Program-made: the position numbers and the translations under genes
Origin: Naegleria gruberi
Taxonomy: Eukaryota
Direction: 5' to 3' (one strand)
NCBI GenBank assembly: GCA_000004985.1
Contig: GG738881.1
Length of the DNA stretch: 64,000 bases
The notes under the pieces: model-generated
Seen by the model: only the letters and a program-made list of their open reading frames with translations
Databases searched by the model: none
What the model was told of the DNA's origin: nothing
Part shown: one piece after another, positions 1 through 64,000 of the stretch
Layout of the letters: each line of letters starts with the position of its first letter
Position numbering within the stretch: position 1 is the first letter of the stretch

Positions 1-1084
1 GACAACCAAGTTTGTCGCCCAATTGTAAACCTTCTTTGGTTTCAACTTCTCTTTCTTCATCAGGAATATCACACTTATTTCCAATAATAACAACAGGTAG
101 AATTGTTTGAGAAGTTGAAGATGAAACGCTACTTGTTGTGCTAGATGTTGTTGTTGGAGATGATGCTATAGATGATGAAATTGAACCGGTTTCTCTTCCT
201 GGTGAGCTAGGGCTCACAATAGTTGTTGGATTATTTGAGGTATCTGTAACATTCAATGTTGGAGTGGAAACATTACTACTATTTGTGCTGGTTGTAGTTA
301 CAGTATTGGTAGAAGAAGAAGATGAAGAAGCATTATTTTCAGTAGCCTTTCTCTTCTTCTTGTAGGCATTTTGCCAAGAGTTCTTATTCATTTCAGCCAA
401 GATTGGAGAAGTAGGATCGTGAAGTTGCAAAATTAATTTCATATGAGTTTTCACCTTTTCAAGAGAGAATTTGTTCTTTACATCAAACATTAACAGGTAA
501 CCATCAATGTGTGATTTCAACTCTTCCTTCTCTTCAGTTGTAAATCCTGTATCAAAGAGAGTAATCATGGACAACTCGTATTTACAGTTTTGGAACTCTA
601 CAGAGAAAATATCTAATGTGTTTAAACACATTCAAATAACAAGTAAATATGTGATGCAAATTAAATAATATTATAGATATTCAAAATAAAACAATTCATC
701 ATCAAAGAGTAAGGGAATGACCATTCAATAAGCAATGCCATCACATCAGCACCAAGTTCATCACATCAAACACATGAACCAGTCGCAAACAAGGTAGTGA
801 AAGGAGACATGATCCAATGAAGCGTTTTCAATGAAATTTTTTTGATAAAAGGGCGCCAAAATTATTCATTAGGTTTGATTATCAGTAGGAATTGAATCAT
901 AGCAGAAATTGAATATGAATGATTGATTGTTTAGATAATGATATATACTATTATGAAATTAATAAATTTAACGTACACTTATTGGCTCCAGGTCTAACCT
1001 GAACAATTTTACCATCATATAATTCAGTGGCTGCTTTTGCAAATTCTTGTTTCCCGACAGAAGCTCCTCCCCTATGATGATGAT
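1..1084 (-). CDS. Divergent Ras/Rab-like small GTPase, partial (3' end runs past window start). At least two exons: about 977-1084 and 1-612. Start codon not resolved.
   Basis: Minus-strand translation gives a P-loop-like HHHRGGASVGKQEFAKAATELYDGKIVQVRPGANK, then an AT-rich intron of about 364 nt (GTACGT donor, cattag acceptor). The next exon reads YIFSVEFQNCKYELSMITLFDTGFTTEEKEEL...VVIIGNKCDIPDEEREVETKEG: switch-II-like DTGxxxE and a G4 NKxD box (GNKCD). A Ser/Thr-rich insert (~90 aa) lies between switch II and G4. No in-frame ATG upstream before a stop, so a further 5' exon is likely. Confidence 0.5.
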
Positions 1085-1876
1085 TAAAGAGTTTTTTGTG
1101 ATTATGAATGTTTTTTAATTATATTGTCATCATATTCGATATAATAATGGAAAATGGAATTTGAAGAAATCATTAAAGATAATAGCAGTGATGATTTGGT
1201 TTAATTATGAAAGAATTCATACATACATTACACAAATACTATATTTAACCGTTTTCATGATGATGATATCGTGATTTTGATGTTATTGCTGATGAAAGAA
1301 CACGATACGAAAGGTTTCTCAGAGAAGAAAATGAAGCGATTCGTATTGAATTTTTTTTTCGAATGTGTCAACCTTCAAGAGCAATTTTGGATCAGTTTAG
1401 ATTTATTTTGGCTTTATGAATCGTTGCATAGTATGAACAATTATCTCTCCTAAAGAACTATCGAATAAAAATTTACTTTCAGATGCTATTATTTCATATC
1501 CATTGAACAATACAGTATTAATATTGAAATTTTGAAATTCCTTGCTCACAGTTTAATTGTTGTAACGACATTTAAATTGCATGTTGTATGCAACATTCGA
1601 ATATGAAGGAAAGAAAAAATACTTTTTATGGTTCATTACCCTTCTTTCTGAAATATGACATTAGGACTTTGTAACAACAAATAACATACATTTGATGTTT
1701 CGATAAAGTAGGATGCCTATTGACTTATGTGTAATATGGTGGATAAATTTCATTATTTACATTCTTATTTCCATAACTATTCGAATCAGCATGTTCTTCA
1801 ACCTAATTACAACAATATTGCTAGTATTGTATCTCATTGTAAAAGATGGTTAATAATGAAGTAAAACTTAAAAAAA

Positions 1877-3496
1877 ATGGAACCAGTAAATATCTTGCTA
1901 ATTGATTTCAATGAAGTACCCAAAAACTTCTCATCCTCTTCATCGTCATCATTAATCGGAATGTTGTTTGCAAAATTTCAAAATCAAAGCAAAGGTTTTC
2001 GTAAGTGGCTTCTGAAACGAGAGGATTTTCTGATGGAAATTGCACTCCATGAGAAATGTTATCTAGATTCCCATCGGGTTGGATTTACCTACATAGATCC
2101 TGTCTATTTGAATTTATCACTTGAATTTATTCACGATTGGGAAATAATAGAACAATTAATTGATTATGTTCCGAGTCAATATTTACCTGCTTCTTGTGCT
2201 ACGAGACAGTTTTGGAAGAAATTATTGGGGAAAAGAGGATGTTGGTTTTCTAGCCTTCCACAGGAGTTGAAACAAGATAGGGAATTGATTATGAGTGCTG
2301 TTGGAGCTGGAGATTGTGAAATATTTTCATCGCTTCCTATTGAATTGGTGAATGATTTGGAATTTATGAGGGAATGCATTAAAATTGAGGGATCTAGTTT
2401 ATTATTTTGTAGAGATGAGGAGGTTAAGAGGGAATTGAATTTTGAGGCTGTTTGTATGGGTTTAGGAATAGAATTTCTCAAACGAGATGAAAATGGAAAG
2501 GTAATTGATTTTGGAGATCAGTTTAATGATGATAGGGAAGTAGTGTTGGAAAATTTGAAAAGGAATGGATCTCTTTTCCAAAAAGTTTCGAACAGGCTCA
2601 AGGATGACAAGATATTAATTATTGAGGCAATGAAAACAAGTAGGTCAATTCTCACTTGTCTATCAAATGAAATGAAACAAGATGAGGAAATAATCAATGC
2701 TGCAATTCAATATAATCAATTCCAAACTCTAAAATGCTACTTTGAAAGTAAGAATTATGTGAAAGATTATGAGAAGGATGTGGAGATGATATGTAAAGTA
2801 TTGGCAGAAAATGGCTCTGATTACGGTTACCTTCCTTCAGATTATAAGCAAGACAAGGATTTACATTTGAGAATTTTCAAAATCCACACAAGTTTTATTG
2901 AAAGATTCCCAAAAGAAATGTTGCAAGACAAGGAAATTATATTAGAGGCAGTCAAAAATCCTCCTACAGGATTTTTACCCTTCAGTTCAGCCTCGTATTC
3001 ATTGAAACAAGATGAAGAGTTTGTGAAGCAAGTTATCGAACTTTCTCCTAGCTCTATAGTAGTCGTCCATAACAATTTGAAGAAAAATAGAAGTTTAGTA
3101 ATGCAAGCTGTAAAACAACAAGGTGGTTTACTCCAATTTTGCAGCCATTTTCGAAAAGATAGAGAAATGCTCTCCATTGCTCTCACACAAGTAACTCAAA
3201 ACAAGTTAACCCAAGATGAGTTTGATTTTCTTTTTGAGGAATCGATAATATCAAAAGAAATGATACCAACTCATTCCAAGCAATTGCTTGAAATAGTTGC
3301 CAAATTTGATCCTCACTTGCTCATGTATAATTCTAATGCAGATGCTGACATTTGGGCAATTGCTGCGAAATATACTGGAACTATCCCACCAAGCATGACT
3401 ATTGAGGAAATGCCAATGCTATTTGAACAACGATTGGAATATGAATATTGTGGATTTTACCTTCCTCCACGTTACAAATCTCATCAATTTGATTGA
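1877..3496 (+). CDS. DUF4116-type repeat protein (539 aa).
   Basis: Single ORF with aaaaaaaATG context. About 10 degenerate ~36-aa repeats of the form LKQDRELIMSAV / MKQDEEIINAAI / LQDKEIILEAVK / LKKNRSLVMQAVKQ / FRKDREMLSIAL, which fit the DUF4116 pattern (D.E.v..Av..ng). Confidence 0.7.
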   Translation: MEPVNILLIDFNEVPKNFSSSSSSSLIGMLFAKFQNQSKGFRKWLLKREDFLMEIALHEKCYLDSHRVGFTYIDPVYLNLSLEFIHDWEIIEQLIDYVPSQYLPASCATRQFWKKLLGKRGCWFSSLPQELKQDRELIMSAVGAGDCEIFSSLPIELVNDLEFMRECIKIEGSSLLFCRDEEVKRELNFEAVCMGLGIEFLKRDENGKVIDFGDQFNDDREVVLENLKRNGSLFQKVSNRLKDDKILIIEAMKTSRSILTCLSNEMKQDEEIINAAIQYNQFQTLKCYFESKNYVKDYEKDVEMICKVLAENGSDYGYLPSDYKQDKDLHLRIFKIHTSFIERFPKEMLQDKEIILEAVKNPPTGFLPFSSASYSLKQDEEFVKQVIELSPSSIVVVHNNLKKNRSLVMQAVKQQGGLLQFCSHFRKDREMLSIALTQVTQNKLTQDEFDFLFEESIISKEMIPTHSKQLLEIVAKFDPHLLMYNSNADADIWAIAAKYTGTIPPSMTIEEMPMLFEQRLEYEYCGFYLPPRYKSHQFD

Positions 3497-3678
3497 GATT
3501 TCAATTAAATTAACCTTAGCCTTGCATTTCTTGCATCATCAAGTTGGTTACACACTTACGGAAGGATTGATTGCAAAGGAATTGTGCCAAATTTGGTATT
3601 CCTTTCTCACAGCTCCTTAATTAACCGTGTGACCTCTGATAACTTTCGCAAATAATTCAAAACCAACTTGCGAAAAAA

Positions 3679-4989
3679 ATGGCTCACTACCAACCTGTCA
3701 TTGATCCAGCCACCACCACCTTTACTATCAATCATTTACCTCCAGATTGCTTGATCGAAATATTCCAATATTTGCCATTTCTTCCCTCCGTATTGAATTT
3801 ACAATTAGTCTCTTCGGCATGGAGAAATACTGTTCAACACTTTATTGCTAGAGGAGGATTTGATTTGAATTTAGGATTTCTTCCGAGCCATGTAACACTC
3901 TCCAAGTTTATAATGATCATTGGTCGTTTCTATAATGCTAAACAAATTACATTGTGTAATTTACAGTTGACTGTTGATTTGATGAAGGTGTTGAGCTTTA
4001 CAGCTATTGAAACATTGGTCTTGTGTAATTGCTCAACAGAGGCTGCCGTTTCATTCTCTCCAGATTTGGTTAGTTCAGGATTCAAGCAATTCAAAGATTT
4101 TCAGAGAGAAATGAATGAGAAATTGGAAGATTCTGGAAGATTGCCTTTTTATAATTTGAAAAGAGTGATTGTAATTGACTCTTCTACCTGTTTGAATTTC
4201 GTTTGGAAGGAAGATTTTATTGAGGATAATAGGGATGAATCTTGTCAAGCATCATTGAAATCATTTTACAATTTGGAAAGTGGATTTGATAATTGTTGGA
4301 ATTTCAAATCAATTTCTATGAACTCTAACAAGAGAGTTTCATTTCTTGCTTTAGAACTTTACAATGGTGGAGATGCCAAGAGTAGAGATTCAAAAAAGTT
4401 TGTAACCCTAAAGAGTGGAAAAACCCTTGTCAACATTCCAATTCAACCAATCGAATATGTTGAAGATAAGAAGGCGCTAATGTTTAAATATGGTCTTAAA
4501 AGTAATTACAGAAAAGTCAAATTTAATAGCAAAACCCTTCAGCAAGCAATAGATAATTTCCTTATTGGAATTTATTCTTACACAGCTCTGGAAGATTTCT
4601 TGACACTTGTGGTAAATTCGCCAACACGACCAATGAATTTTGTGACTGACAAAGGATTCTATTCAGAATTGATTTATTTCCTCCACAAATATCAGATTTT
4701 GAGAGAAAATTCAAACATTCCACTTAGAATAGTTCAGCTAGCTGAAACATTGGATTACCACTGGGCAAGTTTCTCACAAACTGAACCAGTTTCAACCAAG
4801 ACAGAAAATATCAGTGAGGAAATTCCAGTTCCATTCTCTTGGGTGCACCTTTTGAAGAAGGGTCAATACATTCACCTTCCACCTGCTCAACCAGAACCAG
4901 AGAAGAAGGAAAGTACTGAAACTAAACCAGTTCGTAAAAGTTATCGTGGCCTATTGACAAGAGGATCCTCTTCAAACAATCAAGATTGA
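3679..4989 (+). CDS. F-box domain protein (436 aa).
   Basis: N-terminal LPPDCLIEIFQYLPFLPSVLNLQLVSSAWRNTV matches the F-box consensus (LPxEIlxxIfxyL...V.k.W). A-rich ATG context. Single exon. C-terminal region has no recognised domain. Confidence 0.7.
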   Translation: MAHYQPVIDPATTTFTINHLPPDCLIEIFQYLPFLPSVLNLQLVSSAWRNTVQHFIARGGFDLNLGFLPSHVTLSKFIMIIGRFYNAKQITLCNLQLTVDLMKVLSFTAIETLVLCNCSTEAAVSFSPDLVSSGFKQFKDFQREMNEKLEDSGRLPFYNLKRVIVIDSSTCLNFVWKEDFIEDNRDESCQASLKSFYNLESGFDNCWNFKSISMNSNKRVSFLALELYNGGDAKSRDSKKFVTLKSGKTLVNIPIQPIEYVEDKKALMFKYGLKSNYRKVKFNSKTLQQAIDNFLIGIYSYTALEDFLTLVVNSPTRPMNFVTDKGFYSELIYFLHKYQILRENSNIPLRIVQLAETLDYHWASFSQTEPVSTKTENISEEIPVPFSWVHLLKKGQYIHLPPAQPEPEKKESTETKPVRKSYRGLLTRGSSSNNQD

Positions 4990-5194
4990 GATGGTAGTGC
5001 CACTTATTCCATTAATCATCACTTATTGCACATTCTTCCATTGTTGAATTCGTTGGTGAAATTTCGTCGTTCGTGAATAAAGGAACCAACAAGATGCAAC
5101 ATGTTCTGTAACCCTGTAAATTAAGCATGATGTGCAATTTTTGAATTGATTTTTCTGTCGTAAACAATGATTTTCATGTTCCTTTCATAAAAAA

Positions 5195-6318
5195 ATGTTA
5201 AACACTTCCACTTCATCAACAGCAGTGATTGATCAAGCAGCAAAGGCAATTGCATCTGCCACTCACTTGTATTTTACAGCCGGAGCTGGTATGGGAGTTG
5301 ATTCTGGGCTTCCTGATTTTAGGTGAGTTTAAATTTTTTTGTAAAGTTATAATAATTATTAATAATATATTTAAATATAATTAAATATAATTAAACAATA
5401 CTTGAAAAAATTAATGATTTTAGAGGAAAGAATGGATTTTGGAAAGCCTATCCACCAATGCAAAAATTGGGCCTCGAATTTCACCAAATGAGTAATCCAA
5501 AATGGTTTGAGAGGGTAACTATACTATTTAACTATTATTTAAATATTATTGTAAACTAACATTAGGATCCAACATTTGCACATGGATTTTTCGCTCATCG
5601 TTACAATCTGTACACTAGTAAATTACCCCACCATGGCTATCACATCCTAAAAGAATTGTCCGAAATGCCCAACATACAGGACTATTTCATTTTCACATCG
5701 AATGTAGATGGACACTTTGCACAAGTTTTCCCACAGGAAAAGATTGCCGAATGTCATGGCTGTATTTTATATTTGCAATGCACAAATTCTTCCACCTGTG
5801 AGGATATTTATAGTGTGAAGAAACATAATGAGTTTTATGCGGAAACACATCCAGAGACTTGCTATCCATTGCCTGTTGATATGGAATCGTTTAGAGTACC
5901 AGAGAAATCACTTCCTAAATGTATTCATTGTGGATCTCTTGCCAGACCTAATATTATGATGTTTGGAGATTATGGATTTGTTGGTGATAGATCTAATGAA
6001 CAGGAGGATAGATTGAGAGAATCATTTATCAAGTGGAGAGAGGGAATTGATAAAACTAAAAATGTGGAAAATCAAATACATTTGGTCACTATTGAAATTG
6101 GTGCTGGTGTTGATGTGAATACTGTAAGATGTGAAAGTGAGGAAAAGACAAGAAAATATGCAAATATTGACCATGTTAAAACAACCTTAATTAGAATTAA
6201 TCCAACTGATCATCAAATTCAGCAATTCTCTATTGGAAAGGGAGTCGGTATTGAAATTCCTCTTGGTGGATTAGATGCTCTCACTCAAATCAAGCAAAGA
6301 ATTGCAGAATTGAAATAA
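5195..6318 (+). CDS. Sir2-family NAD-dependent protein deacylase (sirtuin), 3 exons: 5195-5322, 5424-5514, 5566-6318 (about 324 aa).
   Basis: Exon 1 encodes ...THLYFTAGAGMGVDSGLPDFR (sirtuin NAD-binding GAGxSxxSGIPDFR motif). GTGAGT...ttttag intron of 101 nt; exon 2 GKNGFWKAYPPMQKLGLEFHQMSNPKWFER; GTAACT...attag intron of 51 nt; exon 3 ...FIFTSNVDGHFAQVF...ECHGC...CIHCG (Zn-binding Cys pairs). Phases are consistent across junctions. Confidence 0.8.
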
Positions 6319-6369
6319 CAATTGGAAACCAAAGAACAAATTAAGATTTTATTGAATGATTAAAATGGA

Positions 6370-7855
6370 TTACCTTTTAATAGCACGTCTGTTCAACGTT
6401 TTTAATAGAGGGAAGGCATCCTTAAACTTGGATTCAGGGACACTGTCTGGTGAGAAGTCAATATCAGTCAGATTTCTGATATTTCCATTCGCAAAGTTTA
6501 GCATTGAACTTTCAGAAAGTGAATTTCTACACAATTTGAGCACTTTCAATTTGACAAGATTACTATCGCTCAAGAGTTTCAAACCAGCAGAGCCAATGTC
6601 ATTTCCACAAAGATTAAGCAATGTCAAATTTTGTAAATATGGAGAGTTGACTATATCTTTAACACTCACACTAGTCAACAGAGATTTGTGAGGAATACAA
6701 GTTATAGATCTCAAAGTGGAAGAATATTCAGAAAGGCATATACGAAATATTCCCAAATCTGAAATATCATTCTCTGAAATATCCAAAATGGCAATCTTTG
6801 TAAGCAAGCCGTTGAATAATTTTTCCAAATGGTCATTATTAATGCCACACTTGGTCAGATTGAGTGATGTTAAATTGTGCATTGGTTTTAAGGCATCAAC
6901 AGAGACAGAATTTTTTGACATGTCCAATACTGTTAAATTGGGGAAAATAGTTTCAGCAAACTGTTTCCAAGGTTTTTCATGTTGAACTCTTCCACATTCC
7001 ATTTTCAAAGTTTGCAATTTCGTCAATTTACAAATATCTGGAACAGCTTCTGAAATGTGAAATCCAGAAATGTTCAAAAAAGTTAGATTAGGCATATTCC
7101 ACTTCGTAAAGGGTTTCAATTCTTCCCAACTCTCATACCTTCCAACATTCAACGATTCCAATGATGAAATCGATCCAACAAGATTCAAACCATACCAAGT
7201 GAGCTGGCAATTCGATAAATCAACAATTTTCAAATCAGGTTTACGAGTTGCTAGAAAGTTAAACCACCAATCTGTACTTGGTCCTTGAAACCCACATCCT
7301 ATCAATTTTAAAACTCTCAACTTGTCGAATTGAGATATACGCCTATAACTGGTCCAATCATTACCAGCCCTATTCAAAGAAAATGTTTCAAAATCTTTGA
7401 ATTTGTAAAGAGAATCAAAGTCAGAACAATTCAAATCACAACACAAAGCTAACCATTCCTGAGCATGATTCTCAAATAATTTCTTCAATTTGAACTCACA
7501 ATTCTTCATAATGACCTTCTCAACCTTTCGGAAAGCTCCCAACCTAGCACATTCATATATAACATCCTCGCTATTATCTTTAAAATCAAGTGTTGCTACC
7601 TTTACATTAGCCAGTACCCACTGATGAAAATTCCTGCAAGCCATTCCGATCGTTCGCCTTAATACCTTACTCCATAAATCTAAAGATGTGATGATGAAAA
7701 ATCTCTGCCGGCAATATGGCCACTAATTCAGCACCTTCATCTTGTTGGTTGCTTTCTACTAACGGTGAAGATACAGTAGTGATATGTTCGGACATTTTTT
7801 TGGATTTGATTTTTGAAGATTCATTGTAATAGTCAATTTTAATTGATTTCAACAT
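6370..7855 (-). CDS. F-box / leucine-rich-repeat (RNI-like) protein; probably 2 exons (7855-7671 and 7633-6370) joined across a putative 37-nt intron.
   Basis: The large ORF 6370-7644 is LRR-rich (LKVLKLCRNSLSESS, LTLLNLCGNDIGSAG, LTSLNLTKCGIN). The upstream ORF 7667-7855 (ATG at 7855) ends ...LVAILPAEIFHHHIFRFME, an F-box start. GTAAGG...CTTGCAG 37-nt intron would fuse the frames (phase 2). The join is inference. Confidence 0.55.
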
Positions 7856-7861
7856 GTTGTT

Positions 7862-8926
7862 TTATTGATGAAAAACAAAGATGAGCAATACAATAAGAAA
7901 CCACCATGCAGAAGAGGAAGGTCTTAAATTATTAGAGCTATTAACTCGTCCACCACTGCTTGATGGTTTTCTGCTTGAACTTGTTGGAGTAATCAATGTT
8001 GATTGACCAGTTGGTGCTGAGCTAGTGCTTGGTTTAGTAGTGCTTTGCAATGGTTTAGTGCTTGACAATGGTTTAGTAGTGCTTGGCAATGGAGTGACAG
8101 CATTACAATTACTCTCAAAAGCTCCAATATCTGGAGCAATGTCATTATTAGCAAGTGCTACACCCTTACCAATCAATGTAATGTTTTGATTGCAACGAAG
8201 TTTAAAATCCAAGTTAGTTGCATTATTAAAGTAGTATGTCAAATTAGATGCAACTATTTCATTAATAATATGAGAACCAAGATTAGCATAGGACCAATCA
8301 ATAAATTGCCAATTATACATTTTGGCTTTTTCTTGCATAATGTAATTGTAATCAATATCCCAATAACGAGCCAGTAAGTATAATGGAGAATTGGTTTGGA
8401 AGGTTGGTTTCTGGAGTGGAGTATTGATGAAGGCATTGTTTTTCATCTCGACAGTTCTTGGATAATAAGTATTTGTGGATATGGAAATAATGGATGACAA
8501 TGCTAATTCCTCAAGAATAGCTCTATTCAAGCCAATGACTTCATTGAGAGCTCGTTTGTCAGAGAATGAGGCAGGATTAATGACAGATCCGTCACTGTTC
8601 AAAACTCCCTTAGTTGAAAGAGCTACCCAATATGGATAAGCTGCTCCTCCTGTAACATTCAAAGAACCAACTACATCATTCTTGTGTGTGTACATGAAAG
8701 AGGTGTCATTGACAATAGTGTTGAGGAAAGTTACAATCTCTGTTTGTAAAGATGAGCCAATTTGTCCATAATTATCCAGAGCTTGAATCTTTGAAACCAA
8801 AGTTGGATTCTTATTCCAAATCAAAGTTTGTGCCATTGCATTGTTCATGGTTTTGACTTGTGTGAACAAATTGCTAAAGCCAGTCGTACCAATTGAGAGA
8901 ATAAGAGGAGTGTCATCCTTCAACAA
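7862..8926 (-). CDS. C-terminal part of the same beta-helix gene (-1 frame): unknown globular domain, then a Ser/Thr/Pro-rich stalk and a C-terminal hydrophobic tail (GPI-anchor or TM-like).
   Basis: Overlaps the upstream ORF by 14 nt in another frame. Ends ...STTKPLSSTKPLQSTTKPSTSSAPTGQSTLITPTSSSRKPSSSGGRVNSSNNLRPSSSAWWFLIVLLIFVFHQ* (mucin-like stalk plus hydrophobic C-terminus). The track's M is TTG. Either a frameshift (sequencing error or pseudogene) or an unusually short intron joins the two. Confidence 0.5.
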   Translation of the reverse strand: MLKDDTPLILSIGTTGFSNLFTQVKTMNNAMAQTLIWNKNPTLVSKIQALDNYGQIGSSLQTEIVTFLNTIVNDTSFMYTHKNDVVGSLNVTGGAAYPYWVALSTKGVLNSDGSVINPASFSDKRALNEVIGLNRAILEELALSSIISISTNTYYPRTVEMKNNAFINTPLQKPTFQTNSPLYLLARYWDIDYNYIMQEKAKMYNWQFIDWSYANLGSHIINEIVASNLTYYFNNATNLDFKLRCNQNITLIGKGVALANNDIAPDIGAFESNCNAVTPLPSTTKPLSSTKPLQSTTKPSTSSAPTGQSTLITPTSSSRKPSSSGGRVNSSNNLRPSSSAWWFLIVLLIFVFHQ

Positions 8927-10751
8927 GGAATCTCAACCAAACATTGTAGAATACATTGTTGTACATTCTAATTTCAGAACTCCAGTTAATTCCCATTGGA
9001 CCACCTATAATGACATTGCCAGTAAAGGTAATCTTACCACAATTTTCATTCCACATATTTTGAGGATTGTGAGTTAGGGCGCCATCATAGGTTCCGTCGT
9101 TGATTAAGTAATTATCCTTAATGAGAATGTTGTGAACCTTTGAAAATTGAATATTGTCTGCATGTTGAAGTTCACTTGAATGAGGACCAATTCTATTCGA
9201 AATGATTTGAATATTAAAAGTATCGAATAGAGCATTGGTGTTTCCTGCCCAAATACCATTATTCAAATTGTGATGAATGTAGGTATTTTTAACAGTACAA
9301 TCACGACTTCCCCTTGCAAAAAAGTCAATTCCATTGTTCCAGTTATAGGCATATTCACCTCCGTCAATGATAATATTATCACCCATTTGGATACCAAGTC
9401 CATCAAAGAAATTTTCATTTGAAGTAATATTCAAGTATGAGGTCTTACTGCAATAATTACAAAAAACACCAGTTCCTTCAAATCTTCTGACAAACAAACT
9501 GTCAAAAACGAGATATTCTGTAAATTGCATCCAAAGTCCATATTTGATGACAGAAACTTCAATAGATTTAGGAAGAGTATCAGCAGAAACATAAACTTGA
9601 TTATTATCGAGAGCATACTGTCCAGGTTTTGAAATCAAACCAACGTGATTTCCCAGGGCATACTTATCATTCTTAATGAAGGAAAATCCTGAATATGCTG
9701 TACCATCAAGAGGAGAAATAGCTACATTAGTGAAACCAGCAGTATTGGTTTTACTGTCATATGATAAAACAGTTCTGTAAAAGGTAACTTTGGCCAAGGT
9801 ACCGGCTGGATTGTTTCCATCCCCAATGAAATGATACAGTTTAGCACCAACCCAGTAACCATCTGGAACACTTGTACCATCGGCTTTCTTTCTGAATCTA
9901 TCGTCAAGTTGCAAATAAACTATATTAGAAACTGTGGTAACATTAGTAGCAGCAGTAATGGTGATATAATTAGTTGACAAGAATGGATCAAGATCTGAAT
10001 ATGGCAAAGGTATCATGGCAGGTACCAATTTCTTGGTCTCAGAATAAAGAAAAAGAGGAGTTCTTTGAATAGTAGTTGTGTAAATATTAACTGGAGCGGA
10101 TGCAAACAATTTAACCTTACTCATGTCAACTGGAATAGATCCATCAATAATCACATTCTTTGAATCAGTTCCCTTGAAAGTAATTGGATGTCCAGGGAGT
10201 GCTGAATATTGAATCTTTAAGGTTTCTCTATAAATTCCAGGTCCAATTATTAAGGTATCGTCTGGCTGTAACATGTATTGAGCTCTTGAAATGGTTTTCC
10301 AAGGAGATGATTTAGTTTTACCATTATTAGAATCTGATCCAGTACTTTGATCAACGTAGAATGTTTGAGGAGATGCAGAGTGGAGCAATTTACCTTTCCA
10401 GACCTTGACTCCCAAGATCTTGTATCTGCTAGTAGTTGGACTGTCAGTTGTCTTATCATAGAATCCAATCTTTCCATTAACTGAATAGAATACCTTCATT
10501 GCATCAGCATCAGAATCAGAAATATTGATTAGATAGTCGCCACTGGCAATACCAACTTGTCCAATGGAAATAGAAATGGAATTACTCGATTTCTTAATAT
10601 AGAACTTGTGATCGGTATAAACTGAATTTCCAGCACCACCAACCAAAAGGGAAGAACTATGAATTAAGGTTCTAACCCCATTCAATACTCTTGTAATAGT
10701 TTGAAATTGGTCTGGTTTGTACAAAGCTGGAATTGACGAAAAGGTGATCAA
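8913..10751 (-). CDS. Right-handed parallel beta-helix (pectin-lyase-fold, DUF1565-like) protein, N-terminal part; frame-shifted relative to the downstream ORF.
   Basis: FYVDQSTGSDSNNGKTKSSPWKTISRAQYMLQPDDTLIIGPGIY is the typical DUF1565 / beta-helix start. Later PbH1-like repeats follow (NNGIWAGNTNALFDTFNIQIISNRIG, HNILIKDNYLINDG, NNVFYNV). The track's M at 10751 is TTG; no in-frame ATG lies upstream before a stop, so the 5' end is unresolved. Confidence 0.6.
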   Translation of the reverse strand: MITFSSIPALYKPDQFQTITRVLNGVRTLIHSSSLLVGGAGNSVYTDHKFYIKKSSNSISISIGQVGIASGDYLINISDSDADAMKVFYSVNGKIGFYDKTTDSPTTSRYKILGVKVWKGKLLHSASPQTFYVDQSTGSDSNNGKTKSSPWKTISRAQYMLQPDDTLIIGPGIYRETLKIQYSALPGHPITFKGTDSKNVIIDGSIPVDMSKVKLFASAPVNIYTTTIQRTPLFLYSETKKLVPAMIPLPYSDLDPFLSTNYITITAATNVTTVSNIVYLQLDDRFRKKADGTSVPDGYWVGAKLYHFIGDGNNPAGTLAKVTFYRTVLSYDSKTNTAGFTNVAISPLDGTAYSGFSFIKNDKYALGNHVGLISKPGQYALDNNQVYVSADTLPKSIEVSVIKYGLWMQFTEYLVFDSLFVRRFEGTGVFCNYCSKTSYLNITSNENFFDGLGIQMGDNIIIDGGEYAYNWNNGIDFFARGSRDCTVKNTYIHHNLNNGIWAGNTNALFDTFNIQIISNRIGPHSSELQHADNIQFSKVHNILIKDNYLINDGTYDGALTHNPQNMWNENCGKITFTGNVIIGGPMGINWSSEIRMYNNVFYNVWLRFLVEG

Positions 10752-10834
10752 TATGTTTACAATTTATGTAATTTACATGTTTTTAGTTCTAGAACTGGTT
10801 GTATACACAATGAAATAATGAAAAATCAAAAAAT

Positions 10835-13800
10835 CTATTTATTTTCGCAAGGTTCAATTGCTGGCTTTTGCTTCTTTTTTAACTTTTGCTCATGTTTGTA
10901 TTCGATGAGTAATTTTTGATAATCGTGAGGGAAGAATCCAAATCTAATAAATTTGATAAGCAGATCAGGAAGTAAGGCAACCACACTTAGCAACATTGTC
11001 ACGAGAATGGCCTTTACACTCATGAAGGTATGATAATACACAAAGTGGAAAGTTCCCTTTCCGAAAAATACTGGAATTGGAGTATAAATTACCACAAATA
11101 CAAAATAGCTCAAGTAACTACCCCAAATCGATAAAATGATTGGAAGGCTCCACGATTTGACTGACAGAGCAAATTTGAAAGTAATAATAGTTACTGTTGT
11201 TGTGAGAACAACTGTTCCAAAGTGGAAAACATCTGATGGTCCATTCTCCAAAATATCTTCATATCCATAACAAATTAAAACTCCAAAGAAAACAATCAAA
11301 GAATGATAGGTGGCATCCAATGTCCAGAAAAGTAAGCTTCTGATATTGAATAAATTACCATGAGTTCCACTCTTTTTCAAAGTAGAGTAAATTTCTGGAT
11401 GTTGTAAAATAACTTCCTCTGGTAAATCCTTCTCAAATACTCCTGAAACAATTGGTTGGAAGAAACAGTAGATAGTATTGAACATTGTAAGAAGCCATGA
11501 TTCAAAAAATATTGTGCATGTAAATCCTGTATAAATACAGTAAAGTATCTGAGGAACCACAATCATGACATTCTTGTAAAAGTTGAAGAGTAAAAAGTCA
11601 GCATTTCTAACACAGCAATATCTTCCATGAAGAGCAATCAATCTGACTAAATTCTTAAATCTAGGGAGAGCATAGTCAGCAGAACGAGAGGCCTGAGAAC
11701 CTTCTTTTCCTTTGATACCTACACCTACAGTTGCTGCTTGAATCATTGCCACGTCATTTACACCGTCTCCAACAGCAAGAGCTTTCTTTTTCAATTTGGA
11801 TTCAATGAGCTTGACTATTCTTGCCTTTTGGAGTGGCTTTAATCTGGAACAAACTGCACAACTAATATGTTGAACAATCTTTAGGAATTGTTTTTCATAC
11901 TTTTCCAGAGCAAAATCCAATGATTTAGAATCAATCACTAATCCATACTCAAAGTGTTTGTTCTTGTGACGCTCAAGAAATTCTAAAGCAACTTTCATCT
12001 TCTTTTTGACATGTTTAGTATTGCAAGAGTCTCGTATTCTTATTTCTATTGTTTCATCTTTGTGTAAGATATTTGTAGAGTAGGCAACATTGATGGCAGT
12101 CTCTGTCTTGTCTCCTGTTAAGACCCAAATTTGAAAGCCGGCTTTGGATAAATAGGTAATAGTCTCTACTGCATTTTCTTGAAGCTTGTCCTCAATGGCT
12201 GTACATCCAATTAATTGTAAATCAATTTCCATATCAGCAGCACTGTGAATTAAAAGCTTTTCTCTATTCTTTGTTGAGAGGGTTGCCTTTGTATATGCTT
12301 CAATCCATACTTGAAATTCTTCTTCTGAAATTTCCTTTCTAGCACATACAAGAGTTCTCAAACCCTTAATTGAAAATGTTTCAAGAGCAAGTTTCAAGTC
12401 GGTGACATAATGCTTTCTAGCTCTACATCTTTTGATCATGACGCTATCAGCCCCTTTTACATAACAAATATATCTTCCTTCTGGGCTTTTAACAATTACA
12501 CACATTCTCTTTCTGTCTGATGTAAATTCAATGGTTGCAACAATGTCATAAAACTTCTTTTCTCCCATCTCATCAATTAGAACACCTGCGTTTGTTCTTT
12601 GTAACAACACAAATCCATTATTTCTGGCTGCTTCTAATAGAGCTATTTCATCTGAAGAAGGTCCATCATAAACAATACGCTCTGGGTTCTTTGGATCACG
12701 TTCAGGAATGACATTGTTATTCAATGCTAGACATAAGAGGAACTCTCTCAAAAGGTAGGCATGGTAACCAGCTGTATCAGATACAGGTGGCTCTTCCAAG
12801 CTTGGTTTGTGTTCAGTCATGTAATTCTTCATTAAACCTGGATTACGTATTTCCGAGTAGTACAACCCACCAACCCATGAATCAGAGTATTTCATTTCAT
12901 TTTGAGTGAGAGTACCTGTCTTGTCTGAAAATATCACATCCAAATTAGAAAGAGCTTGATTCATATTAGATGATTTGACTTCTGCTTTAAAGTCTCCATG
13001 CCACATTTCCTTGTCACTCTCTATCATTTTGGATTGGAAAGTTTTAATAATTTCCAAACCAACAACCAATGACATTGGAATCATAAGATTTAACAAAATG
13101 AAACAAGTAACCCATGTGGACATGACAGATGTAAAGGAAGCAGGTGCGGAACTAACTGGTCTTAAATAGAATGCTTTGATTTGATAATTATCTTGGAATA
13201 ATCCATAAAATGCAGCCACAATAGCGCAAATAATTTGCTGTAAGATTAAAAGGAATACTAAAATTTTGTTCAATGTAATGTCCAAGTCGTTTCTCTTTTG
13301 TTTGTTCTCTTTCAAGTTCTTTAAAATCTTGGTGTGATTACCCACATAAATAGCAATACCATAAATATGTTTTGTGTTCTTCAGCACACATCCTCTGAGA
13401 AGTAGATTATCCATAGTCATAGCTTCCTTTTGAGTTAATTTTTGATCCCCTACTTTTGCTTTCAGTTTGATGTTGCCTTCAAAAGTATCCAAGTTGCTGT
13501 TAGGAAGTTCAACCTTCAGTTGACCATCCAAATCACTCAAACTTTTGTGAATGGTATGTTCTGGAATATCGTGCAAGAATTTTCCAGCTTTAAGAGATCG
13601 TCTCGTTTTCAGATTTGTTTCGCCGTCCAGATTCGCCGTCTCTACATAGCACATATCATCCTCTCTTGAGGAGTGTATACACAACAAATCGGAAGGGAAT
13701 GTTTCTTCCTTGCTTACAAGTACAATTTCTCCTATTTCTACATCCTTGACTCTAATTTCAACCACCTGACCACCTCTAATTACTCTACACTTTTCATTGT

Positions 13801-15853
13801 TAGCTTTTCTGTCTTGTCTATAACGTTGAAGATCTTCAATGGCGTCCTTAAACATTTGAATCATTACAATTACAATAAGTGGAATAATGGAGGTAGCTGG
13901 TGATACTGGAGAAATATCAGGAAGTAATACTGCAATAACTGATATTAAAAAATAAATATTGGTAACCTTTTTGAATTGTTCAAAAAGGTTTTTTGGAATA
14001 AAGGTTAACAAAGTATACTTTGTTGTTCTGACATAGTTTGTAGGCCATGACTTTCTATTATTTTTGTTTTCTTCTCGGTTGTTTACATAAATTCTCTCAA
14101 ATTGCTTTTTAGAATCTTCAGTTTTGGTGGTAGTTTCAGTTATTGTTGGAGGTGCTGTGACAACAGATTCGTCCTCGTCATCACTAAATCCCTCTTCTTC
14201 TGCTTTTCGCAATTGTTTAACAATATTCTTATTAACAATATCTTTTACAGGTTTCATGCTCAAATAATCATTGACATTGTACGAGTCGACTTGTCTTGGC
14301 CTTTCTTTGGAATTTTCAATCATGGCCATATCAGTTTTCTTAACCACAAAATCATCCTCAGCTTCTTGAGCATCTTCAACATAGAGTGATTCCTCTCTGA
14401 TGTGATTAACATATCTTGGTTTTCGTTTTGGAGGCTCCATTACAGATGGTAAATCGATACTTGAACCTGGTAAGCTCATTGGTGAGGAATAAACAACTGG
14501 TTGTGGAACAATTCCAGTTTCAAAAACTGAATCTGTAGTATTGATTTTCAAAGGACTTCGTTTTTCAACAAGTGGAGACTCGTGGAGTTCCAAAGTCTTC
14601 TTGGAATTGCCTTTTCTAAATGTCTTTTTCTTTGCAGCTTTTAATTCTCTATCTTCCTCATCACTACTGCTAAATCCAAGTTCCTTGGATGTCATGTGAA
14701 GAGGTGTCTTTGACTCCTTTCCATTGCTATCCAAATTAGAAACTCCTTCAATTTCTGTGACATGAATATTCTTATTGTCAGAAGAAACGATAATTTTGCT
14801 TTGTTTGAGACGACCAATTTGAGAAGTAACTTCCACATCTTCATCTTTAGAAAAGTAACGAGAAGGAATCCTCTTCCATCTTTCGGAAAGTAGTGAAGGA
14901 TCATTTCCATAAATTAATGCCATATCATCCTGAGTCTTGCTGTTGTAAATAGATCCAACTCTACTGTTTCTTCTATTATAGGATTTTCTCCAAGCTTCAA
15001 GCAATTGATCATCATCAAACTTGAAATTTGATTGACCACTTCTCGATGTTGTAGTGGTTGTTGTTGTGGTAAAGGTAGAAGTTTCGTCGGTATTTGTATC
15101 TACTCTGAATACAGGAGGATAAATAGGAATGTGATTGTTGGTGGTATTGTTATTTGTACTGTTTGTGTTAATAATAGTAGAAGGCTGTTTAGTTGATGTT
15201 TTCTCAACAGAAGATACCAAATTTAAGTTTGGTGAAGCAATCTTTTCTTCATCTGTAATAATTCTACTAATTCTGTGCAGTTGACTATTGTCTAAACTCA
15301 CTCTGTTTAATTGTTTCGATGGAGTCAATGAAGCAGAGGGTGGATTCGCACTTGATTGCTTTCTTGGAGGAGTTGTTGATAAATTGTCTTGTCGTGGTGG
15401 AAACTGGTACGTTTCCTCTTTATATGCAAATGATGAAGAAGGAATTGAGACAACAGTGTCGTTAAATGTTATTCTGGGTGATGGATTGATAATGTGATTG
15501 GGTATTGTTGTGGAAGTAGGATTCTCAGTAGCAACTGTTATTGATGCTGCAGAGTTGTTGGTAGTAGGTACTGATGAAAGTAAATTATTATCATGATGAA
15601 TATTAGAAAAGGATGTAGTTGTTGTGGAAGGTTTGGACTGTTGATGTAATATTACATCTTGGTCCTCATCTTCATCTACTAAATTTACATTGGTTCCAAC
15701 AATAATTGATGAAGTATTATGATTATATTGTTGATTATTTACATGTTCTCCATCCATTGATTCAACTTCGATATGAATTACATCCACATCCTCAGCCACA
15801 ATATTAGAATCCTCTTGATGATGATTATTAGTATCACCACTCGTATTTAGCAT
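10835..15853 (-). CDS. P4-type ATPase (phospholipid-transporting flippase, Drs2/ATP8-like), 1672 aa, single exon, with a ~700-aa low-complexity N-terminal extension.
   Basis: ATG at 15853. P-type signatures: FSDKTGTLTQNEM (DKTGT phosphorylation site), TGDKTETAINVAYS, GDGVNDVAMIQAATVGVGIKGKEG (P4 subtype), and 10 predicted TM segments. N-terminus is rich in S/T/N runs. Confidence 0.85.
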   Translation of the reverse strand: MLNTSGDTNNHHQEDSNIVAEDVDVIHIEVESMDGEHVNNQQYNHNTSSIIVGTNVNLVDEDEDQDVILHQQSKPSTTTTSFSNIHHDNNLLSSVPTTNNSAASITVATENPTSTTIPNHIINPSPRITFNDTVVSIPSSSFAYKEETYQFPPRQDNLSTTPPRKQSSANPPSASLTPSKQLNRVSLDNSQLHRISRIITDEEKIASPNLNLVSSVEKTSTKQPSTIINTNSTNNNTTNNHIPIYPPVFRVDTNTDETSTFTTTTTTTTSRSGQSNFKFDDDQLLEAWRKSYNRRNSRVGSIYNSKTQDDMALIYGNDPSLLSERWKRIPSRYFSKDEDVEVTSQIGRLKQSKIIVSSDNKNIHVTEIEGVSNLDSNGKESKTPLHMTSKELGFSSSDEEDRELKAAKKKTFRKGNSKKTLELHESPLVEKRSPLKINTTDSVFETGIVPQPVVYSSPMSLPGSSIDLPSVMEPPKRKPRYVNHIREESLYVEDAQEAEDDFVVKKTDMAMIENSKERPRQVDSYNVNDYLSMKPVKDIVNKNIVKQLRKAEEEGFSDDEDESVVTAPPTITETTTKTEDSKKQFERIYVNNREENKNNRKSWPTNYVRTTKYTLLTFIPKNLFEQFKKVTNIYFLISVIAVLLPDISPVSPATSIIPLIVIVMIQMFKDAIEDLQRYRQDRKANNEKCRVIRGGQVVEIRVKDVEIGEIVLVSKEETFPSDLLCIHSSREDDMCYVETANLDGETNLKTRRSLKAGKFLHDIPEHTIHKSLSDLDGQLKVELPNSNLDTFEGNIKLKAKVGDQKLTQKEAMTMDNLLLRGCVLKNTKHIYGIAIYVGNHTKILKNLKENKQKRNDLDITLNKILVFLLILQQIICAIVAAFYGLFQDNYQIKAFYLRPVSSAPASFTSVMSTWVTCFILLNLMIPMSLVVGLEIIKTFQSKMIESDKEMWHGDFKAEVKSSNMNQALSNLDVIFSDKTGTLTQNEMKYSDSWVGGLYYSEIRNPGLMKNYMTEHKPSLEEPPVSDTAGYHAYLLREFLLCLALNNNVIPERDPKNPERIVYDGPSSDEIALLEAARNNGFVLLQRTNAGVLIDEMGEKKFYDIVATIEFTSDRKRMCVIVKSPEGRYICYVKGADSVMIKRCRARKHYVTDLKLALETFSIKGLRTLVCARKEISEEEFQVWIEAYTKATLSTKNREKLLIHSAADMEIDLQLIGCTAIEDKLQENAVETITYLSKAGFQIWVLTGDKTETAINVAYSTNILHKDETIEIRIRDSCNTKHVKKKMKVALEFLERHKNKHFEYGLVIDSKSLDFALEKYEKQFLKIVQHISCAVCSRLKPLQKARIVKLIESKLKKKALAVGDGVNDVAMIQAATVGVGIKGKEGSQASRSADYALPRFKNLVRLIALHGRYCCVRNADFLLFNFYKNVMIVVPQILYCIYTGFTCTIFFESWLLTMFNTIYCFFQPIVSGVFEKDLPEEVILQHPEIYSTLKKSGTHGNLFNIRSLLFWTLDATYHSLIVFFGVLICYGYEDILENGPSDVFHFGTVVLTTTVTIITFKFALSVKSWSLPIILSIWGSYLSYFVFVVIYTPIPVFFGKGTFHFVYYHTFMSVKAILVTMLLSVVALLPDLLIKFIRFGFFPHDYQKLLIEYKHEQKLKKKQKPAIEPCENK

Positions 15854-16496
15854 ATTGATGATGATAATGAATATTAAAGAATAAATAAATTATTAAATAG
15901 TAATATATATATAAATATAATAGTTCAAAATTGATGCATCCCGTGTAAACACTTTCACAATATTCTTCTTGTTGAAATATATATTATACAAAAGAGTTTT
16001 CCAAACCCCGAAAGTAGTAGCAACAACAAATAATCGCAGCGAAATTTTTCGAGTATGTGTTCTTGAGAGTTGTTGGTTACCCTTGTTCTTCGTTCTACTT
16101 TTCTATTAATAAAAATAATATCAGAAATTTGTGTTGCTGTTGGTTTTTGGATCTTTTGCAAAACACCAAATGGAAGGACACTACAAGTCTGGTCAATACA
16201 ATTTCTTGAGTTTGTTTTGATGGCAATATAGCCGAAGAAAGTATGAAGGCTTCAATGACTGTTTGTCTTTTTATTTCGGAAAGATTTGTGTTTTTTACTG
16301 TAATATGAAGAATTCATCATCCACTACAAGAGGAAACAGTAAGTGCATGCAACACTTGAACGACAAGGACGCTAAGCAATTAATTGCTGGTGGTGGACAT
16401 TGGAGGACTACAACAAATTTACGCGATTAAACAATCGAACGAATAGGCTCTGTTGTGTTTTGTGTTACTCATTCCATTCTAGGTAATCTTGATAAT

Positions 16497-17564
16497 TCAA
16501 AGGAATTCTTTTACTTTTTCGTATGTGGCAAATACAGCTGCATTTACAATGACGGCTCTGAGAATGGCTGATTTATATCCTTGATAGAAACCTGACAATC
16601 CCATTTCATTGTAGATTCGCTTAGTCATTCCCCAACTGGAAATGAAATTTGTTTCAATTGGTTGTTTTTGAGTAGGAGCTTTGAGAATGGATTCAATCTG
16701 TATTCTGGTTTTTATCAAATCAATAGGAAACATGATTGTCCAGAATGCAAAACCACCAACTCCACCTCCAATCAAGGAATGAATGGTTTGAGGATGATTC
16801 ATTGAGGATTTCTCGAGGAAACGTAAAGTAGCTTCGTAGGCAGCAAAATAGATTGCCAATCCAGATTCTCTGAAGGTAGTAATGGCAAAACCTCTATTGA
16901 TGGATTTATAGAAACTAAGAGAGGACTGAATTTGACCGAAGAGTGAATTACTGTATTTGTAATTCGTTTGGTGTTGCCTAAAAAGGTGTTGTGTTAAATC
17001 TTTAAGACCCCTGAACCTGTGTGAAGCATCTGCTTGTAAATTACATTTGAGGAACTCTGTTGGTGTTGTCACAAATGAACCGACAATACCAGACAATGCT
17101 CCAGCAGCTGCAATTTTCCATAGGGGAAGCACTTCAACACTATTTCCTTTGAGATATTGTTTAGTTTCATTGTATACTCCAAATTCTACAGAGTTTAAAA
17201 TACATGCTCCAATTAATGGACTTGTCTATTTATCAAATTTGATCAATCCTTAATCAATTAAGAACAATGTCACTCTACTCACCCATCCTTTGTATAATCC
17301 ACCAATTCCTTTTGTTTTAACAATATTCCTAAATACTTGTGAAATTGAAAAGTGTGAATTTCCTGCTGTTGCAGTGGTTGACATGGTTTGCAATTTAACT
17401 TTGATGGTATCTAATGGATGACCAGATAACACCTGGGTAACACCACCAAAACAACCTGCAACCCATTCCTTTGTGTGGAATCTAGTACTACTTCCGGTAA
17501 CACCACCAACAGATGATGAATTGATAGTTGTTGATTCAGACATTTTATTTGAGTAATTTTCCAT
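16497..17564 (-). CDS. Mitochondrial carrier family (SLC25) protein, carnitine/acylcarnitine- or ornithine-carrier-like; 2 exons: 17564-17283 and 17225-16497.
   Basis: Exon 1 contains GHPLDTIKVKLQ (carrier signature Px[DE]xx[KR]) and ends ...GGLYKGW | GTGAGTAG. A 57-nt intron ends aaatag. Exon 2 begins TSPLIGACILNSVEFGVYNETKQYL... and has two more carrier repeats (PTEFLKCNLQ, PIDLIKTRIQ). Phase 0 at both ends. Confidence 0.8.
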
Positions 17565-17785
17565 ATTGCAAACTCACAATTCAATCAAATTTACAAAAAT
17601 AACTTCAATCATTTTGGAAGCAATCTACTGAAATCATTTCATCCAAATTCCTTTTTCATATTGATCAATATGACAGAACATACTTTGTATTGTTGAGGAC
17701 GAAATTATTTGTTTTGATTTGTGGTTAGTTGCTTGGTGAAGAACAACATACCAACATCAAACATTTCTAAAAAAAAACAGCCAGA

Positions 17786-18421
17786 ATGAATACTGATAAT
17801 CAAGGAGAGTATTATAGGAGGAGAGTTTCTATTAAACAAAGGGATCAACTTGTAAAAAGAATACGTTCCGAATCTAGTTGTTGTCATTTCCATAGTAGAG
17901 CAACAACTAGAAAAAGAGCTTTTTACAATTTTCAAAACAATATTGAATATTATGTTAACTGCATGGACATACGTTATAATGAAGATATACACTCCCTGCT
18001 TGATGCTATCAAGCTGTTTCGAGAGTATGTTCTTACTGGGTTTCCAGTAGAGTTGTTCGAGCTGTCTGGCAAGTGGTTAAACACCACAAAGGTGGCAAGA
18101 TATTTCAACATCACTGGTCTTGATGGACAGAACTATGTAGAAGGGTTTCCAGAATTAAAATTGACTGATTTGAGAAATTTGCAGACCAATGTTTGTAATC
18201 TAATGTTGCAAGCTTTAAAAGATGGTGTGAAATTTTCATTTGGAACAATTTCTGCAAGTCTAGTCGATTTATTCCATGAGATCAAGGAGAGTTTTGAACT
18301 CTTCATGAATATTAATAATTCCTGCATGCAGGTCGATCAACTAGCCCCAAAGATATCAACTATTATGGCTCATGCAAAAAAAAGAAATTCAGAATCTTTC
18401 CATTTAAAAAGTAAGTTGTGA
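17786..18421 (+). CDS. Hypothetical protein (211 aa); no recognisable domain.
   Basis: ORF with ATG in a cagccagaATG context. It lies in the gap between the carrier gene and the downstream gene. May be spliced to ORF 18668-19042. Confidence 0.3.
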   Translation: MNTDNQGEYYRRRVSIKQRDQLVKRIRSESSCCHFHSRATTRKRAFYNFQNNIEYYVNCMDIRYNEDIHSLLDAIKLFREYVLTGFPVELFELSGKWLNTTKVARYFNITGLDGQNYVEGFPELKLTDLRNLQTNVCNLMLQALKDGVKFSFGTISASLVDLFHEIKESFELFMNINNSCMQVDQLAPKISTIMAHAKKRNSESFHLKSKL

Positions 18422-18667
18422 TGGATTCCTTTTGATTTACCTGGGCTAATGTCATTTTTCAAGTATTGGACTTATTTTGTAATAACATTGATATTTTCAA
18501 TGGTTTACCAACTGAATATCTCAAGAATTTGATACCATACACCTTTGATGTTAATTATTTTTTTTTCGTAAAATTATGGTGGTATTGCATTAATTCATCT
18601 GAAGTCCAACAAGAAAGAATAGAATTTTTATTCAATATGAAAGCTCTTCATTGATGTATTATCACAT

Positions 18668-19042
18668 TTGATAGAAAAAAAGAATGGTATCCAACTGGTT
18701 ATTGAAACTGAATGTTTTCCCAATTATTTTCAATCCCTTTTTGAAGGACAAATTACTTCAAGTTACGAAAGCAAATTTAATCTGATTTTAGGTAAAATAA
18801 TTGGAAAAGGAAAAAGGCAACACCTTATTAAAATACTCAATTATAGAAACAAAATGGGAGAGAGCTATATCCTTCACTACATTAGAAAGAAATCCACGAA
18901 TGAGTCTTTTCCAACGTTTAACCAGGTATTCACTAAAGCTTTTCAAGATATTCACAAATTGGATTTGGCTGATTTTGATGCACCAAAAGAAAAGCAAATT
19001 GTTGCTAGCTCGAATGAGGTTAATTGTGGTCGTTATCAATAA
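18668..19042 (+). CDS. Hypothetical protein (124 aa), possibly a downstream exon of the preceding gene.
   Basis: ORF only. Confidence 0.2.
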   Translation: MIEKKNGIQLVIETECFPNYFQSLFEGQITSSYESKFNLILGKIIGKGKRQHLIKILNYRNKMGESYILHYIRKKSTNESFPTFNQVFTKAFQDIHKLDLADFDAPKEKQIVASSNEVNCGRYQ

Positions 19043-19219
19043 ACAAAAATATATAAAGCTACTTGATGTATCTTCCTTTTAAATTGGACCATTTCCACAC
19101 TCCTATTCCATTGTAAAATCAAGTAATTTTCCATTCTTGAACAAGAAAGTTTGTGTTTGACGCGATTGACAAAAAATTTGGCGGTTTAAAGTTCGAAAAA
19201 ATTCAAACACACAAAAAAA

Positions 19220-20809
19220 ATGAGCAACAACAAACGCTGGATACAATATACTCCCGATAATACTTCTAGTAGATCCCTTTCATTGCCTACTAATCCCTTG
19301 CAGATTTCTGTTAATAACAGCAGGAAGGTTAAAAAAGAGCAGAAACAAACAATTTTAAATTGTTCTTCATCATCAAACAATTTTATAATGCAGCCAAGCC
19401 TCGATAAGGTTTTAATTTCCATGTTAACGTACAAGGATGGTTCGTGGAAGCCGACAACACACAAATGGGAGTATCATCCTTCCGAATGTAAAGAAGTGAT
19501 TCATTGCTGTATTGATGAGCTGGGGACAAATAATAATCAAATTGTGAAAATTGGATTTGATTTGTGGAATTTTTATGATGTGGATGTAATTGCCTTCTTT
19601 AATATTGATGGACAAGAAATGAAAAAATCATTGTGTCCAATAGTACGTGCTAATGGACAGACTTTCAGGGCAACAGCTTTTTTTGAAGAAACAGATTGGC
19701 ATTCAATTTGTATAAAACAAAGCGATTTGGCTGAAGATCCTGACGATATTGATTTTGAAAAGTTAAATTCAGCAGGAAAAATTATAGTTAAGGTCTTTAA
19801 ATTTGCATTTGAAACAGTACTATCGGATTCGAATATAGAGTATGACCAAACCAATACGAAATTGAATGGAGTGAAATGTAAATTAAATAGTGATAAGGGT
19901 GAAATATCTGTTACTAAAGGAGAGAAAATTGAAAATGCCAATGTAACAGTACGAGGATATCCTGACTGTTCACAATTATTGAAAGTTTTTGAGATTAATT
20001 ATCATACTCCAGGAAAATATCAAATGTTAACATCAAATAAGAAGTTAAATGAAAACAGGAGCATGCCAACACCTGGTGGAAATAACATGTTTAGTTTGGC
20101 AACCACAAGAACTGCTCAGCAATCCAACCCAGGTACTCCAGGCTCAGGATCTCAGGCTGGCAGTTCCACTTCACATACTCCACAACCAGTTGTTTCAGAA
20201 CAACCAACCATCACACCTCTCATCGCCACTAATACAGTCACACAAGCAACTACCTCAACCATTCCTTCTACTCCTCTCACAGTAGCTACTGCTGCAATTA
20301 CATCACCAACACTTCAAACCTCCAATAGTCCAACACCAAGCAAGGATACTCCCTCAATGAAACAGGCTACACTTGACAAACTACAACCAAAGAGAAAAGA
20401 GATTGAGGTAATTGTACTTGACTCAGATGATGAAGATGATTTGGACAATTCAGAACAATCTGGTTGTGATTCGAAAGTTATTGAACCAGAACCAAAGAAG
20501 TTAAAACCCTCAACTAGCCAAACTCAAACTGTTCCAAGTCTCTTTAAACCACTGAAAAAGGATGTATCTATGGAAGAAGTTTGTGCCAAATACAGTTTGG
20601 TGGAAGTACAAACTATGACATGTGAACAACTAGAAGAATTTATTTCCAAGGCTTTAGGATCTAAAAAATACCAATTTGATCTTAGTATTTTTGAGATGAA
20701 TGGAATTGATGGAAATGTGTACATTACAAATTTTTCAGAACTTTCAGAGATGGGACTAGAAAAAGAATTGATACAAGAAATGGAGAAAATATTAAATATT
20801 CTGAAATAA
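19220..20809 (+). CDS. Ser/Thr/Pro-rich protein with a C-terminal SAM-like domain (529 aa).
   Basis: ATG with acaaaaaaaATG context. Central mucin-like stretch (TPGSGSQAGSSTSHTPQPVVSEQPTITPLIATNTVTQATTSTIPSTP...). C-terminal ~70 aa (EEVCAKYSLVEVQTMTCEQLEEFISKAL...FEMNGIDGNVYITNFSELSEMGL) fits a SAM-fold pattern. An acidic DSDDEDD tract precedes it. Confidence 0.5.
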   Translation: MSNNKRWIQYTPDNTSSRSLSLPTNPLQISVNNSRKVKKEQKQTILNCSSSSNNFIMQPSLDKVLISMLTYKDGSWKPTTHKWEYHPSECKEVIHCCIDELGTNNNQIVKIGFDLWNFYDVDVIAFFNIDGQEMKKSLCPIVRANGQTFRATAFFEETDWHSICIKQSDLAEDPDDIDFEKLNSAGKIIVKVFKFAFETVLSDSNIEYDQTNTKLNGVKCKLNSDKGEISVTKGEKIENANVTVRGYPDCSQLLKVFEINYHTPGKYQMLTSNKKLNENRSMPTPGGNNMFSLATTRTAQQSNPGTPGSGSQAGSSTSHTPQPVVSEQPTITPLIATNTVTQATTSTIPSTPLTVATAAITSPTLQTSNSPTPSKDTPSMKQATLDKLQPKRKEIEVIVLDSDDEDDLDNSEQSGCDSKVIEPEPKKLKPSTSQTQTVPSLFKPLKKDVSMEEVCAKYSLVEVQTMTCEQLEEFISKALGSKKYQFDLSIFEMNGIDGNVYITNFSELSEMGLEKELIQEMEKILNILK

Positions 20810-20890
20810 TTTCATGTTGTGGTCTAATTGGTCTAACATTATATCAAAATGATAAAAGAAAATGATCTATTCTTAAAAATTCTGAATAAT

Positions 20891-21802
20891 TTATCGTTCA
20901 TAAGTCATCATTTCATATCCATATTGTGGGAATTTAGCATCCTTTCCTACTGATCTATGAGAAATATTTCCCTGTCTTGTTTGTGGGGCAGAATATGTCT
21001 TTGTTTTAGGTTGATTAAAATCGGATGGCTTTTTGACAGTTCCTGTAGTTTGTTTTTCCCAAGCTTGATCTTGAAGCAATTCTTCTTGTGCCTTCCTTGA
21101 ATTCCAATCATTCATTTCCAAATAAACTTTAGCTTCATCGATTGTAATATTATGATTTTTGGAGAAGGTTGTAACCATCAACTGACGTTGTCTTTCAGTT
21201 TGAATTCTTGTTTCTTCCAAATCATAATTCTTTTTAATTAAACTTGGATCACATTTTGGAATGAGAAGAGTTGTTCCTTCATATAAATCCAAATCATCAC
21301 ACAATAAAGTATTCAGCATTTTGATATCCTCTTCGTGACAGTGATAACGTAATGCTAACTTCATCAATGTATCAGTGTGTCTATTCAATTGATGGACAAA
21401 ATATGGCTTTTCTTCTTCAACTGTTGTTTGTGCATTTTGTTGTTGTGGTTGTTGAGGAATTTGTTGTTGAGCAGTTGTTTGATTCTGATAATAGTACATT
21501 TGTTGTTGTTGAGGAGTAACATACATTACATTTCCATGAGCTGATACAGGATACATGACATTCGTATGTTGTGGCATGATATAAATTGGTGTAATATTGG
21601 ATTGTTGGCGTGGGCCATTCGTTAAATTAATAATAGGCTGTTGAATATATTGTGGTTGAATTGATGATGATGATGAGATTAAATACTCTGGAATGGTCGG
21701 ATACATTGAATCCGTTTGATAGTTATTATGCTCGGCAAGTGGTGGTGCGCTAGCTGGTTTGCTTCCGTGTTGATCAACATTGGTGGTTTGTACCTTGACC
21801 AT
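20891..21802 (-). CDS. LysM-domain protein (LYSMD-like) with Gln-rich N-terminal region and a UBA-like C-terminus (303 aa).
   Basis: ATG at 21802. YFVHQLNRHTDTLMKLALRYHCHEEDIKMLNTLLCDDLDLYEGTTLLIP matches the LysM consensus (Y.V..GDTL..IA.kY....eeL...N.l.....l..Gq.L.IP). Poly-Q/QQP tract upstream. C-terminal ...ITIDEAKVYLEMNDWNSRKAQEEL is UBA-like. Confidence 0.55.
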   Translation of the reverse strand: MVKVQTTNVDQHGSKPASAPPLAEHNNYQTDSMYPTIPEYLISSSSSIQPQYIQQPIINLTNGPRQQSNITPIYIMPQHTNVMYPVSAHGNVMYVTPQQQQMYYYQNQTTAQQQIPQQPQQQNAQTTVEEEKPYFVHQLNRHTDTLMKLALRYHCHEEDIKMLNTLLCDDLDLYEGTTLLIPKCDPSLIKKNYDLEETRIQTERQRQLMVTTFSKNHNITIDEAKVYLEMNDWNSRKAQEELLQDQAWEKQTTGTVKKPSDFNQPKTKTYSAPQTRQGNISHRSVGKDAKFPQYGYEMMTYER

Positions 21803-22158
21803 TTTTCAAAGGTTTGTTTTGTTTGTTATTTACAAGAGAGGTTTGGAGAGTTTTTTTTTATTTTTAAAATTTAAAAGTTGATGGAGAATTTAAGCTAAGT
21901 CTCAATTTGTAATGACTTCTAAATACCTTCGATTTGAAAACTCCAAATTGGAGTTGAAACAGAATGATTCCGAATGAATTTTGTTAATGTTGCTGGATTG
22001 GTGAATTTAAATTTTGAAAGATTAAAAAAAATGAAATGCATTACATGTACTTGGTGTATAAAGAGTTGTTGTTTGAAAGTAATGGTTTCGAATACAATTT
22101 AAAATTAAACGAAAGTTGCGATTGACGAAACTCAAAAAATGGAAATGGAAAGAAAAAA

Positions 22159-23778
22159 ATGTCTCAACTCAATAAGAAGAGAAAACAAGAAGATTTATCA
22201 TCCACTGATGGAAATGATGAAAATATTCAAGAAATTTTATTTAATGAAATGACATCTGTCACTGATCAATTAATTTCTCTTTGTAAAAAAGTGAAATTGG
22301 CTGATCATCGCTGTTTTTTCAATAATGGTGTAATGGTTAATGAATTTTTTGGAAAAGTTTATTCATTGCTTGAGGAGATGAATATTCATAGAAGAAAGGT
22401 TTCTTCAGATCAATTCAATTCGGATACTTTATTTCACATTTACCAATTCTTAGATTTTACAGATCTATTGCAAAACTGTCAACCTGTTTCAAAACTGTGG
22501 AAAGAATCATTAAATAGAGTCAAATTTCATGTTAGTTTGGGTTCAACAAATAGAAATGGAAAATTCAATAATGAAAATCTCATCCACTTACTAAATGGAC
22601 CATTTATCCAAAATGTTACTTCATTAAGATTGGGTAAAGCTCAACTTGATGCTTTTAAAACTCTTTCAACTTGTAAGAATTTGGATAATTTGATCAAATT
22701 GGATTTGAGATTTAATAACATGGCAAGTCAACGTGTGACATATTTAACGAAATGCTCAATGAAGAATTTGACAGAATTGAGCTTGCATGATGTGCAAAAT
22801 TTTACAGAAAATGAAGCAAAAGAGTTGTTCAATAGTACCTTCATGTCTAATGTTAAAAAATTCAACATTGTTCAAGAAAGTTATTCAGATGAATTGTTTG
22901 AAGCCATGTCAAATTCAAAGCATTTTAGTCAACTCACTCATTTAGAATTGCGGCAAATAGCTCAAGGTACTAAATCTGAACTGAAACTATTGTTGAAAGA
23001 TATGAGTAATTTGGAATATTTGGGACTTAGAAATCATAGATTGACCAATTTTTCAAATTTATTCACTAGTGGGAATTTATATAATATTACACATCTGGAT
23101 CTCAGCTATTGCAGAATGTTGAATAGTGAATTTGCGAATTTGATTGTTTCTCCAAAATTACCAAAGCTCATTAAGCTAAAAGCTCAGGACTTTAATTGGG
23201 GAAATTTGGAGTTTTTTGACAAGAAGAATGAAAACTCCCAAGTTGCTCATTGTCCTCCAAATTCACAGAGTTCCCTCACTGACTTGGATTTTCAATCTTG
23301 TTTTATTACACCATTTCCAACACTCACCCATCATTGTCCAAATTTAAACAGACTTTCACTGCGTAATTCAAGAAAATGCCCAAATAAGGAGCTATTAAGG
23401 AGTTCTTATATTACATTTTTGAGTGCTCCTTCCTTGTGTAATTTGGAATTTTTGGATATTTCTGGATTGGAATGTTTGGAATCTTTGTTTGAAATTATTT
23501 TCACATTACCATTCTATCCGAATTTGAGGGAATTGAAATGCTCACCTAGTAGAGAAGGTGGAGAAACATTGCAAGCTAATCTCATTTCAAATTGCAGTCA
23601 CCTGAAGAATTTGAGGATATTGGATGCTTATGGAGTTTTTGCATCAAACGAATGTCTGAAATCTTTGCAAACTAATCCAACTTTTTCCAATTTGAGTATT
23701 GTTGTTTTACATGGAAATTTAGACCTATTACGTTATTGGGAAAATAACAAATATGCTGAAGAGTTAGAGGAGGATTGA
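22159..23778 (+). CDS. F-box / LRR protein (539 aa).
   Basis: aaaaaaATG start. F-box-like LFHIYQFLDFTDLLQNCQPVSKLWKESL. Remainder is LRR-type (LTELSLHDVQNF, LTHLELRQIAQGT, LEYLGLRNHRLTNFSNL, LRILDAYGVF). Confidence 0.7.
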   Translation: MSQLNKKRKQEDLSSTDGNDENIQEILFNEMTSVTDQLISLCKKVKLADHRCFFNNGVMVNEFFGKVYSLLEEMNIHRRKVSSDQFNSDTLFHIYQFLDFTDLLQNCQPVSKLWKESLNRVKFHVSLGSTNRNGKFNNENLIHLLNGPFIQNVTSLRLGKAQLDAFKTLSTCKNLDNLIKLDLRFNNMASQRVTYLTKCSMKNLTELSLHDVQNFTENEAKELFNSTFMSNVKKFNIVQESYSDELFEAMSNSKHFSQLTHLELRQIAQGTKSELKLLLKDMSNLEYLGLRNHRLTNFSNLFTSGNLYNITHLDLSYCRMLNSEFANLIVSPKLPKLIKLKAQDFNWGNLEFFDKKNENSQVAHCPPNSQSSLTDLDFQSCFITPFPTLTHHCPNLNRLSLRNSRKCPNKELLRSSYITFLSAPSLCNLEFLDISGLECLESLFEIIFTLPFYPNLRELKCSPSREGGETLQANLISNCSHLKNLRILDAYGVFASNECLKSLQTNPTFSNLSIVVLHGNLDLLRYWENNKYAEELEED

Positions 23779-24071
23779 TTTGGATGAGTAATGAAGATGA
23801 TGATGCTGAATAAAACATTCATAGGTTTGTCCATTAAGGTTTCTTTCCAACTTTTAAAACCCAAGATTACAATTTAATTTTCACTCCGTCCATCCATCAT
23901 GAAAATTAATTCTTCTGCTTTTATTAAACATCAAATCTCTCTTCCGATCCCATCATGACAGATTGTGTTCAACACCATCCATCATTTCATTAATTGGTTC
24001 AACACCATCCATCATTTCAATGACAACACATCATCACATGGTTCAAATTACTTTCAAAACACATCAAAAAA

Positions 24072-25653
24072 ATGGGAAATAACAAGACAAGGGAAAATGC
24101 ACAAATATCGAAAATAACTTCCAATTCTACTTCTTCTTCTGGTGGAGTTGGACGTTTCGGTAGTCAATCGGCAGCAGCATCATCATCTGCATCGAATGGA
24201 TTTTTGCGAAATGAAAGTGCTTCATCTTCGTTTATAGTTTCGAATAGAGAATTGAATAGTGTAATAGTCGGTTCGAAAATGGATTCAGAAATTTATTTGT
24301 ACGGTTATACGAGTACTTTATATTATGATGGTATCAATCCTGGGTGTGGTGTGACAAAGATCATTGATAATATCAATTCGGATGATGTTATTCGTTCTAG
24401 GGATTTGTGTGTTCAATCAGAAAATAATGGATTGAGTGCTGTTAAATTAATTCTAAAGCATACTTTGGTTTATAAGGTCATTTCTGGAAGATTACATTCA
24501 CATATTATTACAGCTGATGGCAGAATACTGAGTTTTGGGTCGAATAATCATGGTCAATTAGGTAGGTTAACAATAGCTTTGAAATTCATTTAAATTTCGT
24601 TGAAACTGATTGGCAATGCAGGTTGTGGAGTTGTTGGAAGTTTGAAAGCATCATATGGTATAGTGAGGGCAACTGGAGAAATTACCAATCATTTCATTAT
24701 TGATGGAGCAGCAGGTGGTTATCATTCTCTATTTATCACATCTGAAAATAAGGTGTTTTCTGTTGGAGGAAACTCTAGTAGACAATTGGGTGTAATAACA
24801 ACTGATTCGACAGCAACTGCCACTGCTATTGAAATTCCAGAGCAATCATTTGATGGAAGAAAGGTTGTGGCATGTTCAGCTGGTGATTCTCACAGTTGTT
24901 TCTTAACTAGTTGTGGAAATATCTATTTTGCTGGATCTAATTCTAATGGTGCATGTGCAGGGAATTCTGGAAATAATAGACCAATATTATTGGTGAATGA
25001 AATTCTTGCAAATGAATTTCCAATTCAAATATCATGTGGCTATGACAATACAATGATTTTGTGTCAGAGTGGAAATATATATGGTGTTGGATGTAATAGT
25101 TGTGGACAATTGGCAAGTAAGTAATTGTAATGATTCAATAATTATTGAATGAGTTATTCCAGCTGATGATGGTGATCATACCAACTTTGGAGATATTCGA
25201 AAGATTTATAACGGAGTTAAAGGAATTGTGTGGATTGGATCTGGATACTTTTGCTCTGCTGTTTGTGCAGAGGATGAATGTTATTTTGCTCCCTCACAAA
25301 CTACCTATTCTAAACTGAGTAAGATTAATCCAAATGCTATTGCAGTCGGTGTTGGTGATTCTATCATTTTTGCAACTAATGAGATTAATCAAAATGGAAA
25401 ATTTGGTAAATTGTACGTCATGAGTTCAGGTAAGGCCACAGATATTACAGGAGATTTCTCAATTGATTCAGTCTCATCAAAAATTGAGTTTAGTGGTCAA
25501 AGAGATGTCTATATTGCATATGTCTCAAAATTTGATCCTGCCTTTATGATTTCTCATCATTTCCTTCATTTGGAGAAGATTTTGGATTTTGTCAAGGGAA
25601 ATTCCTCACAATATTCTGGCTCAACTGTATTTTCTGATATTCAAATTCAATAG
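24072..25653 (+). CDS. RCC1-repeat (regulator of chromosome condensation-like) protein, 3 exons: 24072-24562, 24623-25116, 25163-25653.
   Basis: RCC1 blades ...ADGRILSFGSNNHGQLG | (GTAGGT...tgcag, 60 nt) | CGVVGSLKAS...GGNSSRQLGV...AGSNSNGACAG...VGCNSCGQLA | (GTAAGT...ttccag, 46 nt) | TDDGDHTNFGDI.... Exon phases are consistent; the three track ORFs are the three exons. Confidence 0.7.
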
Positions 25654-25706
25654 ATTCATTTAAGAATGTTGAAATACAAATATTATCTATTAATTCGCTT
25701 TGATGG

Positions 25707-27080
25707 CTATTTCTTAATTTTCTTGGATTTAATTTTTGAAATAGTTTCTGTAAAATATCCGCCAATAGCAATTTGATATGGTTCTGCAAGCTTTGAGGTT
25801 GTAAAACTGGAAAATGATTCGAAGGATATCAAATTCTGTTCAAATAAATTACTAATGACCAGTTCAAAGAAAGATGGTCCAAACTTAATAGTTCTTTCAT
25901 AAATTTGTTCGAGGGATGAATTGGACAAGTTTGCAATGAGGGAACATACTCTATTGATGACTGTTTTGTCTTTTGTTAAATCTAAAATTCTCTTACTGTG
26001 TGAAACAACTTCTTGTTTGTCTGTGTCTGTTATATTTGTTTGTCTTCCAATCATGTTGCATACGTCAATCAACATGCCAATAAATATAGATATATCCTCA
26101 TCTTGAATTAAAAACACTGTGGAATCCTTTTCAATAATACCAATTCTCAATCGTTTGAGTGTTAACTCTTGTGATGAATTTGGCCTGAGGGTGAGAGAAA
26201 ACTTGACTAGCTCCAAGAGATTAATAGAGGTAAATTGTGGATAACTCTCAGGTTGTTTCATAATTTCAATAACTTGATCAACTTGTTTTCCAATCAAATC
26301 TTGACACTTGGCGTTAATGTACTTTACACTCATAAAATTTAAGTGTTGGAAAGGTAAATTTGTAATAGGACTCTTCTTTCCATTCTTTTCTATCCAATCA
26401 TCAATCGCCTTCTTGTCATAAATATTACCGTCAGGAGCAAGCACTGCATGTTTAAATACTTGCTTTGAGAGAGGGCATACGCAATGATTTTCATGAAATA
26501 TTTGAATGGATGTGAGAGATTCCATATCTAACACTGGATCAACAGTTGAGGATTTCCTTTTTTTCAAACAATTAGAGAAATCAGTCTTTCCTAATAATCC
26601 CATCATGTTGGCCTCTTTTAAAAGAGCATCTTCATCCATCTCCTCAATTGCTCTCTTTTTTGCCAATTTTTCCTCTCTATCCATGTTAATCACCACATCA
26701 AACTCTTTACTATCAAATTCCTTTGGCTGAATACCAATCCACTCTTCCTTCTGATCATCTCTGCTGATTGTAAAACGGTCCACTACTATATTTCTAATTT
26801 CCGTATTCTTCCTCTCCAAACATTCTTCCACAATGAATTTGATTAAAAGTTTGCAATTAATTAATTTAAAATCATTCAAGAGCTGATGATAATTTTCCAT
26901 CTTTTTAATCAATTCATTCCTACAATTAAATTCGGATAATATAGCAGCCTCCCTTCCGATCAAACTAGCATCATCATGAACATTTAATTGAGTGTCCAAA
27001 TAATAACAATAACACTTTAAAAGATTAGGAAACATTTCCTCCACCATCAAGTCTACAAAATAATATTCACTATTTTCCAT
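25707..27080 (-). CDS. U-box domain protein (putative E3 ubiquitin ligase), 457 aa.
   Basis: ATG at 27080. FHENHCVCPLSKQVFKHAVLAPDGNIYDKKAIDDWIEKNGKKSPITNLPF matches the U-box (CPIS.elM.DPV....G.tYer..I..wl......P.T...L). Confidence 0.65.
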   Translation of the reverse strand: MENSEYYFVDLMVEEMFPNLLKCYCYYLDTQLNVHDDASLIGREAAILSEFNCRNELIKKMENYHQLLNDFKLINCKLLIKFIVEECLERKNTEIRNIVVDRFTISRDDQKEEWIGIQPKEFDSKEFDVVINMDREEKLAKKRAIEEMDEDALLKEANMMGLLGKTDFSNCLKKRKSSTVDPVLDMESLTSIQIFHENHCVCPLSKQVFKHAVLAPDGNIYDKKAIDDWIEKNGKKSPITNLPFQHLNFMSVKYINAKCQDLIGKQVDQVIEIMKQPESYPQFTSINLLELVKFSLTLRPNSSQELTLKRLRIGIIEKDSTVFLIQDEDISIFIGMLIDVCNMIGRQTNITDTDKQEVVSHSKRILDLTKDKTVINRVCSLIANLSNSSLEQIYERTIKFGPSFFELVISNLFEQNLISFESFSSFTTSKLAEPYQIAIGGYFTETISKIKSKKIKK

Positions 27081-27536
27081 CCATCATTAATATCATAATT
27101 CTCCATTTGCAAAACATACCCATCGAGTAGCAAAACAACAGGAAGTGAAGTAATTCCTTTCATTTTTTTAAAGAATAAAACAATAAAGATGTGTCCCCAA
27201 TTTTCAGAAGGTCAAGTAAAAAGTACAGTAGAGTACGGTTTTGGGACCTCAATATTCTGCTTGTTGAGAAGTGTAATTTTGAAATTCCAAACTTTTTTCA
27301 TCTCTCTCATACAAGAAACTTCCACCATTATTTGATAGTGACCATCAAGGACAAGATGATGACAATTACTAATGAAACTGAACCTCGTGCGCAACAAAAA
27401 TAAATCTCATTCCTTCCTCATGAATGGAACTTTTAATAAGTGACAGAGAGAAACTTCAAGGTTTAGGACTGATTCTCGTCATCGGATGAGTACAGTAAAT
27501 ACGCGCGCTCCAGCAATTGTTTTTATCTAGATTTCC

Positions 27537-27545
27537 TATAAAAGG
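27537..27545 (+). promoter_or_regulatory. TATA-box-like element (tataaaagg) 48 bp (TATA end to ATG) upstream of the oxidoreductase ATG.
   Basis: Sequence motif only. Position fits a core promoter feeding the short A-rich leader to the ATG at 27593. Confidence 0.3.
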
Positions 27546-27592
27546 AAGTTCCCTGTGAAACAAACTTCCACAATCAAAAAACACAAAAAAAA

Positions 27593-28705
27593 ATGGCCAT
27601 CCTTTCAAACAGAAGAATTTTATTTGTTGCTCGTCCTGAAAACACACCAAAATCTGCTCATTTCACATTGAGTGAACCAGTTGAGGAAATCAATTCTGAA
27701 ACTTGCTTAAACGAAGGTGAAATTCTTGTGAAAACCTTATTCCTCTCAGTTGATCCGTATTTGATTATACCAATGGGAAGAAAGGGAGTGCACCCTGATG
27801 TGGTTCCTAATCAAACTCCATATCCATTGAAACAATTCAAGAATGCAGCAACTATTGCAAATGTTGGAGATGTTTTTGGAGGAAGAGGTGTTGGACACGT
27901 GGTTGCATCCAAACATGATGATTACAAGGTTGGAGATTTGGTTGCTGCTGATTATAAATGGCAAGAATATGCAATCATTAATGTGAAATCAGAGTTGACT
28001 TTTGAAAAATTGGAAAATGAAATATTTAGTCAAGTTTCTCCATCAACTGCTTTGGGTGTTTTGGGTGTGAGTGGTTCTAATGCATTGTGGGGTTTCAATT
28101 TCGTCCTTCCAAAAGATGAGAAACCAATCGAAGGAAAGACAATTGTTGTAAGTGCTGCAGCTGGTTGCATTGGACTTACTGTTGCTCAATTGGCCAAAAA
28201 CAAGGGTTTCCGTGTGGTTGGTATTGCAGGAGGTGAGGAAAAGGGTGAGAAATTGCTTTCTGAATTTAAATTGGATGCCGTAGTTGATTACAAAAAGGCA
28301 AATGGTGACTTGACCTTATTTAGTCAACTGTTGAAGGAAGCAGCTCCAAATGGAGTAGATGCATTTTTTGATAATGTAGGAGGATTGGTTGCTGATGCAG
28401 TGTATGAAAATCTCAATTTGAATGCAAGAGTTTATTTTTGTGGAGCTATTTCACAATATGGAGATGGAAAATCAATTTCAACTCCTGAGAAATACACAAA
28501 CAATCCAAATGTTACAAGTATTACATGTTTTCAAGCTGATTACATTGATACTATTCCACAAGCAAGAAGAGAACTCTTTGAATTGATTCAAAAAGGTCAA
28601 TTGAAACCAGTTGAGTGGATTACAAATGGCATTGAACAAACTCCAAGAGTTTTTGAGGAGATGTATGCTGGAAGAAACTTTGGTAAAACACTTATTCAAA
28701 TTTAA
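27593..28705 (+). CDS. NADP-dependent oxidoreductase of the medium-chain dehydrogenase/reductase (MDR) family, PTGR1 / YncB-CurA-like alkenal-alkenone reductase (370 aa).
   Basis: aaaaaaaaATG start. Rossmann segment VSAAAGCIGLTVAQLAKNKGFRVVGIAGGEEKGEKL, plus overall similarity to leukotriene-B4 12-hydroxydehydrogenase / prostaglandin reductase-type enzymes. Single exon; TAA stop. Confidence 0.75.
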   Translation: MAILSNRRILFVARPENTPKSAHFTLSEPVEEINSETCLNEGEILVKTLFLSVDPYLIIPMGRKGVHPDVVPNQTPYPLKQFKNAATIANVGDVFGGRGVGHVVASKHDDYKVGDLVAADYKWQEYAIINVKSELTFEKLENEIFSQVSPSTALGVLGVSGSNALWGFNFVLPKDEKPIEGKTIVVSAAAGCIGLTVAQLAKNKGFRVVGIAGGEEKGEKLLSEFKLDAVVDYKKANGDLTLFSQLLKEAAPNGVDAFFDNVGGLVADAVYENLNLNARVYFCGAISQYGDGKSISTPEKYTNNPNVTSITCFQADYIDTIPQARRELFELIQKGQLKPVEWITNGIEQTPRVFEEMYAGRNFGKTLIQI

Positions 28706-29068
28706 ACTCTGAATTTCTACATCAATTATATAAATAATAAATCGAATCTATCAACTATAATACCTTCGAACAAGTAAAATTATTTGGAAGAATCTCTTTA
28801 ATAAAGCAGACGAAAAGAATAAACCAATATTTCGTAAGCTTCATTACTACTTTTGTTCAAGGAAACTTTCAAGTTGTTTGGAATATCTTCTTCAAACAAA
28901 ACATCCCCAACATCATTGTCCAATAGTCTATAGTTAGTAATATTCCTGTTGTTCTTTGAGGTTTTGTGGATACATTACAGACTTTCGAACTGAATCCCTA
29001 TGCTTCATTTTTCTTTTTCAACAAATTATTTATTATTTACATATTTACAATGAAGTATTTAAGGATGA

Positions 29069-30472
29069 TTATTGGTGAATGAGATCAGAGATGGCTCTTT
29101 GAATATCTCCTTCATACTTATTCAATAAGGTAATATTGAGAATGTGATTGGTGAAACCCATTTGATTCAATAATTTCAATTCTTTTTGATATTTGTGTGG
29201 AATGGTTGTTTTCACAACTGGTTCTTCTTCTTCTTCAGGAATTGATTCAATAATTGGATCTTGATTTTCAAGAAGTTGATTGGAAACTTGTTGAGCTTGT
29301 TGATTGACTGATTCTGTTTCTTCTTGAGCAGCAACTGTTTCTTGTTGAACTTGTTCAGAAACTGATTCAGTTGGTTGATCTTCAATTAAATTGGAGAGAA
29401 GCAATGAAGTTGTAATATTTGGAGTATTTTCGGCAACAATTTCTTGTTCCTTCAATTGTTCTTGAATTGATTCTTCTTCTTTTGGTTGAGAAACAACAGC
29501 TGCAATTGGAGAGGTTTCAATTGGTTTCTCCTCTTGTTTCTTTTCCTGAGTTTATGATGGTTGACTCTTTTGTTCTTCTTCTCTCATTTCCTTCATTCTT
29601 TGAAGTAATAATTCTCTGAATGATTGAGGTGTAGAAGTAGTTTCTTTCTTTTCTTTCTTTGGTTCCTCTTTCTTTGGTTGTTGTTGAGCTTCATTACTTG
29701 TTGGAATTCCCAAAAGATCAGCAAGATTAATTTCAATTCTTCTCACTTTTGGTTTTGTTTGAGGAGTGGAAGCAGAAACTTGTGGGAAGAATGATTGTTT
29801 TGGTTGAGTTGACTTGTCATTTGAAAATGCAGATCTAAAAGCATTTTCAATCATATTTTCCCAAGATTGTTCTGATTGTTGTTGAGGAACTTGTTTCTTT
29901 TGAGATTCAACTCTTGGTTGTTGTAATTGAGCAAATAAACATGATGGTTGTGAAATTCTATTGAAAGTAGTATGTTGAGCTGGTTTGATTGATTTCTTTT
30001 CGCAAATAATCTTAGTCAATTTGCCCTTCATTAATTTCAACAAGAAATGGAAATCTCTTAAATTGGTCAATGAAACCAAATCATCTTCATCATCAACATA
30101 ATGTAATTCATATTGTCTCATATCGATGGAATGTTCTCTCAATACTCTATCAAATAATTCGAAACTTCCCTCATGATTAGAATCAATTTCAAATCTCAAT
30201 ACATTTGAAGCACTATTCAAATTGTGATTGAACTTTCCTTCAAAAATATAAACCTTGAATGGAACATTTCTTTCAACTTGTCTTGTTTGTGGAGAAATCA
30301 TATATGAAAGTGGAATTTTTTGTACATTATTTGCGAAATGTTGAGTTGGGATATATTGATAATCATTGAATGATGAAGTTTCTCTCAAATTTGGATAAGA
30401 AACTTGTCTTGGAATAGTTTGTTGAGGTTGGAAAGCAGCTGCAGTAGAAACTGGAATGTGAAAGAAACTCAT
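29069..30472 (-). CDS. PB1 + UBA domain protein (p62/SQSTM1- or NBR1-like selective autophagy receptor), interrupted by one in-frame TAA at 29552-29554.
   Basis: ATG at 30472. PB1 with OPCA motif: VPFKVYIFEGKF...YELHYVDDEDDLVSLTNLRDFHFLLKLMKG. Long K/E/Q-rich linker. C-terminal UBA: HKYQKELKLLNQMGFTNHILNITLLNKYEGDIQRAISDLIHQ*. The two track ORFs are in the same frame, separated only by the TAA. Confidence 0.65.
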
Positions 30473-31253
30473 TTTGATGTTTAGTTATGTTAGTATAGTT
30501 ACACTTCTTAATAAGATTTTGTACAAAATTTGACAAGTAGCTTAAAAGACAAGTTGTTGTTAATTTTTTTTTTCTTGTTGTTTTTCTTTCCCTCCTCTTT
30601 TAGATCTATTTATAGTTTTCATAAGGAAATTAATTTTGCACGTGCTCAATACATTGTCCTCACAAGCACAAATTGTTAATGTGATTGAACTCTCGGAATT
30701 TTGCACGGAATGATATTTTTATCCTCGGAAGCAGAAAATTCCTTCCTATTAAACTCAAGAAATTAAGTTCTAATGTTCAAGTATGAAAGAATGGCAGTTG
30801 AAGATATCCCATTATTATTGACATTCAGCAAGTTGTTGGTGTCTTTAAGAAGCTGCTTTAATGGTGGACCAGCAACTAATTCATTTCACTTTAAGAATTT
30901 GGCTCTTTCATCTCCAATTTCACTTATTTGACTTCTTCACCAATTTCATTTTCACAAATATTAAGTGAGTTCTGTATGATGAAATCCTGATGATAATCAA
31001 GCCCAGATATTGATAGTATTTTCGACAAATTTATATCGTAACACATCTTAACGAATACATTGTTACAAAAACCATTATCAATCTCCAAAACTCCCAACAC
31101 TGTAAAGTTGGTCACTTTCTATTTTTAAAATTCACAAAAAAAAATATTTTCAAAGCAAAAAACCTGAAAGTTTGATTTTGATCAAAATTCATCGGCTTTA
31201 AATTCACACTTGTACATATATCATATAATATTAGATTCAGCCATCAATTTGGG

Positions 31254-32708
31254 ATGAGCAGTTCTTCCTCAACGACGACGACGACAACTTTGTTCTTTTC
31301 GGGATGTAATTTGGGTCATCAATTCTTTGGGAAAAATCAAGAATCAGAGAAGAGAAATGGTTTGTATGAGAAGGGTTGTTATTCGGCTCCTGCTCCTTCG
31401 ATTTCTTCTTCTTATACACCTACATTTGCGTTCGGAGCTGCAGCAACTATGAATTTCTTGAATAATAATAATATGGGCCTGGCAGCTTCTTCTCGTGATG
31501 GCGTTTCTAAAAGTAATGAAAATGATGCTGCGAGAAGAGCCTTGCCTGATATGACACCTGTTAGATTGGAGGATTTAGGAGTGGATATTTCATTTTCTAG
31601 AAGAAGAAGAAATGAATTGGACGAAAGTGTCTATGTAAAGAAAGTGAGCTGTGGAAAGGATTTTATTTATATATTATTGTCTGATAATAGAGTTATTTCT
31701 AGAGGAGGAAATCGTTATGGTCAACTGGGATTAGGTCACAGACAAGAAATTTGTGATAGTGTTAATGATTTTCTTCCAGTAACTGTGAGTCATAACGAAA
31801 CAATTGAGGATATTCAATGTGGAGCTGATTTTGCCTATTTTCTTACAAAGAGCTCTAATATCTACAGCGTAGGAAATGGTTCTTATGGTAAATTGGCAAC
31901 AGGAAATTTTAATAATGTTCTCATTCCAACGAGAGTGAAAAGCTCATTATTTAATTTTAGAATTATAGAACATGTTGCTTGCGGGCATAATCATGTAGTT
32001 TTCATTAACGAAGATGGTGAAGTGTATGGATGTGGAGCTAACTTCTCCGGCCAACTTGGTCTAACCCACAGCAAAGATATGTATATTCCAGAAAATTGTG
32101 AATTCTTCTCAAAGAAAAATAATAGGGTTGCCGTAGCAGGCAGTTGTGGAGAATGTCACACAGCTGTATTGACCTCAGCTGGCGAAATTTATGTGTCAGG
32201 AGATTCCAAGAGAACTCACACTAATTATTTTACATTCTTTGCCTCGGATGCCATTGGAGTATTTTGTGGACGTTTTCACACAATTATTCAAATCACTGAA
32301 AGAATGCTCAGGGTTTCTGGAAATAACAAGTACAAACAGTTGAGCATTCCACACAAGTCAACAGAAGAATCCTTTGCAAAAGTAATGATTGGAGAGCAAA
32401 AAGACAAAATTACAAACATTTCAACAAGTGAATATCACACCATATTCATTTTAAATGATTGTGAGGTGCATTCATGTGGTACAAACAGATCCTACGTTTT
32501 AGGAACCAACATATTTAGCAATGACACTACATGTGATCGTGTCGTTCCAATCAAATCCTTTCCTCCAAAGAAGGGTTACTCTCTCAAATGCTCCTCCAAT
32601 GTAGAAAGCAATGTATTTTATTGGACGAAGGAATTTTCCAATATTCAAAAACATTTTGTATTCAGTTTTGATAGATTAATCTCATTTGCTGACATAACAA
32701 TTTCTTAA
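31254..32708 (+). CDS. RCC1-repeat protein (484 aa), single exon.
   Basis: ATG at 31254. Repeats with the G-Q-L-G signature: GGNRYGQLGLGH, VGNGSYGKLATGN, CGANFSGQLGLTH, plus YVSGDSKRTH... blades. Confidence 0.65.
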   Translation: MSSSSSTTTTTTLFFSGCNLGHQFFGKNQESEKRNGLYEKGCYSAPAPSISSSYTPTFAFGAAATMNFLNNNNMGLAASSRDGVSKSNENDAARRALPDMTPVRLEDLGVDISFSRRRRNELDESVYVKKVSCGKDFIYILLSDNRVISRGGNRYGQLGLGHRQEICDSVNDFLPVTVSHNETIEDIQCGADFAYFLTKSSNIYSVGNGSYGKLATGNFNNVLIPTRVKSSLFNFRIIEHVACGHNHVVFINEDGEVYGCGANFSGQLGLTHSKDMYIPENCEFFSKKNNRVAVAGSCGECHTAVLTSAGEIYVSGDSKRTHTNYFTFFASDAIGVFCGRFHTIIQITERMLRVSGNNKYKQLSIPHKSTEESFAKVMIGEQKDKITNISTSEYHTIFILNDCEVHSCGTNRSYVLGTNIFSNDTTCDRVVPIKSFPPKKGYSLKCSSNVESNVFYWTKEFSNIQKHFVFSFDRLISFADITIS

Positions 32709-33011
32709 ATTTGAAATTGATTACTACATTCAAGTCTAACTCCATTTAATCAAACTTGTATTGAGAAATACCCAACTATTTAATATTAATTGATTTATAA
32801 CATTCACCAATTGTATTTCATAAATCTGAAGTGATTTTTGGTGTTGCCATATTACAACGAATTACAAAGTTCATTACCAAACCAAAAAAATGCCAATAAG
32901 TTCATTATCAATCCTGCCCTGAATTGTGGAGTATTGTCTACACGTTTCTAGAACCATCGGATCGATCACTATTTGAAAGAGTGAATCTCTTATTTCGAAG
33001 TATGTCTCGAT

Positions 33012-34526
33012 GTGGAAAGGAGAGAAATCAGAGAAATATTTCAACTCCACAACAAGTATCTGTTGCATCCATTACACGAAGAACCTGTAGCAGAGGAAAA
33101 AATTCAACTTGTTGAAGGGAAGCTTGGACAAAAGATACCTTTTTATTTGAGAGAGTTTATTAAATTATCGGATGGTAGAACTAATGATGACGGAAATGGT
33201 GACACTTCAAATGATATTTCTTCATTACATTGGAATAATTTCTTGAATAGATTTGATGAATGGAAAATAGGGGAGAGAGGATTGATACTTGCTTCTAAGC
33301 AATATGCAAACTTGTGGATTGACTGGGAAAATGGAAAATTGAGTCTTGATTCTGCAAATTCATGGAATGAAGGACCATTTACTATTATGAACTGGTTAAA
33401 GATGCCATCTGATACGATTAATCCATTTGATATGAACAATTTATGTAATGAATCGAATAGAATGGATTTGAAAACAATTTTAAGAGGTTACGGCTCTCTA
33501 TTTGAATTATTACCAGAAAATCTTCGAAATGACAGAGATATTGTTAAATCTGCTTTGGTTTCTTCTGGTTTAGCCTTTAATTTTGTGAGCAAAGAGATTG
33601 CAGAGGACCGTGAGATGGTAGAATGGTATTTCGAAAATGGAAACACTGATTTTAGATATATTTCTGATAAATTTAGAAAGGACAAGGGAATGATAATGAA
33701 ATATTCCACTAAGTGGTCAGATGCTGATATATCCCTTTTACAAGACAAGGAAGTGGCAATGCATTACTGTAGAAAGAATCAAATTCCAAATTAAATTATA
33801 TGTGAGGACCTGATTATTGAAGCTGCCAAATACGGACAAGAAAATTACTTTACAAAAGATCTATTTAGTAATGAACTTGTTTTCAAGCTACTCGATTATA
33901 TAATCCCAAAAGAAAGAGGAAACTTTTCGAGAGTTATTAAGGAAAATGAGCAAAAACTAGACGAAAAAGTATTGAAAAGAATTGCAGAATTGAATCCAAT
34001 CTTTGCCCTGCACAATCTGTCCCACGATGATGATGACGATGATATAATTCTAACAAAAGATCGTGTACTGACCTATATTAATGAAATTGAGGATGAAACT
34101 GTAAAAATTGACAGCTTACCATACAAATGGAGAAGAGACAGAGACGTGGCAAAAGCAGCCCTTTTACGAAACTTTGGAAATTATAATTATCTCGATCAAG
34201 AATTAATGACAGATGCAGAGTTTTTAAACCCAATACTCGAGATTTCAAAAGTCCCAATTTACCTTCTATTCACGCGCGATAGTCAATTTGCAAAGTTTAT
34301 CTGTTCCAATAAGGAATGTTTAAGGAAAATGTTAAAACGAAACCCTTCATTGCTCTGTTATGTTCCATGTGAGTTGGATGAGGAATTTGTTAATTCATTG
34401 GATTTTTATTCGTGTAATAGTACCATTGCTGAAATACTTTACAATTCCAAGTATGAAATTTATTGTAAAGTAGTGAAAAGGTTAAACTGTGCGAGAACGA
34501 ATCTTGACGAAAGGGGTTTAAATTAA
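33012..34526 (+). CDS. DUF4116-type repeat protein, paralogous to 1877-3496. The two track ORFs are one reading frame broken by a single TAA at 33792-33794. 5' end unresolved.
   Basis: Repeats LRNDRDIVKSALVSSGLAFNFVSKEIAEDREMV, FRKDKGMIMKYS, LQDKEVAMHYCRKNQIPN*IICEDLIIEAAKYGQENYF, WRRDRDVAKAALLRNFGNYNYLDQELMTDAEFLNPILEIS, LRKMLKRNPSLLCYV. The frame stays open from 33795 straight into the second ORF. The track's start at 33012 is GTG, and the first in-frame ATG is far downstream. Confidence 0.55.
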
Positions 34527-34692
34527 TGGAAACTAAACAAGGACAATTCGAAACACAACATGTTATTATCATGTATTATAAATACATCAGCGTGCTACAT
34601 CCAGATCAAGGGAGATTATACCTTCCATCTAATGACTTACCATAAAAGAAACAAATTAAATTTCGTTTAGGATAACAAAGTTTCCTTAAAAA

Positions 34693-37231
34693 ATGTCATC
34701 TTTACACCATCAATCCCCAGCTCAAGACGATAACTCTGCTCATAATCGAATAAATGTCTTGTTTGACACTTCTCTCGTAGTGTTTAATCACAACGAAGAT
34801 ACAGTAGACGAAACATCGGAAGAAATTAATATTTTCTTATGGATAAAGACGAAACTTCTCTCCACCATCCGAATGATAGTTTTCGACTATCAAGACAAGG
34901 AAAGATTAGAATTATTCAATAACAGACAAGAAATGCTCTCCAAACGTTTACCACTTTCAGGAATTTTTCATTTAATAATTCTCATTCTCCTGTCAATGAT
35001 AATCGAAAGGTCTGAAGGAGAAGAATCCATTTACTTGTTTCTTATATTGACTGTCATTGAATTCTTTGGAAATATTGGAGTAATTGTCTTGATTTTGAAA
35101 ATGGAATTGCCAATTCTTAATACGGAAATTTGTAATTATTGTAGATTAGTTGCAACTTGTATGATTCGATTGATTTTACAGATTTATTATGGACCATTGT
35201 TTCCTGTGTGGATTTTACAGGTTTATTCAATGATTATTGTGTTGAATGCTTATTATTTCAATAGGGGACCAGCTGTGATTAATTGTTTGATTGTTATTGT
35301 GTTGGGAGCTGTTTCGACTGTACTGAGTCATGTTATTCATTTCGAATATTTTGGAGATAGTTCAATAGAATTTGGACATGAAAGAGTTTGTCATCCGTGT
35401 CGACATTTTGAATATATTCATGAGAGCCAAGTTTCCAATCTTATTAAGGTCATTACATTGCAATCAGTTCTTTGTGGAATAGGTCTCTTATTTTCAGATG
35501 TTTCCATGGAACAGGATGAGAGAAATATTTCACAACAAGTAGAAATTGTCAAGGGAAGAATTTTGAATGAGGAAAAGACCAAATTTATTGGCCATTTGAG
35601 TCATGAAACAAGAAATCCACTCATGGGAAGTATGTTTTTAAATTGAATCGAATATATTTAATTAGCAATAATGATTAGTTATGGGAGCTGCTCAAATTCT
35701 GAAATTTGATTTGGAACAGCAAATGAAACGGAAGAATGTTGCTCTGCAGCATAAATCAATTGTTGAGAAAGTGGATGATATTTACAATAGCTCTGTATTG
35801 TTGTTGCAAATATTGTCAACTTCATTGCAGATTAGTTCTTCAGAGATGGGTGGAGTTCACTTGCAGGGAAGTGAATTTAACATGTTGGAGCTGGTAGAAA
35901 CGATTTGCTCAGTGTTTAGTTCAATTGCTGTGGATAGAGGCATTTCTTTGCAATCTTTTATTGATATTGTGAATATTCCAGATATGATTTATGGAGATAA
36001 TACAAGAGTTTCACAAATATTGATGAATTTTGTTTCGAATAGTTTGAAATATACTCCTAATAAGGGGTCAGTTACTGTAAAATGCACTGTTTCAACTCAA
36101 GAAGAGTTGAACGAGTTTAGAATTGATAAGAAGAAAACTAGTGAACTCATGATGTGTTATCCTGCCGAAAAGTTAGATGTGAATGATTTGATATTTATAA
36201 CCTTTACATGTGCTGATAGTGGATGTGGAATGAATTCCAATCAAATTATCAACCTTTTTTCGAGTAATCAACAGGCCAATCCTTCCATGAGGCCTACTTC
36301 TAGGGCTAGACGAACAGGAAATGATCAATTTATTGAGAGTCATGGGTTTGGATTGAAAATCTCAAAGCATTTGATTGATTTAATGAATGGTAAGATTCAT
36401 ATTAGTAGTGAAATCGGAAAGGGGACAACTATTAAGATTATCATTCCTTTCTTCAAACAGGATAAGAAAGGTATGATTCTCGAGGAACAAATTGAACAAT
36501 TGAGAAATATTTCAAAAGAGAAGGAACTATCCCAAGTTACTGTATCTTTGCTGGATCAAAATAGGATATTAATTAAATATTTGGAATATCTACTTCCAAA
36601 TAATGTAATGATAATCGAGTCAGATGTTGAAAGGGAAGAATCTATGCAAGTGAAAACGATTGATAGAAATTGCTCAGTTTCTCTATTGTCAAAAGGTGAC
36701 ACTACCTCATTGAATTATGAAACTCTATTCCTAGCAAGACCTTTCAAGGTGAAAGATATAATTTCAGTATTGATTGAAAGCATGGCTGGAGATTTTGAAA
36801 TCAACAGTTCAGAAACAGGTTCAGAAATTACAAAGATTCGATCGAGTCGTTCTCTTGACTCATTCACATGCAATATTCTTGTGGTGGATGATAATTCAAT
36901 TAATAGAAAGGTTGTGCACAGATTGTTACAAATTATTGGATATGAGAACATTGATTTTGCTGTGGATGGTCTGCAAGCATTCGAGAAGTTCAAATTGTCC
37001 AACTTCCAGTTTGTATTGATGGATCTAGAAATGCCCAACATGAATGGAAAGGAATCTTGCGAATTAATGAGAAAGTTTGAAATGGAAACCAAACGAAATA
37101 GGGCTGAAATTTTTGCAGTAACTGGAGACATGACACAATCTATGGCAACTTGTGCTGATTTTGATAATATTCTATTCAAGCCAATTTCCAAAGATTCCCT
37201 CAGTTTGACTCTCAATAAGAACACTGACTAA
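34693..37231 (+). CDS. Membrane-bound hybrid sensor histidine kinase (TM sensor region, HisKA, HATPase_c, REC receiver), 2 exons: 34693-35629 and 35679-37231.
   Basis: aaaaATG start. N-terminal ~230 aa has 5-6 hydrophobic helices. H-box FIGHLSHETRNPLMG | (GTATGT...gattag, 49-nt intron, phase 1) | IMGAAQILKF. N-box region (ILMNFVSNSLKYTPNKGSV), G-box GFGLKISKHLIDLMNGKIHISSEIGKGTTIKIIIPF. Receiver ILVVDDNSINRKVVHRLLQIIGYENIDFAVDGLQAFEKF...FVLMDLEMPNMNGKES...IFAVTGDM...FKPISKDSL. Confidence 0.8.
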
Positions 37232-37250
37232 TTTATGTACATATTGAGGT

Positions 37251-39450
37251 TTATTCATCGTGATGGAAAAAGTCATCATCAAATTCGGTGGCGCCAAAAA
37301 CGTCTCTATCAGAATCTGGGAACTCGAAAACATTATCAATATTTGGAGTTTCTGATAATTGGTTTTGGGTATTGCTGTTACTATTTGTAACACTTGGTGT
37401 ATTGGAATCGAGAATTGTTGGTGTTGAAGTTCCTGTTGCTGAATTATTGGTAACTGGAGTACTATTTGAGATTTGTCTATTCATGTCAGTATTATTAACG
37501 TTCATACTATTTGATGTGGTTGATTGCTCATCGTTCAATAAAGATCGTAACTTTTCTTCCACATCTCTACCAACTTTAACTAGAGGGGATTTCAGGAAAT
37601 TTTGAATGGTTTGTTTGGCTTGAGGGGTGGTTGTGGAAACTGGTGCTGGAGAACTCAGCAAATGAGTTATCATTTGAGAAATTTCAGTTCCAGCAGGTCC
37701 ATTAGTGTTAAACATGTTAGGCATATTGGAGTTTGAATCAGTTTCATTTCCAAGTCCAAGATTAACATTCATTTGTTGTTGCTTTTGTGGAGAGAGTGTA
37801 TTAGTACTGTTAAAGTTTGTTTGTTGTGGGTTTGTTGGTTGTTGTTGTTGTTGTCTGTACATGTTTTGTTGTTGTTGAGCAAAATTCAACACTGCATTAT
37901 TATTCATATTTTGTGGAATCATACCATTATTGGTTTGTTGAAAATTATTGATTCCAAGTACTGCTGCATTTTGAAGGTTAATACCAAAATTACCAGCGCC
38001 ATTAACGCCTGGATACACAAATGCTCCATTGTTTGTACTCATACCATTATTGACTTGAATGGTATTTGGTTGATTTGGAATCATTGTGAATGCATTTTGA
38101 CTGGTAACTGGTGAAGATGCAGAATTGTAAGGTGATTGAATATTTCCAGACATAATGCCAATACCTCCCATTGGTTGTTGTACACTAATCATTGAACCAC
38201 CTGTTGGTGTGGATGGCATTTGATTAACAGTGTTATTTTGAACAAGTAAACCTTGTTGTTGCATCATGCTTGCTTGTTCTTTAACCAGTTGATTGAATTG
38301 TGAAATTTGTTCCTTGATCAATAACCTAGTATTGTAAGCTTTGAAAAATTCAGGATTTTGTTGTTCTAATTTGCACCACATCAAGTTAATAAAGGCTCGT
38401 TCAATATTCTCGTATTTCTTACATAAAAAATCCATTGTCTCTTCTTTTGAAAGATAAAGCTTTAGGCATTGCTCAATCAATTGTTGTACCAATTTGATTT
38501 GCTCAACAGAGAATCTTCTCATTCCGTTGGCAGACATACCTGATTGTGTATTTGTTGTTGTATTGGTATTTGATGACAAAACTCCTCCACTATTATTACT
38601 AAGAGGTGTAGTTGATCGTTGCTGTGCTGACATGGTAATTGTATTTGGAACAGTACCACCAGTCATTTGACTCATAGGAGTTGATGGATTTCCCATGTTT
38701 GTCATATTATTCATGTTATTCATAGCATTTACATTGGACATATTCATATTGGCCATGTTTGTCATATTCATGTTATTAATATTCATCGTGTTGGCATCCA
38801 TACCATTGGTAAAACCTCCCATCATTTGTTGTTCGTTGCTAATCATACCATTACCATTAGTTTGTTGCACAATGGTTGTATTATTTGGCATTACTTGCTT
38901 TCCAGGATTTCTTAGATTATTATTGTTGTTTGGGGTGGTTAGTTGTTGTTGTAGGAATTGTAATAAATAGTTACTAGGGTCATTATTATTGTTCATGTTT
39001 TGCATTGGTATATTATTGTTTTGTACGTTCATGTTCATATTCATATTCATAGCTTGGCCATTGGCATTGTTGAGAGGTGTTTGTCCGTTCATCAAGTTAT
39101 TATTATTATTTTGATTCATAGGTTGCTATTGTTATTTTGTTGTTTTACAGTGGTTGGATGATGACATAGTCCACCAAGGAGATGAAATAGATTAATAAAT
39201 GTTAAATAACACTATTACTATTTGAAATACTTACTTGAAGAGCCCTGAACGTGTTGAAGAGTTGTTGGTTGTTTGCCATATTGTTCATGTTATTTGGCAT
39301 TGGATTTGCAACAACTGCTGGATTCATACCCATTTGCATATTTCTATTAACATTGTTGTTATTATTCATGAATGCATTGAAAAGGTGTTGTTGTTGTGGA
39401 TTGAGAACATTGACAATATCGTTGATTGCTTGTGGTGGAATATTACTCAT
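37251..39450 (-). CDS. Asn/Gln-rich low-complexity protein with a conserved central helical domain, 2 exons: 39450-39235 and 39125-37251 (about 695 aa).
   Basis: ATG at 39450. Exon 1 ends ...LFNTFRALQ | GTAAGT; a 109-nt intron ends aacaatag; exon 2 begins QPMNQNNNNNLMNGQ.... Extreme N/Q/M composition (NMNMNMNVQNNN, QQQQQPTNPQQTN). Non-repetitive core ...FSVEQIKLVQQLIEQCLKLYLSKEETMDFLCKKYENIERAFINLMWCKLEQQNPEFFKAYNTRLLIKEQISQFNQLVKEQ. Confidence 0.65.
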
Positions 39451-41004
39451 TGTGTGTTGATCGTAGATTGTTGAGGGAAAGGAAGTGTCGAATTCAGCTA
39501 TATATGAATAGTCGTTGTAGCAGTATGGGAGTTAATAATTGGATGAATTATTAGAGTAGTGGCAAGGGAATAAAGTGATGATGGAAGTTAATGGTATTTA
39601 AAAACTAATGGAACTGCACTGTCAAAAGGAATAATAATTATTACTAATCAATTTGTTGTTGATGTTGTATGTATAACAGGTAGATGGAAGAGAAAAAGAG
39701 CTGTTTGGTGATGACTTGTATTTGTCAGTTTAAAACAGCAGGGTAATTTTACTACTACAACAAAGGCGAAAGGGATGACGATATCAAATATATATCTATT
39801 GCTACTGCTTCTACAAAACACTAATGATGACAATGTTCACTCTAGATTCTCTGAATACAGTCCAAATCAACTATGATAACGGCGCGGTGAGTAGTTTACT
39901 TGTTGTGATGACGAATGGTTGGTTGCTTTTCGCTGCCTTTCACCCGCTGCTGTTGTTGAAGTGGGGTAGTGTGATTTTTTTTTGTAACCTTGTTGGAACA
40001 AGTTTATCATCTTGCTTCAAAAAGGCAACATAAATAGTATTAAAAATTGCTTACTTGATATTGAAAATATCATCATCTTTCATAGGCTTAGAGAGATTTT
40101 CAAGCTATTTGTCTAAGAGAACTTTTCATCTAGTATTTGTGTCTGATGAGGATTTTGGCCTTATTCGTTTGCTGATAGTTTTTTTGGCGCACTTCAGATT
40201 GTATTAAAATAGGTAAAGACAACAATCATCATCAGCTGGAACAATTGAAAAAACGCTGCAACTTCTTCTTGAGCCTTAGCTGTTCGCGAGTTTGTTGTTT
40301 CAAAGCACGATCTTGTGGCGAGGATTATTAGATGAACAGTTTCTTGGAGCGAAGAAGTTGTGATAAGATCGGAAATGATGAGAATGGGGCAAAATAAACT
40401 ATTGATTGGTTTGATTGGTAATTAATCATTTAAGGTGAGTGAATATGTAGGAGTTGTACCTAAGAAATATTATAATGTTATCTTGATTTTTGTTTTAAAA
40501 AGATGATTTATTAATTACACAAGTTGTTGAATTATGTTCAACTTTATTGAAGGGGTTGTTCGAAAAGCATACACGTTGCACTCCAGTTCTTTAATCTACT
40601 CCCATGTGCCAAATCTCAACCTGTTTGCTCATCCTCAAATAATCTCTCTTTAGTACAATTAAGGAGTTAAACAATTAATCCAGAATACTAATTTACTGTG
40701 TGCCTAAACTTTACACAACAAACATCACTTTAAAATCCATTAGATTTTATCAAGATCTCCTTGAGTGTGTAACCATTTACACAACCAAATTCAAACCAAA
40801 GTGCTTTACTGCTCCTATTTCTTTGAAATTGTTTCCAAACGAGCTTAGGTTTCTTGCAGAATCCTTAACCGGAGTTCAAGCTCCATCTCCGCATTAGCAC
40901 GGCTCGCTAATTTCACTTGTTTAGATTTTGCTTTAAAACTGTTTGATTGGTGGAAAATCTTCTCAAAAACAACAAGAAAAAAATACTCCACACATCAAAT
41001 AATC

Positions 41005-43546
41005 ATGTCAACTATCTCCGTATCACCTTCTGGTAATCCACAGTTTAATGTTGATCTTTGGAAAAACCGTTTAAATACTCACATGCAATTTTTGATCGCT
41101 ATTGGTCAACAAGTTGACTTGTACTTTGCACCAGACAAATTGCAAGACATGGTTAAATTGTACAACATGATGATTCCTCTCGTTTCCAAACATGGATCAC
41201 AAAATGTTTGGCTTCCAGAGTGTGTACAGTGGATTTTCCATTGCCACTTGTTGCATCCTATCGATTTCATGAAGGATTGCGAGTCAAACTTTGGACATTT
41301 GATTTTGTACAATACTCAAGCTCACATGTTAAATTCTGAACAAACAATGAAATGGTTTGAAGAGATGCACCAAGTCAATTTTGAAAATTGTTTGGATCAT
41401 TATGATGAATTGATTGCAAGAGAGAATTCAACTGTTTTCAAGCCATCAAGAGATTTGATTAAGGCTGCTCTCAACCAAAAGACTTTTACCACTCAATGTA
41501 AGCAAGTTTTTGGTGAATCTATTGAAAGCTCCACCCAAATTCAATACATGCTCGACAAGTACTTCAAGTTTATTGTGGCTATCAAGTCAATCATGATTAA
41601 GAGTGATGAACAGAGCTCTGAATTGGAATTCATGTTGGTTCCTACATTGGAAATTGATTTGGTTTGGCATACCCATTTGAGATATCCATATGATTACTTG
41701 ACATTTGTTAAGGAACAAACTGGTTATTTATTGAACCACGAAGATGATTTGGATTCTTTGGATGAAGAATTTGAAATGACCAAAACTTTCTGGAAGAAAC
41801 AATTCAATGAAGATTACGTGAGAACTAACCAACCAGTTGAAAATTCCATGACCCAAAAGGGAGAATGTTGCAATGTTGCCAAGGAAAATATGAATATTGA
41901 AGTATTGTCAACTGAATCCATGACTCAAAAGGGTGATTGTTGTAACATTGCCAAGCAAAACTCCTCTCAACAAATCATTCCAGTAATGAATCAAAAGGGA
42001 GAATGTTGTAATTTAGCCAAACAAAATGTAAATATGCCAATTCTCCAACCATCAATGACTCAAAAAGGTGATTGTTGTAACATTGCTAAGGATAACATCA
42101 ACAGTGAAATTCCAACTCTTGCCATGAATCAAAAGGGAGAATGTTGCAATGTTGCCAAGCAAAACCTCAATGGTGAAGTGCTTCCACCTTCTATGAATCA
42201 AAAAGGAGAGTGTTGTAATGTTGCAAAGATGAATTTGAACGAACCAGTTCTTCAACCATCAATGACTCAAAAGGGAGAATGCTGTAACGTAGCCAAACAA
42301 AATATTGATAAAGAAGTCCTTCCAGTCGGTATGAATCAAAAGGGTGAATGTTGCAATGTAGCTAAACACAACCTTAATGAACCAGTTCTCCAACTTTCCA
42401 TGAATCAAAAGGGAGAGTGTTGTAATGTTGCCAAGAATAATCTTAATGGACCAGTTCTTCAACCATCAATGACCCAAAAGGGTGATTGTTGTAACATTGC
42501 CAAGGATAACGTTAATCGGGAAATTCCAACTCTTGGAATGAATCAAAAGGGAGAATGTTGCAATGTTGCCAAGATGAATTTGAACGAGCCAGTTCTCCAA
42601 CCTGCCATGACCCAAAAGGGTGATTGTTGCAACATTGCCAAACACAATGTTGATATGGAAATTCCAACTCTTGGAATGAATCAAAAAGGTGATTGTTGCA
42701 ATGTAGCCAAACAAAATATTGATAAGGAAGTTCTTCCAGTCGGTATGAATCAAAAGGGTGATTGTTGCAATATTGCCAAGGACAATATCAATCGTGAAAT
42801 TCCAATTCTTGGAATGAATCAAAAGGGAGAATGCTGCAATGTAGCTAAACACAATTTGAACGAACCAGTTCTCCAACTTTCCATGAATCAAAAGGGAGAG
42901 TGTTGTAATGTTGCCAAGACGAACTTTGAACGAGCCAGTTCTCCAACCTGCAATGACCCAAAAGGGAGATTGCTGCAACATTGCCAAACACAATGTTGAT
43001 ATGGAAATTCCATCTCTTGGAATGAATCAAAAAGGTGATTGTTGCAATGTAGCCAAACAAAATATTGATAAGGAAGTCCTTCCAGTTGGTATGAATCAAA
43101 AGGGTGAATGTTGCAATGTTGCCAAACACAACCTTAATGAACCAGTTCTCCAACTTTCTATGAATCAAAAAGGAGAGTGTTGTAATGTTGCAAAGATGAA
43201 TTTGAACGAACCAGTTCTTCAACCATCAATGACCCAAAAGGGTGATTGCTGTAATATTGCTAAGGATAACATTAACAGTGAAATTCCATCTCTTGGAATG
43301 AATCAAAAAGGTGATTGTTGCAATATTGCCAAGATGAATTTGAATGCTGACATTATTCCACTCATGATGACTCAAAAGGGTGATTGCTGTAATTTGGCCA
43401 AGCAAAATGAAATGTTGCCAATTCTCGATCTTGGAATGAATCAAAAAGGAGAATGTTGCAATTTGGCCAAACAAAACGCCACTTGTGTCCTTCTCAGAGT
43501 TGGTCATTTGGAAATTCCAATCCTCAAGCCAGCTTTTGCCTTTTAA
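41005..43546 (+). CDS. Novel protein: ~280-aa N-terminal domain (possibly GRDP/DUF1399-like, contains DLVWHTHLRYPYDY), then about 24 tandem 23-aa repeats M[TN]QKG[DE]CCN[IV]AKxN[IL][ND]xE[IV][LP]x[LP]x. The reading frame is broken by a 1-nt insertion near 42921.
   Basis: ATG at 41005. Unique region to about 41847, then near-identical 69-bp repeats to about 43490, two Cys per repeat. Track ORF 41005-42999 and ORF 42908-43546 are consecutive frames of the same repeat array. The copy at 42915-42930 reads aagacgaactttgaacg, where all other copies read aagatgaatttgaacg. Ends ...CNLAKQNATCVLLRVGHLEIPILKPAFAF*. Confidence 0.6.
41848..43490 (+). repeat. Coding tandem repeat: 69-bp unit, about 24 copies, two alternating sub-types (TQKGDCCNIAKDNIN.EIP.LG and NQKGECCNVAK.NLNEPVLQ.S).
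   Basis: Direct reading. Near-identical 69-mers recur (e.g. atgaatcaaaagggagaatgttgcaatgttgccaa...). Confidence 0.85.
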
Positions 43547-44146
43547 TTCTTAATAAACATTAAACCTATTTTGTGGCTTTCTTTATTGGGTTTTAGTTAT
43601 TGATAAAATCAATTTTGTAAACCATGTGGAGCCACGTGGAAGCAACGAAAGAGAAAGTTGGATGATGGCACTTCAACCAAGTCTGGAAATTCAGCTGCCT
43701 ATGTCCATTAACTTCATTCCAATTATTGCATTTAACAAATCAAATTGTTTGCTTAATAAATCTATAAAACGGCAGTTGGATATTAAAGAGATAAAACGTT
43801 GATGATCCATTCTACAGAATTTAATAATTGCCTTAATAGTAGCATTCCATCATCAAACCTTGAGCTTCAATCCACAATGAAACTTTCAATTCTTCCTTCC
43901 ACACACTCTCAATATTTTCTGCTCGTTCGGACCTTTTTAACAAATTAATAAATTCATCCATCAAAAAAAAATCCAAAACTTGCGCTTCGCATTCATTCAC
44001 CACTTGCTTTTTTTTTTCTGAAATTTAAAGTGACGGTTGGAGAAGGTTACAAGGGCCTTGCAATTTTAAAGTTCAGATAATCTTCTGTAATAGAAGTAAT
44101 TATTGTAGATTATTGATTTTTTATTGAAGAAGAATAAGGAGATCAA

Positions 44147-44923
44147 ATGATCGGATCATCGGCTATGCTTTATGGAAGCGTGGAGGAACATTGCTTTTCA
44201 AAACTACAACAACAACAAGATCAAGTTGATAATTTATTTAATTTATATAAAGGATCGAAGAGGTCTTCTTCGTTTCCTTCGAACAATTGTCTAAAACGAA
44301 AGTTGGATTCAATGGAAGAGGATCAAAAGACGTGTTGTGATGAATTAGTAGATGAAGAAGCATGTTGTTGTTCGACAAGGAAGAATTATACTAGTAGATC
44401 ATCAACGTTAGCACAATTTGAAGAAAATGATTTGTTTAGAGAAGTAAAGAGAGTTAAAACGAGTTTAACTCTGTCACATTTACAATTATCAACGTCCTCA
44501 TCATCATCATCACTGGTTGATTCGATGGAACAGGATGAAGATGTTGTTAAAGAAAATGTGCAAAGCAAAATAATTCCATGCTACAGTATTTTGAAAACCC
44601 CTAAATCACCCCCTAAATCTAACACTGAAAAGAGTTTATCCAATATAATGATAAAAGAAATTTGGAGGAGAAAACTTCAATCATCCCTAATGAGTCAGTC
44701 AACTGGAGTGTCACAATTACCAAGAACTGAAATTAACTTACATAACGAGTACGATTTTGATGAACCTGAGGAACGAGCAGTAATGCCAAATAGTATACCA
44801 CGAGAAGAGCTAATGAGGAGGCTGAAGACGAGGATTGATTCTGCATCAAATGGAAGGCAGCACCGTTTTGATGATCCTCATTCAACAGGAATCAGTGACG
44901 AGTTTGATATGGCAGATGATTAA
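44147..44923 (+). CDS. Hypothetical acidic protein (258 aa), Ser-rich, no recognised domain.
   Basis: ORF with ATG at 44147. Acidic tracts (SDEFDMADD C-terminus, EDQKTCCDELVDEEACCCS). Confidence 0.35.
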   Translation: MIGSSAMLYGSVEEHCFSKLQQQQDQVDNLFNLYKGSKRSSSFPSNNCLKRKLDSMEEDQKTCCDELVDEEACCCSTRKNYTSRSSTLAQFEENDLFREVKRVKTSLTLSHLQLSTSSSSSSLVDSMEQDEDVVKENVQSKIIPCYSILKTPKSPPKSNTEKSLSNIMIKEIWRRKLQSSLMSQSTGVSQLPRTEINLHNEYDFDEPEERAVMPNSIPREELMRRLKTRIDSASNGRQHRFDDPHSTGISDEFDMADD

Positions 44924-44938
44924 TTTATTGTAAATAAA

Positions 44939-46609
44939 CTAGTGATTTAAAAATCTATTCAACCTTTTCATGGAATGTTCAAATGCTAAACTGTCCAAGT
45001 GAAATAAATTTGAAGCAATAGCTTCGTGATGTCTTTGATGAGGAAGTTTACCACTGTCAAGTGAAAGACCTGACATGAAATAAACTGCCAAGTAAGGAGC
45101 CATAACAAGGGAGAGTGTTGTAGTTTTGAGACGTGAGAGCATGAGAGAAATGGCTGCAGTGGTACCAACATGTAACCATCCATGAGTTTGTCTTCCTTCT
45201 GTCAACATTCGTTCAATATCCAATACTTCACCCAACACAGTTGGAAGGAAAATGAAAAATGGAATAGATGAAAGCAGTCTGGTATTGTACAAGAAGTAGG
45301 ATGATCTAAACATTAAACCAAATGTTGCAAATATTCCCAATTTCTTTGCTGATTCAACACAAGACCATAATTTCATTGAGTTTTCCTCCTCTCTCAAAAA
45401 GATATATTCAGTTGTTTTACCCTTTGAAATCATTAAACCAATAGAACTCAATTTTTTAACATCTGCATAAGGACTATTACTATACATATTTTGCAACATG
45501 TTAATGAATGGTAAATTTTGATGCAGTGTCAGGGTTTTAAAAAGGTTTGGATTAGAGTACATTCTTGAAATTACTAGGGCTGAAATCATTTCATTTTCTC
45601 TTTCTCTTGTTTCAACAATTAGTCTGAAAGTATCCAATCTGTGCATTAAAGATTCATGAGAAATATTATCGGCTGAAACAACATCTAGCAAACGTCTTGC
45701 CTTAGCTTGAATAGCAGCACTTCCTTCATAGAGAATAGAATTGAATATCGTTCCTAATGTTCCGTTTGTACAAATTTCCTTAACAATCTGGGTATATTTT
45801 TCATTATTTCCATCTCCAATAGTAATTTCATCTGAGAGATCCTTTCCACTTTTCAAGACATTTAGATGCAAATCCTTATTTTCAGATAATGAAATCAAAC
45901 TTTCCAAACATGCATAATGTGAGCTTTCCAAAATAAATCCCAAATTCCACTTTAAATCTGAAGATGGACAGGAACCCATAAATGTACTTCTATTCAAGCT
46001 AATTAACATTGTTGATCTAAGTATTGGTAAAATCCTTTCCACAACATTTTCATCCACACCATTGTTCTTAATACTTGCATTCAATTCATTACTTTTAGCT
46101 TTGATTTGTAAGAGTAGAGTTTCCAATTCCTCATAAATTGAAATAAACTTTCTGTCCCGAGCAGTGGTGACCATTACATTTTCATTGGTGGATGTGCCAT
46201 CTCCTGGTAAAAGACCATACATTCCAGGAGTGGATGGTCCATCATCATATTCATCATCTCTATCATTCATTTCTGCTTCCATAAGACGTTTTTCCCATTG
46301 TTTCATTCTGTTTTGAACCAAATCGTGTAAGTCATCAACAATTTCCGATTGTTGTTTTCGGGATGATGTAATTACTTGTTGGAGAAATGAAAAGGCTGGA
46401 ATAATAGAAAGACCGAACATTAAAACAGCCTGTTTAAAACTAAATGATGAAGAAGCACCTGTTGAATTATTACTCTTTGAATATTGTCTGTATTCTCCTG
46501 ATTGATCATTGGAATTTCGGAATTTATAATTACTAAAGATCTTTAATCTTGTTGTTGGTGATGATGATTTAGCAATATGTTGTGCTGATTGAACAATTCT
46601 CTTTAACAT
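44939..46609 (-). CDS. Hypothetical protein (about 556 aa) with predicted TM/hydrophobic segments near the N-terminus and in the C-terminal third.
   Basis: The track's M at 46618 is TTG; the first ATG is at 46609 (MLKRIVQSAQH...). No motif recognised. Confidence 0.4.
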   Translation of the reverse strand: MLKRIVQSAQHIAKSSSPTTRLKIFSNYKFRNSNDQSGEYRQYSKSNNSTGASSSFSFKQAVLMFGLSIIPAFSFLQQVITSSRKQQSEIVDDLHDLVQNRMKQWEKRLMEAEMNDRDDEYDDGPSTPGMYGLLPGDGTSTNENVMVTTARDRKFISIYEELETLLLQIKAKSNELNASIKNNGVDENVVERILPILRSTMLISLNRSTFMGSCPSSDLKWNLGFILESSHYACLESLISLSENKDLHLNVLKSGKDLSDEITIGDGNNEKYTQIVKEICTNGTLGTIFNSILYEGSAAIQAKARRLLDVVSADNISHESLMHRLDTFRLIVETRERENEMISALVISRMYSNPNLFKTLTLHQNLPFINMLQNMYSNSPYADVKKLSSIGLMISKGKTTEYIFLREEENSMKLWSCVESAKKLGIFATFGLMFRSSYFLYNTRLLSSIPFFIFLPTVLGEVLDIERMLTEGRQTHGWLHVGTTAAISLMLSRLKTTTLSLVMAPYLAVYFMSGLSLDSGKLPHQRHHEAIASNLFHLDSLAFEHSMKRLNRFLNH

Positions 46610-46627
46610 TTTTTTCAAAGTGCTTTA

Positions 46628-48889
46628 TTAGTTCATTTCCAAAGACAAACCTGGATGCACTCTTGTACCAGCTTGATATTTAATTCTCTTGGCAATGACA
46701 ACATTAATAACACAACCAATATGCATTAGAATACCAATAAAGAAACAAGTAATACCTGTAATTAATAATTCCCAAGAAATACCTTTACACACAGCACCAT
46801 CTGTTGCTGTAATATAATTAGCCATATATGTACAACCAGCAACTTCTGCGCCAATTGTTTTAAGTAAGGCATGTGCAAAAGTCAAAACAAAATTGAGTGT
46901 TTCTTGTGGGAATGTGGCAATGAAATTTTGAACATTAGTTGTAAGGAGATCAATTTGAGAAAGGATATTTGATGTCAAGGTACCAAATGAACTGACCAAA
47001 GTCTTAGCAGATGCAACATCAACAATTAAAGCATCCATATTGGCATTAATAATGTTCAAGGTTTGATTGTAGGAGGCAATTTCTGCCAAGGCTGCCAGTT
47101 GAGTATTGTGTTGTAATCTGGTTGCATTCTTGAGTGTTTCACCTTCAACTTTGTCAGAGTTTGAGGCAAGTCCGGAAGGATCAAATGTTTCAAAATTATC
47201 ATACGTATAGGTAGCTGATATTTTGGCAGTGGTGAATGCATTGAGAGCATTAAGAGCAGCATCAAAATCTGTTGCATTGAAACCGGAAAAACCAGAAAGA
47301 TTATTCAATGATGAAGTACCATTTGCAAGTTTGGCCCTAGCATCAGTGAGGGTACTTGTATAGTCAACATTGATAGAGCCAATAGAAGATGTGGTCATGG
47401 AATTCTTTGCACTTTCGGTAACAGAAGAAATGTTAAAAACTGAAGCTTGGGTGCTGAATGAATCAGTTACAGAAACGAGCATACTGTTAATACCCAAAGC
47501 AGAGAATGCATCAGTACCAAATACAACATCAATCAAAGATTGACCATCTTTACAGGTAGACATGGTTGTTAACATTACAGAAACGTTTTGGAATTTGATT
47601 CCACCAGTTCCAGTGAGCATACTTGACAAAGCTTGATCACCGATAGATCCAACAGTTTTTGGACCATTTGTGCATACTTCATTGATAAGCATAAATGCTG
47701 GAACTTGAATACCTGCCAAAAGAATGAAAATCCAAGCAGTAATAAAGGCCAATGTAGTTGTAATATGTACACACCAAGTCTTTCTGAAAATAATACCAAT
47801 AAATACAAAAATGTAGATTATTCCACACCAACAGAAGAGGACAATGGAAAGTGAAACTCTAATATTTTCAGCAAGCTTGGAATAAGTCTTAGCGTCATTA
47901 ACTGTTTGATTGTTTAGGTAGGTGTCAACTGAGGATTGAATTGAAGCAATAGGTTGTTGAATACTTCCCAAAGCGCTACTGAGTGAAGGACCAAATTGGC
48001 TTGAAATTGTGTCATTGATAAGACTTTTAACTGAACTAATCTTGGTCTTGATGGTATCTTTTCCAGAATCAATCGATGATTTGGCAGATGTAATTGCTTG
48101 CAAGCCAGATGTAATGGAAGGAGAAACAGTTGATTTGATATCAGGAATTTCACTAGAGGCTGGAACTCCACTAAGTTTTGGACTAGCTCTCAAAGTGTCG
48201 ATACCACTTCTAATATTTACAACTTCCTTGTTGATATTTTCAATGGTGGATGAGTTGAAGGTGCCTAGTTGTGTGATTGTGTTTCCAACAAGAGTTGAAA
48301 TTGTATCTAGAGGTGCAGTTGCATTCAGAGCCTTATTTAAAAGTGGATCGATCGCATCTGGGAGTCCATTTAATTGAGTGGTAATAATGGCTGGGAGATT
48401 ACCAACATTTTTCAGGGAACCAGTGACACTGCTAGTAAATGTCAAAGTTTCATCAATCATGACTCTCACGTGTGTTGAACCTTGGGCAGAGAAGATCACA
48501 CCAATAATTCCCAATAGAATAAAGCAACAATAGAGCACAGCCAAGACAATAGCTGGAGCAATAAGGTGCTTTCTCTTGTAGGCCTCAGATGATGTTGGTA
48601 CATTTGAACCACAGAACCCACAACATCTACAACAACAGAATATCATTATTGCAATATAACCAATCACACCAAACAGAATGGGGATCACAAGGAAAATTGC
48701 TAAGAAAATAGCATACTCTATATATTTAGCTCCATCTAGAACCTCCTCCGAAGACGTTGGGAGGGCTGTCCTCACTGTCTTAACTTGCCCCATAGTAAAG
48801 GCAATATTCTGGGCATTTACTGTTGTAAGGATGATAAGGAATACAAATATTATGTACAAGGAAAATCTAGGGACAATTTGAAACGACAT
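46628..48889 (-). CDS. Prominin-like pentaspan membrane glycoprotein (753 aa).
   Basis: ATG at 48889. Signal peptide MSFQIVPRFSLYIIFVFLIILTTVNAQ. TM1 followed by a Cys cluster (IMIFCCCRCCGFCG). TM2, a ~250-aa Ser/Thr/N-glycosite-rich loop, TM3, TM4, a second large loop, TM5, short tail. Topology and the post-TM1 Cys cluster match prominins. Confidence 0.5.
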   Translation of the reverse strand: MSFQIVPRFSLYIIFVFLIILTTVNAQNIAFTMGQVKTVRTALPTSSEEVLDGAKYIEYAIFLAIFLVIPILFGVIGYIAIMIFCCCRCCGFCGSNVPTSSEAYKRKHLIAPAIVLAVLYCCFILLGIIGVIFSAQGSTHVRVMIDETLTFTSSVTGSLKNVGNLPAIITTQLNGLPDAIDPLLNKALNATAPLDTISTLVGNTITQLGTFNSSTIENINKEVVNIRSGIDTLRASPKLSGVPASSEIPDIKSTVSPSITSGLQAITSAKSSIDSGKDTIKTKISSVKSLINDTISSQFGPSLSSALGSIQQPIASIQSSVDTYLNNQTVNDAKTYSKLAENIRVSLSIVLFCWCGIIYIFVFIGIIFRKTWCVHITTTLAFITAWIFILLAGIQVPAFMLINEVCTNGPKTVGSIGDQALSSMLTGTGGIKFQNVSVMLTTMSTCKDGQSLIDVVFGTDAFSALGINSMLVSVTDSFSTQASVFNISSVTESAKNSMTTSSIGSINVDYTSTLTDARAKLANGTSSLNNLSGFSGFNATDFDAALNALNAFTTAKISATYTYDNFETFDPSGLASNSDKVEGETLKNATRLQHNTQLAALAEIASYNQTLNIINANMDALIVDVASAKTLVSSFGTLTSNILSQIDLLTTNVQNFIATFPQETLNFVLTFAHALLKTIGAEVAGCTYMANYITATDGAVCKGISWELLITGITCFFIGILMHIGCVINVVIAKRIKYQAGTRVHPGLSLEMN

Positions 48890-49610
48890 TCTCTCTAAAT
48901 TAGAAGGAGGATTTTTTGTAAAGAAAGGATTGATACGAGAGTATTAAGGTCGTTTTTTTCTGTTAAGAAATATTTTGAAAAACGTCTTTTGTTCTTTGTG
49001 TGCCATCACAACTCATCGCTTCAATAACAATTTCTGATGGAGAGAAACAGTTAATGTAAGGAAGAGCGGGAATTTTCGGTTGAAACAAGTTCATTTGTTG
49101 GCGGGATTCAAGTGGAATCAACTAATTTGGATTAGTCATCCAAATAAATCCATAATAAGGCAAAAAATAAGGTCCTTAATGTAGAATGCAAGACTTTGAC
49201 TTGTACTCCACATGCCATGTAGTAGTATTTTGCACTCTATAGAAACTTTTTGTATGCCTCCTTGTGCATGTTGTCAAGCAGTAACCTAACGGCAATGTCT
49301 ATCAAAATTTGTGTTGAAATCATTTCATTAATGATGGGATGTGAGGGAGAGGAATCTTACTAGAAATTCTCGGATTGTATTAATTGGGGGTTTCTGTTGC
49401 TTGTATAGGTAGTGGCAAATAATTAAGAGATACTAAAGGAAATAACCTAATCTCTTCCTTATCCAGATTCGATTTCCAACACTATTTCATGATAGTGAAT
49501 AATTAAAAAGTTGATGTAATTCCATTCCTGGTGTTATTATTCTGTGCAATCTTTGCATTATTCAAATCCCATATAATATTTACATTAATTAATTATTTGA
49601 TGAAAATTAT

Positions 49611-50105
49611 TTAATGAAAACATCTCGAAAGCACAAAGCAATCTGGTGGATCTAATCGACGGTAGAATTTTTCAATTCGTGTGATGATTGAAAAATTGTG
49701 CCTCTGATAGAATTTAATTCCATCATCATTGTTGACTTGTGTTTGTAGGTAGACGGTGATGAGTTTCTTTTGACACTCCACTAATTCAATAACTTGATTT
49801 AATAATTTAGATCCGATTCCTTTTGATCTGTATTTTGCTAATACAGCCAATGAAGCAATGCAAAGGCCGGATGTGTTTGGACAAGCATGAGGATCAGATT
49901 TTAGAACACAACCAATGGCTCCGACAGCTTCATCTTTACCAGTCTTCGGATTTTTCACAAAAGCAACAAATGAATACTTGTCTTGCACCATTTGACTATA
50001 GATTTTAGCACTAAAATTTACAGGTAATACTATGCCATTAATTTGAGCCATGTCTAGTGTCAAATCATCATTTAGAGGCAGAATAGTTATCTCACCTACA
50101 GACAT
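49611..50105 (-). CDS. NAA50: GNAT N-acetyltransferase, NAA50 (NatE catalytic subunit)-like, 164 aa.
   Basis: ATG at 50105. GNAT motif A (RSKGIGSKLLNQVIE). C-terminal ...FYQRHNFSIITRIEKFYRRLDPPDCFVLSR closely parallels the NAA50 consensus (FY.K.GFEI.ETK.NYYKRIEP.DAHVL.K). Confidence 0.65.
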   Translation of the reverse strand: MSVGEITILPLNDDLTLDMAQINGIVLPVNFSAKIYSQMVQDKYSFVAFVKNPKTGKDEAVGAIGCVLKSDPHACPNTSGLCIASLAVLAKYRSKGIGSKLLNQVIELVECQKKLITVYLQTQVNNDDGIKFYQRHNFSIITRIEKFYRRLDPPDCFVLSRCFH

Positions 50106-50183
50106 TTTTTTAATGATGAAGAAATTTCTTTCTTCCTTTAAAAAATAGAATATTGTTAGTGCAGCACTGGTATTAATATTTAA

Positions 50184-51563
50184 TTAACTCAGCAGAATAT
50201 TATTCAATTCATGAAGGACCATACTCGTTCCTAATGAAGTATTTTGAGATTTAAGAATTGGTGATTCCATTGGTAGACTCAAATGAGATGGAGGAGATTC
50301 AAGTTGTGATCTTCTACGGGTTGGAGTTGGCTTATTCAAAACACTTAAATCTAATGTTGGTACAACTGCCTTTTGATTGGCGACTGAAGTTGGAGGTATT
50401 TTAGGATTTTCTTCTTTTGAAGGTTGTTCCTTGACAGGTTTTTGTTTCTGCTTATTCTTCTGGCTTAACATTTTTTCAATTTCTTGAGCATCCTTGAAAT
50501 CATTGATAAACCTTTCATGCACATTTTCCATTCGCTTAGTTACTGCATGCTCAGATCCTAGTTTGTTAATTGAAATAGTAAGAGCCTTTTCATGAAACAT
50601 GGCTGCTTTTGAAATTTCCATCAAGTGTTCCAACTCTACAGCAATGTTATTGTGAGCAACAACAATACTTGAATAGAGAGCATCGTGTGATATTAATGGC
50701 GATCGCTCCTTGTTCGAAATGCCTATCGATTCATTTTTCTGGAGGGAGAGTAATATCTCAAGGGCAGTGTTTGCATGAGCTAGGGATTGTTTGTGTTTTC
50801 CAAGTTTTGATAAAATTGCTCCAATATTGAGGTAAGAGTCGGCCAATCCCACTCCATTCTCTTCAACAGGAAGATCAATCTCGATAGAGAAGGCTCTCTG
50901 AGCAAATTCAAGAGCCTCTTCAAACATATTCTTAATTCTGAAGACAAAACTGATATTGTTCAATGTCATTGATTTCATCTTTCTGATATTATCGAACTCA
51001 ATTCCAAATTCTAAGTATCGGAGGGATCTCTTTAATATTCCAATACTTTCATCTGGTGTATCCCTATAATTCATTGAAAACGAATTACATAACAAGATGA
51101 ATTTTTTACAAGCGTCCTCAGTCTTAATATCTGATTTTCCATAAAGATCTACCAATAAATTCAGCCTCTTCTCCCATACATCAAGGCATGAGAGTGGATC
51201 TTCCGAATTCTCCAACTCTTTGGCTTTTTCTTCTAAATTTACAGCTTCTTGTAGCTTTAATCGTGTTTCTTTCATTAAGGCTGCATGATTAATTTCATTG
51301 AGAGTATCATTGATATTTTGTTTTATACTTTCTTGTAGTTGAAGAAGTGATGTAGAAAGTTCCTCGTTTTTTCCGATATTAATGTTTTGTTTTTTGTTGT
51401 TATATGTCTTGTTATCAGACTGTTCGTGATGAGTCTCAATTCGCGGGCTGATGAAATCCTTCTTTCTCTGATATTTTCTTCCAGGAGTCTTCTCCAAGAA
51501 AGCCCTAGCTTTAAATATTGGTTTTACAGGAGAAGAAGCAACTATACGATGTCTATTCTCCAT
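50184..51563 (-). CDS. TPR-repeat protein (459 aa).
   Basis: ATG at 51563. Several 34-aa TPR-like helical repeats (ALEFAQRAFSIEIDL..., GLADSYLNIGAILSKLGKHKQSLAHANTALEILLS, AMFHEKALTISINKLGSEHAVT). Basic C-terminus. Confidence 0.5.
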   Translation of the reverse strand: MENRHRIVASSPVKPIFKARAFLEKTPGRKYQRKKDFISPRIETHHEQSDNKTYNNKKQNINIGKNEELSTSLLQLQESIKQNINDTLNEINHAALMKETRLKLQEAVNLEEKAKELENSEDPLSCLDVWEKRLNLLVDLYGKSDIKTEDACKKFILLCNSFSMNYRDTPDESIGILKRSLRYLEFGIEFDNIRKMKSMTLNNISFVFRIKNMFEEALEFAQRAFSIEIDLPVEENGVGLADSYLNIGAILSKLGKHKQSLAHANTALEILLSLQKNESIGISNKERSPLISHDALYSSIVVAHNNIAVELEHLMEISKAAMFHEKALTISINKLGSEHAVTKRMENVHERFINDFKDAQEIEKMLSQKNKQKQKPVKEQPSKEENPKIPPTSVANQKAVVPTLDLSVLNKPTPTRRRSQLESPPSHLSLPMESPILKSQNTSLGTSMVLHELNNILLS

Positions 51564-51884
51564 ATTTTAATATTCCACTCTCCTTTCTATGATTTTTAAA
51601 ATTGTGTTAAATATTTGTTGCTGTTGGGTTTTTTGAAGAAAAGGCCGTTCAATGACGTTATTTTTTGAGAAAATGGAAAAGGCCAAAATTCTCTTCATCA
51701 TCCTCAGTTTGAAACATCTGATCAAGTTTAAAATTTCATCGTTATTTATAAGACTTGCAGTTGTAAGAAGTTTGGCGCCATTTCAGTAAACATTGCCAAA
51801 AAATCAAAAGAAAAAAATTGAAAACATAATTTTAGTTTTCTCATCATCTTGAATTATCAAACAACATCGGAATAGAGGGTTGGA

Positions 51885-54800
51885 ATGTCGAATCAACATA
51901 GGAGACCAACATCTTCTTTTCAATTACATGAGGACTCTTATGAACCGAGCTGGAGTCAACAATTTAGTCACAGTACGAGGACTTTTAGACAAACGGATGA
52001 TTATTTAAATGATGTATATCCAAAACGACCAAATTCACAAACATACTTGGACAAAATTCGAGAAAAGAAAAGAAACACTGTTCTTTCAGATCCCACTGTT
52101 TGGGCAAAAGAAACAAGGGATCTCCTCAAAAAGGATATGAGTATTCCTTTACCAAGGAAAATTAAAAGAAGAAATGTTGGAGGAATACCCACCAATACAA
52201 TTGGCAGAAGGATTAAGGGCAATTTGTACAAACAAGCCCCAATACTACCAAAGGAAAACCAATTAAATCCAGCCCTTCCTCTTCCACCAATAGCAGAATC
52301 AGAGTTGGATAAGGGTTTAATTAATTTAATTAATAGAAAGTTGGTACCATCATTCATTGATTTGTCACCACTTGTAAATAACGACGAGAATTCACCAATA
52401 ACTGCTTCACAAGCTGTTTTAAATCCCTATCACTATCAATTAGTTAAGAAGAATGTACAAACGGAGGATACTGCAAACTCACATCTTTATAGAATGGAGA
52501 GTGGTCCACCAAGCCCGGAAAGAGAAATACCCTACACCACCAGATCAAATCCAACAACAAGGAAAAAGGAACCCTCAATAGTTCCATTCGGAAATCAAAA
52601 AATTTACAATCTCAAATCAAAAGATGCCACCGTTTATATGCCTAAAAATTATATTCAACAACCAATTGATTCAGTTCTTGATCCAACTGAGGAACAACGT
52701 ATCAACTCATTGCTTGAGGCAACAAATGATAGAAAAAAGCAACAATATTTGAGAACCTATATTGACCTTATGGATGAATACAGTTTGCATCATGTTATTA
52801 TACGTCATGGATCATTACTGGATAATACTCCAGAATATTTGTCATTCTATAGAACTTATCAATATAACTGGAGTAGAATTTATAGCGTTCTTTCCCTATT
52901 GGAAAAACTACTTCGAGACTTTACAGTTCCTCTGGCTTACGTAGATGGTAAGAAAGTTGTTTTCTTAGCTGAAAGAACTATAGATCCGAATAATAGACAA
53001 TTGATTGATTGTTTGGTTAATGCTGAAAATGTAATTCCTTACATAAAACTTCCAGATGTTAAATTCATGGGAAGAAATGGGCAGAATAATGCAGCAACAT
53101 GTATTCAGAGAATTTGGAAAGGTTATATACAAAGAAAAAGGTTTTCAAGACTCAAGTACGAACATAAAATGGCCACAAGAATTCAATTTTGGTGGTTCCT
53201 TAGAGTTAGATTATTCAGGACCAAAGAAAAAATTCAGAAAATTATACACGACGAGGAATTCAAATGGAAATCAAAGATGGATGAATTCAAAAAGAATTGG
53301 GATACCATTAAGAAATCAAAGAGGACAATTATTCACATCAATTCTCTTACATATGATGAATCTGTAAGAACAACAACTCCAAAATTCAAATCATCCCAAA
53401 ATTCTCAACTCTTCAGAATTTTGGATTTATTGGATCCAAATGTAGAAGTAGTATATGTTACATCTGAGCCATTGGATAGTGATGTATTATCATATGTTTG
53501 TAAATTATTGGAATTTGGAGGAGTTGAGGAACCAATGAGAAGACTCAAAGTAATTACACCAGAATCTAATGACAAATATCCAGATTCGACAAGTTTATCA
53601 TCTCTTGTTTATTATTCCCAAAGAACAATGAGGCATTTGCGAACTCTTGTCATGGGTAAGACGGCGTACCTTGTTCCAGGTCAACTCGGAAAAGACGATT
53701 TAAGACTTGCTATCAAACTTCAGTTACCAATTTTAGGATCAGATCCTGTTAACTCTACTATTTATGGAACCAAGTCAGGAAGCAAGAGAATTTTTGCTCA
53801 AGCAGAAGTGAATATGCCTTTTGGAATTTATGATATTTATGAGGAAGAAGACTTGATCTCTAATTTATCGAGGAAACTAATGGAATATCCACAATATTCT
53901 CGTTGGATAATTAAGATAGATAACGAATATGGAGGAAGAGGCCTTGCTTTCTTGGATGTAAACAAACTTTCCTCACTCAAGGAGAAACGAAGAAATGAAC
54001 CAATGTTTGCTGAGAGGTTAAGGGCCAATCTTGCAGAAGAACTGGGAGAATACATGCCGGAGAGATTGAACATTGTATCGAAACATGTGTATCCCCAATG
54101 GCCTGATTTCCTCAAAGCACTTAAAGATTGTGGTGGAGGTGTTATTGAAGCTGTTCCAAACAAGATTATCGGTTCTCCTTCTGTTAATTTGTTCATTGAA
54201 CCCAATGGAGAAGTTAATATTTTATCTGTACAAGAACAGTTAGTCAATTCTCAATATTGCACCATGTCATGCTCTTTCCCTCATTATTCTGCGCCATATG
54301 ACGCACTGAGAGAGGCATCCTTCTCAGTTGGAAGAGTATGTCATTCCAAAAAGATATTCGGTTATGTAACGATAGACTTTGTAATATTTGTTGACGAGAA
54401 GGATTGTGCTAGAATGTGGGCAGTAGATCTAAAGTTAAGACTCACAGACAATGCACTCTCACATAGAATGTTCGAATTGATTACCAAATCAAGATTTGAT
54501 AAGGACAGTGGACAATCTCTGAGCTCTGAAGGCTTAGAGAGCGAAATTAACAATAGAAGCTACATATACAGTGGAATGATGAGAAATCCTGCAATAAGCT
54601 CTTGGCATCACTCTTCCTTCTTCAGCGATTGCAGAGTGAATGGTTTTTCCTTGGACGGATACGGAAAGTTTGGTGTTATTTTCCAACAAGTTGATTCATT
54701 ACTGAGAGGGCAACTTGGTGTTTTATGTATTGGAAAGACTGCACGAGAGACATCTACACTATTCTGCAATTTAGTGAACTATCTAATAAGTTTGATACCT

Positions 54801-54890
54801 AAGGAAGATCGTTTACCAATCGGTTATGATTCCAATCTGAAAATCTTAGAAGAAATTGTTTCAAACCTCGTTCATGGTAGTAATGAATAA
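51885..54890 (+). CDS. IQ-motif-containing protein with a C-terminal ATP-grasp-like region (possibly IQCH-like), 1001 aa.
   Basis: ATG at 51885. Tandem IQ motifs AATCIQRIWKGYIQRKRFSRLKYEHKMATRIQFWWFLRVRLFR. C-terminal half has ...IKIDNEYGGRGLAFLD... reminiscent of ATP-grasp/TTL-type folds. Family assignment is tentative. Confidence 0.45.
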   Translation: MSNQHRRPTSSFQLHEDSYEPSWSQQFSHSTRTFRQTDDYLNDVYPKRPNSQTYLDKIREKKRNTVLSDPTVWAKETRDLLKKDMSIPLPRKIKRRNVGGIPTNTIGRRIKGNLYKQAPILPKENQLNPALPLPPIAESELDKGLINLINRKLVPSFIDLSPLVNNDENSPITASQAVLNPYHYQLVKKNVQTEDTANSHLYRMESGPPSPEREIPYTTRSNPTTRKKEPSIVPFGNQKIYNLKSKDATVYMPKNYIQQPIDSVLDPTEEQRINSLLEATNDRKKQQYLRTYIDLMDEYSLHHVIIRHGSLLDNTPEYLSFYRTYQYNWSRIYSVLSLLEKLLRDFTVPLAYVDGKKVVFLAERTIDPNNRQLIDCLVNAENVIPYIKLPDVKFMGRNGQNNAATCIQRIWKGYIQRKRFSRLKYEHKMATRIQFWWFLRVRLFRTKEKIQKIIHDEEFKWKSKMDEFKKNWDTIKKSKRTIIHINSLTYDESVRTTTPKFKSSQNSQLFRILDLLDPNVEVVYVTSEPLDSDVLSYVCKLLEFGGVEEPMRRLKVITPESNDKYPDSTSLSSLVYYSQRTMRHLRTLVMGKTAYLVPGQLGKDDLRLAIKLQLPILGSDPVNSTIYGTKSGSKRIFAQAEVNMPFGIYDIYEEEDLISNLSRKLMEYPQYSRWIIKIDNEYGGRGLAFLDVNKLSSLKEKRRNEPMFAERLRANLAEELGEYMPERLNIVSKHVYPQWPDFLKALKDCGGGVIEAVPNKIIGSPSVNLFIEPNGEVNILSVQEQLVNSQYCTMSCSFPHYSAPYDALREASFSVGRVCHSKKIFGYVTIDFVIFVDEKDCARMWAVDLKLRLTDNALSHRMFELITKSRFDKDSGQSLSSEGLESEINNRSYIYSGMMRNPAISSWHHSSFFSDCRVNGFSLDGYGKFGVIFQQVDSLLRGQLGVLCIGKTARETSTLFCNLVNYLISLIPKEDRLPIGYDSNLKILEEIVSNLVHGSNE

Positions 54891-54997
54891 ACTCATTCCA
54901 ATCCATTGTACTTTTCCTTAAAATCATTATTCTTGTCCTATTGTTATAAAGAGTCATTTTGATGGATCATTAAGTGGCATCAAATAATTTTAAAAAA

Positions 54998-57804
54998 ATG
55001 AACAAAAGGGGCGTCGAATCACCTGGTGTGGATAGACTTCCCTCACCGAGTGTATTCGGCGATAAGGAATACAAGGTTTGTATTTTTGGTGGAATTATAT
55101 GTAATGATGAAATTAAATAGATAATAAGGGAGATTGGGAGTGGATCCTTCGGAAAGGCTTATCTTTGCGAGAAAAAGGGAAGAAAGTATGTCATGAAGAG
55201 AATAAATATGAAGGAATTAAGCGATGAGGAAAAACAAGGAGCTTTGAATGAAGCACAAGTACTACAAAAATTAAAACACGACAATATTATTGCCTATCAT
55301 GAATACTTTATCAGTTCGGATAAGTTTCTGAATATTGTGATGGACTATGCTGATGGAGGAGATCTCTTTACGAAAATCAAAACTGCTCCAACTTTTTTAC
55401 CTGAAGAGGTAGGTTTATTCAAATTGTTTCTTCTCAAACTTATTCTTTATTTTAATAGATTATCATTGATTGGTTTTGTCAAATTGCATTAGGTTTGAAA
55501 CATGTTCATGATTGCAATATTCTTCATAGGTTAGTTGAATACAAACATATTGTTCGGATCTAAACACAATTTTAAAGAGATTTAAAAACACAAAACATTT
55601 TCCTGACAAAAACTGGAAGGGTAACAATTGGAGATTTCGGAATTGCTAAAATTTTAAATTCTCAAACAGAGTTTGCTAGTACTGTTATTGGAACACCTTA
55701 TTATTTGAGCCCTGAACTTTGTGAGGATAAACCATATAATCAAAAAAGTGATGTTTGGGCTTTAGGATGTGTATTATATGAAATAACCACGAGAAAACAT
55801 GCTTTTAATGGACAAAATTTGCCAGCTTTAGTTTTGAAGATTTTGAAAGGAAACTACCCTCCAATACCTTCGTTTTATAGCATTAATTTATCATCATTAA
55901 TTTCCAGTATGCTCCAAAAGGATCCAGAGCTAAGACCAAGTATTGGCGAAATTCTTTCTCTTCCATTTATTCAAGAGAAGGTGTTACAAATTATAAGAAA
56001 GAAAGATTCACTGAAAGTTCTGCAGCAACCAGAGCCAGTGAAACCAAAACCAATATCTCCAAAGCAACAACAACCTTCCCAACAACCACAGGTTCAGCCA
56101 CAACAACAAGCTCAGCAACAAATCCAATCCCAACAAAATCCTCAAGGCCAATCAGAAGAAAAATCAAAATGGCTAGAGGATAAACAGAGTGAGTTGAATG
56201 CTATGTTCAAACAACTCCATCCTTCCAAACAAAATCCAATCAATACAATCAACAGGCTTCAAATACGAAAACAATTAGAGGAAAAGGATGAAAAAAAGAA
56301 GGAGAAAATGAAAGGAAGAAAGGAATATTATGAGCAAATTTTAGAAAAGAGAAAGGGAGGAATTTCAGTTTCTGCCAGTGTCCAAAATCAACCAATGCAA
56401 CAACCTCAACCAGTTATTCCACCAAGAGTTTCAATGCCTTCTAATCCTCAGAGAAACCTCCCTCAACAACCATCGAGGTCTGTGGACGAGAGAATTCCAA
56501 GAGCAGAGGAACGATCTAAATCAGTTTCAAAGAATGTGGAAGAATCTCCAAGAGTTGTCAATATTGCAGGTGAAGATAAGATGGTTTTCAGATTGGATGA
56601 AATTAAGAATCAAGCCCATAAGAGACCATCTAAACCTCCACCAAAACCTCAACCTGTTGTTATTTCTCAAAATCAACCTGTCTATCAACAACCTCAACAA
56701 CCAGTCCTCTCTAAGGAAGATGAAAGAAAGGAAATTAAAAAGAAGCAAGAAAAGGAAAGACAAGAATGGCTTGTTAAAAATGGAGTTCAACCAGATGATA
56801 AGAAGAAAAAGTTCTTGGCTGAGAAACAAGATGAAAAGAAGAAGAAAAAGGAAGAAGAACGAAAGAAAATGTTGGATCACAAGAAGAAAATGGATGCAAT
56901 CAAGGGAAGAAAAAATCAAATCAGAGTCATGTTTGGTTTGGATGAATCAGAAAAGACTCCTGAACCTGTCTCTCCAGTTAAAGAAGAATTTGAACCAACA
57001 CCAGAAGACATTCAAAAGAAGAGGGAAGAAGAAGAAAAGGAACGGGTGAGAAAAGAAAAAGCTGACATGGAAAGAAAAAACTTTAGAGACTTTATTAAGA
57101 ATCAAAAAAAGAAAAAGAAGGAAGAACCTTCACCATTTGATGCTGTAATCCCATCAAACGACCAAGACGATGACGAAGGAAGTCTGAATAATAGTGTTAA
57201 GCAAGAAACTGTTGTAATTGTTCCAAAGAAACAAGTAACTCCAACTAAAGTATTCTCTCCATTAAATAAGACAGCCAGTAAGGAAGTTATCATTCTGGAA
57301 CCAAAATCAAAACCTGAAACACCACAAAAAGAAAAACCATCTCCAAAATCCAGTCCTGTTAAGAAAGTTATTGATGATGATTTGGATCTTTTACCAACCA
57401 GAGAAGAAAAGGTTGTTGAACAAATTCCTGAACTCTGTCTTACTCCTTCCACTCTTGATCGTGAAGCAGGTTTAACACCAGAACTCAAATTCCATACACC
57501 AGTTAAGAAATCAGAGGATACTTCGCAAATGTCTCCAAGTGATTTGGAAATGTTAAGGAAAAAGCAACATGAATTGAGTGTTAGAATTGAGGCTTTAAGA
57601 AATTATTGCGAGCAAAAATTTGGAGAAAAATCATTCATACAAATTTATAATTTGTTGAGAGATTTTGAATTCAAAGAGAATGAAGATGAAGACAGCCAAA
57701 TTCAAGAGGGAATTTTACAAATTTTAGGAAACAACACAAAATTGCTTCCATACGTTCAAAAGATTCACCAATTGATTTTCTGTGAGGACTTGTTCTACGG
57801 ATAA
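54998..57804 (+). CDS. NIMA-related (NEK) serine/threonine kinase with a long K/E/Q-rich coiled-coil C-terminal tail, 4 exons: 54998-55075, 55121-55408, 55459-55529, 55578-57804.
   Basis: Exon 2 IIREIGSGSFGKAYLCEKKGRKYVMKRINMKEL... (Gly-loop, VAIK-type Lys). Exon 3 ...HDCNILHR (phase 2). Exon 4 DLKTQNIFLTKTGRVTIGDFGIAKILNS...GTPYYLSPELCEDKPYNQKSDVWALGCVLYE. All introns (45, 50, 48 nt) are GT-AG and AT-rich with consistent phases. Confidence 0.8.
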
Positions 57805-57919
57805 TAAAATGAAGCAAATTAAAACAAAATGTTTTTTATTCGAAACAAAATCGCAATCAAGCTAAAAATCTAATGGTCACTCTTAACTGGCCAGAAGATG
57901 TCCATAAAAATTTCCAAAT

Positions 57920-59206
57920 TTAAAAGAGCAAATCTTCATTAGTTGAGGTCCATTGATTTTCATCAAAACATTCTTCTTGTTCTGTTGAGAATAAATCAGT
58001 GTGGAATAACTCTGAAGCTTGAGCATCTTCAAATTGTACATCCAATTCACCACCTTCAGTTGTGAAACCAGCATCCATTTCAAAGAAATTATTTTCATCA
58101 ATTTGTTTGTTCATGAAAATAACTTGATTTGGATAATAGGTTGGTGTATAAATTGGATAAGCATAAGGAACAGAGATTGCATCAACAAATGGAGCAGCAT
58201 TATGAACAACATATGGATGATAGGTTGGCATGGTTTGAATAACTGGAATGACTGGAGCAGTCATTGTGTTTTGAGGGAAAAGAACACCAGCTTGTTGAAG
58301 TGATTGGAAAAAGTCAATTTGCTTTGGTTGAGGTGATTCTGTTGACTTTTCATCTGGAGTCTTCTTTGTCTCTTCATTGTTAATGATTGGAGAACGTAAT
58401 AATACAACTGAATTACCATTCATATTCATATTTGATGGTGATTCAAGTAATGATGACAAGACATTCTTTGGTTCTTGAACAGCAGCTGTGGAAGTTGAAA
58501 TAACAGTTGTTGGACTGTTTGTTTGTGTGAAATTAACAATAGTTGGAGTCTTAATAAGTGGAGAGGAAGATGATTCAACAACTTTGGCAGTAACACTTGT
58601 TGTTGATTCAGTCTTCAATGGAGTTGGTCTCTTCTTCTTGGTGTATTGCATATCTTTGGTGGCAGAAGATCTCTTTCTCTTTGGTGTTTGAGATTGAGTG
58701 TTGGCAGTAGCAGAAGTGCTTGTTGAGGCAGATGGTTCCTTCTTATCCTTTTGCTTCTTGATAGAACGGAAAGCTTGATTAATATCAACACCACCTTCAA
58801 CAACTTCTTGTCCTTCCTTTTGCATCTTTCTCTTGTAACGAACTCTCTTATTGGAGAACCAATTGTTAATTTGGAGAAGGGACAAAGTTGTTTGATCGAC
58901 TAATCCCTTCTTTTCATCCTCACTAAAACAGATTATTAGAATATACAACAACAATGAATTGTAAACATACCTTGGATATGGATTTTGAAGATTAGCAAAG
59001 AACCAATCATTCAATACTTTGGTAATTTCCTTTGGGTAACCTTTTCTCTTCTTTCCGTGTTTTGACTTTCCATCAGCCTTGTCGCTTTCACAACCAGAAT
59101 CACTTTCAGAATATTGATGGAGAAGTGATGGGGAATCAAGAATCTTATCTTCTTGAGTTTCAATCAATGATGATTGACTTGTTGCAATAGTAGTAGTTGA
59201 TTGCAT
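57920..59206 (-). CDS. TALE-class (MEIS/PBC-like) homeodomain transcription factor, 2 exons: 59206-58971 and 58922-57920.
   Basis: ATG at 59206. Homeodomain KRKGYPKEITKVLNDWFFANLQNPYP | (GTATGT...gttttag, 48 nt, phase 2) | SEDEKKGLVDQTTLSLLQINNWFSNKRVRYKRK. The PYP three-residue loop extension and WF.N.R motif are diagnostic of TALE (compare MEIS [33 protein letters not shown]). Confidence 0.8.
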   Translation of the reverse strand: MQSTTTIATSQSSLIETQEDKILDSPSLLHQYSESDSGCESDKADGKSKHGKKRKGYPKEITKVLNDWFFANLQNPYPRYVYNSLLLYILIICFSEDEKKGLVDQTTLSLLQINNWFSNKRVRYKRKMQKEGQEVVEGGVDINQAFRSIKKQKDKKEPSASTSTSATANTQSQTPKRKRSSATKDMQYTKKKRPTPLKTESTTSVTAKVVESSSSPLIKTPTIVNFTQTNSPTTVISTSTAAVQEPKNVLSSLLESPSNMNMNGNSVVLLRSPIINNEETKKTPDEKSTESPQPKQIDFFQSLQQAGVLFPQNTMTAPVIPVIQTMPTYHPYVVHNAAPFVDAISVPYAYPIYTPTYYPNQVIFMNKQIDENNFFEMDAGFTTEGGELDVQFEDAQASELFHTDLFSTEQEECFDENQWTSTNEDLLF

Positions 59207-59996
59207 TGTAAATTATTGTATAGTACAGAGTGGGTGAATAGTATAATAATACAGTCAATAATGGAATACAGGGTTTATCTGTTCTTCCTTTCGAATATAA
59301 ATTCAGAGTGGTATAGCACTACAACAGCAATGACAGCAGTATAAGTGTTATATGGTACTGGGTTTGATTATTAATGGGTATTGATTCAACTCGATACACA
59401 CAATCAACAAATCGTTCTTATTTGGATTGTTTTTTTTTCTAATGTTGTGTGAAGTGTGTGGGTAGCGTTTGTTAAATTGGTCCACACTTTGCTGTTTGTT
59501 GGTGCTTGGCAGTGAATCGTTGTTATCGTTACGAGAAAACCAGCCCATTTGTTGAATGTGTCCCTTCTTCAGTTTTGCTCACTGAACGCAATAAAGCATC
59601 ACATTTCAATAGAACATGTACCTTTTAAAGTGGGCGAGATACATTTAAAATTATTTCGTTGTAACGACGATACACTTTTAGAATTAGAATCCCTTGTTGA
59701 TGGATATGCCCAACTTTCGACCAATAGAAAACCTTCTTCCAAAAGGGTACTGGTTTCTTCAAGGCATCACCCAAACAAAACATTTGGAAACCAACTAATG
59801 TCTGAGGCAATCAAATTGGTGAAATTCGGCAAGCATTTCCTCTTTGTTAACCTCAGAAACATTCAGCACTGAAGTGCCTTGGCTCGTAGTGCTTCATTCG
59901 ACCAAAATTGTTTTGGTGCACCTGTGTCCTGTTACTGAACAGTAGATCTGGTTATTGTTGAACGTTCGAAAGATTGATGATTCAACATTTAAATTA

Positions 59997-61187
59997 TTAA
60001 ACAATTATCGAGCTCAATTCAAGCTGTTTCAGCTTGTTGAATTGAGCTTTTAATTGACTTTTTTCTCTTTCACTAGGTCTCAAATGTTTCATTCTCACTG
60101 TTTTCATCTTTTTCCTTGCTAGTTTTCTTCTCTTCTTCAATAATTTAAAACATTCATTCTCAAATTCTTTCAAAAACTTCTTCCTCTCTTGTTTGCTGTT
60201 GATAGTGATGGATTGTTTCTTCAGGAAGGCGTTGTATAAATATTCGAATCGGTGTGAAATGCTTCGGTTTTGAGTGATGAAAAATTTCCAATCATAGCGA
60301 ATCCGATCAAGAATATGTGGAGGGAGAACAGACCCCAAAAACATCGAACTACTGTTGTAAGAAGTTGTCGGAAACTGTAGTTGATTCGAATACGGTATGG
60401 AGGTTGTTGAATAATTATTGTTGAATAAACCTTGATTAGTGCTGGTGTTACCCACAGTTGAAGTATTGGTATAGAGAACAAAATTTCTCAAGAAGGGAGG
60501 CATCAACTTGTAGTCGATATCTGTTAAAATCCAATAATAGGGTGACAGTTTTGGATCTAATAAAAAGAAGGATGGGGGAACAAACTTGGAAATGACCTTG
60601 ATTTGCTGTCTATACATCTCTGATTTAATTTGACACTTCTCTATTGTATCAAGCAAGTCTCTCATTAAAATGTCTTTTGCAAGACCAAATTTGTTTTTAA
60701 AAACAATTGGGAAAACTCTTTTCTGGAATGTTGACTCATTCCCAATGCCACTAACTACAGTAGATGAAGTCATCATCATGGTTTGATTGCCTTGTGTTAG
60801 TTTGTTGAGGTAACGAGTATAGTTTTGATGTAAAAAGTCAATCTTTCTTCCAATCCCATTCAAAAATTCAACACTGTATTGTCCTTTGATTGGTCTTGGT
60901 TGAGAAGATGACAATGATGGGTTACCTTCTCCATCATTGTAGGAACCAAATAGTTTCTTTATATTAATGAAAGGAACAGGAACTTGGAGTGTAAAATACT
61001 TTGATGATTGACTTGCTAGAGAGCCTGTTCTAGAGCTGAATAGCTTGTTCATGATTGGTTTCAAAAGCCAATCAACACCCTTTCCAGCCAAGTACAACAA
61101 TGTGCTGATGAAGAAGAGTAACTTGAGAAGGCTTTGAATCTTGTCCACACTCATCATGATGGACTTGTTGTTATTGTTAGAGATCAT
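59997..61187 (-). CDS. Hypothetical protein (396 aa) with an N-terminal hydrophobic segment and a basic, coiled-coil-like C-terminus.
   Basis: ATG at 61187. LLKLLFFISTLLYLAG TM-like segment. C-terminal KKRRKLARKKMKTVRMKHLRPSEREKSQLKAQFNKLKQLE. Confidence 0.35.
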   Translation of the reverse strand: MISNNNNKSIMMSVDKIQSLLKLLFFISTLLYLAGKGVDWLLKPIMNKLFSSRTGSLASQSSKYFTLQVPVPFINIKKLFGSYNDGEGNPSLSSSQPRPIKGQYSVEFLNGIGRKIDFLHQNYTRYLNKLTQGNQTMMMTSSTVVSGIGNESTFQKRVFPIVFKNKFGLAKDILMRDLLDTIEKCQIKSEMYRQQIKVISKFVPPSFFLLDPKLSPYYWILTDIDYKLMPPFLRNFVLYTNTSTVGNTSTNQGLFNNNYSTTSIPYSNQLQFPTTSYNSSSMFLGSVLPPHILDRIRYDWKFFITQNRSISHRFEYLYNAFLKKQSITINSKQERKKFLKEFENECFKLLKKRRKLARKKMKTVRMKHLRPSEREKSQLKAQFNKLKQLELSSIIV

Positions 61188-61714
61188 CTGTTATCAAGGA
61201 TCTTATTGTTGTTGCAACAGTGATAATGATACTTCTTGTTCCCGAGTCTTCCTTGTTTTCTTCTCAATATATATTTGATGCTACTTGGATGAAAGCAAGA
61301 ACAGTATCAAAACATTTTCTTTGGGCAAAAATAGCCTTGTTATTGAAGAGTAGTTTTGGCGCCAAAAAATACGTGACGAGTGTGGCTTACCAACACACAC
61401 AAAGAGGCTTGTTGCAAAAAGTAGTAGTAGAAGCCTTGTTGTTATTTGATGAGGAATGTCCTTGATGATGCAATGATGATGAAGGTGTTCCTTTGTTCAC
61501 GTCTTGTTCAAGCCTTGTTGTTGCAATGCACGAAAGATGACAATTCTATTGTTGTTGTTAATGATGACAACAGTTTATATTGTTGTTATTGTGATGATAA
61601 TGATGAATGTCCAGACTGATGAAGTAATGATGACAAAGTTGTTGTTAATAGTACTACATTCATTGAAATGTTGCACAACTGTGTGAGGGAGTCTTGGTTA
61701 CAAACAGAAATTTG

Positions 61715-61770
61715 GTTGAAGACTTGTCAAGGTCTTTTTTTCTGTCTTGCTGATTTGACAAGTCTTCAAC
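61715..61770. repeat. Perfect 16-bp inverted repeat (GTTGAAGACTTGTCAA ... TTGACAAGTCTTCAAC) with a 24-nt T-rich loop; potential stem-loop.
   Basis: Direct reading of 61715-61730 against the reverse complement of 61755-61770. Lies in a 2.2-kb stretch with no long ORFs. Confidence 0.6.
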
Positions 61771-62902
61771 TGTGGTGTTTCGAAAAGTTTTTCGCGATTG
61801 AAGGGTGACATTCAAGAGGAGAATAATAGAGCCCAAATTGACGAGTTGGTCTTGGAGACAACTTGTTATTAGAAAGTGAAGTAATTACGTTTGGTAGTTG
61901 GAAATATTTGAAAAACGTTACAATCTTTACAATACAATTTGCAAACAATTGAGAGATGAGTATGTGTTGTAACGTTTTTTTTGATTGAATTTATTGGAAA
62001 TTAAGACAAGTATAATTTTGGCTCATTGACAAGTGAATTTCCAAATGATAAGGAAAACAGATTGACCAATAATACTCTTTCAAAATGGGACTATTTGCAT
62101 GAACCCTTTTGTGGAGCGACGTTTTGTAAAGAATCTTGAATCTGGATACAAAACATGTCTTGACAATATAAGGCTTTCCCTACAATAGAGATCTCGGCTG
62201 ATTATCATCAGAAATTCATCATGCAGAACTGCAAGTCTAAAGATTTTAACATGCTTAACTGTTTTTTATGGATAATAATAGAGGTAAGAACTGTTTCTGT
62301 CTGTGTGTTGAACTTTTGAAAATTTACTGAACAATTATTAATAACCACATCCATTGAACTATTTTCCAATCAGACAAGTTCATCCACCCTAATTTTATGG
62401 TTGAAAAGTAGGGCTTGTGGTGTAATACTAACACATCATTGGCGGAGTTAGCTCTTGCTAGTGAAGTTGGATGGTGAAAATCCTCCCAAGTACCTTTTTA
62501 CTTTTCGAGGGGAAAATACATTAACCTTAATATATTTTTTCCTCAACACCCAAATGTTTTTTTTAAGAGGGAAAATGTACTAATTTTGCTTTTCCATAGT
62601 AAAGTGAAACTTTGAAAGAACCTGATATTTAGTGTCACTGAGCGATGAAATGCAATCTACAACTTACCTTCGATGTGTTTCTTCCTGATTTTTACCATTC
62701 CTCCAATATCTCAACACCAGATGAAATGAATGGCATGGATACGATAGTTTTCATAATGGATCAATTTCTTAGTGAATGTAAGCTGCAAGAACACCACTTC
62801 TATCCTATCTTCTCAATTTTAATAGATGTACTACACTTCCTAATAATTAGATTACTCCTTAATTTTCGAATAATGTTGGTCTTTAGGTAAAAAATTCCTT
62901 CT

Positions 62903-63322
62903 TTGTTTCATTTAAATCTTGCTTTGTTTCTTCCATTGGAAACAACTAAGCAAGAGTTAGACTCAACAAAAAAGAAATTAAATGTAACTATGCAAGAGTT
63001 AGACACAACTAGGAAAGATTTATATGAAACAAGGAAAGAATTAAGTATTACCACAAAAAAATTGGAAATCATAATTAAAGATTTTCATCAATCTTTTAAC
63101 TGTTAGCTAAACTTGGGTTGATGTTGAAGAAAAACAGCACAGCTAATTGAAGTTACTTTAGATGGGGAACAATGTAAAAAAGAAAAAGAGGAACTTGAAG
63201 ACATGTTAATGATCCTCTCTCGAAGATACGAGATGTTAAAGAGAGAGCTTGCCAACAATGCCTGTAAATGTGGCTGCAACTGTAAATGTTCTTCATGTAA
63301 ATGCTCAAATCTCCAACAATAG
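62903..63322 (+). CDS. Possible small coiled-coil protein with a Cys-rich C-terminal tail (CKCGCNCKCSSCKCS). Gene structure unresolved.
   Basis: ORF 62903-63106 holds heptad-like repeats (TKQELDSTKKKLNVTMQELDTTRKDLYETRKELSITTKKLEII). A second open frame about 63128-63322 ends ...LEDMLMILSRRYEMLKRELANNACKCGCNCKCSSCKCSNLQQ*. No confirmed splice joins them. Confidence 0.2.
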
Positions 63323-63428
63323 CTGGCAACATTTTATTGTAAATAATTATACATTAAACATTCAACTCTAAAATTTGTTAAAACCACGAATTGAGATTTG
63401 ACATGATAAGGATATTAATTGAGTAGAT

Positions 63429-64000
63429 TTAGAATTTTCTCTTGTTGAAGAAAAGAACGAGATTTCCAGGTCCCACAGTTGGACCTGGAAGTTCTCTAAC
63501 TTTTTCACTTGGATTTGATTCATTGTTGAGAGTGATGATTTCATAGAATTGTAATATACGAGACAAGATGGTGAATGCTTCCTGTTATGGAGAAAAATAC
63601 TATGAGATTATTTTAAAGATTCTACTTACATATTGAGCGAATTTGTAACCCTTTAGAATAAATTGTAAATGAAATGATTCGAATTTTAAGAATTACTTAC
63701 AATACCTAAAATGGAATATTGGTAAAATAATGATGATATATTAACAAAACTTACATTTTCTTTGACCCATTGAAAATGGAATCCATGTGAAATCGGTGTG
63801 AGTCTTTTGACGTTCCTCAAAATCAGATGAAAAGCGTTCAGGAATGAAATCTGATGGCTCTGTCCAATTATTTTCATTGGCATGTGATCCAAACAAATCA
63901 ATTGCAACAATTGTTCCTTTTGGAATGTTGTACTTTCCAATGGTGGTAGATTTCTTTGCTACTCTAAAGTTTGCAAGAACAGGTGGATGCAAACGCAAAC
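63429..64000 (-). CDS. Cytochrome P450, 3' portion only (gene continues past the window end). Exons 64000-63755, a putative 5-nt micro-exon 63705-63701, 63650-63630, and 63581-63429.
   Basis: The upstream exon ends ...FTWIPFSMGQRK + T (phase 1) before GTAAGT. Splicing in GTATT and then GGTTACAAATTCGCTCAATAT gives PFSMGQRKCIGYKFAQYEAFTILSRILQFYEI..., the P450 haem-binding signature FxxGxRxCxG followed by the conserved helix L. All donors are GTAAGT; acceptors are ttttag, ctaaag, ataacag. Confidence 0.55.

What the first reader, a model, noticed from the sequence alone, without database searches (positions are those of the whole stretch)
7862..10751. Bacterial-type right-handed beta-helix (DUF1565-like) protein in a eukaryotic locus, fused to a mucin-like stalk and hydrophobic tail, with an internal frameshift
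The N-terminal motif FYVDQSTGSDSNNGKTKSSPWKTISRAQYMLQPDDTLIIGPGIY and the downstream PbH1 repeats are typical of bacterial pectin-lyase-fold surface enzymes. Here the domain is followed by a Ser/Thr-rich stalk and a C-terminal hydrophobic segment (GPI-anchor-like), and sits between intron-containing eukaryotic genes. That makes it a candidate horizontally acquired carbohydrate-active cell-surface protein. The two halves overlap at 8913-8926 in different frames. The only GT...AG that would repair the frame is 25 nt (GTTTGGTTGAGATTCCTTGTTGAAG), shorter than any other intron here, so a frameshift error or pseudogenisation is more likely. No ATG or signal peptide is found at the 5' end, so the 5' end is unresolved.
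Basis: partly seen in the sequence, partly recalled or inferred. Interest (0 to 1): 0.5.

Follow-up and report, generated by a model that had tools for sequence, protein, structure and literature searches.

The report
Broken copy of amoeba beta-helix gene
This is a damaged copy, missing its front end and carrying a one-base frameshift, of a cell-surface sugar-polymer-acting enzyme gene family that Naegleria and Willaertia amoeboflagellates appear to have taken from bacteria long ago; it is real but fairly ordinary.

The parts
10752..10834 (-). Spacer between the flippase stop codon (10837-10835) and the start of the open frame. It holds no usable start codon.
   Evidence: the only ATG is ATGTAA; no homology to family N-termini.
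10701..10751 (-). The first 17 codons of ORF1, which are open by chance and are not homologous to the family. An acceptor-like ...TTCCAG|CTTTG lies at about 10725.
   Evidence: homology to all relatives begins at residue 18-19 (nt 10700). Sequence read.
10368..10700 (-). Remnant (residues 18-128) of the N-terminal beta-sandwich domain. Only its C-terminal half is present.
   Evidence: relatives have about 220-240 further residues upstream (signal peptide, Ig-like domain, first half of this domain); pLDDT 37-62 here, consistent with an incomplete domain.
10497..10499 (-). Internal ATG (Met85), used as the start of the existing GenBank model EFC42221.1 / XP_002674965.1 / NAEGRDRAFT_69936. That model has 528 aa and ends at the frame-break stop at 8913.
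   Evidence: P0019 is 100% identical to ORF1 residues 85-612.
8928..10367 (-). N-terminal cap (FYVDQSTGSD... at 10361-10230) and right-handed parallel beta-helix core, with conserved turns HHNxNNGIW, H(P/A)DNIQ, QNMW and YNN.
8922..8933 (-). Frameshift site. Removing any one base here restores a single 962-codon ORF. Removing one of 8924-8928 gives LRFLLKDDT, which has the same spacing as the paralogues.
8918..8942 (-). The 25-nt GT...AG stretch proposed as an intron. It is rejected because it is coding sequence (VWLRFLLK).
   Evidence: these residues align with SWMRYSFK / SGFRVSPK / SGFRFALK / SGLRFDAH. Arg607 is invariant in the 10-sequence alignment. The donor GTTTGG is poor. PMC8296547 used a 30-bp minimum intron for Naegleria.
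8471..8926 (-). Linker and all-helical insert (reconstructed residues 609-760). It is shared with the heterolobosean and PVC-bacterial relatives and absent from more distant bacterial relatives.
   Evidence: helices 622-750. (relatives that align through residue about 880). (P0001 lacks about 150 residues here).
8114..8470 (-). C-terminal beta-helix rungs and cap, ending in the conserved APDIGAFE motif.
   Evidence: P873 D874 I875 G876 E879 invariant..
7919..8098 (-). Ser/Thr/Pro-rich stalk (60% S+T+P) with three STTKPL-like repeats encoded by a 21-nt tandem repeat at 8030-8092.
   Evidence: Similar stalks occur in EFC47700 and W. magna KAL9642573.
7862..7909 (-). C-terminal hydrophobic tail AWWFLIVLLIFVF-HQ and stop codon. 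It looks like a GPI-attachment signal: it is short for a membrane span, sits at the very C-terminus, and is preceded by small residues SSS.
   Evidence: hydropathy. Paralogue EFC47700 ends in a comparable tail. No GPI predictor was available.

Best explanation
The locus is a non-functional relic of one gene from a heterolobosean gene family.

**The family.** Intact members (for example N. gruberi EFC47700 and four Willaertia magna genes) have this architecture:
- signal peptide
- Ig-like domain
- beta-sandwich domain
- right-handed parallel beta-helix
- helical insert
- beta-helix cap ending in APDIGAFE
- in several members, a Ser/Thr/Pro-rich stalk, and in N. gruberi EFC47700 also a short hydrophobic tail at the very C-terminus

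This layout fits a secreted, heavily O-glycosylated enzyme tethered to the cell surface, probably through a GPI anchor. Its beta-helix groove would bind and cleave or modify an extracellular polysaccharide.

**Origin (inferred).** The whole architecture is shared with proteins of Planctomycetota and Verrucomicrobiota that sit in exopolysaccharide biosynthesis clusters. The heterolobosean sequences form one clade. The family was therefore most likely acquired once from such a bacterium, before Naegleria and Willaertia diverged. It then duplicated, took on host codon usage, gained an intron in W. magna, and exchanged bacterial C-terminal modules for a eukaryotic stalk and anchor.

**This copy (shown).** It has lost its first ~220 codons, including the signal peptide. 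It now abuts the 3' end of the flippase gene and has no start codon. It also carries a single-base insertion at about 8924-8928 that splits it into two ORFs.

**Timing (inferred).** No other stop codon has accumulated in 962 codons, and conserved positions are retained about as well as in other members. The inactivation is therefore recent, possibly linked to a rearrangement next to the flippase gene.

**Annotation.** The GenBank model EFC42221.1 (528 aa, from Met85 to the frameshift stop) is an artefact of these lesions.
For: **Identity of the window**
- One search gives exact matches to N. gruberi proteins on a 379,849-bp scaffold.

**One gene, split by a frameshift**
- tblastn of six relatives gives abutting HSPs in frames -3 and -1. 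For EFC47700, residues 238-747 map to 10700..8928 and residues 749-1051 map to 8977..8012.
- blastp gives single HSPs across the junction.
- The junction alignment shows VWLRFLLK matching a conserved block.
- Deleting one base restores a 962-codon ORF.

**5' truncation**
- All full-length relatives start matching at their residue ~155-240.
- Nothing in the 64-kb window matches their N-termini.
- The 83-nt spacer has no usable ATG.

**Family and phylogeny**
- names two N. gruberi paralogues and four W. magna homologues.
- A neighbour-joining tree (479 columns, 200 bootstraps) gives a 100% heterolobosean clade. The closest sequences outside it are a bacterial or metagenomic group in which one member is a named Phycisphaerae MAG protein.
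- The genome scan found full-length relatives only in a Phycisphaerae MAG and a Verrucomicrobia MAG.

**Genuinely eukaryotic**
- GC3 and RSCU are indistinguishable from neighbouring genes.
- W. magna KAL9642573 has a 39-nt GTAAGT...AACAG intron and is flanked by Arf/Ras and C2-domain genes.

**Fold and function**
- AlphaFold model.
- Foldseek: GH141 at E 2.6e-15.
- The three close bacterial relatives inspected lie among Wzx-type flippases, glycosyltransferases, sugar aminotransferase and acetyltransferase genes; two of the three also have EpsI and one has Poly_export.

**Recent inactivation**
- This copy retains 80% of strongly conserved columns, against 79-94% for other members.
Against: - No reads or traces could be examined. 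The single-base insertion could be a sequencing error, and the junction with the flippase gene could be a misassembly.
- Two separate lesions in an otherwise pristine 2.9-kb frame is somewhat suspicious.
- Expression data were not available.
- The tree is a distance tree on 30 sequences. Its rooting is uncertain, and support for monophyly of the bacterial sister group is weak (54.5%).
- Presence or absence of the family in N. fowleri, N. lovaniensis and other eukaryotes could only be checked at the syntenic locus and indirectly through a 50%-clustered library.
- No catalytic residues could be assigned. The window copy itself fails the Pfam Beta_helix model.
Confidence: 0.68

Rival explanations
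1. The gene is intact and functional in the organism. The frameshift is a base-calling error and the missing 5' part reflects a local misassembly, or an undetected upstream exon, in the 2010 Sanger draft.
For: Apart from the two lesions the frame is clean for 962 codons. Conserved positions are retained at 80%, within the family range. A single deleted base repairs the frame. An acceptor-like TTCCAG sits just where homology begins.
Against: The flippase gene ends 83 nt upstream on the same strand, is complete, and is conserved to its C-terminus. No fragment of the missing ~220 residues exists anywhere in the 64-kb window. There are no Ns or repeats at the junction. An exon beyond a 5-kb nested gene would be exceptional in a genome with a 203-bp mean intron length (PMC8296547).
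Confidence: 0.17
2. One reading: a bacterial beta-helix gene was recently and individually inserted at this locus by horizontal transfer, then fused to a eukaryotic stalk and tail.
For: The closest non-heterolobosean relatives are bacterial. N. fowleri and N. lovaniensis lack it downstream of the orthologous flippase.
Against: The nearest relatives are eukaryotic paralogues and homologues (50% to N. gruberi EFC36467, 33-40% to EFC47700 and W. magna, versus 28-35% to bacteria), in a 100% clade. Codon usage is fully host-like. The stalk-plus-tail design is shared with paralogue EFC47700.
Confidence: 0.03
3. The 25-nt GT...AG (8942-8918) is a real ultra-short intron, and splicing yields an in-frame mRNA.
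For: Removing it restores the frame.
Against: It would delete eight residues that align with a conserved block including an invariant Arg. The donor GTTTGG is poor. The short heterolobosean introns seen here are 37 nt (inferred) and 39 nt with GTAAG donors. A 30-bp minimum was used for Naegleria (PMC8296547).
Confidence: 0.02
4. The family is an old eukaryotic invention, vertically inherited and lost in most lineages, and the bacterial copies derive from a eukaryote-to-bacterium transfer.
For: In the distance tree the heterolobosean clade is sister to, not nested inside, the closest bacterial group.
Against: Thousands of relatives were found (3285 at E<=0.001), in several distinct groups. Those that could be named or placed in context were bacterial, plus one archaeal MAG. 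Named eukaryotic hits are confined to two heterolobosean genera. The more distant out-groups, which lack the helical insert, include the one member whose context was inspected, and that context is bacterial. The bacterial genes sit in coherent EPS operons.
Confidence: 0.08

Closest known systems
Heterolobosean paralogues and homologues: N. gruberi EFC47700.1 (D2V5S1) and EFC36467.1 (D2W373); Willaertia magna KAL9642573.1, KAL9654989.1, KAL9658098.1, KAL9647625.1. All are annotated only as predicted or hypothetical proteins.
   Same: They share collinear homology over residues 18-~900 at 33-50% identity: beta-sandwich, beta-helix, helical insert and APDIGAFE cap. EFC47700 also has the Ser/Thr/Pro stalk and a hydrophobic C-terminal tail.
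   Different: They have the signal peptide, the Ig-like domain and a complete beta-sandwich. The window copy lacks these and has a frameshift. The EFC36467 model lacks ~210 residues of the beta-helix and is fused to unrelated sequence.
PVC-superphylum bacterial 'right-handed parallel beta-helix repeat-containing proteins', for example Phycisphaerae MAG MBE0535468.1 and a Verrucomicrobia MAG locus, plus metagenomic relatives in EPS clusters
   Same: They share the same multi-domain order including the helical insert, at 28-35% identity over ~860 residues.
   Different: They carry bacterial signal peptides and C-terminal modules (Laminin_G_3, He_PIG, PEP-CTERM-like tail) instead of a mucin-like stalk and GPI-like tail. 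They are encoded in polysaccharide biosynthesis operons.
Pectate lyase Pel9A, polysaccharide lyase family 9 (PDB 1ru4; Pfam PF22842)
   Different: Pel9A is a 400-residue single domain. There is no sequence-profile hit to 1ru4 even at E<=10. The Ca-binding and catalytic residues of PL9 were not checked. The family has extra domains and a helical insert.
GH141 glycoside hydrolases (BT1002 alpha-L-fucosidase, PDB 5mqp; endo-xylanase Xyn141E; endo-fucanases)
   Different: There is no sequence-level relationship. Conservation of catalytic D523/D564 (PMC12786026) could not be assessed.
GH120 beta-xylosidase XylC (3vst) and GH136 lacto-N-biosidases
   Same: They share a significant profile match to the N-terminal cap, the region carrying the FYVD...GDTI...G.YRE motif (E 1.7e-17 and 1.5e-7).
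   Different: The match covers only ~90-140 residues of the cap. It does not cover the catalytic region.

Membership tests
Pfam DUF1565 (PF07602) | Whole-protein score at or above the gathering threshold (20.3 bits) across the 257-position model | tested here: not met
   18.1 bits, with only profile positions 2-43 matched; 4 of 10 family members match at E<=0.01.
Right-handed parallel beta-helix / pectin-lyase fold | Stack of three-stranded beta-helix rungs, recognised by structure comparison | tested here: met
Pfam Beta_helix (PF13229, PbH1 repeats) | Significant hmmscan match | tested here: inconclusive
   8 of 10 family members match (best 2e-30), but the window copy itself does not; the precomputed hit for the annotated protein is PF22842 instead.
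Polysaccharide lyase family 9 (Pel9A) | Sequence membership, plus the Ca2+-binding acidic cluster and catalytic base of Pel9A | tested here: inconclusive
   It is the fold-level best hit with PF22842 hits. There is no PDB sequence-profile hit at E<=10. Active-site residues were not alignable with the tools.
GH141 | Sequence similarity to GH141 and the catalytic Asp pair (D523/D564 of BT1002) | tested here: not met
   the family profile does not find 5mqp even at E<=10, so the sequence-similarity criterion is not met and only fold similarity remains. The Asp pair could not be checked because no residue-level structural alignment was available.
AlgE-type mannuronan C5-epimerase | Catalytic YG(F/I)DPH(D/E) motif | tested here: not met
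   the profile aligns to AlgE4/6 residues 134-240, but the family consensus opposite YGFDPHE is 'keGiscsk'. The similarity is limited to generic repeats.
GPI-anchored or secreted surface glycoprotein | N-terminal signal peptide | tested here: not met
   this copy has no ATG and no hydrophobic N-terminal segment. Paralogues and W. magna homologues do have hydrophobic N-termini.
GPI-anchored or secreted surface glycoprotein | C-terminal signal: small omega-region residues, a spacer, and a hydrophobic stretch at the very C-terminus | tested here: inconclusive
   ...RPSSS-AWWFLIVLLIFVF-HQ fits by inspection. No GPI predictor was available, and a tail-anchor or short membrane span is not excluded.
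Unprocessed pseudogene | Disabling lesions relative to intact paralogues (frameshift; loss of start codon and 5' coding region) | tested here: met
Unprocessed pseudogene | Lesions confirmed in the organism (reads), with no functional transcript | not testable with these tools
   No read or RNA-seq data were available. N. gruberi is not in the contig index.
Horizontally acquired gene of bacterial origin | Physically integrated in a eukaryotic chromosome with host-like features | tested here: met
   380-kb scaffold, eukaryotic neighbours, host-like codon usage; a W. magna member carries an intron.
Horizontally acquired gene of bacterial origin | Eukaryotic sequences form a restricted clade whose relatives are otherwise prokaryotic | tested here: inconclusive
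   Searches are consistent with this. However, the tree is a distance tree with uncertain root, and most database hits are unnamed. Other eukaryote genomes could not be searched directly.

The most novel reading that the evidence does not exclude
A complete multi-domain beta-helix enzyme from an exopolysaccharide gene cluster of a Planctomycetota- or Verrucomicrobiota-like bacterium was captured by the common ancestor of Naegleria and Willaertia. It was re-addressed to the amoeba surface through a mucin-like stalk and GPI anchor, and expanded to four copies in W. magna. Its proposed role is cutting bacterial capsule or biofilm polysaccharide during grazing. In Naegleria the family is now decaying: this truncated copy, a paralogue model lacking part of the beta-helix, and no copy at the syntenic site in N. 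fowleri or N. lovaniensis.
Probability: 0.3. Interest if true: 0.55.

Novelty: new member of a known kind. Interest (0 to 1): 0.3.

Why it matters
**For annotation.**
- EFC42221.1 / NAEGRDRAFT_69936 is a truncated artefact. It should be flagged as a probable pseudogene fragment of a ~1,100-residue gene.
- The paralogue model EFC36467.1 also looks chimeric.

**For biology.**
- The family itself, not this copy, is the interesting object. It is an uncharacterised, lineage-restricted set of surface beta-helix proteins in bacterivorous amoeboflagellates.
- Its closest relatives sit in bacterial exopolysaccharide operons. That makes it a candidate example of a predator borrowing a prey-type polysaccharide enzyme.
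- It also gives a concrete case of how a transferred gene is adapted to a eukaryote: intron gain, host codon usage, and replacement of bacterial anchoring modules by a stalk and a GPI-like signal.

None of this touches a long-standing open question. Bacterial-origin carbohydrate-active enzymes are well known in phagotrophic protists.

Tried and rejected
- **Word-index protein search.** Searching with the joined 962-aa sequence and with ORF1 missed the paralogues. In one search it also missed the identical annotated protein, probably because the low-complexity tail flooded the candidate list. The exhaustive phmmer search was needed.
- **N. gruberi DNA.** Contig look-ups for EFC42222, EFC36467 and EFC42221 failed because the assembly is not indexed. 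Paralogue DNA, dN/dS and paralogue intron positions could not be examined.
- **Metagenome scan.** A scan for close relatives, hoping for an intact orthologue in environmental Naegleria, found nothing.
- **AlphaFold-database fold search.** It was unavailable, so distribution in other eukaryotes could not be checked that way.
- **Synteny.** N. fowleri and N. lovaniensis have no homologue within 10 kb downstream of the orthologous flippase. Their Sgf11-like neighbour is absent from the window.
- **Rejected: 25-nt intron**.
- **Rejected: AlgE-type epimerase chemistry**.
- **Rejected: GH141 membership by sequence**.
- **Rejected: NCBIfam membership.** PelN, LIC10774 and LnbX match only at the ~50-residue cap, far below their cut-offs.
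- **Rejected: hidden upstream coding in another frame.** SNYYKSIEW in a second frame overlaps the ITRVLNG codons and is coincidental.
- **Programmed +1 ribosomal frameshifting** was considered, but nothing supports it. There is no known signal, and the copy lacks a start codon anyway.
- **Literature.** No paper mentions the locus identifiers, or Naegleria together with parallel beta-helix and horizontal transfer.
Full report
**1. Source and observation**

Exact look-ups place the window on a 379,849-bp scaffold of Naegleria gruberi NEG-M. The 1672-aa ORF at 10838-15853(-) is the phospholipid flippase EFC42222.1, and four other ORFs are exact N. gruberi proteins. The organism is therefore a heterolobosean (Discoba), not an amoebozoan.

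The two minus-strand ORFs exist as described: 8913..10751 (612 aa) and 7862..8926 (354 aa). They overlap by 14 nt in frames offset by +1. Other points check out as follows:
- The quoted motif is at ORF1 residues 131-174.
- The 25-nt GT...AG lies at 8942-8918.
- The C-terminus has a 60-residue stretch that is 60% Ser/Thr/Pro, partly encoded by a 21-nt tandem repeat at 8030-8092. It ends in AWWFLIVLLIFVF-HQ.
- Only 83 nt separate the flippase stop from the open frame, and the only ATG there is ATGTAA.
- Spurious ORFs nearby are 40-111 aa, so these ORFs are far beyond chance.
- Pfam gives only a sub-threshold DUF1565 hit to the first 43 profile positions (18.1 vs 20.3 bits).

**2. The locus is already annotated, in truncated form**

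The exhaustive phmmer search returned P0019, 528 aa and 100% identical to ORF1 residues 85-612. This is EFC42221.1 / XP_002674965.1 / NAEGRDRAFT_69936 / D2VLX8, "predicted protein". The model starts at an internal Met and stops at the frame break. Whether ORF2 has its own model could not be determined. No paper mentions these identifiers.

**3. One gene, broken by a single-base insertion, not an intron**

- Relatives align through the break. tblastn of six relatives gives abutting HSPs in the two frames; for EFC47700, residues 238-747 map to 10700..8928 and residues 749-1051 map to 8977..8012.
- The eight residues inside the proposed intron (VWLRFLLK) align without gaps to SWMRYSFK, SGFRVSPK, SGFRFALK and SGLRFDAH. 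The spliced version leaves a gap there. Arg607 is invariant in the 10-sequence alignment.
- Deleting any one base at 8922-8933 yields a single 962-codon ORF. Deleting one of 8924-8928 yields LRFLLKDDT, with the paralogues' spacing.
- The putative donor GTTTGG is poor. The short introns seen in this lineage are 37 nt (neighbouring F-box/LRR gene, inferred by eye) and 39 nt (W. magna), both with GTAAG donors. A Naegleria transcriptome study used 30 bp as the minimum intron length (PMC8296547).

**4. The 5' end is missing, not merely unresolved**

Every full-length relative begins to match ORF1 residue 17-19 at its own residue ~155-240. The alignment shows what lies upstream in those relatives: a signal peptide, an Ig-like domain and the first half of a beta-sandwich domain.

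tblastn of those N-termini finds nothing anywhere in the 64-kb window. Homology starts at nt 10700, which is 135 nt after the flippase stop. The preceding 17 codons are open by chance. In the AlphaFold model the retained half-domain (residues 1-125) has pLDDT 37-62, while the beta-helix is mostly 80-92.

**5. Family and phylogeny**

Named relatives:
- N. gruberi EFC36467.1: 50-52% identity. The model lacks ~210 residues of the helix and is fused to unrelated sequence.
- N. gruberi EFC47700.1: 34-40% identity, with a hydrophobic, signal-peptide-like N-terminus, a stalk and a hydrophobic tail.
- Four Willaertia magna proteins: 30-38% identity.
- Next come metagenomic proteins in bacterial-type gene neighbourhoods and a Phycisphaerae MAG protein: 28-35% identity.

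A neighbour-joining tree of the helix core (479 columns, 200 bootstraps) gives a 100% clade of the window copy, EFC47700 and the four W. magna sequences. The closest outside sequences belong to the group containing the Phycisphaerae protein.

That group and the heteroloboseans alone share the ~150-residue helical insert and the full domain order. More distant bacterial relatives such as P0001 lack the insert. A scan of 185,579 prokaryotic species genomes found full-length relatives only in a Phycisphaerae MAG and a Verrucomicrobia MAG.

The eukaryotic genes are genuinely eukaryotic:
- Codon usage and GC3 of both ORFs match their neighbours.
- W. magna KAL9642573 lies between Arf/Ras and C2-domain genes.
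- That gene is interrupted by a 39-nt GTAAGT...AACAG intron inside the conserved HHNQDNG|LWIGN turn.

The most economical history is one old bacterium-to-heterolobosean transfer followed by duplication. Recent acquisition at this locus is excluded.

**6. Synteny**

The flippase orthologues of N. fowleri and N. lovaniensis are followed by an Sgf11-like zinc-finger gene on the other strand and then an F-box-like gene. No beta-helix homologue lies within 10 kb.

The zinc-finger gene is absent from the window. The region 3' of the flippase has therefore been rearranged in N. gruberi. Such a rearrangement could have cut the beta-helix gene; this is an inference.

**7. Fold and likely activity of the family**

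- The model (pTM 0.68) has a long beta-helix (residues 130-610), a helical insert (620-750), further rungs and a disordered tail.
- Foldseek ranks GH141 first (E 2.6e-15).
- At sequence-profile level only the N-cap matches GH120 and GH136, and generic repeats match AlgE4/6. The AlgE catalytic motif is not conserved, and neither 5mqp nor 1ru4 is found even at E<=10.
- NCBIfam hits cover the cap only and are far below cut-off.
- Three of three close bacterial relatives inspected lie among polysaccharide-biosynthesis genes: Wzx-type flippases, glycosyltransferases, a DegT aminotransferase and hexapeptide acetyltransferases, with EpsI in two of the three and Poly_export in one.
- Conserved polar residues on successive turns (HHNxNNGIW, HPDNIQ, QNMW, YNN) suggest a substrate groove.

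I therefore infer a polysaccharide-cleaving or -modifying enzyme displayed on the cell surface. Hydrolase versus lyase chemistry is unresolved.

**8. State of this copy**

It retains 80% of strongly conserved columns, against 79-94% for other members. It has no stop other than the one created by the frameshift. Inactivation is therefore recent, or the lesions are artefacts of the draft assembly. No read data were available to decide between these.

My weighting is about 0.68 for a true relic and 0.17 for an artefact masking an intact gene. Small weights go to the remaining rivals.

**9. Verdict**

- beta-helix fold
- bacterial ancestry
- stalk and tail
- frameshift rather than intron

It is wrong or incomplete on the points that made the finding look special. 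The gene is not a lone recent transfer, it belongs to a heterolobosean family, and this copy is a truncated, probably dead member that is already mis-annotated in GenBank.

Novelty is that of a new member of a known kind. Interest is modest (0.3). The family as a whole deserves more attention than this locus.

Noticed in passing
window 6370-7855 (-): The neighbouring gene appears to be an F-box-like first exon (7855 to about 7661) joined to an LRR exon by a very short 37-nt intron (GTAAGG...TTGCAG, about 7660-7624). This was read by eye and not checked against the annotation.
   Followed up: partly
N. gruberi paralogues EFC36467.1 (P0020) and EFC47700.1 (P0024); no DNA available: Both other N. 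gruberi family models look imperfect. EFC36467 lacks ~210 residues of the beta-helix core and is fused to ~1000 unrelated residues, which looks like a chimeric model. EFC47700 lacks three stretches present in W. magna and the bacterial relatives (alignment A2, columns ~583-633, 808-826, 874-895). These are either gene-model artefacts or family-wide decay in Naegleria.
   Followed up: partly
L005 7143-7181 (Willaertia magna JBEGDK010000160.1): A 39-nt spliceosomal intron (GTAAGT...AACAG) splits the conserved HHNQDNG|LWIGN beta-helix turn of KAL9642573. The window copy is uninterrupted at this position.
   Followed up: yes
window 10835 downwards, compared with L002 and L003 15290-19500: Synteny breaks immediately 3' of the flippase. 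N. fowleri and N. lovaniensis share an Sgf11-like zinc-finger gene and then an F-box-like gene. N. gruberi has the beta-helix relic instead and lacks the zinc-finger gene in this window. A Ras-like match (window 344-1085 to L003 20686-21486) shows that the wider neighbourhood is related.
   Followed up: partly
window 8030-8092: A 21-nt tandem repeat (3.1 copies, 80% matches) encodes the STTKPL-type repeats of the stalk.
   Followed up: yes
L004, L006, L007 (bacterial metagenome contigs): The closest bacterial relatives recur next to Wzx-type flippases, EpsI (exosortase-associated), Poly_export, sugar aminotransferase and acetyltransferase genes. This makes them an uncharacterised beta-helix component of exopolysaccharide loci in PVC-type bacteria.
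   Followed up: partly
whole window: ARAGORN found no tRNA genes in the 64 kb. GC is uniform at 31-37% throughout, with no compositional island at the beta-helix locus.
   Followed up: yes

Follow-up and report, generated by a model that had tools for sequence, protein, structure and literature searches.

The minus strand of the window, as we call the whole 64,000-nucleotide stretch of Naegleria gruberi DNA analysed here, carries a gene whose reading frame is interrupted by one stop codon. The frame opens with an ATG at 30472-30470, runs through 306 sense codons to a TAA at 29554-29552, is open again from the codon that directly follows this TAA (29551), and continues for 160 sense codons to a further TAA at 29071-29069. 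A PB1 domain is encoded upstream of the internal TAA and a UBA domain, probably of the NBR1 type, downstream of it, in a single ORF. The features of the locus are the following:

29069..30472, minus strand: whole PB1-linker-UBA gene, locus NAEGRDRAFT_69945; 467 codons with the internal TAA counted in, followed by the terminal TAA (29069-29071)
30002..30262, minus strand: PB1 domain, about aa 71-157, with an OPCA-like acidic motif and, in its first strand, an invariant Lys73
30068..30100, minus strand: OPCA-like motif YVDDEDDLVSL, aa 125-135, read from the sequence
29552..29554, minus strand: in-frame TAA, codon 307, next base A; a Gln is aligned there in both paralogues
29533..29565, minus strand: 33-nt stretch GTCAACC...ACAAG, dropped as an 'intron' by the public model and judged to be an annotation workaround
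29500..29565, minus strand: 66-nt candidate intron GTCAACC...TTGCAG, 15% T and 45% A, donor GTCAAC; rejected
29078..29185, minus strand: C-terminal UBA domain (aa 430-465), which the TAA excludes from translation; almost invariant in proteins P0002 to P0004

A previous sequence-only reading of this DNA had claimed that one TAA at 29552-29554 splits a PB1-UBA gene whose two parts share a frame, had quoted the peptide across the stop and had pointed out the OPCA motif. The minus-strand frame bears out the split, the motif lies at nt 30100-30068, and the translation contains the peptide as it was written (...EMREEEQKSQPS, the stop, then TQEKKQEEKPIETSP..., or, in another rendering, ...EEEQKSQPS, the stop and TQEKKQEEKPIETSP...). 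At the base composition of the window, where stops make up 7.5% of random triplets, 160 open codons would arise by chance with p ~4e-6; such a run is too long for chance, and both halves therefore belong to one gene. The gene is rich in Gln, Glu and Lys, and its Gln codons are CAA in 52 cases and CAG in one. With 47% of its codons a single step away from a stop, it offers a large target for nonsense changes, and about 6% of all possible single-base changes in it give a stop.

In public databases the locus is represented by XP_002674969.1 (NAEGRDRAFT_69945; hereafter P0001), which corresponds to the window protein minus the 11 residues SQPS-stop-TQEKKQE, with a K at the junction. This gap matches the exact excision of GTCAACCATCATAAACTCAGGAAAAGAAACAAG (29565-29533, 33 nt), and we judge the 33-nt public intron to be a device of the gene caller that keeps the frame open across the stop. 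Since P0001 matches the window protein at every residue other than the 11 excised ones, the window represents the reference sequence of N. gruberi, which therefore contains the stop. The GC content of the window (0.31-0.37) is consistent with the 33% published for strain NEG-M (PMC8296547).

A search with the joined protein retrieved three N. gruberi proteins at 100% query coverage and one distant protein from a Logan assembly. Identity to the joined window protein is 97% for the NAEGRDRAFT_69945 model, 85% for NAEGRDRAFT_69394 (XP_002675341.1; P0002) and 78% for NAEGRDRAFT_69380 (XP_002675426.1; P0003), the last two being encoded on another scaffold. Both P0002 and P0003 are continuous ORFs with a Gln opposite the window TAA, within SQQSQTQEKKQEEKPI; across the site they read ...EEEQKSQQSQTQEKKQEEKPIQTSP..., and 18 of the 22 residues encoded by the putative 66-nt intron are identical. 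A more distant protein, P0004 (48% identity), is encoded by one uninterrupted PB1-linker-UBA ORF (contig L001, 2563-3822), and P0008, which shares 36% identity with P0002, likewise combines PB1, linker and UBA in one protein. In the comparison with orthologous genes that had been proposed as a check, the relatives thus encode one ORF, and both N. gruberi paralogues have Gln at the position of the stop. The P0004 locus on L001 has no flanking genes in common with the window, and so gives no support from synteny. JGI metagenome contigs were scanned with the family alignment, using two family-invariant peptide patterns that would catch a close strain, and no relatives were found. Exact-match look-ups of the 306-aa product, the 128-aa product, the neighbouring 370-aa protein and the three N. 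gruberi models also returned no hits.

The PB1 assignment rests on a Pfam match in the window copy (E=1.3e-3, aa 102-157) that falls under the gathering cut-off, on a match in P0002 that passes it (23.9 bits against a cut-off of 23.6) and on a precomputed match in P0003. Within the OPCA-like motif, Y125, D127, D128, E129, D131, L132, V133 and L135 are invariant across five aligned proteins. At the C-terminus the best Pfam match is UBA_NBR1_C (E=7e-5 for the window copy and 2.5e-5 for P0004), all scores being under the 27-bit cut-off, and a PDB profile search gave weak matches to the UBA structures of ubiquilin/Dsk2 (E ~0.01-0.04). The AlphaFold model of P0002, built from a 4-sequence alignment, is of low confidence (mean pLDDT 39) and presents a bbabba succession at 70-143 and three C-terminal helices. 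A profile of four homologues found 50 proteins among 1.84 billion representatives; its informative matches are PB1-ZZ-UBA and PB1-ZZ-N_BRCA1_IG-UBA proteins, recognised via the PB1 or the UBA region.

The gene had been described as autophagy-receptor-like. This holds for its architecture, with a PB1 domain carrying an OPCA-like motif, a K/E/Q-rich linker and a C-terminal UBA that is probably of the NBR1 type, but not for the remaining domains of such receptors, since neither ZZ nor FW is present. At E<=0.01 no N_BRCA1_IG (FW) domain was detected in either half of the window protein, in P0002, in P0004 or in P0008, and the same scan finds this domain in P0040 and P0051. No ZZ zinc finger was found in the window protein, P0002, P0004 or P0008 by a scan that does find it in P0011, P0012, P0014 and P0044. 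Inspection of the alignment revealed no evident conserved LIR (acidic-flanked W/F/Y-x-x-L/I/V) across P0002, P0004 and P0008. The Naegleria protein resembles p62/SQSTM1 (PB1-ZZ-LIR-UBA) in its N-terminal PB1 with a conserved Lys and an OPCA-like motif, its long disordered linker and its C-terminal UBA, and differs from it in having no detected ZZ, only two Cys in the relevant region and no evident conserved LIR. In p62, a PB1 domain with a basic Lys and an acidic OPCA motif allows head-to-tail polymerisation. With NBR1 (PB1-ZZ-FW-LIR-UBA), the pan-eukaryotic archetypal receptor, the Naegleria protein shares the PB1 domain, its C-terminus has UBA_NBR1_C as best match, below the cut-off, and NBR1-like N_BRCA1_IG proteins are among the distant profile matches; unlike NBR1, it contains neither FW (N_BRCA1_IG) nor ZZ. 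The minimum definition of an NBR1 homologue requires an FW domain and, besides it, PB1 or ZZ, and p62 proper is considered to be metazoan-specific (Rasmussen et al. 2022, PMC9582228). By this definition we rejected the window protein as an NBR1 homologue, as it has the PB1 but not the FW domain. Judging from its domains, the family could plausibly act as a minimal PB1-polymerising, ubiquitin-binding adaptor. Independently of the stop codon, this PB1-linker-UBA family devoid of ZZ and FW numbers three copies in N. gruberi, and at least two further organisms among those sampled have relatives encoded by a single ORF. It represents a minimal p62-like architecture outside Metazoa, which may be relevant to the evolution of ubiquitin-binding autophagy receptors.

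Amid the fast-evolving acidic linker, a short segment, TPNITTSLLLSNLIEDQP (window ~29340-29400, minus strand, aa ~358-377), is kept in P0002, P0004 and P0008 (TPFLSTSQIISNYLIEDE). The motif, TPxMTTSLLLSN(L)IED, which can be followed as far as P0008, is a candidate for a short linear interaction motif. The public model of P0003 is without 23 linker residues that include TPxMTTSLLLSN, with LRNYQP at the flank instead of LIEDQP (alignment columns ~365-390); this gap may again be a way for the gene model to avoid a defect, here in the P0003 copy.

Downstream of the internal TAA, the window copy shows no sign of decay. It shares 89% identity with P0002 before the stop and 91% after it and, with P0004 as outgroup, the window-specific replacements at otherwise conserved sites number eight upstream and zero downstream. 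No further stops or frameshifts were seen in the window copy after codon 307; among the paralogue-specific peptides of this part is IETSPIAAVVSQPK, vs IQTSPTAIVVSQPK in P0002. Relative to its relatives the gene carries a disabling mutation, as expected of a pseudogene, and the absence of decay downstream shows none of the relaxed constraint that is also expected. This absence implies that the change is very recent, or is present on one allele only, or is a consensus error; the same intact pattern is expected if the T is such an error or if the stop is read through.

A second in-frame TAA is located nearby, at 33792-33794 on the plus strand, in a DUF4116 gene (33012-34526). A syntenic 3.8-kb metagenome contig (L002), with 97.9% DNA identity to window positions 33533-37316, has GAA at this codon. 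Between the window and the strain represented by L002, the DUF4116 gene differs by 5 synonymous and 17 non-synonymous changes, and its neighbours by 12:8 and 16:11. This gene is probably a decaying paralogue, and our search returned no public N. gruberi model for the locus. The TAA to GAA difference indicates that real nonsense differences, besides sequencing errors, occur in this assembly. The TAAs at 29552 and 33792 are the only two in coding ORFs of the window that are not explained by an intron.

The likely real introns of the window, chosen from the sites where excision of GT[AG]NGT...YAG joins two long open segments, served for comparison with the two candidates at the stop. There are six of them, with 35-43% T and 4-17% C:

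17282-17226: 57 nt, donor GTGAGT
18411-18674: 264 nt, donor GTAAGT
24562-24621, plus strand: 60 nt, phase 1, GTAGGT...AATGCAG, in an RCC1-repeat gene, with an in-frame TAA inside
25117-25162: 46 nt, donor GTAAGT
35630-35678, plus strand: 49 nt, donor GTATGT
39234-39126: 109 nt, donor GTAAGT

The intron of the RCC1-repeat gene, a multiple of three in length with an in-frame TAA, could pass, in a reading without tools, for the same phenomenon as the stop at 29552.

A spliceosomal intron, of 33 nt (29565-29533) or 66 nt (29565-29500), would remove the stop, and the latter had been proposed in the sequence-only reading. The 66-nt stretch exists as described, being a multiple of three with a weak donor and a coding-like composition. 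Both stretches are bounded by GT at the start and AG at the end, their lengths are divisible by three, the public annotation adopts the shorter one, and the RCC1-repeat gene demonstrates that a genuine frame-preserving intron can contain an in-frame TAA. However, the donor is GTCAAC, when all six likely real introns have GT[AG]NGT, and the candidates contain 12-15% T and 45-52% A, indistinguishable from the adjacent coding linker (14% T, 53% A) and well away from the T content of the real introns. A length of 33 nt is below that of all six window introns (46-264 nt) and far below the mean of 203 bp published for N. gruberi (PMC8296547). Moreover, P0002 and P0003 have the 22 codons of the 66-nt stretch as an open, in-frame and, as noted above, largely identical segment, which is partly alignable even in P0004 and P0008. 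Both candidates thus failed the tests for a consensus donor and for non-coding character (composition and protein conservation), and donor, composition, length and conservation as protein in the paralogues together make an intron very unlikely. A division of the locus into a PB1-only gene and a separate one for the UBA is scarcely credible. Mechanical ORF calling does list two ORFs, and the one at 29069-29455 reported previously indeed contains the UBA half in the correct frame, but its TTG start is an artefact of bacterial-style ORF calling, the frame itself running from 29551. The sole ATG 3' of the stop falls within the UBA domain, at codon 438, which leaves the 'orphan UBA' envisaged earlier with no usable start codon; the intergenic spacer would be of zero length, and every homologue is a single protein. 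Programmed or leaky readthrough, or a local recoding of UAA as Gln, would yield the full-length protein beside a PB1-only form. The frame that remains open and conserved for 160 codons past the stop would fit this explanation, as would the presence of another in-frame TAA at 33792, yet we consider it very improbable. Long ORFs of the window end with TAA in 20 cases, TGA in nine and TAG in three, which indicates the standard code and agrees with the earlier statement that TAA is a genuine terminator elsewhere in the window. The TAA-A context is ordinary, A also following 8 of the 19 other TAA ends of long ORFs, and a 111-nt segment starting just before the stop folds no more stably than its shuffled versions (z=-0.96). 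An Rfam scan downstream of the stop gave only chance-level matches and no element, and a tRNA gene search across the window found none. The TAA at 33792 lies in a gene that evolves as if neutral (5:17), hence in a pseudogene rather than in a recoded gene. Among the hits for N. gruberi and 'readthrough' in the literature library searched, none looked relevant from its title or abstract. Readthrough, also raised in the sequence-only reading, therefore finds no support in the stop context, in downstream structures or elements, or in the set of stops used. Codes in which TAA stands for Gln are known in some ciliates and diplomonads; a variant code of this type, or one with context-dependent stops, was ruled out here, as TAA ends 20 of the 32 long ORFs and is found internally in no more than two coding ORFs.

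Either the stop at 29552 is an error, or it is a single-base nonsense difference of an ordinary kind that affects one of the three recent paralogues. An error in the consensus or base calling of the reference, with the organism having CAA and making a normal 467-aa PB1-UBA protein, is possible, although we regard it as rather unlikely. It would account for the 160 intact codons downstream and for a UBA domain as conserved as in the paralogues, with zero window-specific changes, and a single-base difference suffices. Against it, a multi-fold Sanger consensus seldom contains clean substitution errors, the proportion of single-base changes that create a stop in this gene is only about 6%, and the real difference between TAA and a sense codon found 4 kb away in the same assembly indicates that nonsense alleles do occur here. 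We infer that the change is real in the organism, and we favour as the probable explanation a young nonsense allele, produced by a C to T change in a CAA (Gln) codon in the linker of a normal, intronless PB1-linker-UBA gene that is one of three recent paralogues. An ancestral CAA turned into TAA by one C to T transition would be the simplest history, given the Gln of the paralogues and the 52:1 preference of this gene for CAA over CAG. A real TAA could also be tolerated. The paralogue would then give rise to a UBA-less isoform with PB1 and half of the linker, accompanied or not by a little readthrough product, and this isoform could join the two full-length paralogues in assemblies through PB1, capping or modulating the filaments that they form. 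We hold this to be very doubtful; if true, the isoform would be a natural dominant-negative regulator in a heterolobosean receptor family of minimal PB1-UBA type, with neither ZZ nor FW.

On the favoured reading of a young nonsense allele, translation would end after residue 306 and the product would consist of PB1 and about half of the linker. It would be devoid of the conserved linker motif and of the ubiquitin-binding UBA domain, since both lie downstream of the stop, and would presumably be non-functional or degraded; the mRNA would have a 3' UTR of ~480 nt or more. The window copy is thus most likely a null or truncated allele of very recent origin, an incipient pseudogene, with two intact-looking paralogues elsewhere; three paralogues 85-97% identical to the joined window protein were counted as available redundancy. 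Naegleria has been described as a mainly heterozygous diploid (PMC9928731), and the stop may be one allele of a heterozygous site. As in young pseudogenes of duplicated genes, a single disabling substitution affects one member of a recently expanded family whose other copies are intact, with a parallel at 33792; unlike them, the window copy shows no relaxed constraint, and its status as a pseudogene is putative. For curation, XP_002674969.1 (NAEGRDRAFT_69945) carries an artificial 11-residue deletion that results from the 33-nt intron drawn over the stop. The locus should instead be entered as a pseudogene or truncated allele or, should the reads show CAA, as an intronless gene of 467 aa.

Two other places in the window present neighbouring ORFs in close succession. 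At 46607-46630 (minus strand), the prominin-like ORF (46631-48889) ends in a tandem TAATAA and is followed 18 nt on, in the same strand and frame, by a 556-codon ORF (ATG 46609) in which Pfam found no match; at this junction either the spacer is extremely short or another gene is interrupted or fused. On the plus strand, the 49-nt GTATGT...TTAG candidate intron at 35630-35678 would join a 317-aa ORF (34693-35646) to a 516-aa HATPase_c/Response_reg ORF (35681-37231), and the two ORFs probably form one two-component-type gene.

Follow-up and report, generated by a model that had tools for sequence, protein, structure and literature searches.

Unprocessed pseudogenes are a familiar product of lineage-specific, fast-turnover repeat and F-box-type families, which evolve by birth and death. 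A stop codon within an otherwise open and homologous frame has also been described in functional genes. Programmed readthrough is exemplified by the tobamovirus context UAG-CAR-YYA and by metazoan genes with UGA-CUAG, and ciliates translate UAR as Gln. In Blastocrithidia nonstop, UAA is reported to be read as Glu (PMC12153298). Here we analysed a window of 64,000 nucleotides from Naegleria gruberi NEG-M (contig GG738881.1), in which the coding frame of a DUF4116 gene is interrupted by an in-frame TAA. With a probability of roughly 0.86, we consider this locus to be an ordinary, unprocessed (duplicated) and recently dead pseudogene of an N. gruberi-specific gene, carrying three disabling lesions.

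The interrupted frame and its domains

In agreement with the preliminary description, ORFs 33012-33794 and 33972-34526 were found to belong to a single reading frame on the plus strand, which is open from 33003 to 34526 except for the TAA at 33792-33794, its only internal stop. The translation of 33012-34529 reads ...HYCRKNQIPN-stop-IICEDLIIEAAKYGQ..., with the residues DKEVAMHYCRKNQIPN directly before the premature stop and IICEDLIIEAAKYGQ directly after it, and ends at the original terminator, the TAA at 34524-34526. At the base composition of the window, a random frame is expected to meet one stop per ~13 codons, and the 243 open codons 3' of the premature TAA have a chance probability of ~6e-9 at that composition. 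Upstream of the stop, the mid-gene part (33003..33791) contains the first DUF4116 units as well as a region with a weak likeness to SMI1/KNR4, and is colinear with residues 39-309 of an intact paralog described below. The rest of the ex-coding frame (33795..34526) contains two further detectable DUF4116 units and is colinear with residues 310-530 of the same paralog.

Pfam DUF4116 was matched on both sides of the TAA (E = 1.3e-13 upstream and 1.1e-5 downstream), and the joined product matched PF13475 with E = 8e-19 and 67.4 bits (cut-off 24.9) in five stretches, none of which crosses 33792-33794. The stop had previously been placed inside a DUF4116 repeat unit. Domains do flank it, but the unit at the stop itself was a by-eye resemblance that was not reproduced by our profiles. 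The 72-aa segment centred on the TAA had no Pfam match, and a local repeat HMM was made with the DUF4116 protein at 1877-3496, using its eight canonical units. In the frame product this HMM detected one unit at residues 160-229 and another at 389-462, with the TAA corresponding to residue 261. By these profiles, the TAA falls in a degenerate stretch between detectable DUF4116 units. SMI1_KNR4 was hit in 33003..33791 with E = 1.3e-3, which falls short of the curated cut-off, and the F-box profiles PF00646 and PF12937 gave no match at E <= 1 in the N-terminal segment or in the paralog. By Pfam, the protein is assigned to the DUF4116 family, the F-box and SUKH labels being by-eye or sub-threshold ones, and the protein of the ancestral gene would have combined DUF4116 repeats with an F-box-like N-terminus and a weak SUKH-like region.

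An unrecognised short intron might remove the TAA; the public annotation postulates one in a second interrupted gene of the window, which encodes a PB1-UBA protein. Real short introns, one of 49 nt (35630-35678) and one of 60 nt (24562-24621), do occur in the window, and enumeration of the in-frame GT..AG intervals that cross the stop gave 35 of them, the shortest being 54 nt. However, none of the 35 intervals has a GTAKGT donor (K = G or T; the real introns have GTATGT or GTAGGT), and every one would remove codons that align without gaps, or nearly so, with both the paralog and contig L001 of a relative strain. Splicing would also leave both frame breaks at the 5' end of the gene unrepaired. 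An intron over the TAA is therefore scarcely credible, and the earlier statement that no intron removes this stop withstood the enumeration.

An intact paralog and two 5' frame breaks

A protein search with the reconstructed product as query retrieved an intact N. gruberi protein of 534 aa from another scaffold (P0002), which is 51% identical across 97% of that query; because the window itself is N. gruberi, this protein is a paralog. In a tblastn search P0002 matched the locus with E = 2e-164, in two blocks that lie in different frames. Its residues 39-530 match from ~33003 to 34481, a block that includes the TAA at 33792-33794, and its residues 10-38 (PELWRTVYSFLNTPYRPHFERVNLLFRSL) match 32918-33004 with 66% identity (E = 7e-8). 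The N-terminal segment so recovered, PELWSIVYTFLEPSDRSLFERVNLLFRS, occupies 32918..33001. Its LPxELW...L pattern resembles an F-box by eye, without profile support.

The ancestral start codon was located at 32890, where the first nine codons (32890..32916) read MPISSLSIL, and this N-terminus resembles, by eye, that of the paralog, MQDLSILIPPELW. The frame from ATG 32890 reads MPISSLSILP and is then stopped by the TGA at 32920-32922. The segment PELWSIVYTFL... lies in the +1 frame relative to this ATG, the ATG itself being in the third frame, and the frame of the segment has no ATG downstream of its upstream stop at 32897-32899. The first frame break (32917..32919) can be described as a surplus base in a CCC run or as a 2-nt loss from CCC-CCT. 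Deletion of one C at 32917-32919 yielded ...SILPELWSIVYTFL..., which is colinear with ...ILIPPELWRTVYSFL... of the paralog, and the N-terminus restored by this single removal, MPISSLSILPELWSIVYTFL, is colinear with MQDLSILIPPELWRTVYSFL of P0002. The second frame break (33002) follows the Ser codon 32999-33001 and precedes the Cys codon 33003-33005, and is a surplus base or, equivalently, 2 nt missing from the Leu codon of the paralog. Here the window reads NLLFRS, then a single a, then CLDVERREIREIFQ, in two frames, and the paralog has NLLFRSLCLEEERREINEIFQ. The first 40 codons contain both frameshifts, with the second break ~27 codons after the first. The gene had been described with the TAA as its single lesion, but the frames and the tblastn alignment revealed three, the two 5' frame breaks having been overlooked.

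Introns were considered as the cause of the two 5' frame switches and rejected. Because both switches occur inside a single codon of the colinear P0002 alignment, neither of them is an intron. The second break itself creates a GTATGT, and the AGs that would restore the frame lie 25 and 34 nt downstream, giving GT..AG intervals of only these lengths, as against 49-60 nt for the real introns here.

None of the deposited N. gruberi proteins among the protein-search matches derives from this locus, which therefore seems to be without a gene model. In N. lovaniensis, no relative of the DUF4116 gene was found within 8 kb on either side of the homolog of the neighbouring RCC1-like gene (40% identity). 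The family of the gene seems specific to the N. gruberi lineage, and the lack of a relative in N. lovaniensis synteny is consistent with a young, fast-turnover, lineage-specific family in which dead copies would be expected.

Comparison with a relative strain

The best protein match (P0001) came from metagenome contig L001 (ENA ERZ929261, 3,847 nt), which is 97.9% identical to 33533-37316. At position 33792 the window has T and L001 has G, so that TAA in the window stands against GAA (Glu) in the relative. Since the relative strain has GAA, the TAA is best read as a derived change in the NEG-M lineage, produced by a G-to-T substitution. Five of the 22 substitutions relative to L001 are clustered in the 27 nt around the TAA. 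L001 starts at 33533, and for the 5' part of the locus no contig of the relative strain was present among the protein matches or the JGI metagenome contigs.

Constraint was estimated from four contigs of metagenome ERZ929261 (L001, L003, L004 and L005), with 20.2 kb aligned at 97.8-99.3% identity. The 12 neighbouring ORF segments, 4,906 codons in all, showed 71 synonymous (Sd) and 42 nonsynonymous (Nd) differences and no stop differences, which corresponds to a dS of 0.0233, a dN of 0.0036 and an omega of 0.156. For the DUF4116 gene, 325 codons were compared, about three-quarters of this stretch lying downstream of the TAA, and gave an Sd of 4.5, an Nd of 16.5, a dS of 0.0242, a dN of 0.0213 and an omega of 0.88 (Fisher p = 4.7e-4 against the neighbours). 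TAA/GAA was the only stop difference in the gene, and indeed among all 5,231 compared codons. The dS of the gene is about that of the region, and its dN is raised to the regional dS too; a dN about equal to regional dS is what neutral evolution predicts for sequence free of constraint throughout the divergence of both strains. The neighbouring segments also provide a small but clean estimate of regional constraint against an environmental sister strain (dS ~0.023, omega ~0.16).

The indels point in the same direction. All five indels inside intact ORFs were multiples of 3, and 21 indels lay outside ORFs. The sole indel in the compared ORFs that was not a multiple of 3 was a 1-nt deletion of the relative at 34513, within the DUF4116 gene, and it shifts the last codons of the relative's copy. 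This frameshift means that the relative's copy is decaying too, which suggests a loss of function near the time of the split or earlier. A fast-evolving functional gene might likewise have an omega near 1; the frameshifting indel of the relative and the 5' breaks speak against it. About 5.8% of random substitutions give a stop in the DUF4116 frame, and one nonsense mutation would be approximately the expectation from ~1-2% neutral divergence over 1.6 kb. Among the explanations offered in the preliminary description, a strain carrying nonsense alleles came closest, as the relative does have GAA, but the locus is a neutral pseudogene with several lesions (omega 0.88 versus 0.16) and not merely a gene with a nonsense allele.

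If the TAA and both frame breaks were consensus errors in a poorly covered Sanger stretch, the gene would be intact in the organism. The three lesions do lie within 900 bp, the first frame break sits in a short C run, and the five differences from the relative in 27 nt around the TAA may mark a low-quality stretch in either assembly. However, the neutral signal derives from substitutions across the whole shared 1-kb stretch and not from the lesions, and the copy of the relative has a frameshifting indel of its own. Furthermore, the second frame break is outside any homopolymer, the 4,906 neighbouring codons contain no spurious stop or frameshift, which indicates a low error rate, and the annotators apparently gave the locus no model. 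We consider consensus errors unlikely and infer that the three lesions are present in the DNA and are not products of assembly.

A null allele carried by one haplotype would leave an intact functional allele on the other, the assembler having chosen the broken copy. Naegleria is described as mainly heterozygous diploid, with heterozygosity reported in N. gruberi (PMC9928731), and the TAA is young, since a strain ~2% diverged lacks it. Against this, dN equals regional dS over the entire divergence between the strains, and the relative's copy is frameshifted too; since constraint was lost on both lineages, a maintained functional allele is not expected. No second allelic scaffold appeared in the protein search either. 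Taken together, an intact second allele appears quite improbable.

The pseudogene reading accommodates homology to an intact paralog, multiple lesions, an omega near 1 and the toleration of frameshifting indels, all of which were found at the locus. The lesions comprise a +1 break in a C run ten codons past the ATG, a second +1 break, and the TAA at 33792-33794. A full-length protein would be impossible from this copy, and any translation arriving at the TAA would end there, as it would at the TAA of most genes here. The gene probably lost its function no later than about the time at which the relative strain split off, presumably via the 5' frameshifts, with the TAA as a later hit in NEG-M. 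The locus is probably not expressed as protein. It deserves a pseudogene annotation, and its TAA requires no special translational mechanism.

The second lone stop and comparison with known systems

When lone stops flanked on each side by 80 or more open codons were sought across the window, the second case reported previously proved real. It is a TAA at 29552-29554 on the minus strand, in the PB1-UBA gene, whose paralogs have Gln. The upstream ORF (30472-29555; 306 aa, containing the PB1 region) ends at this TAA (29554-29552), and the frame then continues for ~160 more codons, to the UBA domain. This was the only lesion found in the gene. The deposited model (P0016, 456 aa) is reproduced exactly by the window sequence once 33 nt at 29565-29533 (GTCAACCATCATAAACTCAGGAAAAGAAACAAG) are removed as an intron, and two paralogs from another scaffold (P0017 and P0018) retain those 11 codons as SQQSQTQEKKQ, with Gln at the position of the stop. 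By this alignment, the PB1-UBA stop is a real CAA-to-TAA change, masked by an atypically short annotated intron without a consensus donor. A third lone TAA (24591) is inside the genuine 60-nt intron (24562-24621) of an RCC1-like gene. The reference annotation treats such cases inconsistently: it seems to lack a model for the DUF4116 locus, gives the PB1-UBA gene a dubious intron of 33 nt, and splits a histidine kinase at the real 49-nt intron.

Systematic base-call errors had been suggested for the two genes, with an enrichment of TAA among in-frame stops as their signature. By the codon usage of the window, 45-50% of random nonsense hits give TAA, so two TAAs out of two (P 0.2-0.25) are uninformative. 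The NEG-M assembly is listed as Sanger-based (PMC9928731, Table 1), and 13 ORFs in the window agree letter for letter with deposited NEG-M proteins (EFC42129-42140 and EFC42222-42232 series) from one 379,849-bp scaffold. Together with the clean neighbouring codons, these observations argue against such errors.

Although we rate it as very unlikely, nonsense might trigger 'intronization' in N. gruberi, with very short stretches of exon being spliced out after they have gained a stop. If true, this would give rise to new introns and partly rescue genes that had only just been damaged. Intervals that could be regarded as candidates are the 33-nt GTCAAC..ACAAG interval of the PB1-UBA gene, the 54-nt interval in the DUF4116 gene, and the GTATGT at the second frame break.

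Programmed readthrough of TAA, or its partial reassignment, would mean that translation passes the stop in both genes. Within the 64 kb there are indeed two genes with a single in-frame TAA followed by homologous, domain-bearing sequence, and the aligned residues of their relatives, Glu and Gln, are the amino acids of TAA in known variant codes. However, GAA-to-TAA and CAA-to-TAA are simply the single changes that most commonly produce a stop when a genome is AT-rich. TAA terminates 12 of the 19 long ORFs in the window, and those ORFs (32.8 kb) are without internal TAA. The stop is not conserved, the close relative having GAA and the paralogs sense codons, and its TAA-A context is shared by six of 18 ordinary terminators, three of which have TAA-ATT as at 33792. 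The 109 nt from the TAA onward folded no better than shuffled sequences (z = 0.14), which gives no sign of downstream RNA structure. The sequence 3' of the TAA evolves neutrally, and the frame is already broken twice upstream of it. A literature search returned no report of readthrough in Naegleria. Readthrough, which had been raised as a third explanation, is not supported, given the unconserved stop, its ordinary context, the unstructured sequence downstream and the upstream frame breaks, and we regard it, like reassignment, as extremely unlikely. An in-frame stop in the reference sequence of N. gruberi can be real decay, and not an error or recoding.

Compared with the known systems, the DUF4116 gene resembles the tobamovirus and metazoan readthrough genes in having a single in-frame stop, behind which a long frame stays open and contains recognisable domains. 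It differs from them in that the stop is a TAA followed by A, a normal context, is unconserved, has no structure, and precedes a downstream frame without constraint. The likeness to Blastocrithidia nonstop and the ciliates is that the TAAs align with Glu in the DUF4116 gene and with Gln in the PB1-UBA gene; in contrast to a variant code, TAA is the main terminator of the window and is absent from the inside of the neighbouring ORFs, and the 64 kb contain just two real lone in-frame TAAs. The annotated 33-nt GT..AG micro-intron of the PB1-UBA model offers a parallel within the same assembly, since there too a lone TAA stands in homologous coding sequence, but the DUF4116 gene apparently received no model and its 5' frame breaks are not bridgeable in this way. 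With the unprocessed pseudogenes of fast-turnover repeat and F-box-type families, the DUF4116 copy likewise shares full-length homology to an intact paralog and a preserved genomic context between normal genes. It also has the same kind of independent lesions, here two frameshifts and one nonsense mutation, and a dN about equal to dS and to the regional neutral rate. From these pseudogenes there is no essential difference; the DUF4116 copy is a young one, with frames that are still almost fully open.

Introns and in-frame stops

An RCC1-like gene contains a 60-nt GTAGGT..GCAG intron (24562-24621, + strand), and the third 'lone' in-frame TAA of the window, at 24591, falls within it; after splicing, the gene reads ...GSNNHGQLGCGVVGS.... 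On the minus strand, the PB1-UBA gene carries a lone in-frame TAA at 29552-29554, a position occupied by Gln in two paralogs, P0017 and P0018. The deposited model of this gene, P0016, matched the window exactly only when a 33-nt interval containing the TAA (GTCAAC..ACAAG, 29533-29565, - strand) was spliced out. This 'intron' is shorter than the two real introns defined in the window and unlike them, and it is probably an annotation device masking a nonsense mutation in the PB1-UBA gene.

A histidine kinase gene apparently divided in the annotation

The deposited protein EFC42138 (317 aa, 34693-35646, + strand) is followed by a 516-aa ORF (35681-37231, + strand), whose 518-aa counterpart in the relative strain gave HATPase_c and Response_reg Pfam matches. 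Once a 49-nt GTATGT..TTAG intron (35630-35678, + strand) was taken out, an 829-aa ORF was obtained, and SHETRNPLMGIMGAAQIL, which is rebuilt by this removal, resembles a histidine-kinase H-box motif by eye. EFC42138 and the 516-aa ORF are a single gene (34693-37231, + strand) joined across the intron, and the reference annotation appears to have cut a hybrid histidine kinase in two.

The sister strain and the DUF4116 gene

The metagenome ERZ929261 (run ERR1078381) contains a strain that is sister to N. gruberi NEG-M, with 97.8-99.3% identity; a literature search for the project behind it found no paper naming that project. Four of its contigs were aligned to the window, L005 at 19852-22469, L001 at 33533-37316, L004 at 44054-49613 and L003 at 54103-62358. 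Between the two strains, regional dS was 0.023 and omega 0.156, and all indels inside intact ORFs were multiples of 3. The first 58 nt of L001 (L001:1-58) had no match to the window; read in a different frame, they encode DRGLIDDIINRDGSMIKYIPE, which resembles a DUF4116 unit. Their origin is either a chimera formed between DUF4116 genes during metagenome assembly or a rearrangement truncating the relative's copy.

Five of the 22 substitutions separating NEG-M from the sister strain in the DUF4116 gene (33780, 33790, 33792, 33804 and 33806) are packed into 27 nt around its TAA (33780-33806). This local cluster may mark the loop under the weakest constraint, a conversion tract, or sequence of poor quality in one of the two assemblies. 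In the same gene, a consensus-like GTATGT donor (33000-33005, + strand) arises from the second frame break itself, with frame-restoring AG dinucleotides 25 and 34 nt downstream. We read this candidate intron (33000-33033) as a coincidence, because the implied lengths are far below those of the real introns here.

Related genes in the window

Pfam matches identified three further + strand genes of related types, encoding a DUF4116 protein with eight matches (1877-3496, E = 1.3e-51), an F-box protein (3679-4989) and an LRR_4 protein (22159-23778). In the LRR_4 protein, the LRR_4 match was above the Pfam cut-off and additional F-box matches were below it. These three genes suggest a local concentration of adaptor-type genes (DUF4116, F-box and LRR_4) in the window.

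Follow-up and report, generated by a model that had tools for sequence, protein, structure and literature searches.

A duplicated GRDP-like (DUF1399) domain precedes 24 tandem Cys-Cys peptide units in a gene absent from the Naegleria gruberi annotation

Within the 64-kb window (the whole 64,000-nucleotide stretch of N. gruberi DNA analyzed here), we identified a gene that is absent from the N. gruberi annotation. It is very probably protein coding and encodes a eukaryotic member of the DUF1399/GRDP family, with a duplicated all-alpha N-terminal domain and an amplified, disordered Cys-Cys tail. The Naegleria protein lies at the extreme of a family already known, and its Cys-Cys peptide is itself without a match in the other proteins searched. 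Our best explanation as a whole, which joins this family identity to a working in metal or thiol handling, is offered with somewhat less than even confidence.

The conceptual translation gives a protein of 846 aa once a single C at position 42924 is deleted. A nonrepetitive domain (aa 1-281) is followed by a 565-aa tail, laid out as follows.

41005..41847, + strand: GRDP-like (DUF1399) domain, aa 1-281 (PF07173 match, hhalign, AF2 model)
41848..43504, + strand: array of 24 tandem peptide units of 69 nt/23 aa (TRF, unit table, per-codon table, dN/dS)
42924..42924, + strand: extra single C in unit 16 (ORF list; comparison with sister unit 11)
43505..43546, + strand: unique C-terminal tail HLEIPILKPAFAF plus the stop codon (comparison with P0001 and P0005)

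The initial annotation had treated 41005-43546 as a single open reading frame, but the two frames found there, 41005-42999 and 42908-43546, differ in phase. Unit 16 reads AAGACGAACTTTGAACGAGCC versus AAGATGAATTTGAACGAGCC in its sister unit 11, a surplus of one C at 42924, and this extra base shifts the frame and so splits the gene in two; as assembled, the first ORF (41005-42999) encodes 664 aa. An intron that would remove the frameshift is unlikely, as only one site within 300 nt resembles a donor (GGTATGA at 42743), and this is plain coding sequence found again in other units. The 64-kb window showed no synteny with the contig that carries the closest relative. Its ORFs adjacent to the gene match N. 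gruberi proteins exactly. N. gruberi belongs to the Heterolobosea and is no amoebozoan, so an earlier proposal to look for orthologues in Amoebozoa was misdirected. The GC content of the genome is 34%.

Together with the absence of the gene from all protein collections searched, the one-base insertion could mean that the locus is a decaying pseudogene or a neutral repeat expansion, in which the frameshift is real and no functional protein is made. We consider this quite improbable: the lesion is the only one in 2.5 kb, the 212 codons past the shift stay open at 34% GC and keep the conserved core, and strong purifying selection extends across the units, with units 17-24 included. Even a truncated product would still hold the domain and 15 intact units.

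The N-terminal 281 aa, within which DLVWHTHLRYPYDY occurs, match the GRDP-like family PF07173 with 41.1 bits for the 664-aa ORF and 42.9 bits for aa 1-327, above the Pfam cutoff of 22.7. This bears out a resemblance to GRDP/DUF1399 that the initial annotation had pointed to and for which it had asked for an HMM check. PF07173 is the sole Pfam family found in the Naegleria protein, and it is also matched by 76 of 76 aligned relatives; NCBIfam gave no match. The domain consists of two tandem copies of an ~85-aa WHxH..P..Y..D helical module, an internal duplication that hhalign recovers by aligning aa 40-125 with aa 180-265 (probability 99.5%, E 9e-23). The AF2 model is all-alpha over aa 16-267, with a pLDDT of 84 and a pTM of 0.84. 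Three segments of the domain carry conserved motifs.

41236..41247, + strand: first His motif, F78-H79-C80-H81 (alignments A1 and A2)
41665..41676, + strand: second His motif, W221-H222-T223-H224 (alignment A1)
41731..41745, + strand: L-N-H245-E-D247 strand (alignment A1; AF2 strand at 243-246)

In the 76-sequence alignment A1, H81, H222, and D247 are invariant, and conservation reaches at least 90% at W221, H224, H245, D91, and D218. The conserved set in the duplicated module comprises five His residues (H79, H81, H222, H224, and H245), three Asp residues (D91, D218, and D247), and aromatics. Sequence searches of the PDB, whether queried with this protein alone or with the family profile, returned nothing meaningful; the fold has no solved structural relative and gave no structural match to any enzyme.

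Downstream of the domain, TRF and the conceptual translation both place a tandem array where the initial annotation had put it, and the translation gives 24 units. TRF reports a period of 69 with 21.6 copies and a score of 734, as well as periods of 138 and 276. Twenty-two of the 24 units are exactly 23 aa long, and the other two are 24 and 22 aa. Every unit begins with an invariant Met and carries a vicinal Cys-Cys within M-[TN]-Q-K-G-[DE]-C-C-N-[VIL]-A-K. Lys occupies positions -3 and +4 relative to each pair, and position +2 is hydrophobic; the second half of the unit is variable (N-[LIV]-[ND]-x-[EP]-[VI]-[LP]-x-x-x). The count of roughly 48 Cys pairs given earlier has to be halved, as 24 pairs account for 48 Cys (49 with one more in the last unit). 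Likewise, instead of two alternating subtypes there are three (..NLNEPVLQPS, ..NI[ND]xEIPTLG, and ..QNIDKEVLPVG), and their order is not strictly alternating. Over the whole tail, 49 of 565 residues are Cys (8.7%), arranged in CC pairs separated by 21 residues; ~25% are Leu, Val, Ile, or Met, the spacers are long and hydrophobic or Pro containing, Gly contributes 36 of 565 residues (6%), and the motif GGGC is absent. The array is predicted to be disordered (AF2 pLDDT <50), and its first repeat begins 15 aa past the last helix of the domain. A repeat-only search with a query of 10 units found no match at E<=10 among 5.8 billion proteins, and the repeat cannot be assigned to any repeat family.

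The units had been described as almost perfect at the DNA level and, on that ground, as the product of recent expansion or concerted evolution. Their pairwise identity in fact averages 70% (range, 54 to 100%; TRF matches, 68%), and their synonymous divergence is near saturation (dS ~1.2). In codons 1-12, the Cys-Cys half of the unit, dN is 0.05 and dS is 1.18 (dN/dS, ~0.04), with nearly all variation synonymous; in codons 13-23, the variable half, dN is 0.68 and dS is 1.11 (dN/dS, ~0.6). Because of this identity, this synonymous divergence, and the low dN/dS of the core, we regard the units as old and under selection and not as recently expanded or homogenized. Recent copies are limited to a few blocks: units 11-13 versus 16-18 (94 to 97% identical), unit 6 versus 20 (100%), and unit 8 versus 19. 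The near identity of units 6 and 20 and of units 11-13 and 16-18 bears on a further reading, in which misassembly has inflated an array that is in truth much shorter, and copy number in that part could therefore be off by one block. For the array as a whole, misassembly is highly improbable, since most units have variable halves of their own and differ in ~30% of their bases, the placement of reads is unambiguous, and a perfect repeat that had been collapsed or inflated would not give this picture.

The two closest relatives, P0001 and P0005, have one CC(C) tail each, against the 24 units of the N. gruberi array. Unit 1 aligns with these tails, and C288 is invariant in the four closest sequences. 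At the other end, unit 24 and the unique C-terminal tail correspond to the relatives' single tail, with P0001 ending in ..KKAECCCTNKNSALCTLIPVQDSVLHVLPQEIVLYA and P0005 in ..KKATCCCNAVDNEKAETVLAVMDEPIPVQLEM... Judged from these alignments, the Naegleria tail very probably arose when a single tail of the "KKAxCC(C)...hydrophobic" type, as in its closest relatives, was amplified 24-fold in tandem.

Searches of a library of 1.84 billion representative sequences gave 1,064 family matches; a search with the full-length protein found one relative only. The suggestion that domain and array form a new domain combination does not hold, as Cys-bearing C-terminal repeat tails are common behind the domain and have already been described for plant GRDP2 (PMC4299439). 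At least four Cys residues occur in the last 60 aa of 52 of the 150 best family representatives; over these final 60 residues Cys makes up 5.4%, versus 2.1% elsewhere. Another group of the family terminates in a conserved ...N.C.VASH[RK]. In five relatives, the domain is followed by 8 to 12 tandem Cys units of 17 to 26 aa: P0121 (AQCGSCKSGGCSSIHKPVES)n, P0113, P0028, P0041, and P0103, of which P0028 is a Cavostelium apophysatum transcript, P0103 comes from Gypsophila vaccaria, and the other three are metagenomic or unassigned. A metagenome scan added 11 more distant family members, whose identity is confined to short segments and does not exceed 45%, and turned up no further CC array. The degenerate motif P-x4-D-x2-WH[TS]H-x3-P-x2-Y gave 17 matches in 596 Gb of prokaryotic genomes, none of which proved to be a real homologue on rescoring with the family HMM; within the reach of this motif, then, the family seems to be confined to eukaryotes. 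In the literature on DUF1399, PF07173, and GRDP, we found neither a biochemical function for the domain nor any account of such a protein in Naegleria, and work on plant GRDPs gives phenotypes and a rhamnose synthase interaction only (PMC4299439, PMC13001069).

Our best guess at the mechanism, tentative and doubtful in its particulars, is that a His/Asp metal centre works with a multivalent thiol tail in handling soft metals or redox equivalents. The paired WHxH and His-Asp motifs would form the metal centre, and the flexible tail would offer 24 identical Met...Cys-Cys ligand sets. Unit by unit, these sets could either bind Cu(I), Zn, or Cd as soft metal ions, or buffer them, or else shuttle redox equivalents in and out of the metal centre, in the manner of MerA or thioredoxin reductase, whose C-terminal vicinal dithiols swing, but 24 times over. 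We infer the presence of bound metal, the chemistry of the thiols, and the docking of the tail. In the AF2 model, the first CCNV forms a short strand beside the LLNH245 strand, with a pLDDT of only ~52; in the P0001 model, the LLNH strand is likewise paired with a short tail strand, though one from another tail segment and again with a low pLDDT. Weak circumstantial support for a metal role comes from wheat, in which Fe starvation induces a DUF1399 gene that appears among listed metal transporters (PMC6859736). Against the proposal stand the modest Cys content and long hydrophobic/Pro spacers of the tail, unlike those of true metallothioneins, the 12 to 14 conserved residues per unit, which exceed the needs of a simple thiolate ligand set, and the frameshift in the assembled sequence.

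The conserved non-Cys positions, being many, also fit a recognition motif, and the protein might be a noncatalytic scaffold whose Cys-Cys units serve as S-acylation sites (cysteine-string-like tethering to the membrane) or as multivalent partner-binding short linear motifs. The Lys and hydrophobic residues that flank each pair and the predicted disorder of the tail agree with such a role, and there is a plant precedent: GRDP1 binds and activates rhamnose synthase, and GhGRDP1 is cytoplasmic, is ER associated, and acts via protein interaction (PMC13001069). We nevertheless think a scaffold unlikely. It leaves the invariant His/Asp set of the domain unexplained, and Cys is the one residue type common to the otherwise unrelated family tails, which points to thiol chemistry over a peptide-binding motif.

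The same His/Asp-rich set looks catalytic rather than structural, and a fold with no solved relative leaves room for a new enzyme activity. The protein could accordingly be pictured as a multicore precursor resembling those of RiPPs, in which the GRDP-like domain is a metalloenzyme and the Cys-Cys cores of the tail fused to it are its substrate, modified either in cis or, in an oligomer, in trans; the 24 units would then be released as peptides. A conserved 12-aa core repeated 24 times under strong constraint with variable spacers would suit such a precursor, as would the invariant Cys cores and variable linkers behind the domain in unrelated lineages (P0121, P0113, P0028, P0041, and P0103) and the conservation of the domain while cores diverge widely between lineages. 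But the unit borders show no recognizable protease sites (no dibasic or Kex2-like motif), a signal peptide is absent, many family members carry simple GGGC tails or no Cys tail, plant GRDP1 is a cytoplasmic interaction partner of RHM1, and the precursor would be without a known product, partner genes, or bacterial operon context; on balance, this too is an unlikely account. The stronger form of the idea, that DUF1399/GRDP is an unrecognized eukaryotic metalloenzyme whose substrate is its own Cys repeat tail, with the N. gruberi gene a 24-core precursor of Cys-modified peptides, seems to us decidedly unlikely. If true, it would mean a new class of peptide or metallophore, ribosomally made, fused to its enzyme, and eukaryote-wide, and would account for the retention of unrelated Cys cores behind the same domain in unrelated lineages.

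DUF1399 defines the plant GRDP proteins, which affect seed size, stress tolerance, and cell death, and it is presented here as a duplicated His-motif module with no solved structural relative. Cys-bearing tails recur behind it across protists, plants, and animals, and Naegleria provides the clearest natural case, with the bare domain directly before 24 strongly selected Cys-Cys peptides. As no other domains confound it, this protein is a convenient system for testing metal or thiol handling by the family, the role that we favor. The analysis also supplies a missing gene model for the N. gruberi annotation.

Among known systems, the plant DUF1399-GRDP proteins (AtGRDP1/At2g22660, AtGRDP2/At4g37900, GhGRDP1, and OsGRDP1) share PF07173 and the duplicated WHxH..P..Y..D module with Naegleria, together with a C-terminal region of interspersed Cys, which in plants is low in complexity and regularly spaced. 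The plant proteins add a central C2_GRDP region and a putative RNP-1 motif and end in a Gly-rich tail, whereas the Naegleria protein gave no match to the C2_GRDP domain (PF25334) and has a Gly-poor tail of vicinal-CC units; that tail does not conform to the plant glycine-rich consensus, [CG]GGGCGG[GC], given for the C-terminal tail of GRDP2 (PMC4299439). P0028, P0121, P0113, P0041, and P0103 resemble Naegleria in having tandem units that combine an invariant Cys core with a variable linker, but their cores hold two or three spaced Cys residues as CxxC, CxxxxC, or CxC (e.g., CGSGCGA, CGSCKSGGC, and RCWC) and not a vicinal CC, and their copy number is half that of Naegleria or less.

Metallothioneins, including the long, repeat-built Cryptococcus Cmt1 and Cmt2, are cytosolic and have repeated Cys segments with CC pairs, which makes a soft-metal analogy plausible. 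They are small, contain 15 to 30% Cys and few hydrophobic residues, and lack an enzyme-like domain, whereas the Naegleria tail is far poorer in Cys and stands behind a 281-aa domain. At 846 aa, the protein falls outside the compositional definition of a metallothionein (small, with at least ~15% Cys in CxC, CxxC, or CC clusters and with few aromatic or hydrophobic residues), and no metallothionein Pfam family matched it at E<=1. Cysteine-string proteins (DnaJC5) pair a J domain with one dense string of 12 to 14 Cys in ~25 aa, in contrast to 24 isolated pairs in Naegleria, which has no Pfam match to DnaJ. For a self-modifying precursor, the analogues are fungal borosin and dikaritin precursors and plant BURP-domain cyclases (burpitides). 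BURP-domain cyclases and borosin precursors are comparable by analogy only, as a His-motif metal domain fused to tandem short cores; the 24 Naegleria units share the RiPP-precursor trait of tandem conserved cores with variable spacers. Burpitide and borosin cores are Tyr/Trp based, whereas those of Naegleria are Cys based, and neither a BURP (PF03181) nor an S-adenosylmethionine (SAM) methyltransferase domain was found in the protein, where only PF07173 matched. MerA (Cys-Cys) and mammalian thioredoxin reductase (Gly-Cys-Sec-Gly) carry a swinging vicinal pair on a flexible C-terminal extension shortly past the catalytic domain. The single-unit relatives P0001 and P0005 may be likened to them in their vicinal Cys pair on a C-terminal extension that is probably flexible, but MerA and thioredoxin reductase have unrelated folds and cofactors and a single pair, against 24 in Naegleria.

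At the target locus, 41005-43546 (+), two open reading frames lie in different frames, one of 664 aa (41005-42999) and one of 212 aa (42908-43546). Comparison of unit 16 of the repeat array with its recent sister, unit 11, revealed one inserted C at 42924, and removing this base yields an 846-aa protein of 281 unique residues, 24 units and a 13-aa end. The array gene proposed in the initial annotation is real, but it does not run in a single frame. The 212 codons past the frameshift stay open, with the motif still conserved in them, so the lesion is a consensus error or, if genuine, very young; that the locus is a young pseudogene we consider very unlikely. The protein collections searched, as far as they represent the N. 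gruberi sets of NCBI, UniRef and EukProt, contained neither the target ORFs nor a close match. The N. gruberi annotation appears to lack this gene, probably owing to the one-base frameshift. Three long ORFs in the window exactly match N. gruberi proteins EFC42129, EFC42132 and EFC42140 (379,849-bp scaffold), which makes the setting heterolobosean rather than amoebozoan, as had been assumed.

Array and C-terminal end of the target gene
41848-43504 (+): repeat array of 24 units
after unit 24 of the target protein: 13-aa C-terminal end, HLEIPILKPAFAF

TRF reported a 69-nt period in the array (21.6 copies, 68% matches), as well as 138 and 276 as higher-order periods. Exactly 23 aa make up 22 of the 24 units, and all 24 carry M-[TN]-Q-K-G-[DE]-C-C-N-[VIL]-A-K, giving 24 vicinal Cys pairs where about 48 had been counted. 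The units had also been described as nearly perfect at the DNA level; pairwise identity in fact averages 70% (range, 54-100%). In a per-codon table, variation in codons 1-12, the Cys-Cys half, is almost wholly synonymous (AAG/AAA, GGA/GGT, TGT/TGC, AAT/AAC, GCC/GCT/GCA). Nei-Gojobori estimates between units were dN 0.05 and dS 1.18 for this half, and dN 0.68 and dS 1.11 for the variable half (codons 13-23). The low dN and high dS of codons 1-12 indicate that most units are old duplicates with strong purifying selection on the Cys-Cys half, contradicting the recent expansion or concerted evolution first suggested. Recent copies comprise a block (units 11-13 versus 16-18, 94-97% DNA identity) and two single units (6 versus 20, 100%; 8 versus 19, 96%), and the frameshift sits inside one recently copied block. 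Because most units are distinct in sequence, a gross assembly artifact is hardly credible as the source of the array. Searched by itself, the repeat had no match at E ≤ 10 among 5.8 billion proteins.

The N-terminal domain scores above threshold for Pfam PF07173 (GRDP-like, formerly DUF1399), bearing out the similarity proposed in the initial annotation. HMMER, run exhaustively on 1.84 billion representatives, returned 1064 family matches at E ≤ 1e-3, only two of them at E ≤ 1e-30. In a 76-sequence alignment, H81, P213, H222, Y231 and D247 are invariant, and conservation reaches at least 90% at L30, Y53, L83, P85, Y88, D91, Q158, F161, Y186, D218, W221, H224, H245 and W263. Profile-profile comparison matched aa 40-125 to aa 180-265 (probability 99.5%, E 9e-23), indicating internal duplication of one module of the form 'RY..F..(n)..P..DIDLIWHxH.L.P..Y..D....G..L.H'. 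Named family members come from plants, molluscs, a hemichordate, early-diverging fungi and amoebozoans. When prokaryotic genomes were scanned with a motif, chance matches alone came up, so operon context is absent as a guide to function.

The closest relatives, family representatives P0001 and P0005, share 45% and 48% identity, respectively; P0001 comes from a eukaryotic metagenome contig of 17 kb. Each is about 280 aa and ends in one unit-like tail, equally far from the domain (P0001, ..ESIAKKAECCCTNKNSALCTLIPVQDSVLHVLPQEIVLYA; P0005, ..EMIHKKATCCCNAVDNEKAETVLAVMDEPIPVQLEM..). Both tails align with the first Naegleria unit, with C288 invariant, and the last Naegleria unit plus end (..KGECCNLAKQNATCVLLRVGHLEIPILKPAFAF) resembles the entire ancestral tail. 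The single tails and their alignment show that the array arose by 24-fold internal amplification of one ancestral Cys-Cys tail. No second Cys-Cys array of the Naegleria kind was found in the metagenome scan. The closest homologue lies at 9230-10075 of metagenome locus L001 (17-kb, 33.5% GC eukaryotic contig; JGI 3300062347), which also carries eRF1-like, PTEN-like and WLS-like genes and shows no synteny to the Naegleria window.

Neighboring genes in the window
35681-37231 (+): hybrid histidine kinase/receiver protein
37251-39119 (-): 622-aa Asn/Gln-rich protein with PF09713 'A_thal_3526' (plant protein 1589), 73 bits
44147-44923 (+): next ORF downstream, 258 aa, with vicinal Cys runs (...EEDQKTCCDELVDEEACCCSTRK...); no Pfam match
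46628-48889 (-): Prominin-like membrane protein, 46 bits
51885-54890 (+): IQCH-like ATP-grasp protein, annotated EFC42140

PF09713 is a plant-named domain of unknown function, found here in a heterolobosean. No functional link of the kinase, Prominin-like or IQCH-like neighbors to the target gene was evident.

The literature reports no biochemical function for DUF1399. Plant DUF1399 proteins have growth, stress and seed-size phenotypes and cytoplasmic/ER localization (PMC4299439, PMC13001069), and the plant member GhGRDP1 binds rhamnose synthase, thereby activating that enzyme (PMC13001069). Because His and Asp are conserved in the duplicated helical module, they could form a mono- or binuclear metal center, and because Cys is the only feature common to otherwise unrelated tails, thiol chemistry may be tied to that center. 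Carried on a disordered chain, the invariant Met and Cys-Cys of each Naegleria unit could plausibly serve as ligands for soft metals, and the units would bind ions or reducing equivalents or shuttle them to the His/Asp site. The reading that we tentatively favor is that the protein handles metals or redox equivalents, with tail units that might serve this site. The core-and-spacer layout of the units, and selection acting on 12 residues and not on Cys alone, support an enzyme-fused multi-core peptide precursor, which we nevertheless judge unlikely; the chance that the protein reveals enzyme-fused Cys peptides as a new class is small. A scaffold that is acylated or binds a partner likewise seems improbable. 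As to metal or redox handling, both AF2 models place a tail strand beside the LLNH245 strand, at low confidence and with a tail segment that differs between models, and a wheat DUF1399 gene that is induced when Fe is lacking hints weakly at such a role. The array fails the definition of a metallothionein (8.7% Cys, 846 aa, no metallothionein family match).

A large animal-type GRDP-like subgroup (P0022, P0029, P0048, P0050, P0058, P0059, P0077, P0083, P0084, P0090 and others; named matches include molluscs and Saccoglossus) shares another C-terminal end, ...EQ[LM]WGP[VI]PLP.LP.G..N.C.VASH[RK], again with a conserved Cys a few residues before the C-terminus. Distant members at metagenome loci L019, L021 and L022 start with MG (e.g., MGHHITTLNQKNYTSRIETK or MGQHTSVLNVKNYTSRIETK), whose Gly2 might be a myristoylation site, and end in long (SCGGGGGA)n...(CGDGGGG)nCGD tails.

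In 52 of the best 150 family representatives, Cys occurs at least 4 times within the 60 C-terminal residues, and another ~17 have a conserved ..N.C.VASH[RK] terminus. On average, Cys makes up 5.4% of the last 60 residues versus 2.1% of the rest of the protein. The family is defined by DUF1399 plus a C-terminal glycine-rich domain (PMC13001069), and the plant GRDP2 tail, with consensus [CG]GGGCGG[GC], is described as rich in glycine 'with interspersed cysteine residues' (PMC4299439). A Cys tail behind the domain is thus the family norm and not the new combination first supposed. Several representatives have tandem Cys units in a layout directly comparable to the Naegleria array.

Tandem Cys units in other family members
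P0121: (AQCGSCKSGGCSSIHKPVES) x10
P0113: (ASCLPGGCVLGGCVSKANKK) x about 9
P0028, Cavostelium apophysatum transcript: (ASCGSGCGANKVANANSP) x12
P0041: (KCGGCGAGGCGNN...) x8
P0103, Gypsophila vaccaria: (ARCWCMAEAASSDASDKCGGQVTNAG) x12

The Naegleria protein offers a clean test case for the function of DUF1399. It is an extreme new variant, encoded by an unannotated gene, within a known and biochemically uncharacterized family, and by sequence comparison what is new in it is the vicinal Cys-Cys core, the unmatched 23-aa unit and the copy number.

Follow-up and report, generated by a model that had tools for sequence, protein, structure and literature searches.

A 5-nt exon predicted to complete the haem-ligand cysteine codon of a Naegleria gruberi cytochrome P450 gene

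At the end of a 64,000-nt stretch of Naegleria gruberi DNA (the whole stretch is called the window here), the minus strand carries what we take, with a probability of about 0.85, to be the 3′ end of NAEGRDRAFT_69960, a clan-4-like cytochrome P450 gene that is spliced through exons of 5 and 21 nt. The shorter of these, GTATT, holds bases 2 and 3 of the codon for the haem-ligand cysteine (TGT) together with the entire codon for the isoleucine behind it (ATT), and the predicted product is a P450 with a haem-thiolate cysteine. In this model, the part of the gene that lies in the window is divided as follows:

63755..63998, minus strand: window part of the large upstream P450 exon, known by its translation; the exon runs on past the window end
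63754-63706, minus strand: intron 1, 49 nt, GTAAGT...TTTTAG, phase 1 within the Cys codon
63705-63701, minus strand: micro-exon GTATT, 5 nt
63700-63651, minus strand: intron 2, 50 nt, GTAAGT...CTAAAG, phase 0 behind Cys-Ile
63650-63630, minus strand: 21-nt exon GGTTACAAATTCGCTCAATAT, coding for GYKFAQY, the start of the L helix
63629-63582, minus strand: intron 3, 48 nt, GTAAGT...AACAG, phase 0 behind ..AQY
63581-63429, minus strand: last exon, 153 nt, coding for EAFTILSRILQFYEI...FFNKRKF, with the stop TAA at 63431-63429

Within the window, the large exon encodes LRLHPPV...PERF...FSMGQRK and ends in ...CAA AGA AAA T, the final T (63755) being base 1 of the cysteine codon. Joined, the four exons read ...FSMGQRK-C-I-GYKFAQY-EAFTIL..., and the spliced product, ...FSMGQRKCIGYKFAQYEAFTILSRILQFYEI...FFNKRKF*, contains no internal stop. 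The modelled mRNA carries ...AGAAAATGTATTGGTTACAAATTCGCTCAATATGAAGCATTC... across the junctions, with CAAAGAAAATGTATTGGTTACAAATTCGCTCAATATGAAGCATTC as the diagnostic spliced string; an mRNA from which GTATT had been skipped would instead carry AAAATGGTTAC, in which the T is joined to GGTTAC, and reading on from there gives a frameshift and a stop. Left unspliced, the frame reads ...FSMGQRKCKFC*, and intron 1 contains an in-frame stop (TAA). In the unspliced frame, a TGT codon is likewise completed, here by the opening GT of the intron 1 donor; the boundary of this intron is therefore formally ambiguous by 2 nt, and among the possible boundaries only those listed above are GT-AG.

All three introns have a GTAAGT donor and an AG acceptor, and the micro-exon itself, in the context TTTTAG/GTATT/GTAAGT, is bordered by a canonical acceptor and a canonical donor, its flanking introns measuring 49 and 50 nt. 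Other candidate introns of the window are 49-60 nt long, and lengths of 48-50 nt are therefore typical of the N. gruberi genome. An earlier note on this DNA had proposed the same arrangement, and all of its coordinates, exons and flanking splice sites agree base for base with the minus strand.

To see how far the splice sites and the reading frame constrain this model, we combined up to three GT-AG introns, with a minimum length of 30 nt each, in every possible way between 63830 and 63560. Of the 629 canonical splice models obtained, 63 stay in frame to the natural stop. The haem-binding motif FxxGxRxCxG is restored in only two of the 629, and both use GTATT, as the earlier note had argued when it called the 5-nt exon the sole route to the motif; the two share introns 1 and 2 exactly and differ by a 4-nt shift of intron 3. 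Its further point, that any other splice would still have to keep the spacing of the cysteine, leads to the same place, with the enumeration leaving only models that contain the 5-nt exon and no motif-keeping model without the 5 nt among the 63 in frame. Scored against a family hidden Markov model (HMM) built from 12 relatives with the window gene left out, the model proposed in the note ranks top (194.3 bits), and the five best-scoring models all include the 5-nt exon.

The arrangement of signals around the micro-exon exceeds chance. When the 104 nt between the outer donor and the outer acceptor were shuffled, and both introns were to stay at least 30 nt long, a suitably placed AG/GYNNN/GT arose in 6e-4 of the shuffles, a proportion that falls to about 2e-6 when the donor is GTAAGT (AG/GYNNN/GTAAGT).

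The spliced 140-residue C terminus matches the Pfam p450 profile (PF00067) with E=4.2e-30 and 105 bits (cut-off 22.8), covering profile positions 332-443 of 462. The haem signature with its thiolate cysteine, FSMGQRKCIG, is present only once the 5-nt exon has been spliced in, the PERF motif lies inside the window exon, and the K-helix ExxR (E-G-L-R) spans the window end, its full form being present both in the near-identical allele described below and in the deposited protein XP_002674977.1. The product had been described in the note as a P450 Cys pocket followed by an L helix, a description borne out by the profile match (E=4e-30) and by an ungapped fit of C-I-G to the rest of the clade.

The splice pattern is already known as annotation, and there is nothing to re-annotate. 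The deposited N. gruberi protein XP_002674977.1 (EFC42233.1, UniProt D2VM00; NAEGRDRAFT_69960) is 480 residues long and comes from the contig that also holds the flippase gene of the window; its residues 341-480 are exactly the spliced product, and identical to the product drawn in the note, which had named comparison with orthologous P450 gene models as a check. Thus, the 5-nt and 21-nt exons are already part of the public model, which may itself be a homology-driven prediction. We had considered that the gene might be unannotated and rejected this once XP_002674977.1 was found in the cluster of a 131-residue metagenome open reading frame (ORF), P0001: the homology-search table shows one representative per 90% cluster, so that the 131-residue ORF masked the 480-residue RefSeq protein. 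A missing named match in such a table of cluster representatives is not evidence for an unannotated gene. We found no paper that names the gene identifiers of NAEGRDRAFT_69960, and the spliced-junction 23-mer had 0 matches in the metagenome and metatranscriptome contigs of JGI.

The portion of the gene upstream of 64000 is known from the allele and the deposited protein only. There, the deposited product (P0284, residues about 210-230) is without some 50 residues compared with the paralogue P0285 (residues about 170-230), in which the stretch reads FRKSLEVLFTTGIFVKLF...SSKLDEIL; it maps upstream of the window. The shortfall may reflect a genuine deletion, or the public model may have drawn an intron too long.

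The window as a whole is gene-dense, with a G+C content of 34%, and positions 1-62000 are tightly packed with long ORFs, of which about 35 have at least 150 residues. The 1672-residue ORF of a P4-type flippase (10835-15853, minus strand) is 100% identical to an N. gruberi protein, and its orthologues in N. lovaniensis and N. fowleri are 62-65% identical. Other features are:

1877-3496: DUF4116 repeat protein
35681-37231: C-terminal part of a hybrid histidine kinase
51885-54890, plus strand: IQCH-like ATP-grasp protein
57920-59206, minus strand: homeobox gene, seemingly with a short intron

No database record was found for the products of the ORFs at 59997-61187 (minus strand) and 51885-54890 (plus strand), and a tRNA scan of the window found none.

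A near-identical allele, L003 (ENA ERZ929261), allows the exons and introns to be compared position by position. It is 95% identical by BLAST when indels in the 3′ flank are included, and 97% by column identity in the aligned part. Its micro-exon and its intron 1 are identical to those of the window; intron 2 differs by a 2-nt indel and one substitution and intron 3 by one substitution, which makes two substitutions and a 2-nt indel in 147 nt of intron. The exons differ by two synonymous changes, both in the last exon, and no non-synonymous change in about 425 nt, and the remaining differences lie in the 3′ flank. This pattern rules out an assembly artefact, and the changes in intron 2 would be intolerable if that segment were read as coding. 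Few as the changes are, their distribution fits constraint on the coding exons.

The micro-exon is unchanged in this allele, a copy that is nearly identical overall, and 5 nt are too short to carry a conservation signal of their own. No more distant orthologue with both flanking introns was found; the paralogues have one or the other. The allele and three of the paralogues compared below (L001, L006 and L091) all come from one environmental metagenome (ENA ERZ929261 / ERR1078381). The N. gruberi-like genome in it has, besides this allele, at least three other members of the P450 clade; no paper was found that names PRJEB11402.

To put the splice pattern into the context of the clade, we compared the Cys pocket of related genes. 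C-I-G is invariant and ungapped in nine clade members, the relatives coming from metagenomes or annotated genomes of Naegleria and Willaertia, and four relatives that are uninterrupted across the pocket (L006, L087, L088 and L090) served as a check on its length. The introns around the pocket vary as follows:

L001: sole Cys-pocket intron behind Cys-Ile, the position of intron 2 (TGC ATT/GTAAGT...TTTTAG/GGA TTT AAA)
L002: sole intron behind ..AQY, the position of intron 3 (CAA TAC/GTAAGT...ATAACAG/GAA GCT)
L091: intron directly behind TGT, 2 nt from the position of intron 1 in the window
L089 (N. lovaniensis): intron in the preceding Arg codon
L004 and L005: the Arg-codon intron plus a second intron, giving an 18-nt exon that carries the Cys
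L006 and L090 (Willaertia): no intron in the Cys-pocket region
P0021 (N. lovaniensis) and P0023 (N. fowleri): genes wholly intronless

Each border of the micro-exon thus has a counterpart elsewhere. The ORF of another N. gruberi P450, P0183, reads through as ..RKC-KC, which puts an intron of phase 1 into the Cys codon at the position of intron 1, and its annotated N. gruberi relative P0289 reads ..RKCIGYKF. Read-through of P0150 as ..RKC-VS places its intron 2 nt from the intron 1 position, as in L091; two relatives at a greater distance, P0182 and P0216, give ..RKCI-VS, the position of intron 2. GYKFAQY, which fills the 21-nt exon, is encoded without interruption in the paralogues L002 and L091. 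A rough neighbour-joining tree, from 140 residues only, groups the window gene with L002, L091 and L001. The intron pattern could be the outcome of differential loss, starting from an ancestor with three introns, or of repeated gain, and the displaced intron of L091 (T/GT... in the window gene versus TGT/GT... in L091) may have slid by 2 nt or been gained independently. A search with the family alignment for more loci returned only distant P450 loci (L007-L086, 31-41% identity), which are useless for comparing introns.

Introner-like or mutually derived introns were considered and rejected, as the introns show no significant similarity: pairwise alignment of the three window introns gave z-scores of at most 1.6 against shuffles, alignment with their positional counterparts in L091, L001 and L002 gave z below 1, and the largest z for any window intron was 2.5. 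As a separate observation, six intron positions fall within about 12 codons of the Cys pocket when 63582-63754 of the window is compared with L001, L002, L004, L006 and L087-L091.

How could such an exon arise and be spliced? It would have originated where an intron position in the Cys codon and another behind Cys-Ile, independent of each other, coincide in one gene; positions that occur singly elsewhere come together in the window gene, and a 5-nt exon is the result. With introns of about 50-60 nt in this genome, splice sites are probably paired across the intron, and exon length would then not be limiting in itself. Because they are only 5 nt apart, the acceptor of intron 1 and the donor of intron 2 could not be occupied simultaneously, and the introns probably leave the transcript one after the other, in the manner reported for plant micro-exons, around which the downstream intron is usually removed first (PMC8831610). 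The strong donor GTAAGT at 63700 would have to outcompete the weak GTATTG that opens the micro-exon, as otherwise five bases would be lost and the frame broken. A special RNA structure or a known RNA family at the micro-exon was rejected: folding around it gave a z-score of +0.89, and an Rfam search around it gave no match.

Recursive splice sites are zero-length exons, and in fungal stwintrons adjacent intron sequence is removed stepwise. Like both, the locus has an acceptor followed almost immediately by a donor (AG/GTATT/GTAAGT) and needs stepwise removal. Unlike at a recursive splice site, the mRNA must retain the five bases, which keep the frame and complete Cys-Ile; unlike in a stwintron, the splice signals of each intron are left intact by the other. 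A recursive splice site with a zero-length exon was accordingly rejected, as dropping GTATT gives a frameshift and a stop.

The least unlikely of the competing explanations is that the micro-exon is included in part of the transcripts only, with skipping, use of GTATTG as a recursive donor or retention of intron 1 leading to non-productive isoforms that act as a regulatory brake. AG/GTATTG does look like a recursive splice site, introns around plant micro-exons tend to be detained (PMC8831610), and skipping, which joins T to GGTTAC..., shifts the frame to an early stop and appears in none of the 63 in-frame models, but GTATTG is much inferior as a donor to GTAAGT at 63700. We hold this reading to be improbable, and it is compatible with the main explanation rather than truly an alternative to it. 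Clearly less probable still is a decaying, non-functional P450 copy that stays unspliced, ends in ...RKCKFC* and is without an L helix. The unspliced frame does contain F-x-x-G-x-R-x-C before its stop, the spliced-junction 23-mer is without a match in the metagenome and metatranscriptome contigs, and the annotated protein seems about 50 residues short upstream. Yet decay would have to coexist with downstream pieces that are all open in the required frames, with three consensus GTAAGT donors, with a micro-exon signal expected by chance at about 2e-6, with a product that aligns ungapped with functional-looking relatives, and with an allele that differs at 3 places in 147 nt of intron but in its exons by 2 synonymous changes and 0 non-synonymous ones.

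Two variants keep most of the model and move the boundaries of intron 1, and we give hardly any weight to either. If its donor were GTTAAT at 63745, the product would read ...RKCKFCIGYKF..., with an insertion of three residues and the 5-nt exon still in use; this variant is in frame to the natural stop and third by HMM score (186.4 bits), but GTTAAT is weak beside GTAAGT, the insertion spoils the spacing of FxxGxRxCxG and has no counterpart in any family member, and the result differs from the deposited model. The other variant yields the same mRNA with boundaries moved by 2 nt, so that an intron AAGT...AGGT lies behind the Cys codon and the exon shrinks to 3 nt (ATT). The GT repeated at both ends of intron 1 makes the junction formally ambiguous, and the intron of L091 sits exactly behind TGT; against it, a non-canonical AA..GT would be needed where the boundaries of our model give a perfect GTAAGT..AG, and the mRNA is indistinguishable, which leaves such a shift as remote as the weak donor. 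Splicing through GTATT with the boundaries listed above remains the reading that we prefer.

Further ultra-short exons occur in the family. A 7-nt exon, ACATGAG, finishes a Gly codon and then codes for His-Glu of the I-helix AGHETT motif, and is found in L003 (1-97, the part of the window gene beyond 64000), in L091 (1276-1387) and in L006 (about 1718-1827). The intron-exon-intron block around it is 88-93% identical between paralogues whose main coding exon is 68-76% identical, third codon positions being 54% identical in the one pair measured (L003-L006). Such conservation suggests that the introns are selected for their sequence or have undergone local gene conversion. Selection might act on dedicated intronic elements that enable ultra-short exons to splice; local gene conversion and a 2-nt intron slide between paralogues could also account for the conserved flanks. 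In L091, whose C-terminal 140 residues share 61% identity with the window gene and whose N-terminal ORF clusters with NAEGRDRAFT_66581 / P0285, a run of ultra-short exons of 7, 7 and 14 nt (1270-1935) spells SLAG-HE-TT-STTLQ-W. An 18-nt exon with the haem cysteine, A AAA TGC ATT GGC TAT AG, lies between two GTATGT introns in a related P450 from two independent assemblies (L004 6330-6505; L005 about 2210-2385). More tentatively, and with the odds against it, the 5-nt exon might be one symptom of an intron hot spot in a P450 clade of the N. gruberi lineage, which would take in the six intron positions near the Cys pocket and the 7-, 7- and 14-nt exons of the I helix, while relatives in N. fowleri and N. 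lovaniensis are intronless.

Exons of 5 and 21 nt had been called very unusual. They are rare in general, and to that extent the description holds; they are less so here, as exons of 7, 7, 14 and 18 nt recur in the family and micro-exons in P450 genes have published precedents (PMC1184071, PMC12940212). One is found in Fusarium CYP621A P450 genes, whose PKG motif contains an exon of a single nucleotide, confirmed by SRA reads and conserved in 20 orthologues (Nelson & Syed 2026, PMC12940212). As in our locus, the ultra-short exon falls within an invariant P450 motif and between introns of about 50 nt, and it was deduced from incompatible exon phases, consensus AG/GT borders and a family member without introns, which served as length marker (PMC12940212). 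Whereas that exon is 1 nt long, fungal, within PKG and backed by SRA reads, the Naegleria exon is 5 nt long, heterolobosean, within the haem Cys codon, read from sequence alone, and followed by a second short exon of 21 nt (PMC12940212). In the P450ome of Phanerochaete chrysosporium, too, genes are broken up by numerous small introns (45-55 bp), with micro-exons that code for 2-10 residues across many paralogues (PMC1184071); unlike in Naegleria, the shortest exon in this basidiomycete is 6 bp, with no stated link to the haem cysteine (PMC1184071).

Exons of 1-15 nt number in the thousands in plants (Yu et al. 2022, PMC8831610), among them a validated adjacent pair of 5 and 12 nt in rice (PMC8831610) and a 1-nt exon in Arabidopsis APC11 (PMC4674806). 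Like the Naegleria exon, these are tiny coding exons in a conserved domain that are lost in relatives through loss of flanking introns (PMC8831610, PMC4674806). Plant micro-exons, which are constitutive, are deeply conserved and backed by RNA-seq, and have longer introns, whereas the Naegleria case is known from its DNA; and whereas those of plants are mostly absent from annotations, the Naegleria exon is already in the public model (PMC8831610).

Thus, the feature is real, was rightly interpreted, is of a known kind and is of modest interest. Phase bookkeeping, an invariant motif and consensus splice sites were enough for reasoning from sequence to recover a correct and non-trivial gene model. 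Compared with the known cases, only the host lineage, the split haem-thiolate Cys codon and the second exon of 21 nt are different. The gene offers a protist case in which the codon of a catalytic residue is split across a 5-nt exon, and it brings the documented micro-exons of P450 genes to Heterolobosea. It indicates that ultra-short exons can arise where two independent intron positions coincide, and the family-wide pattern is a possible small natural test set for the way in which short-intron spliceosomes deal with exons of 5-20 nt.
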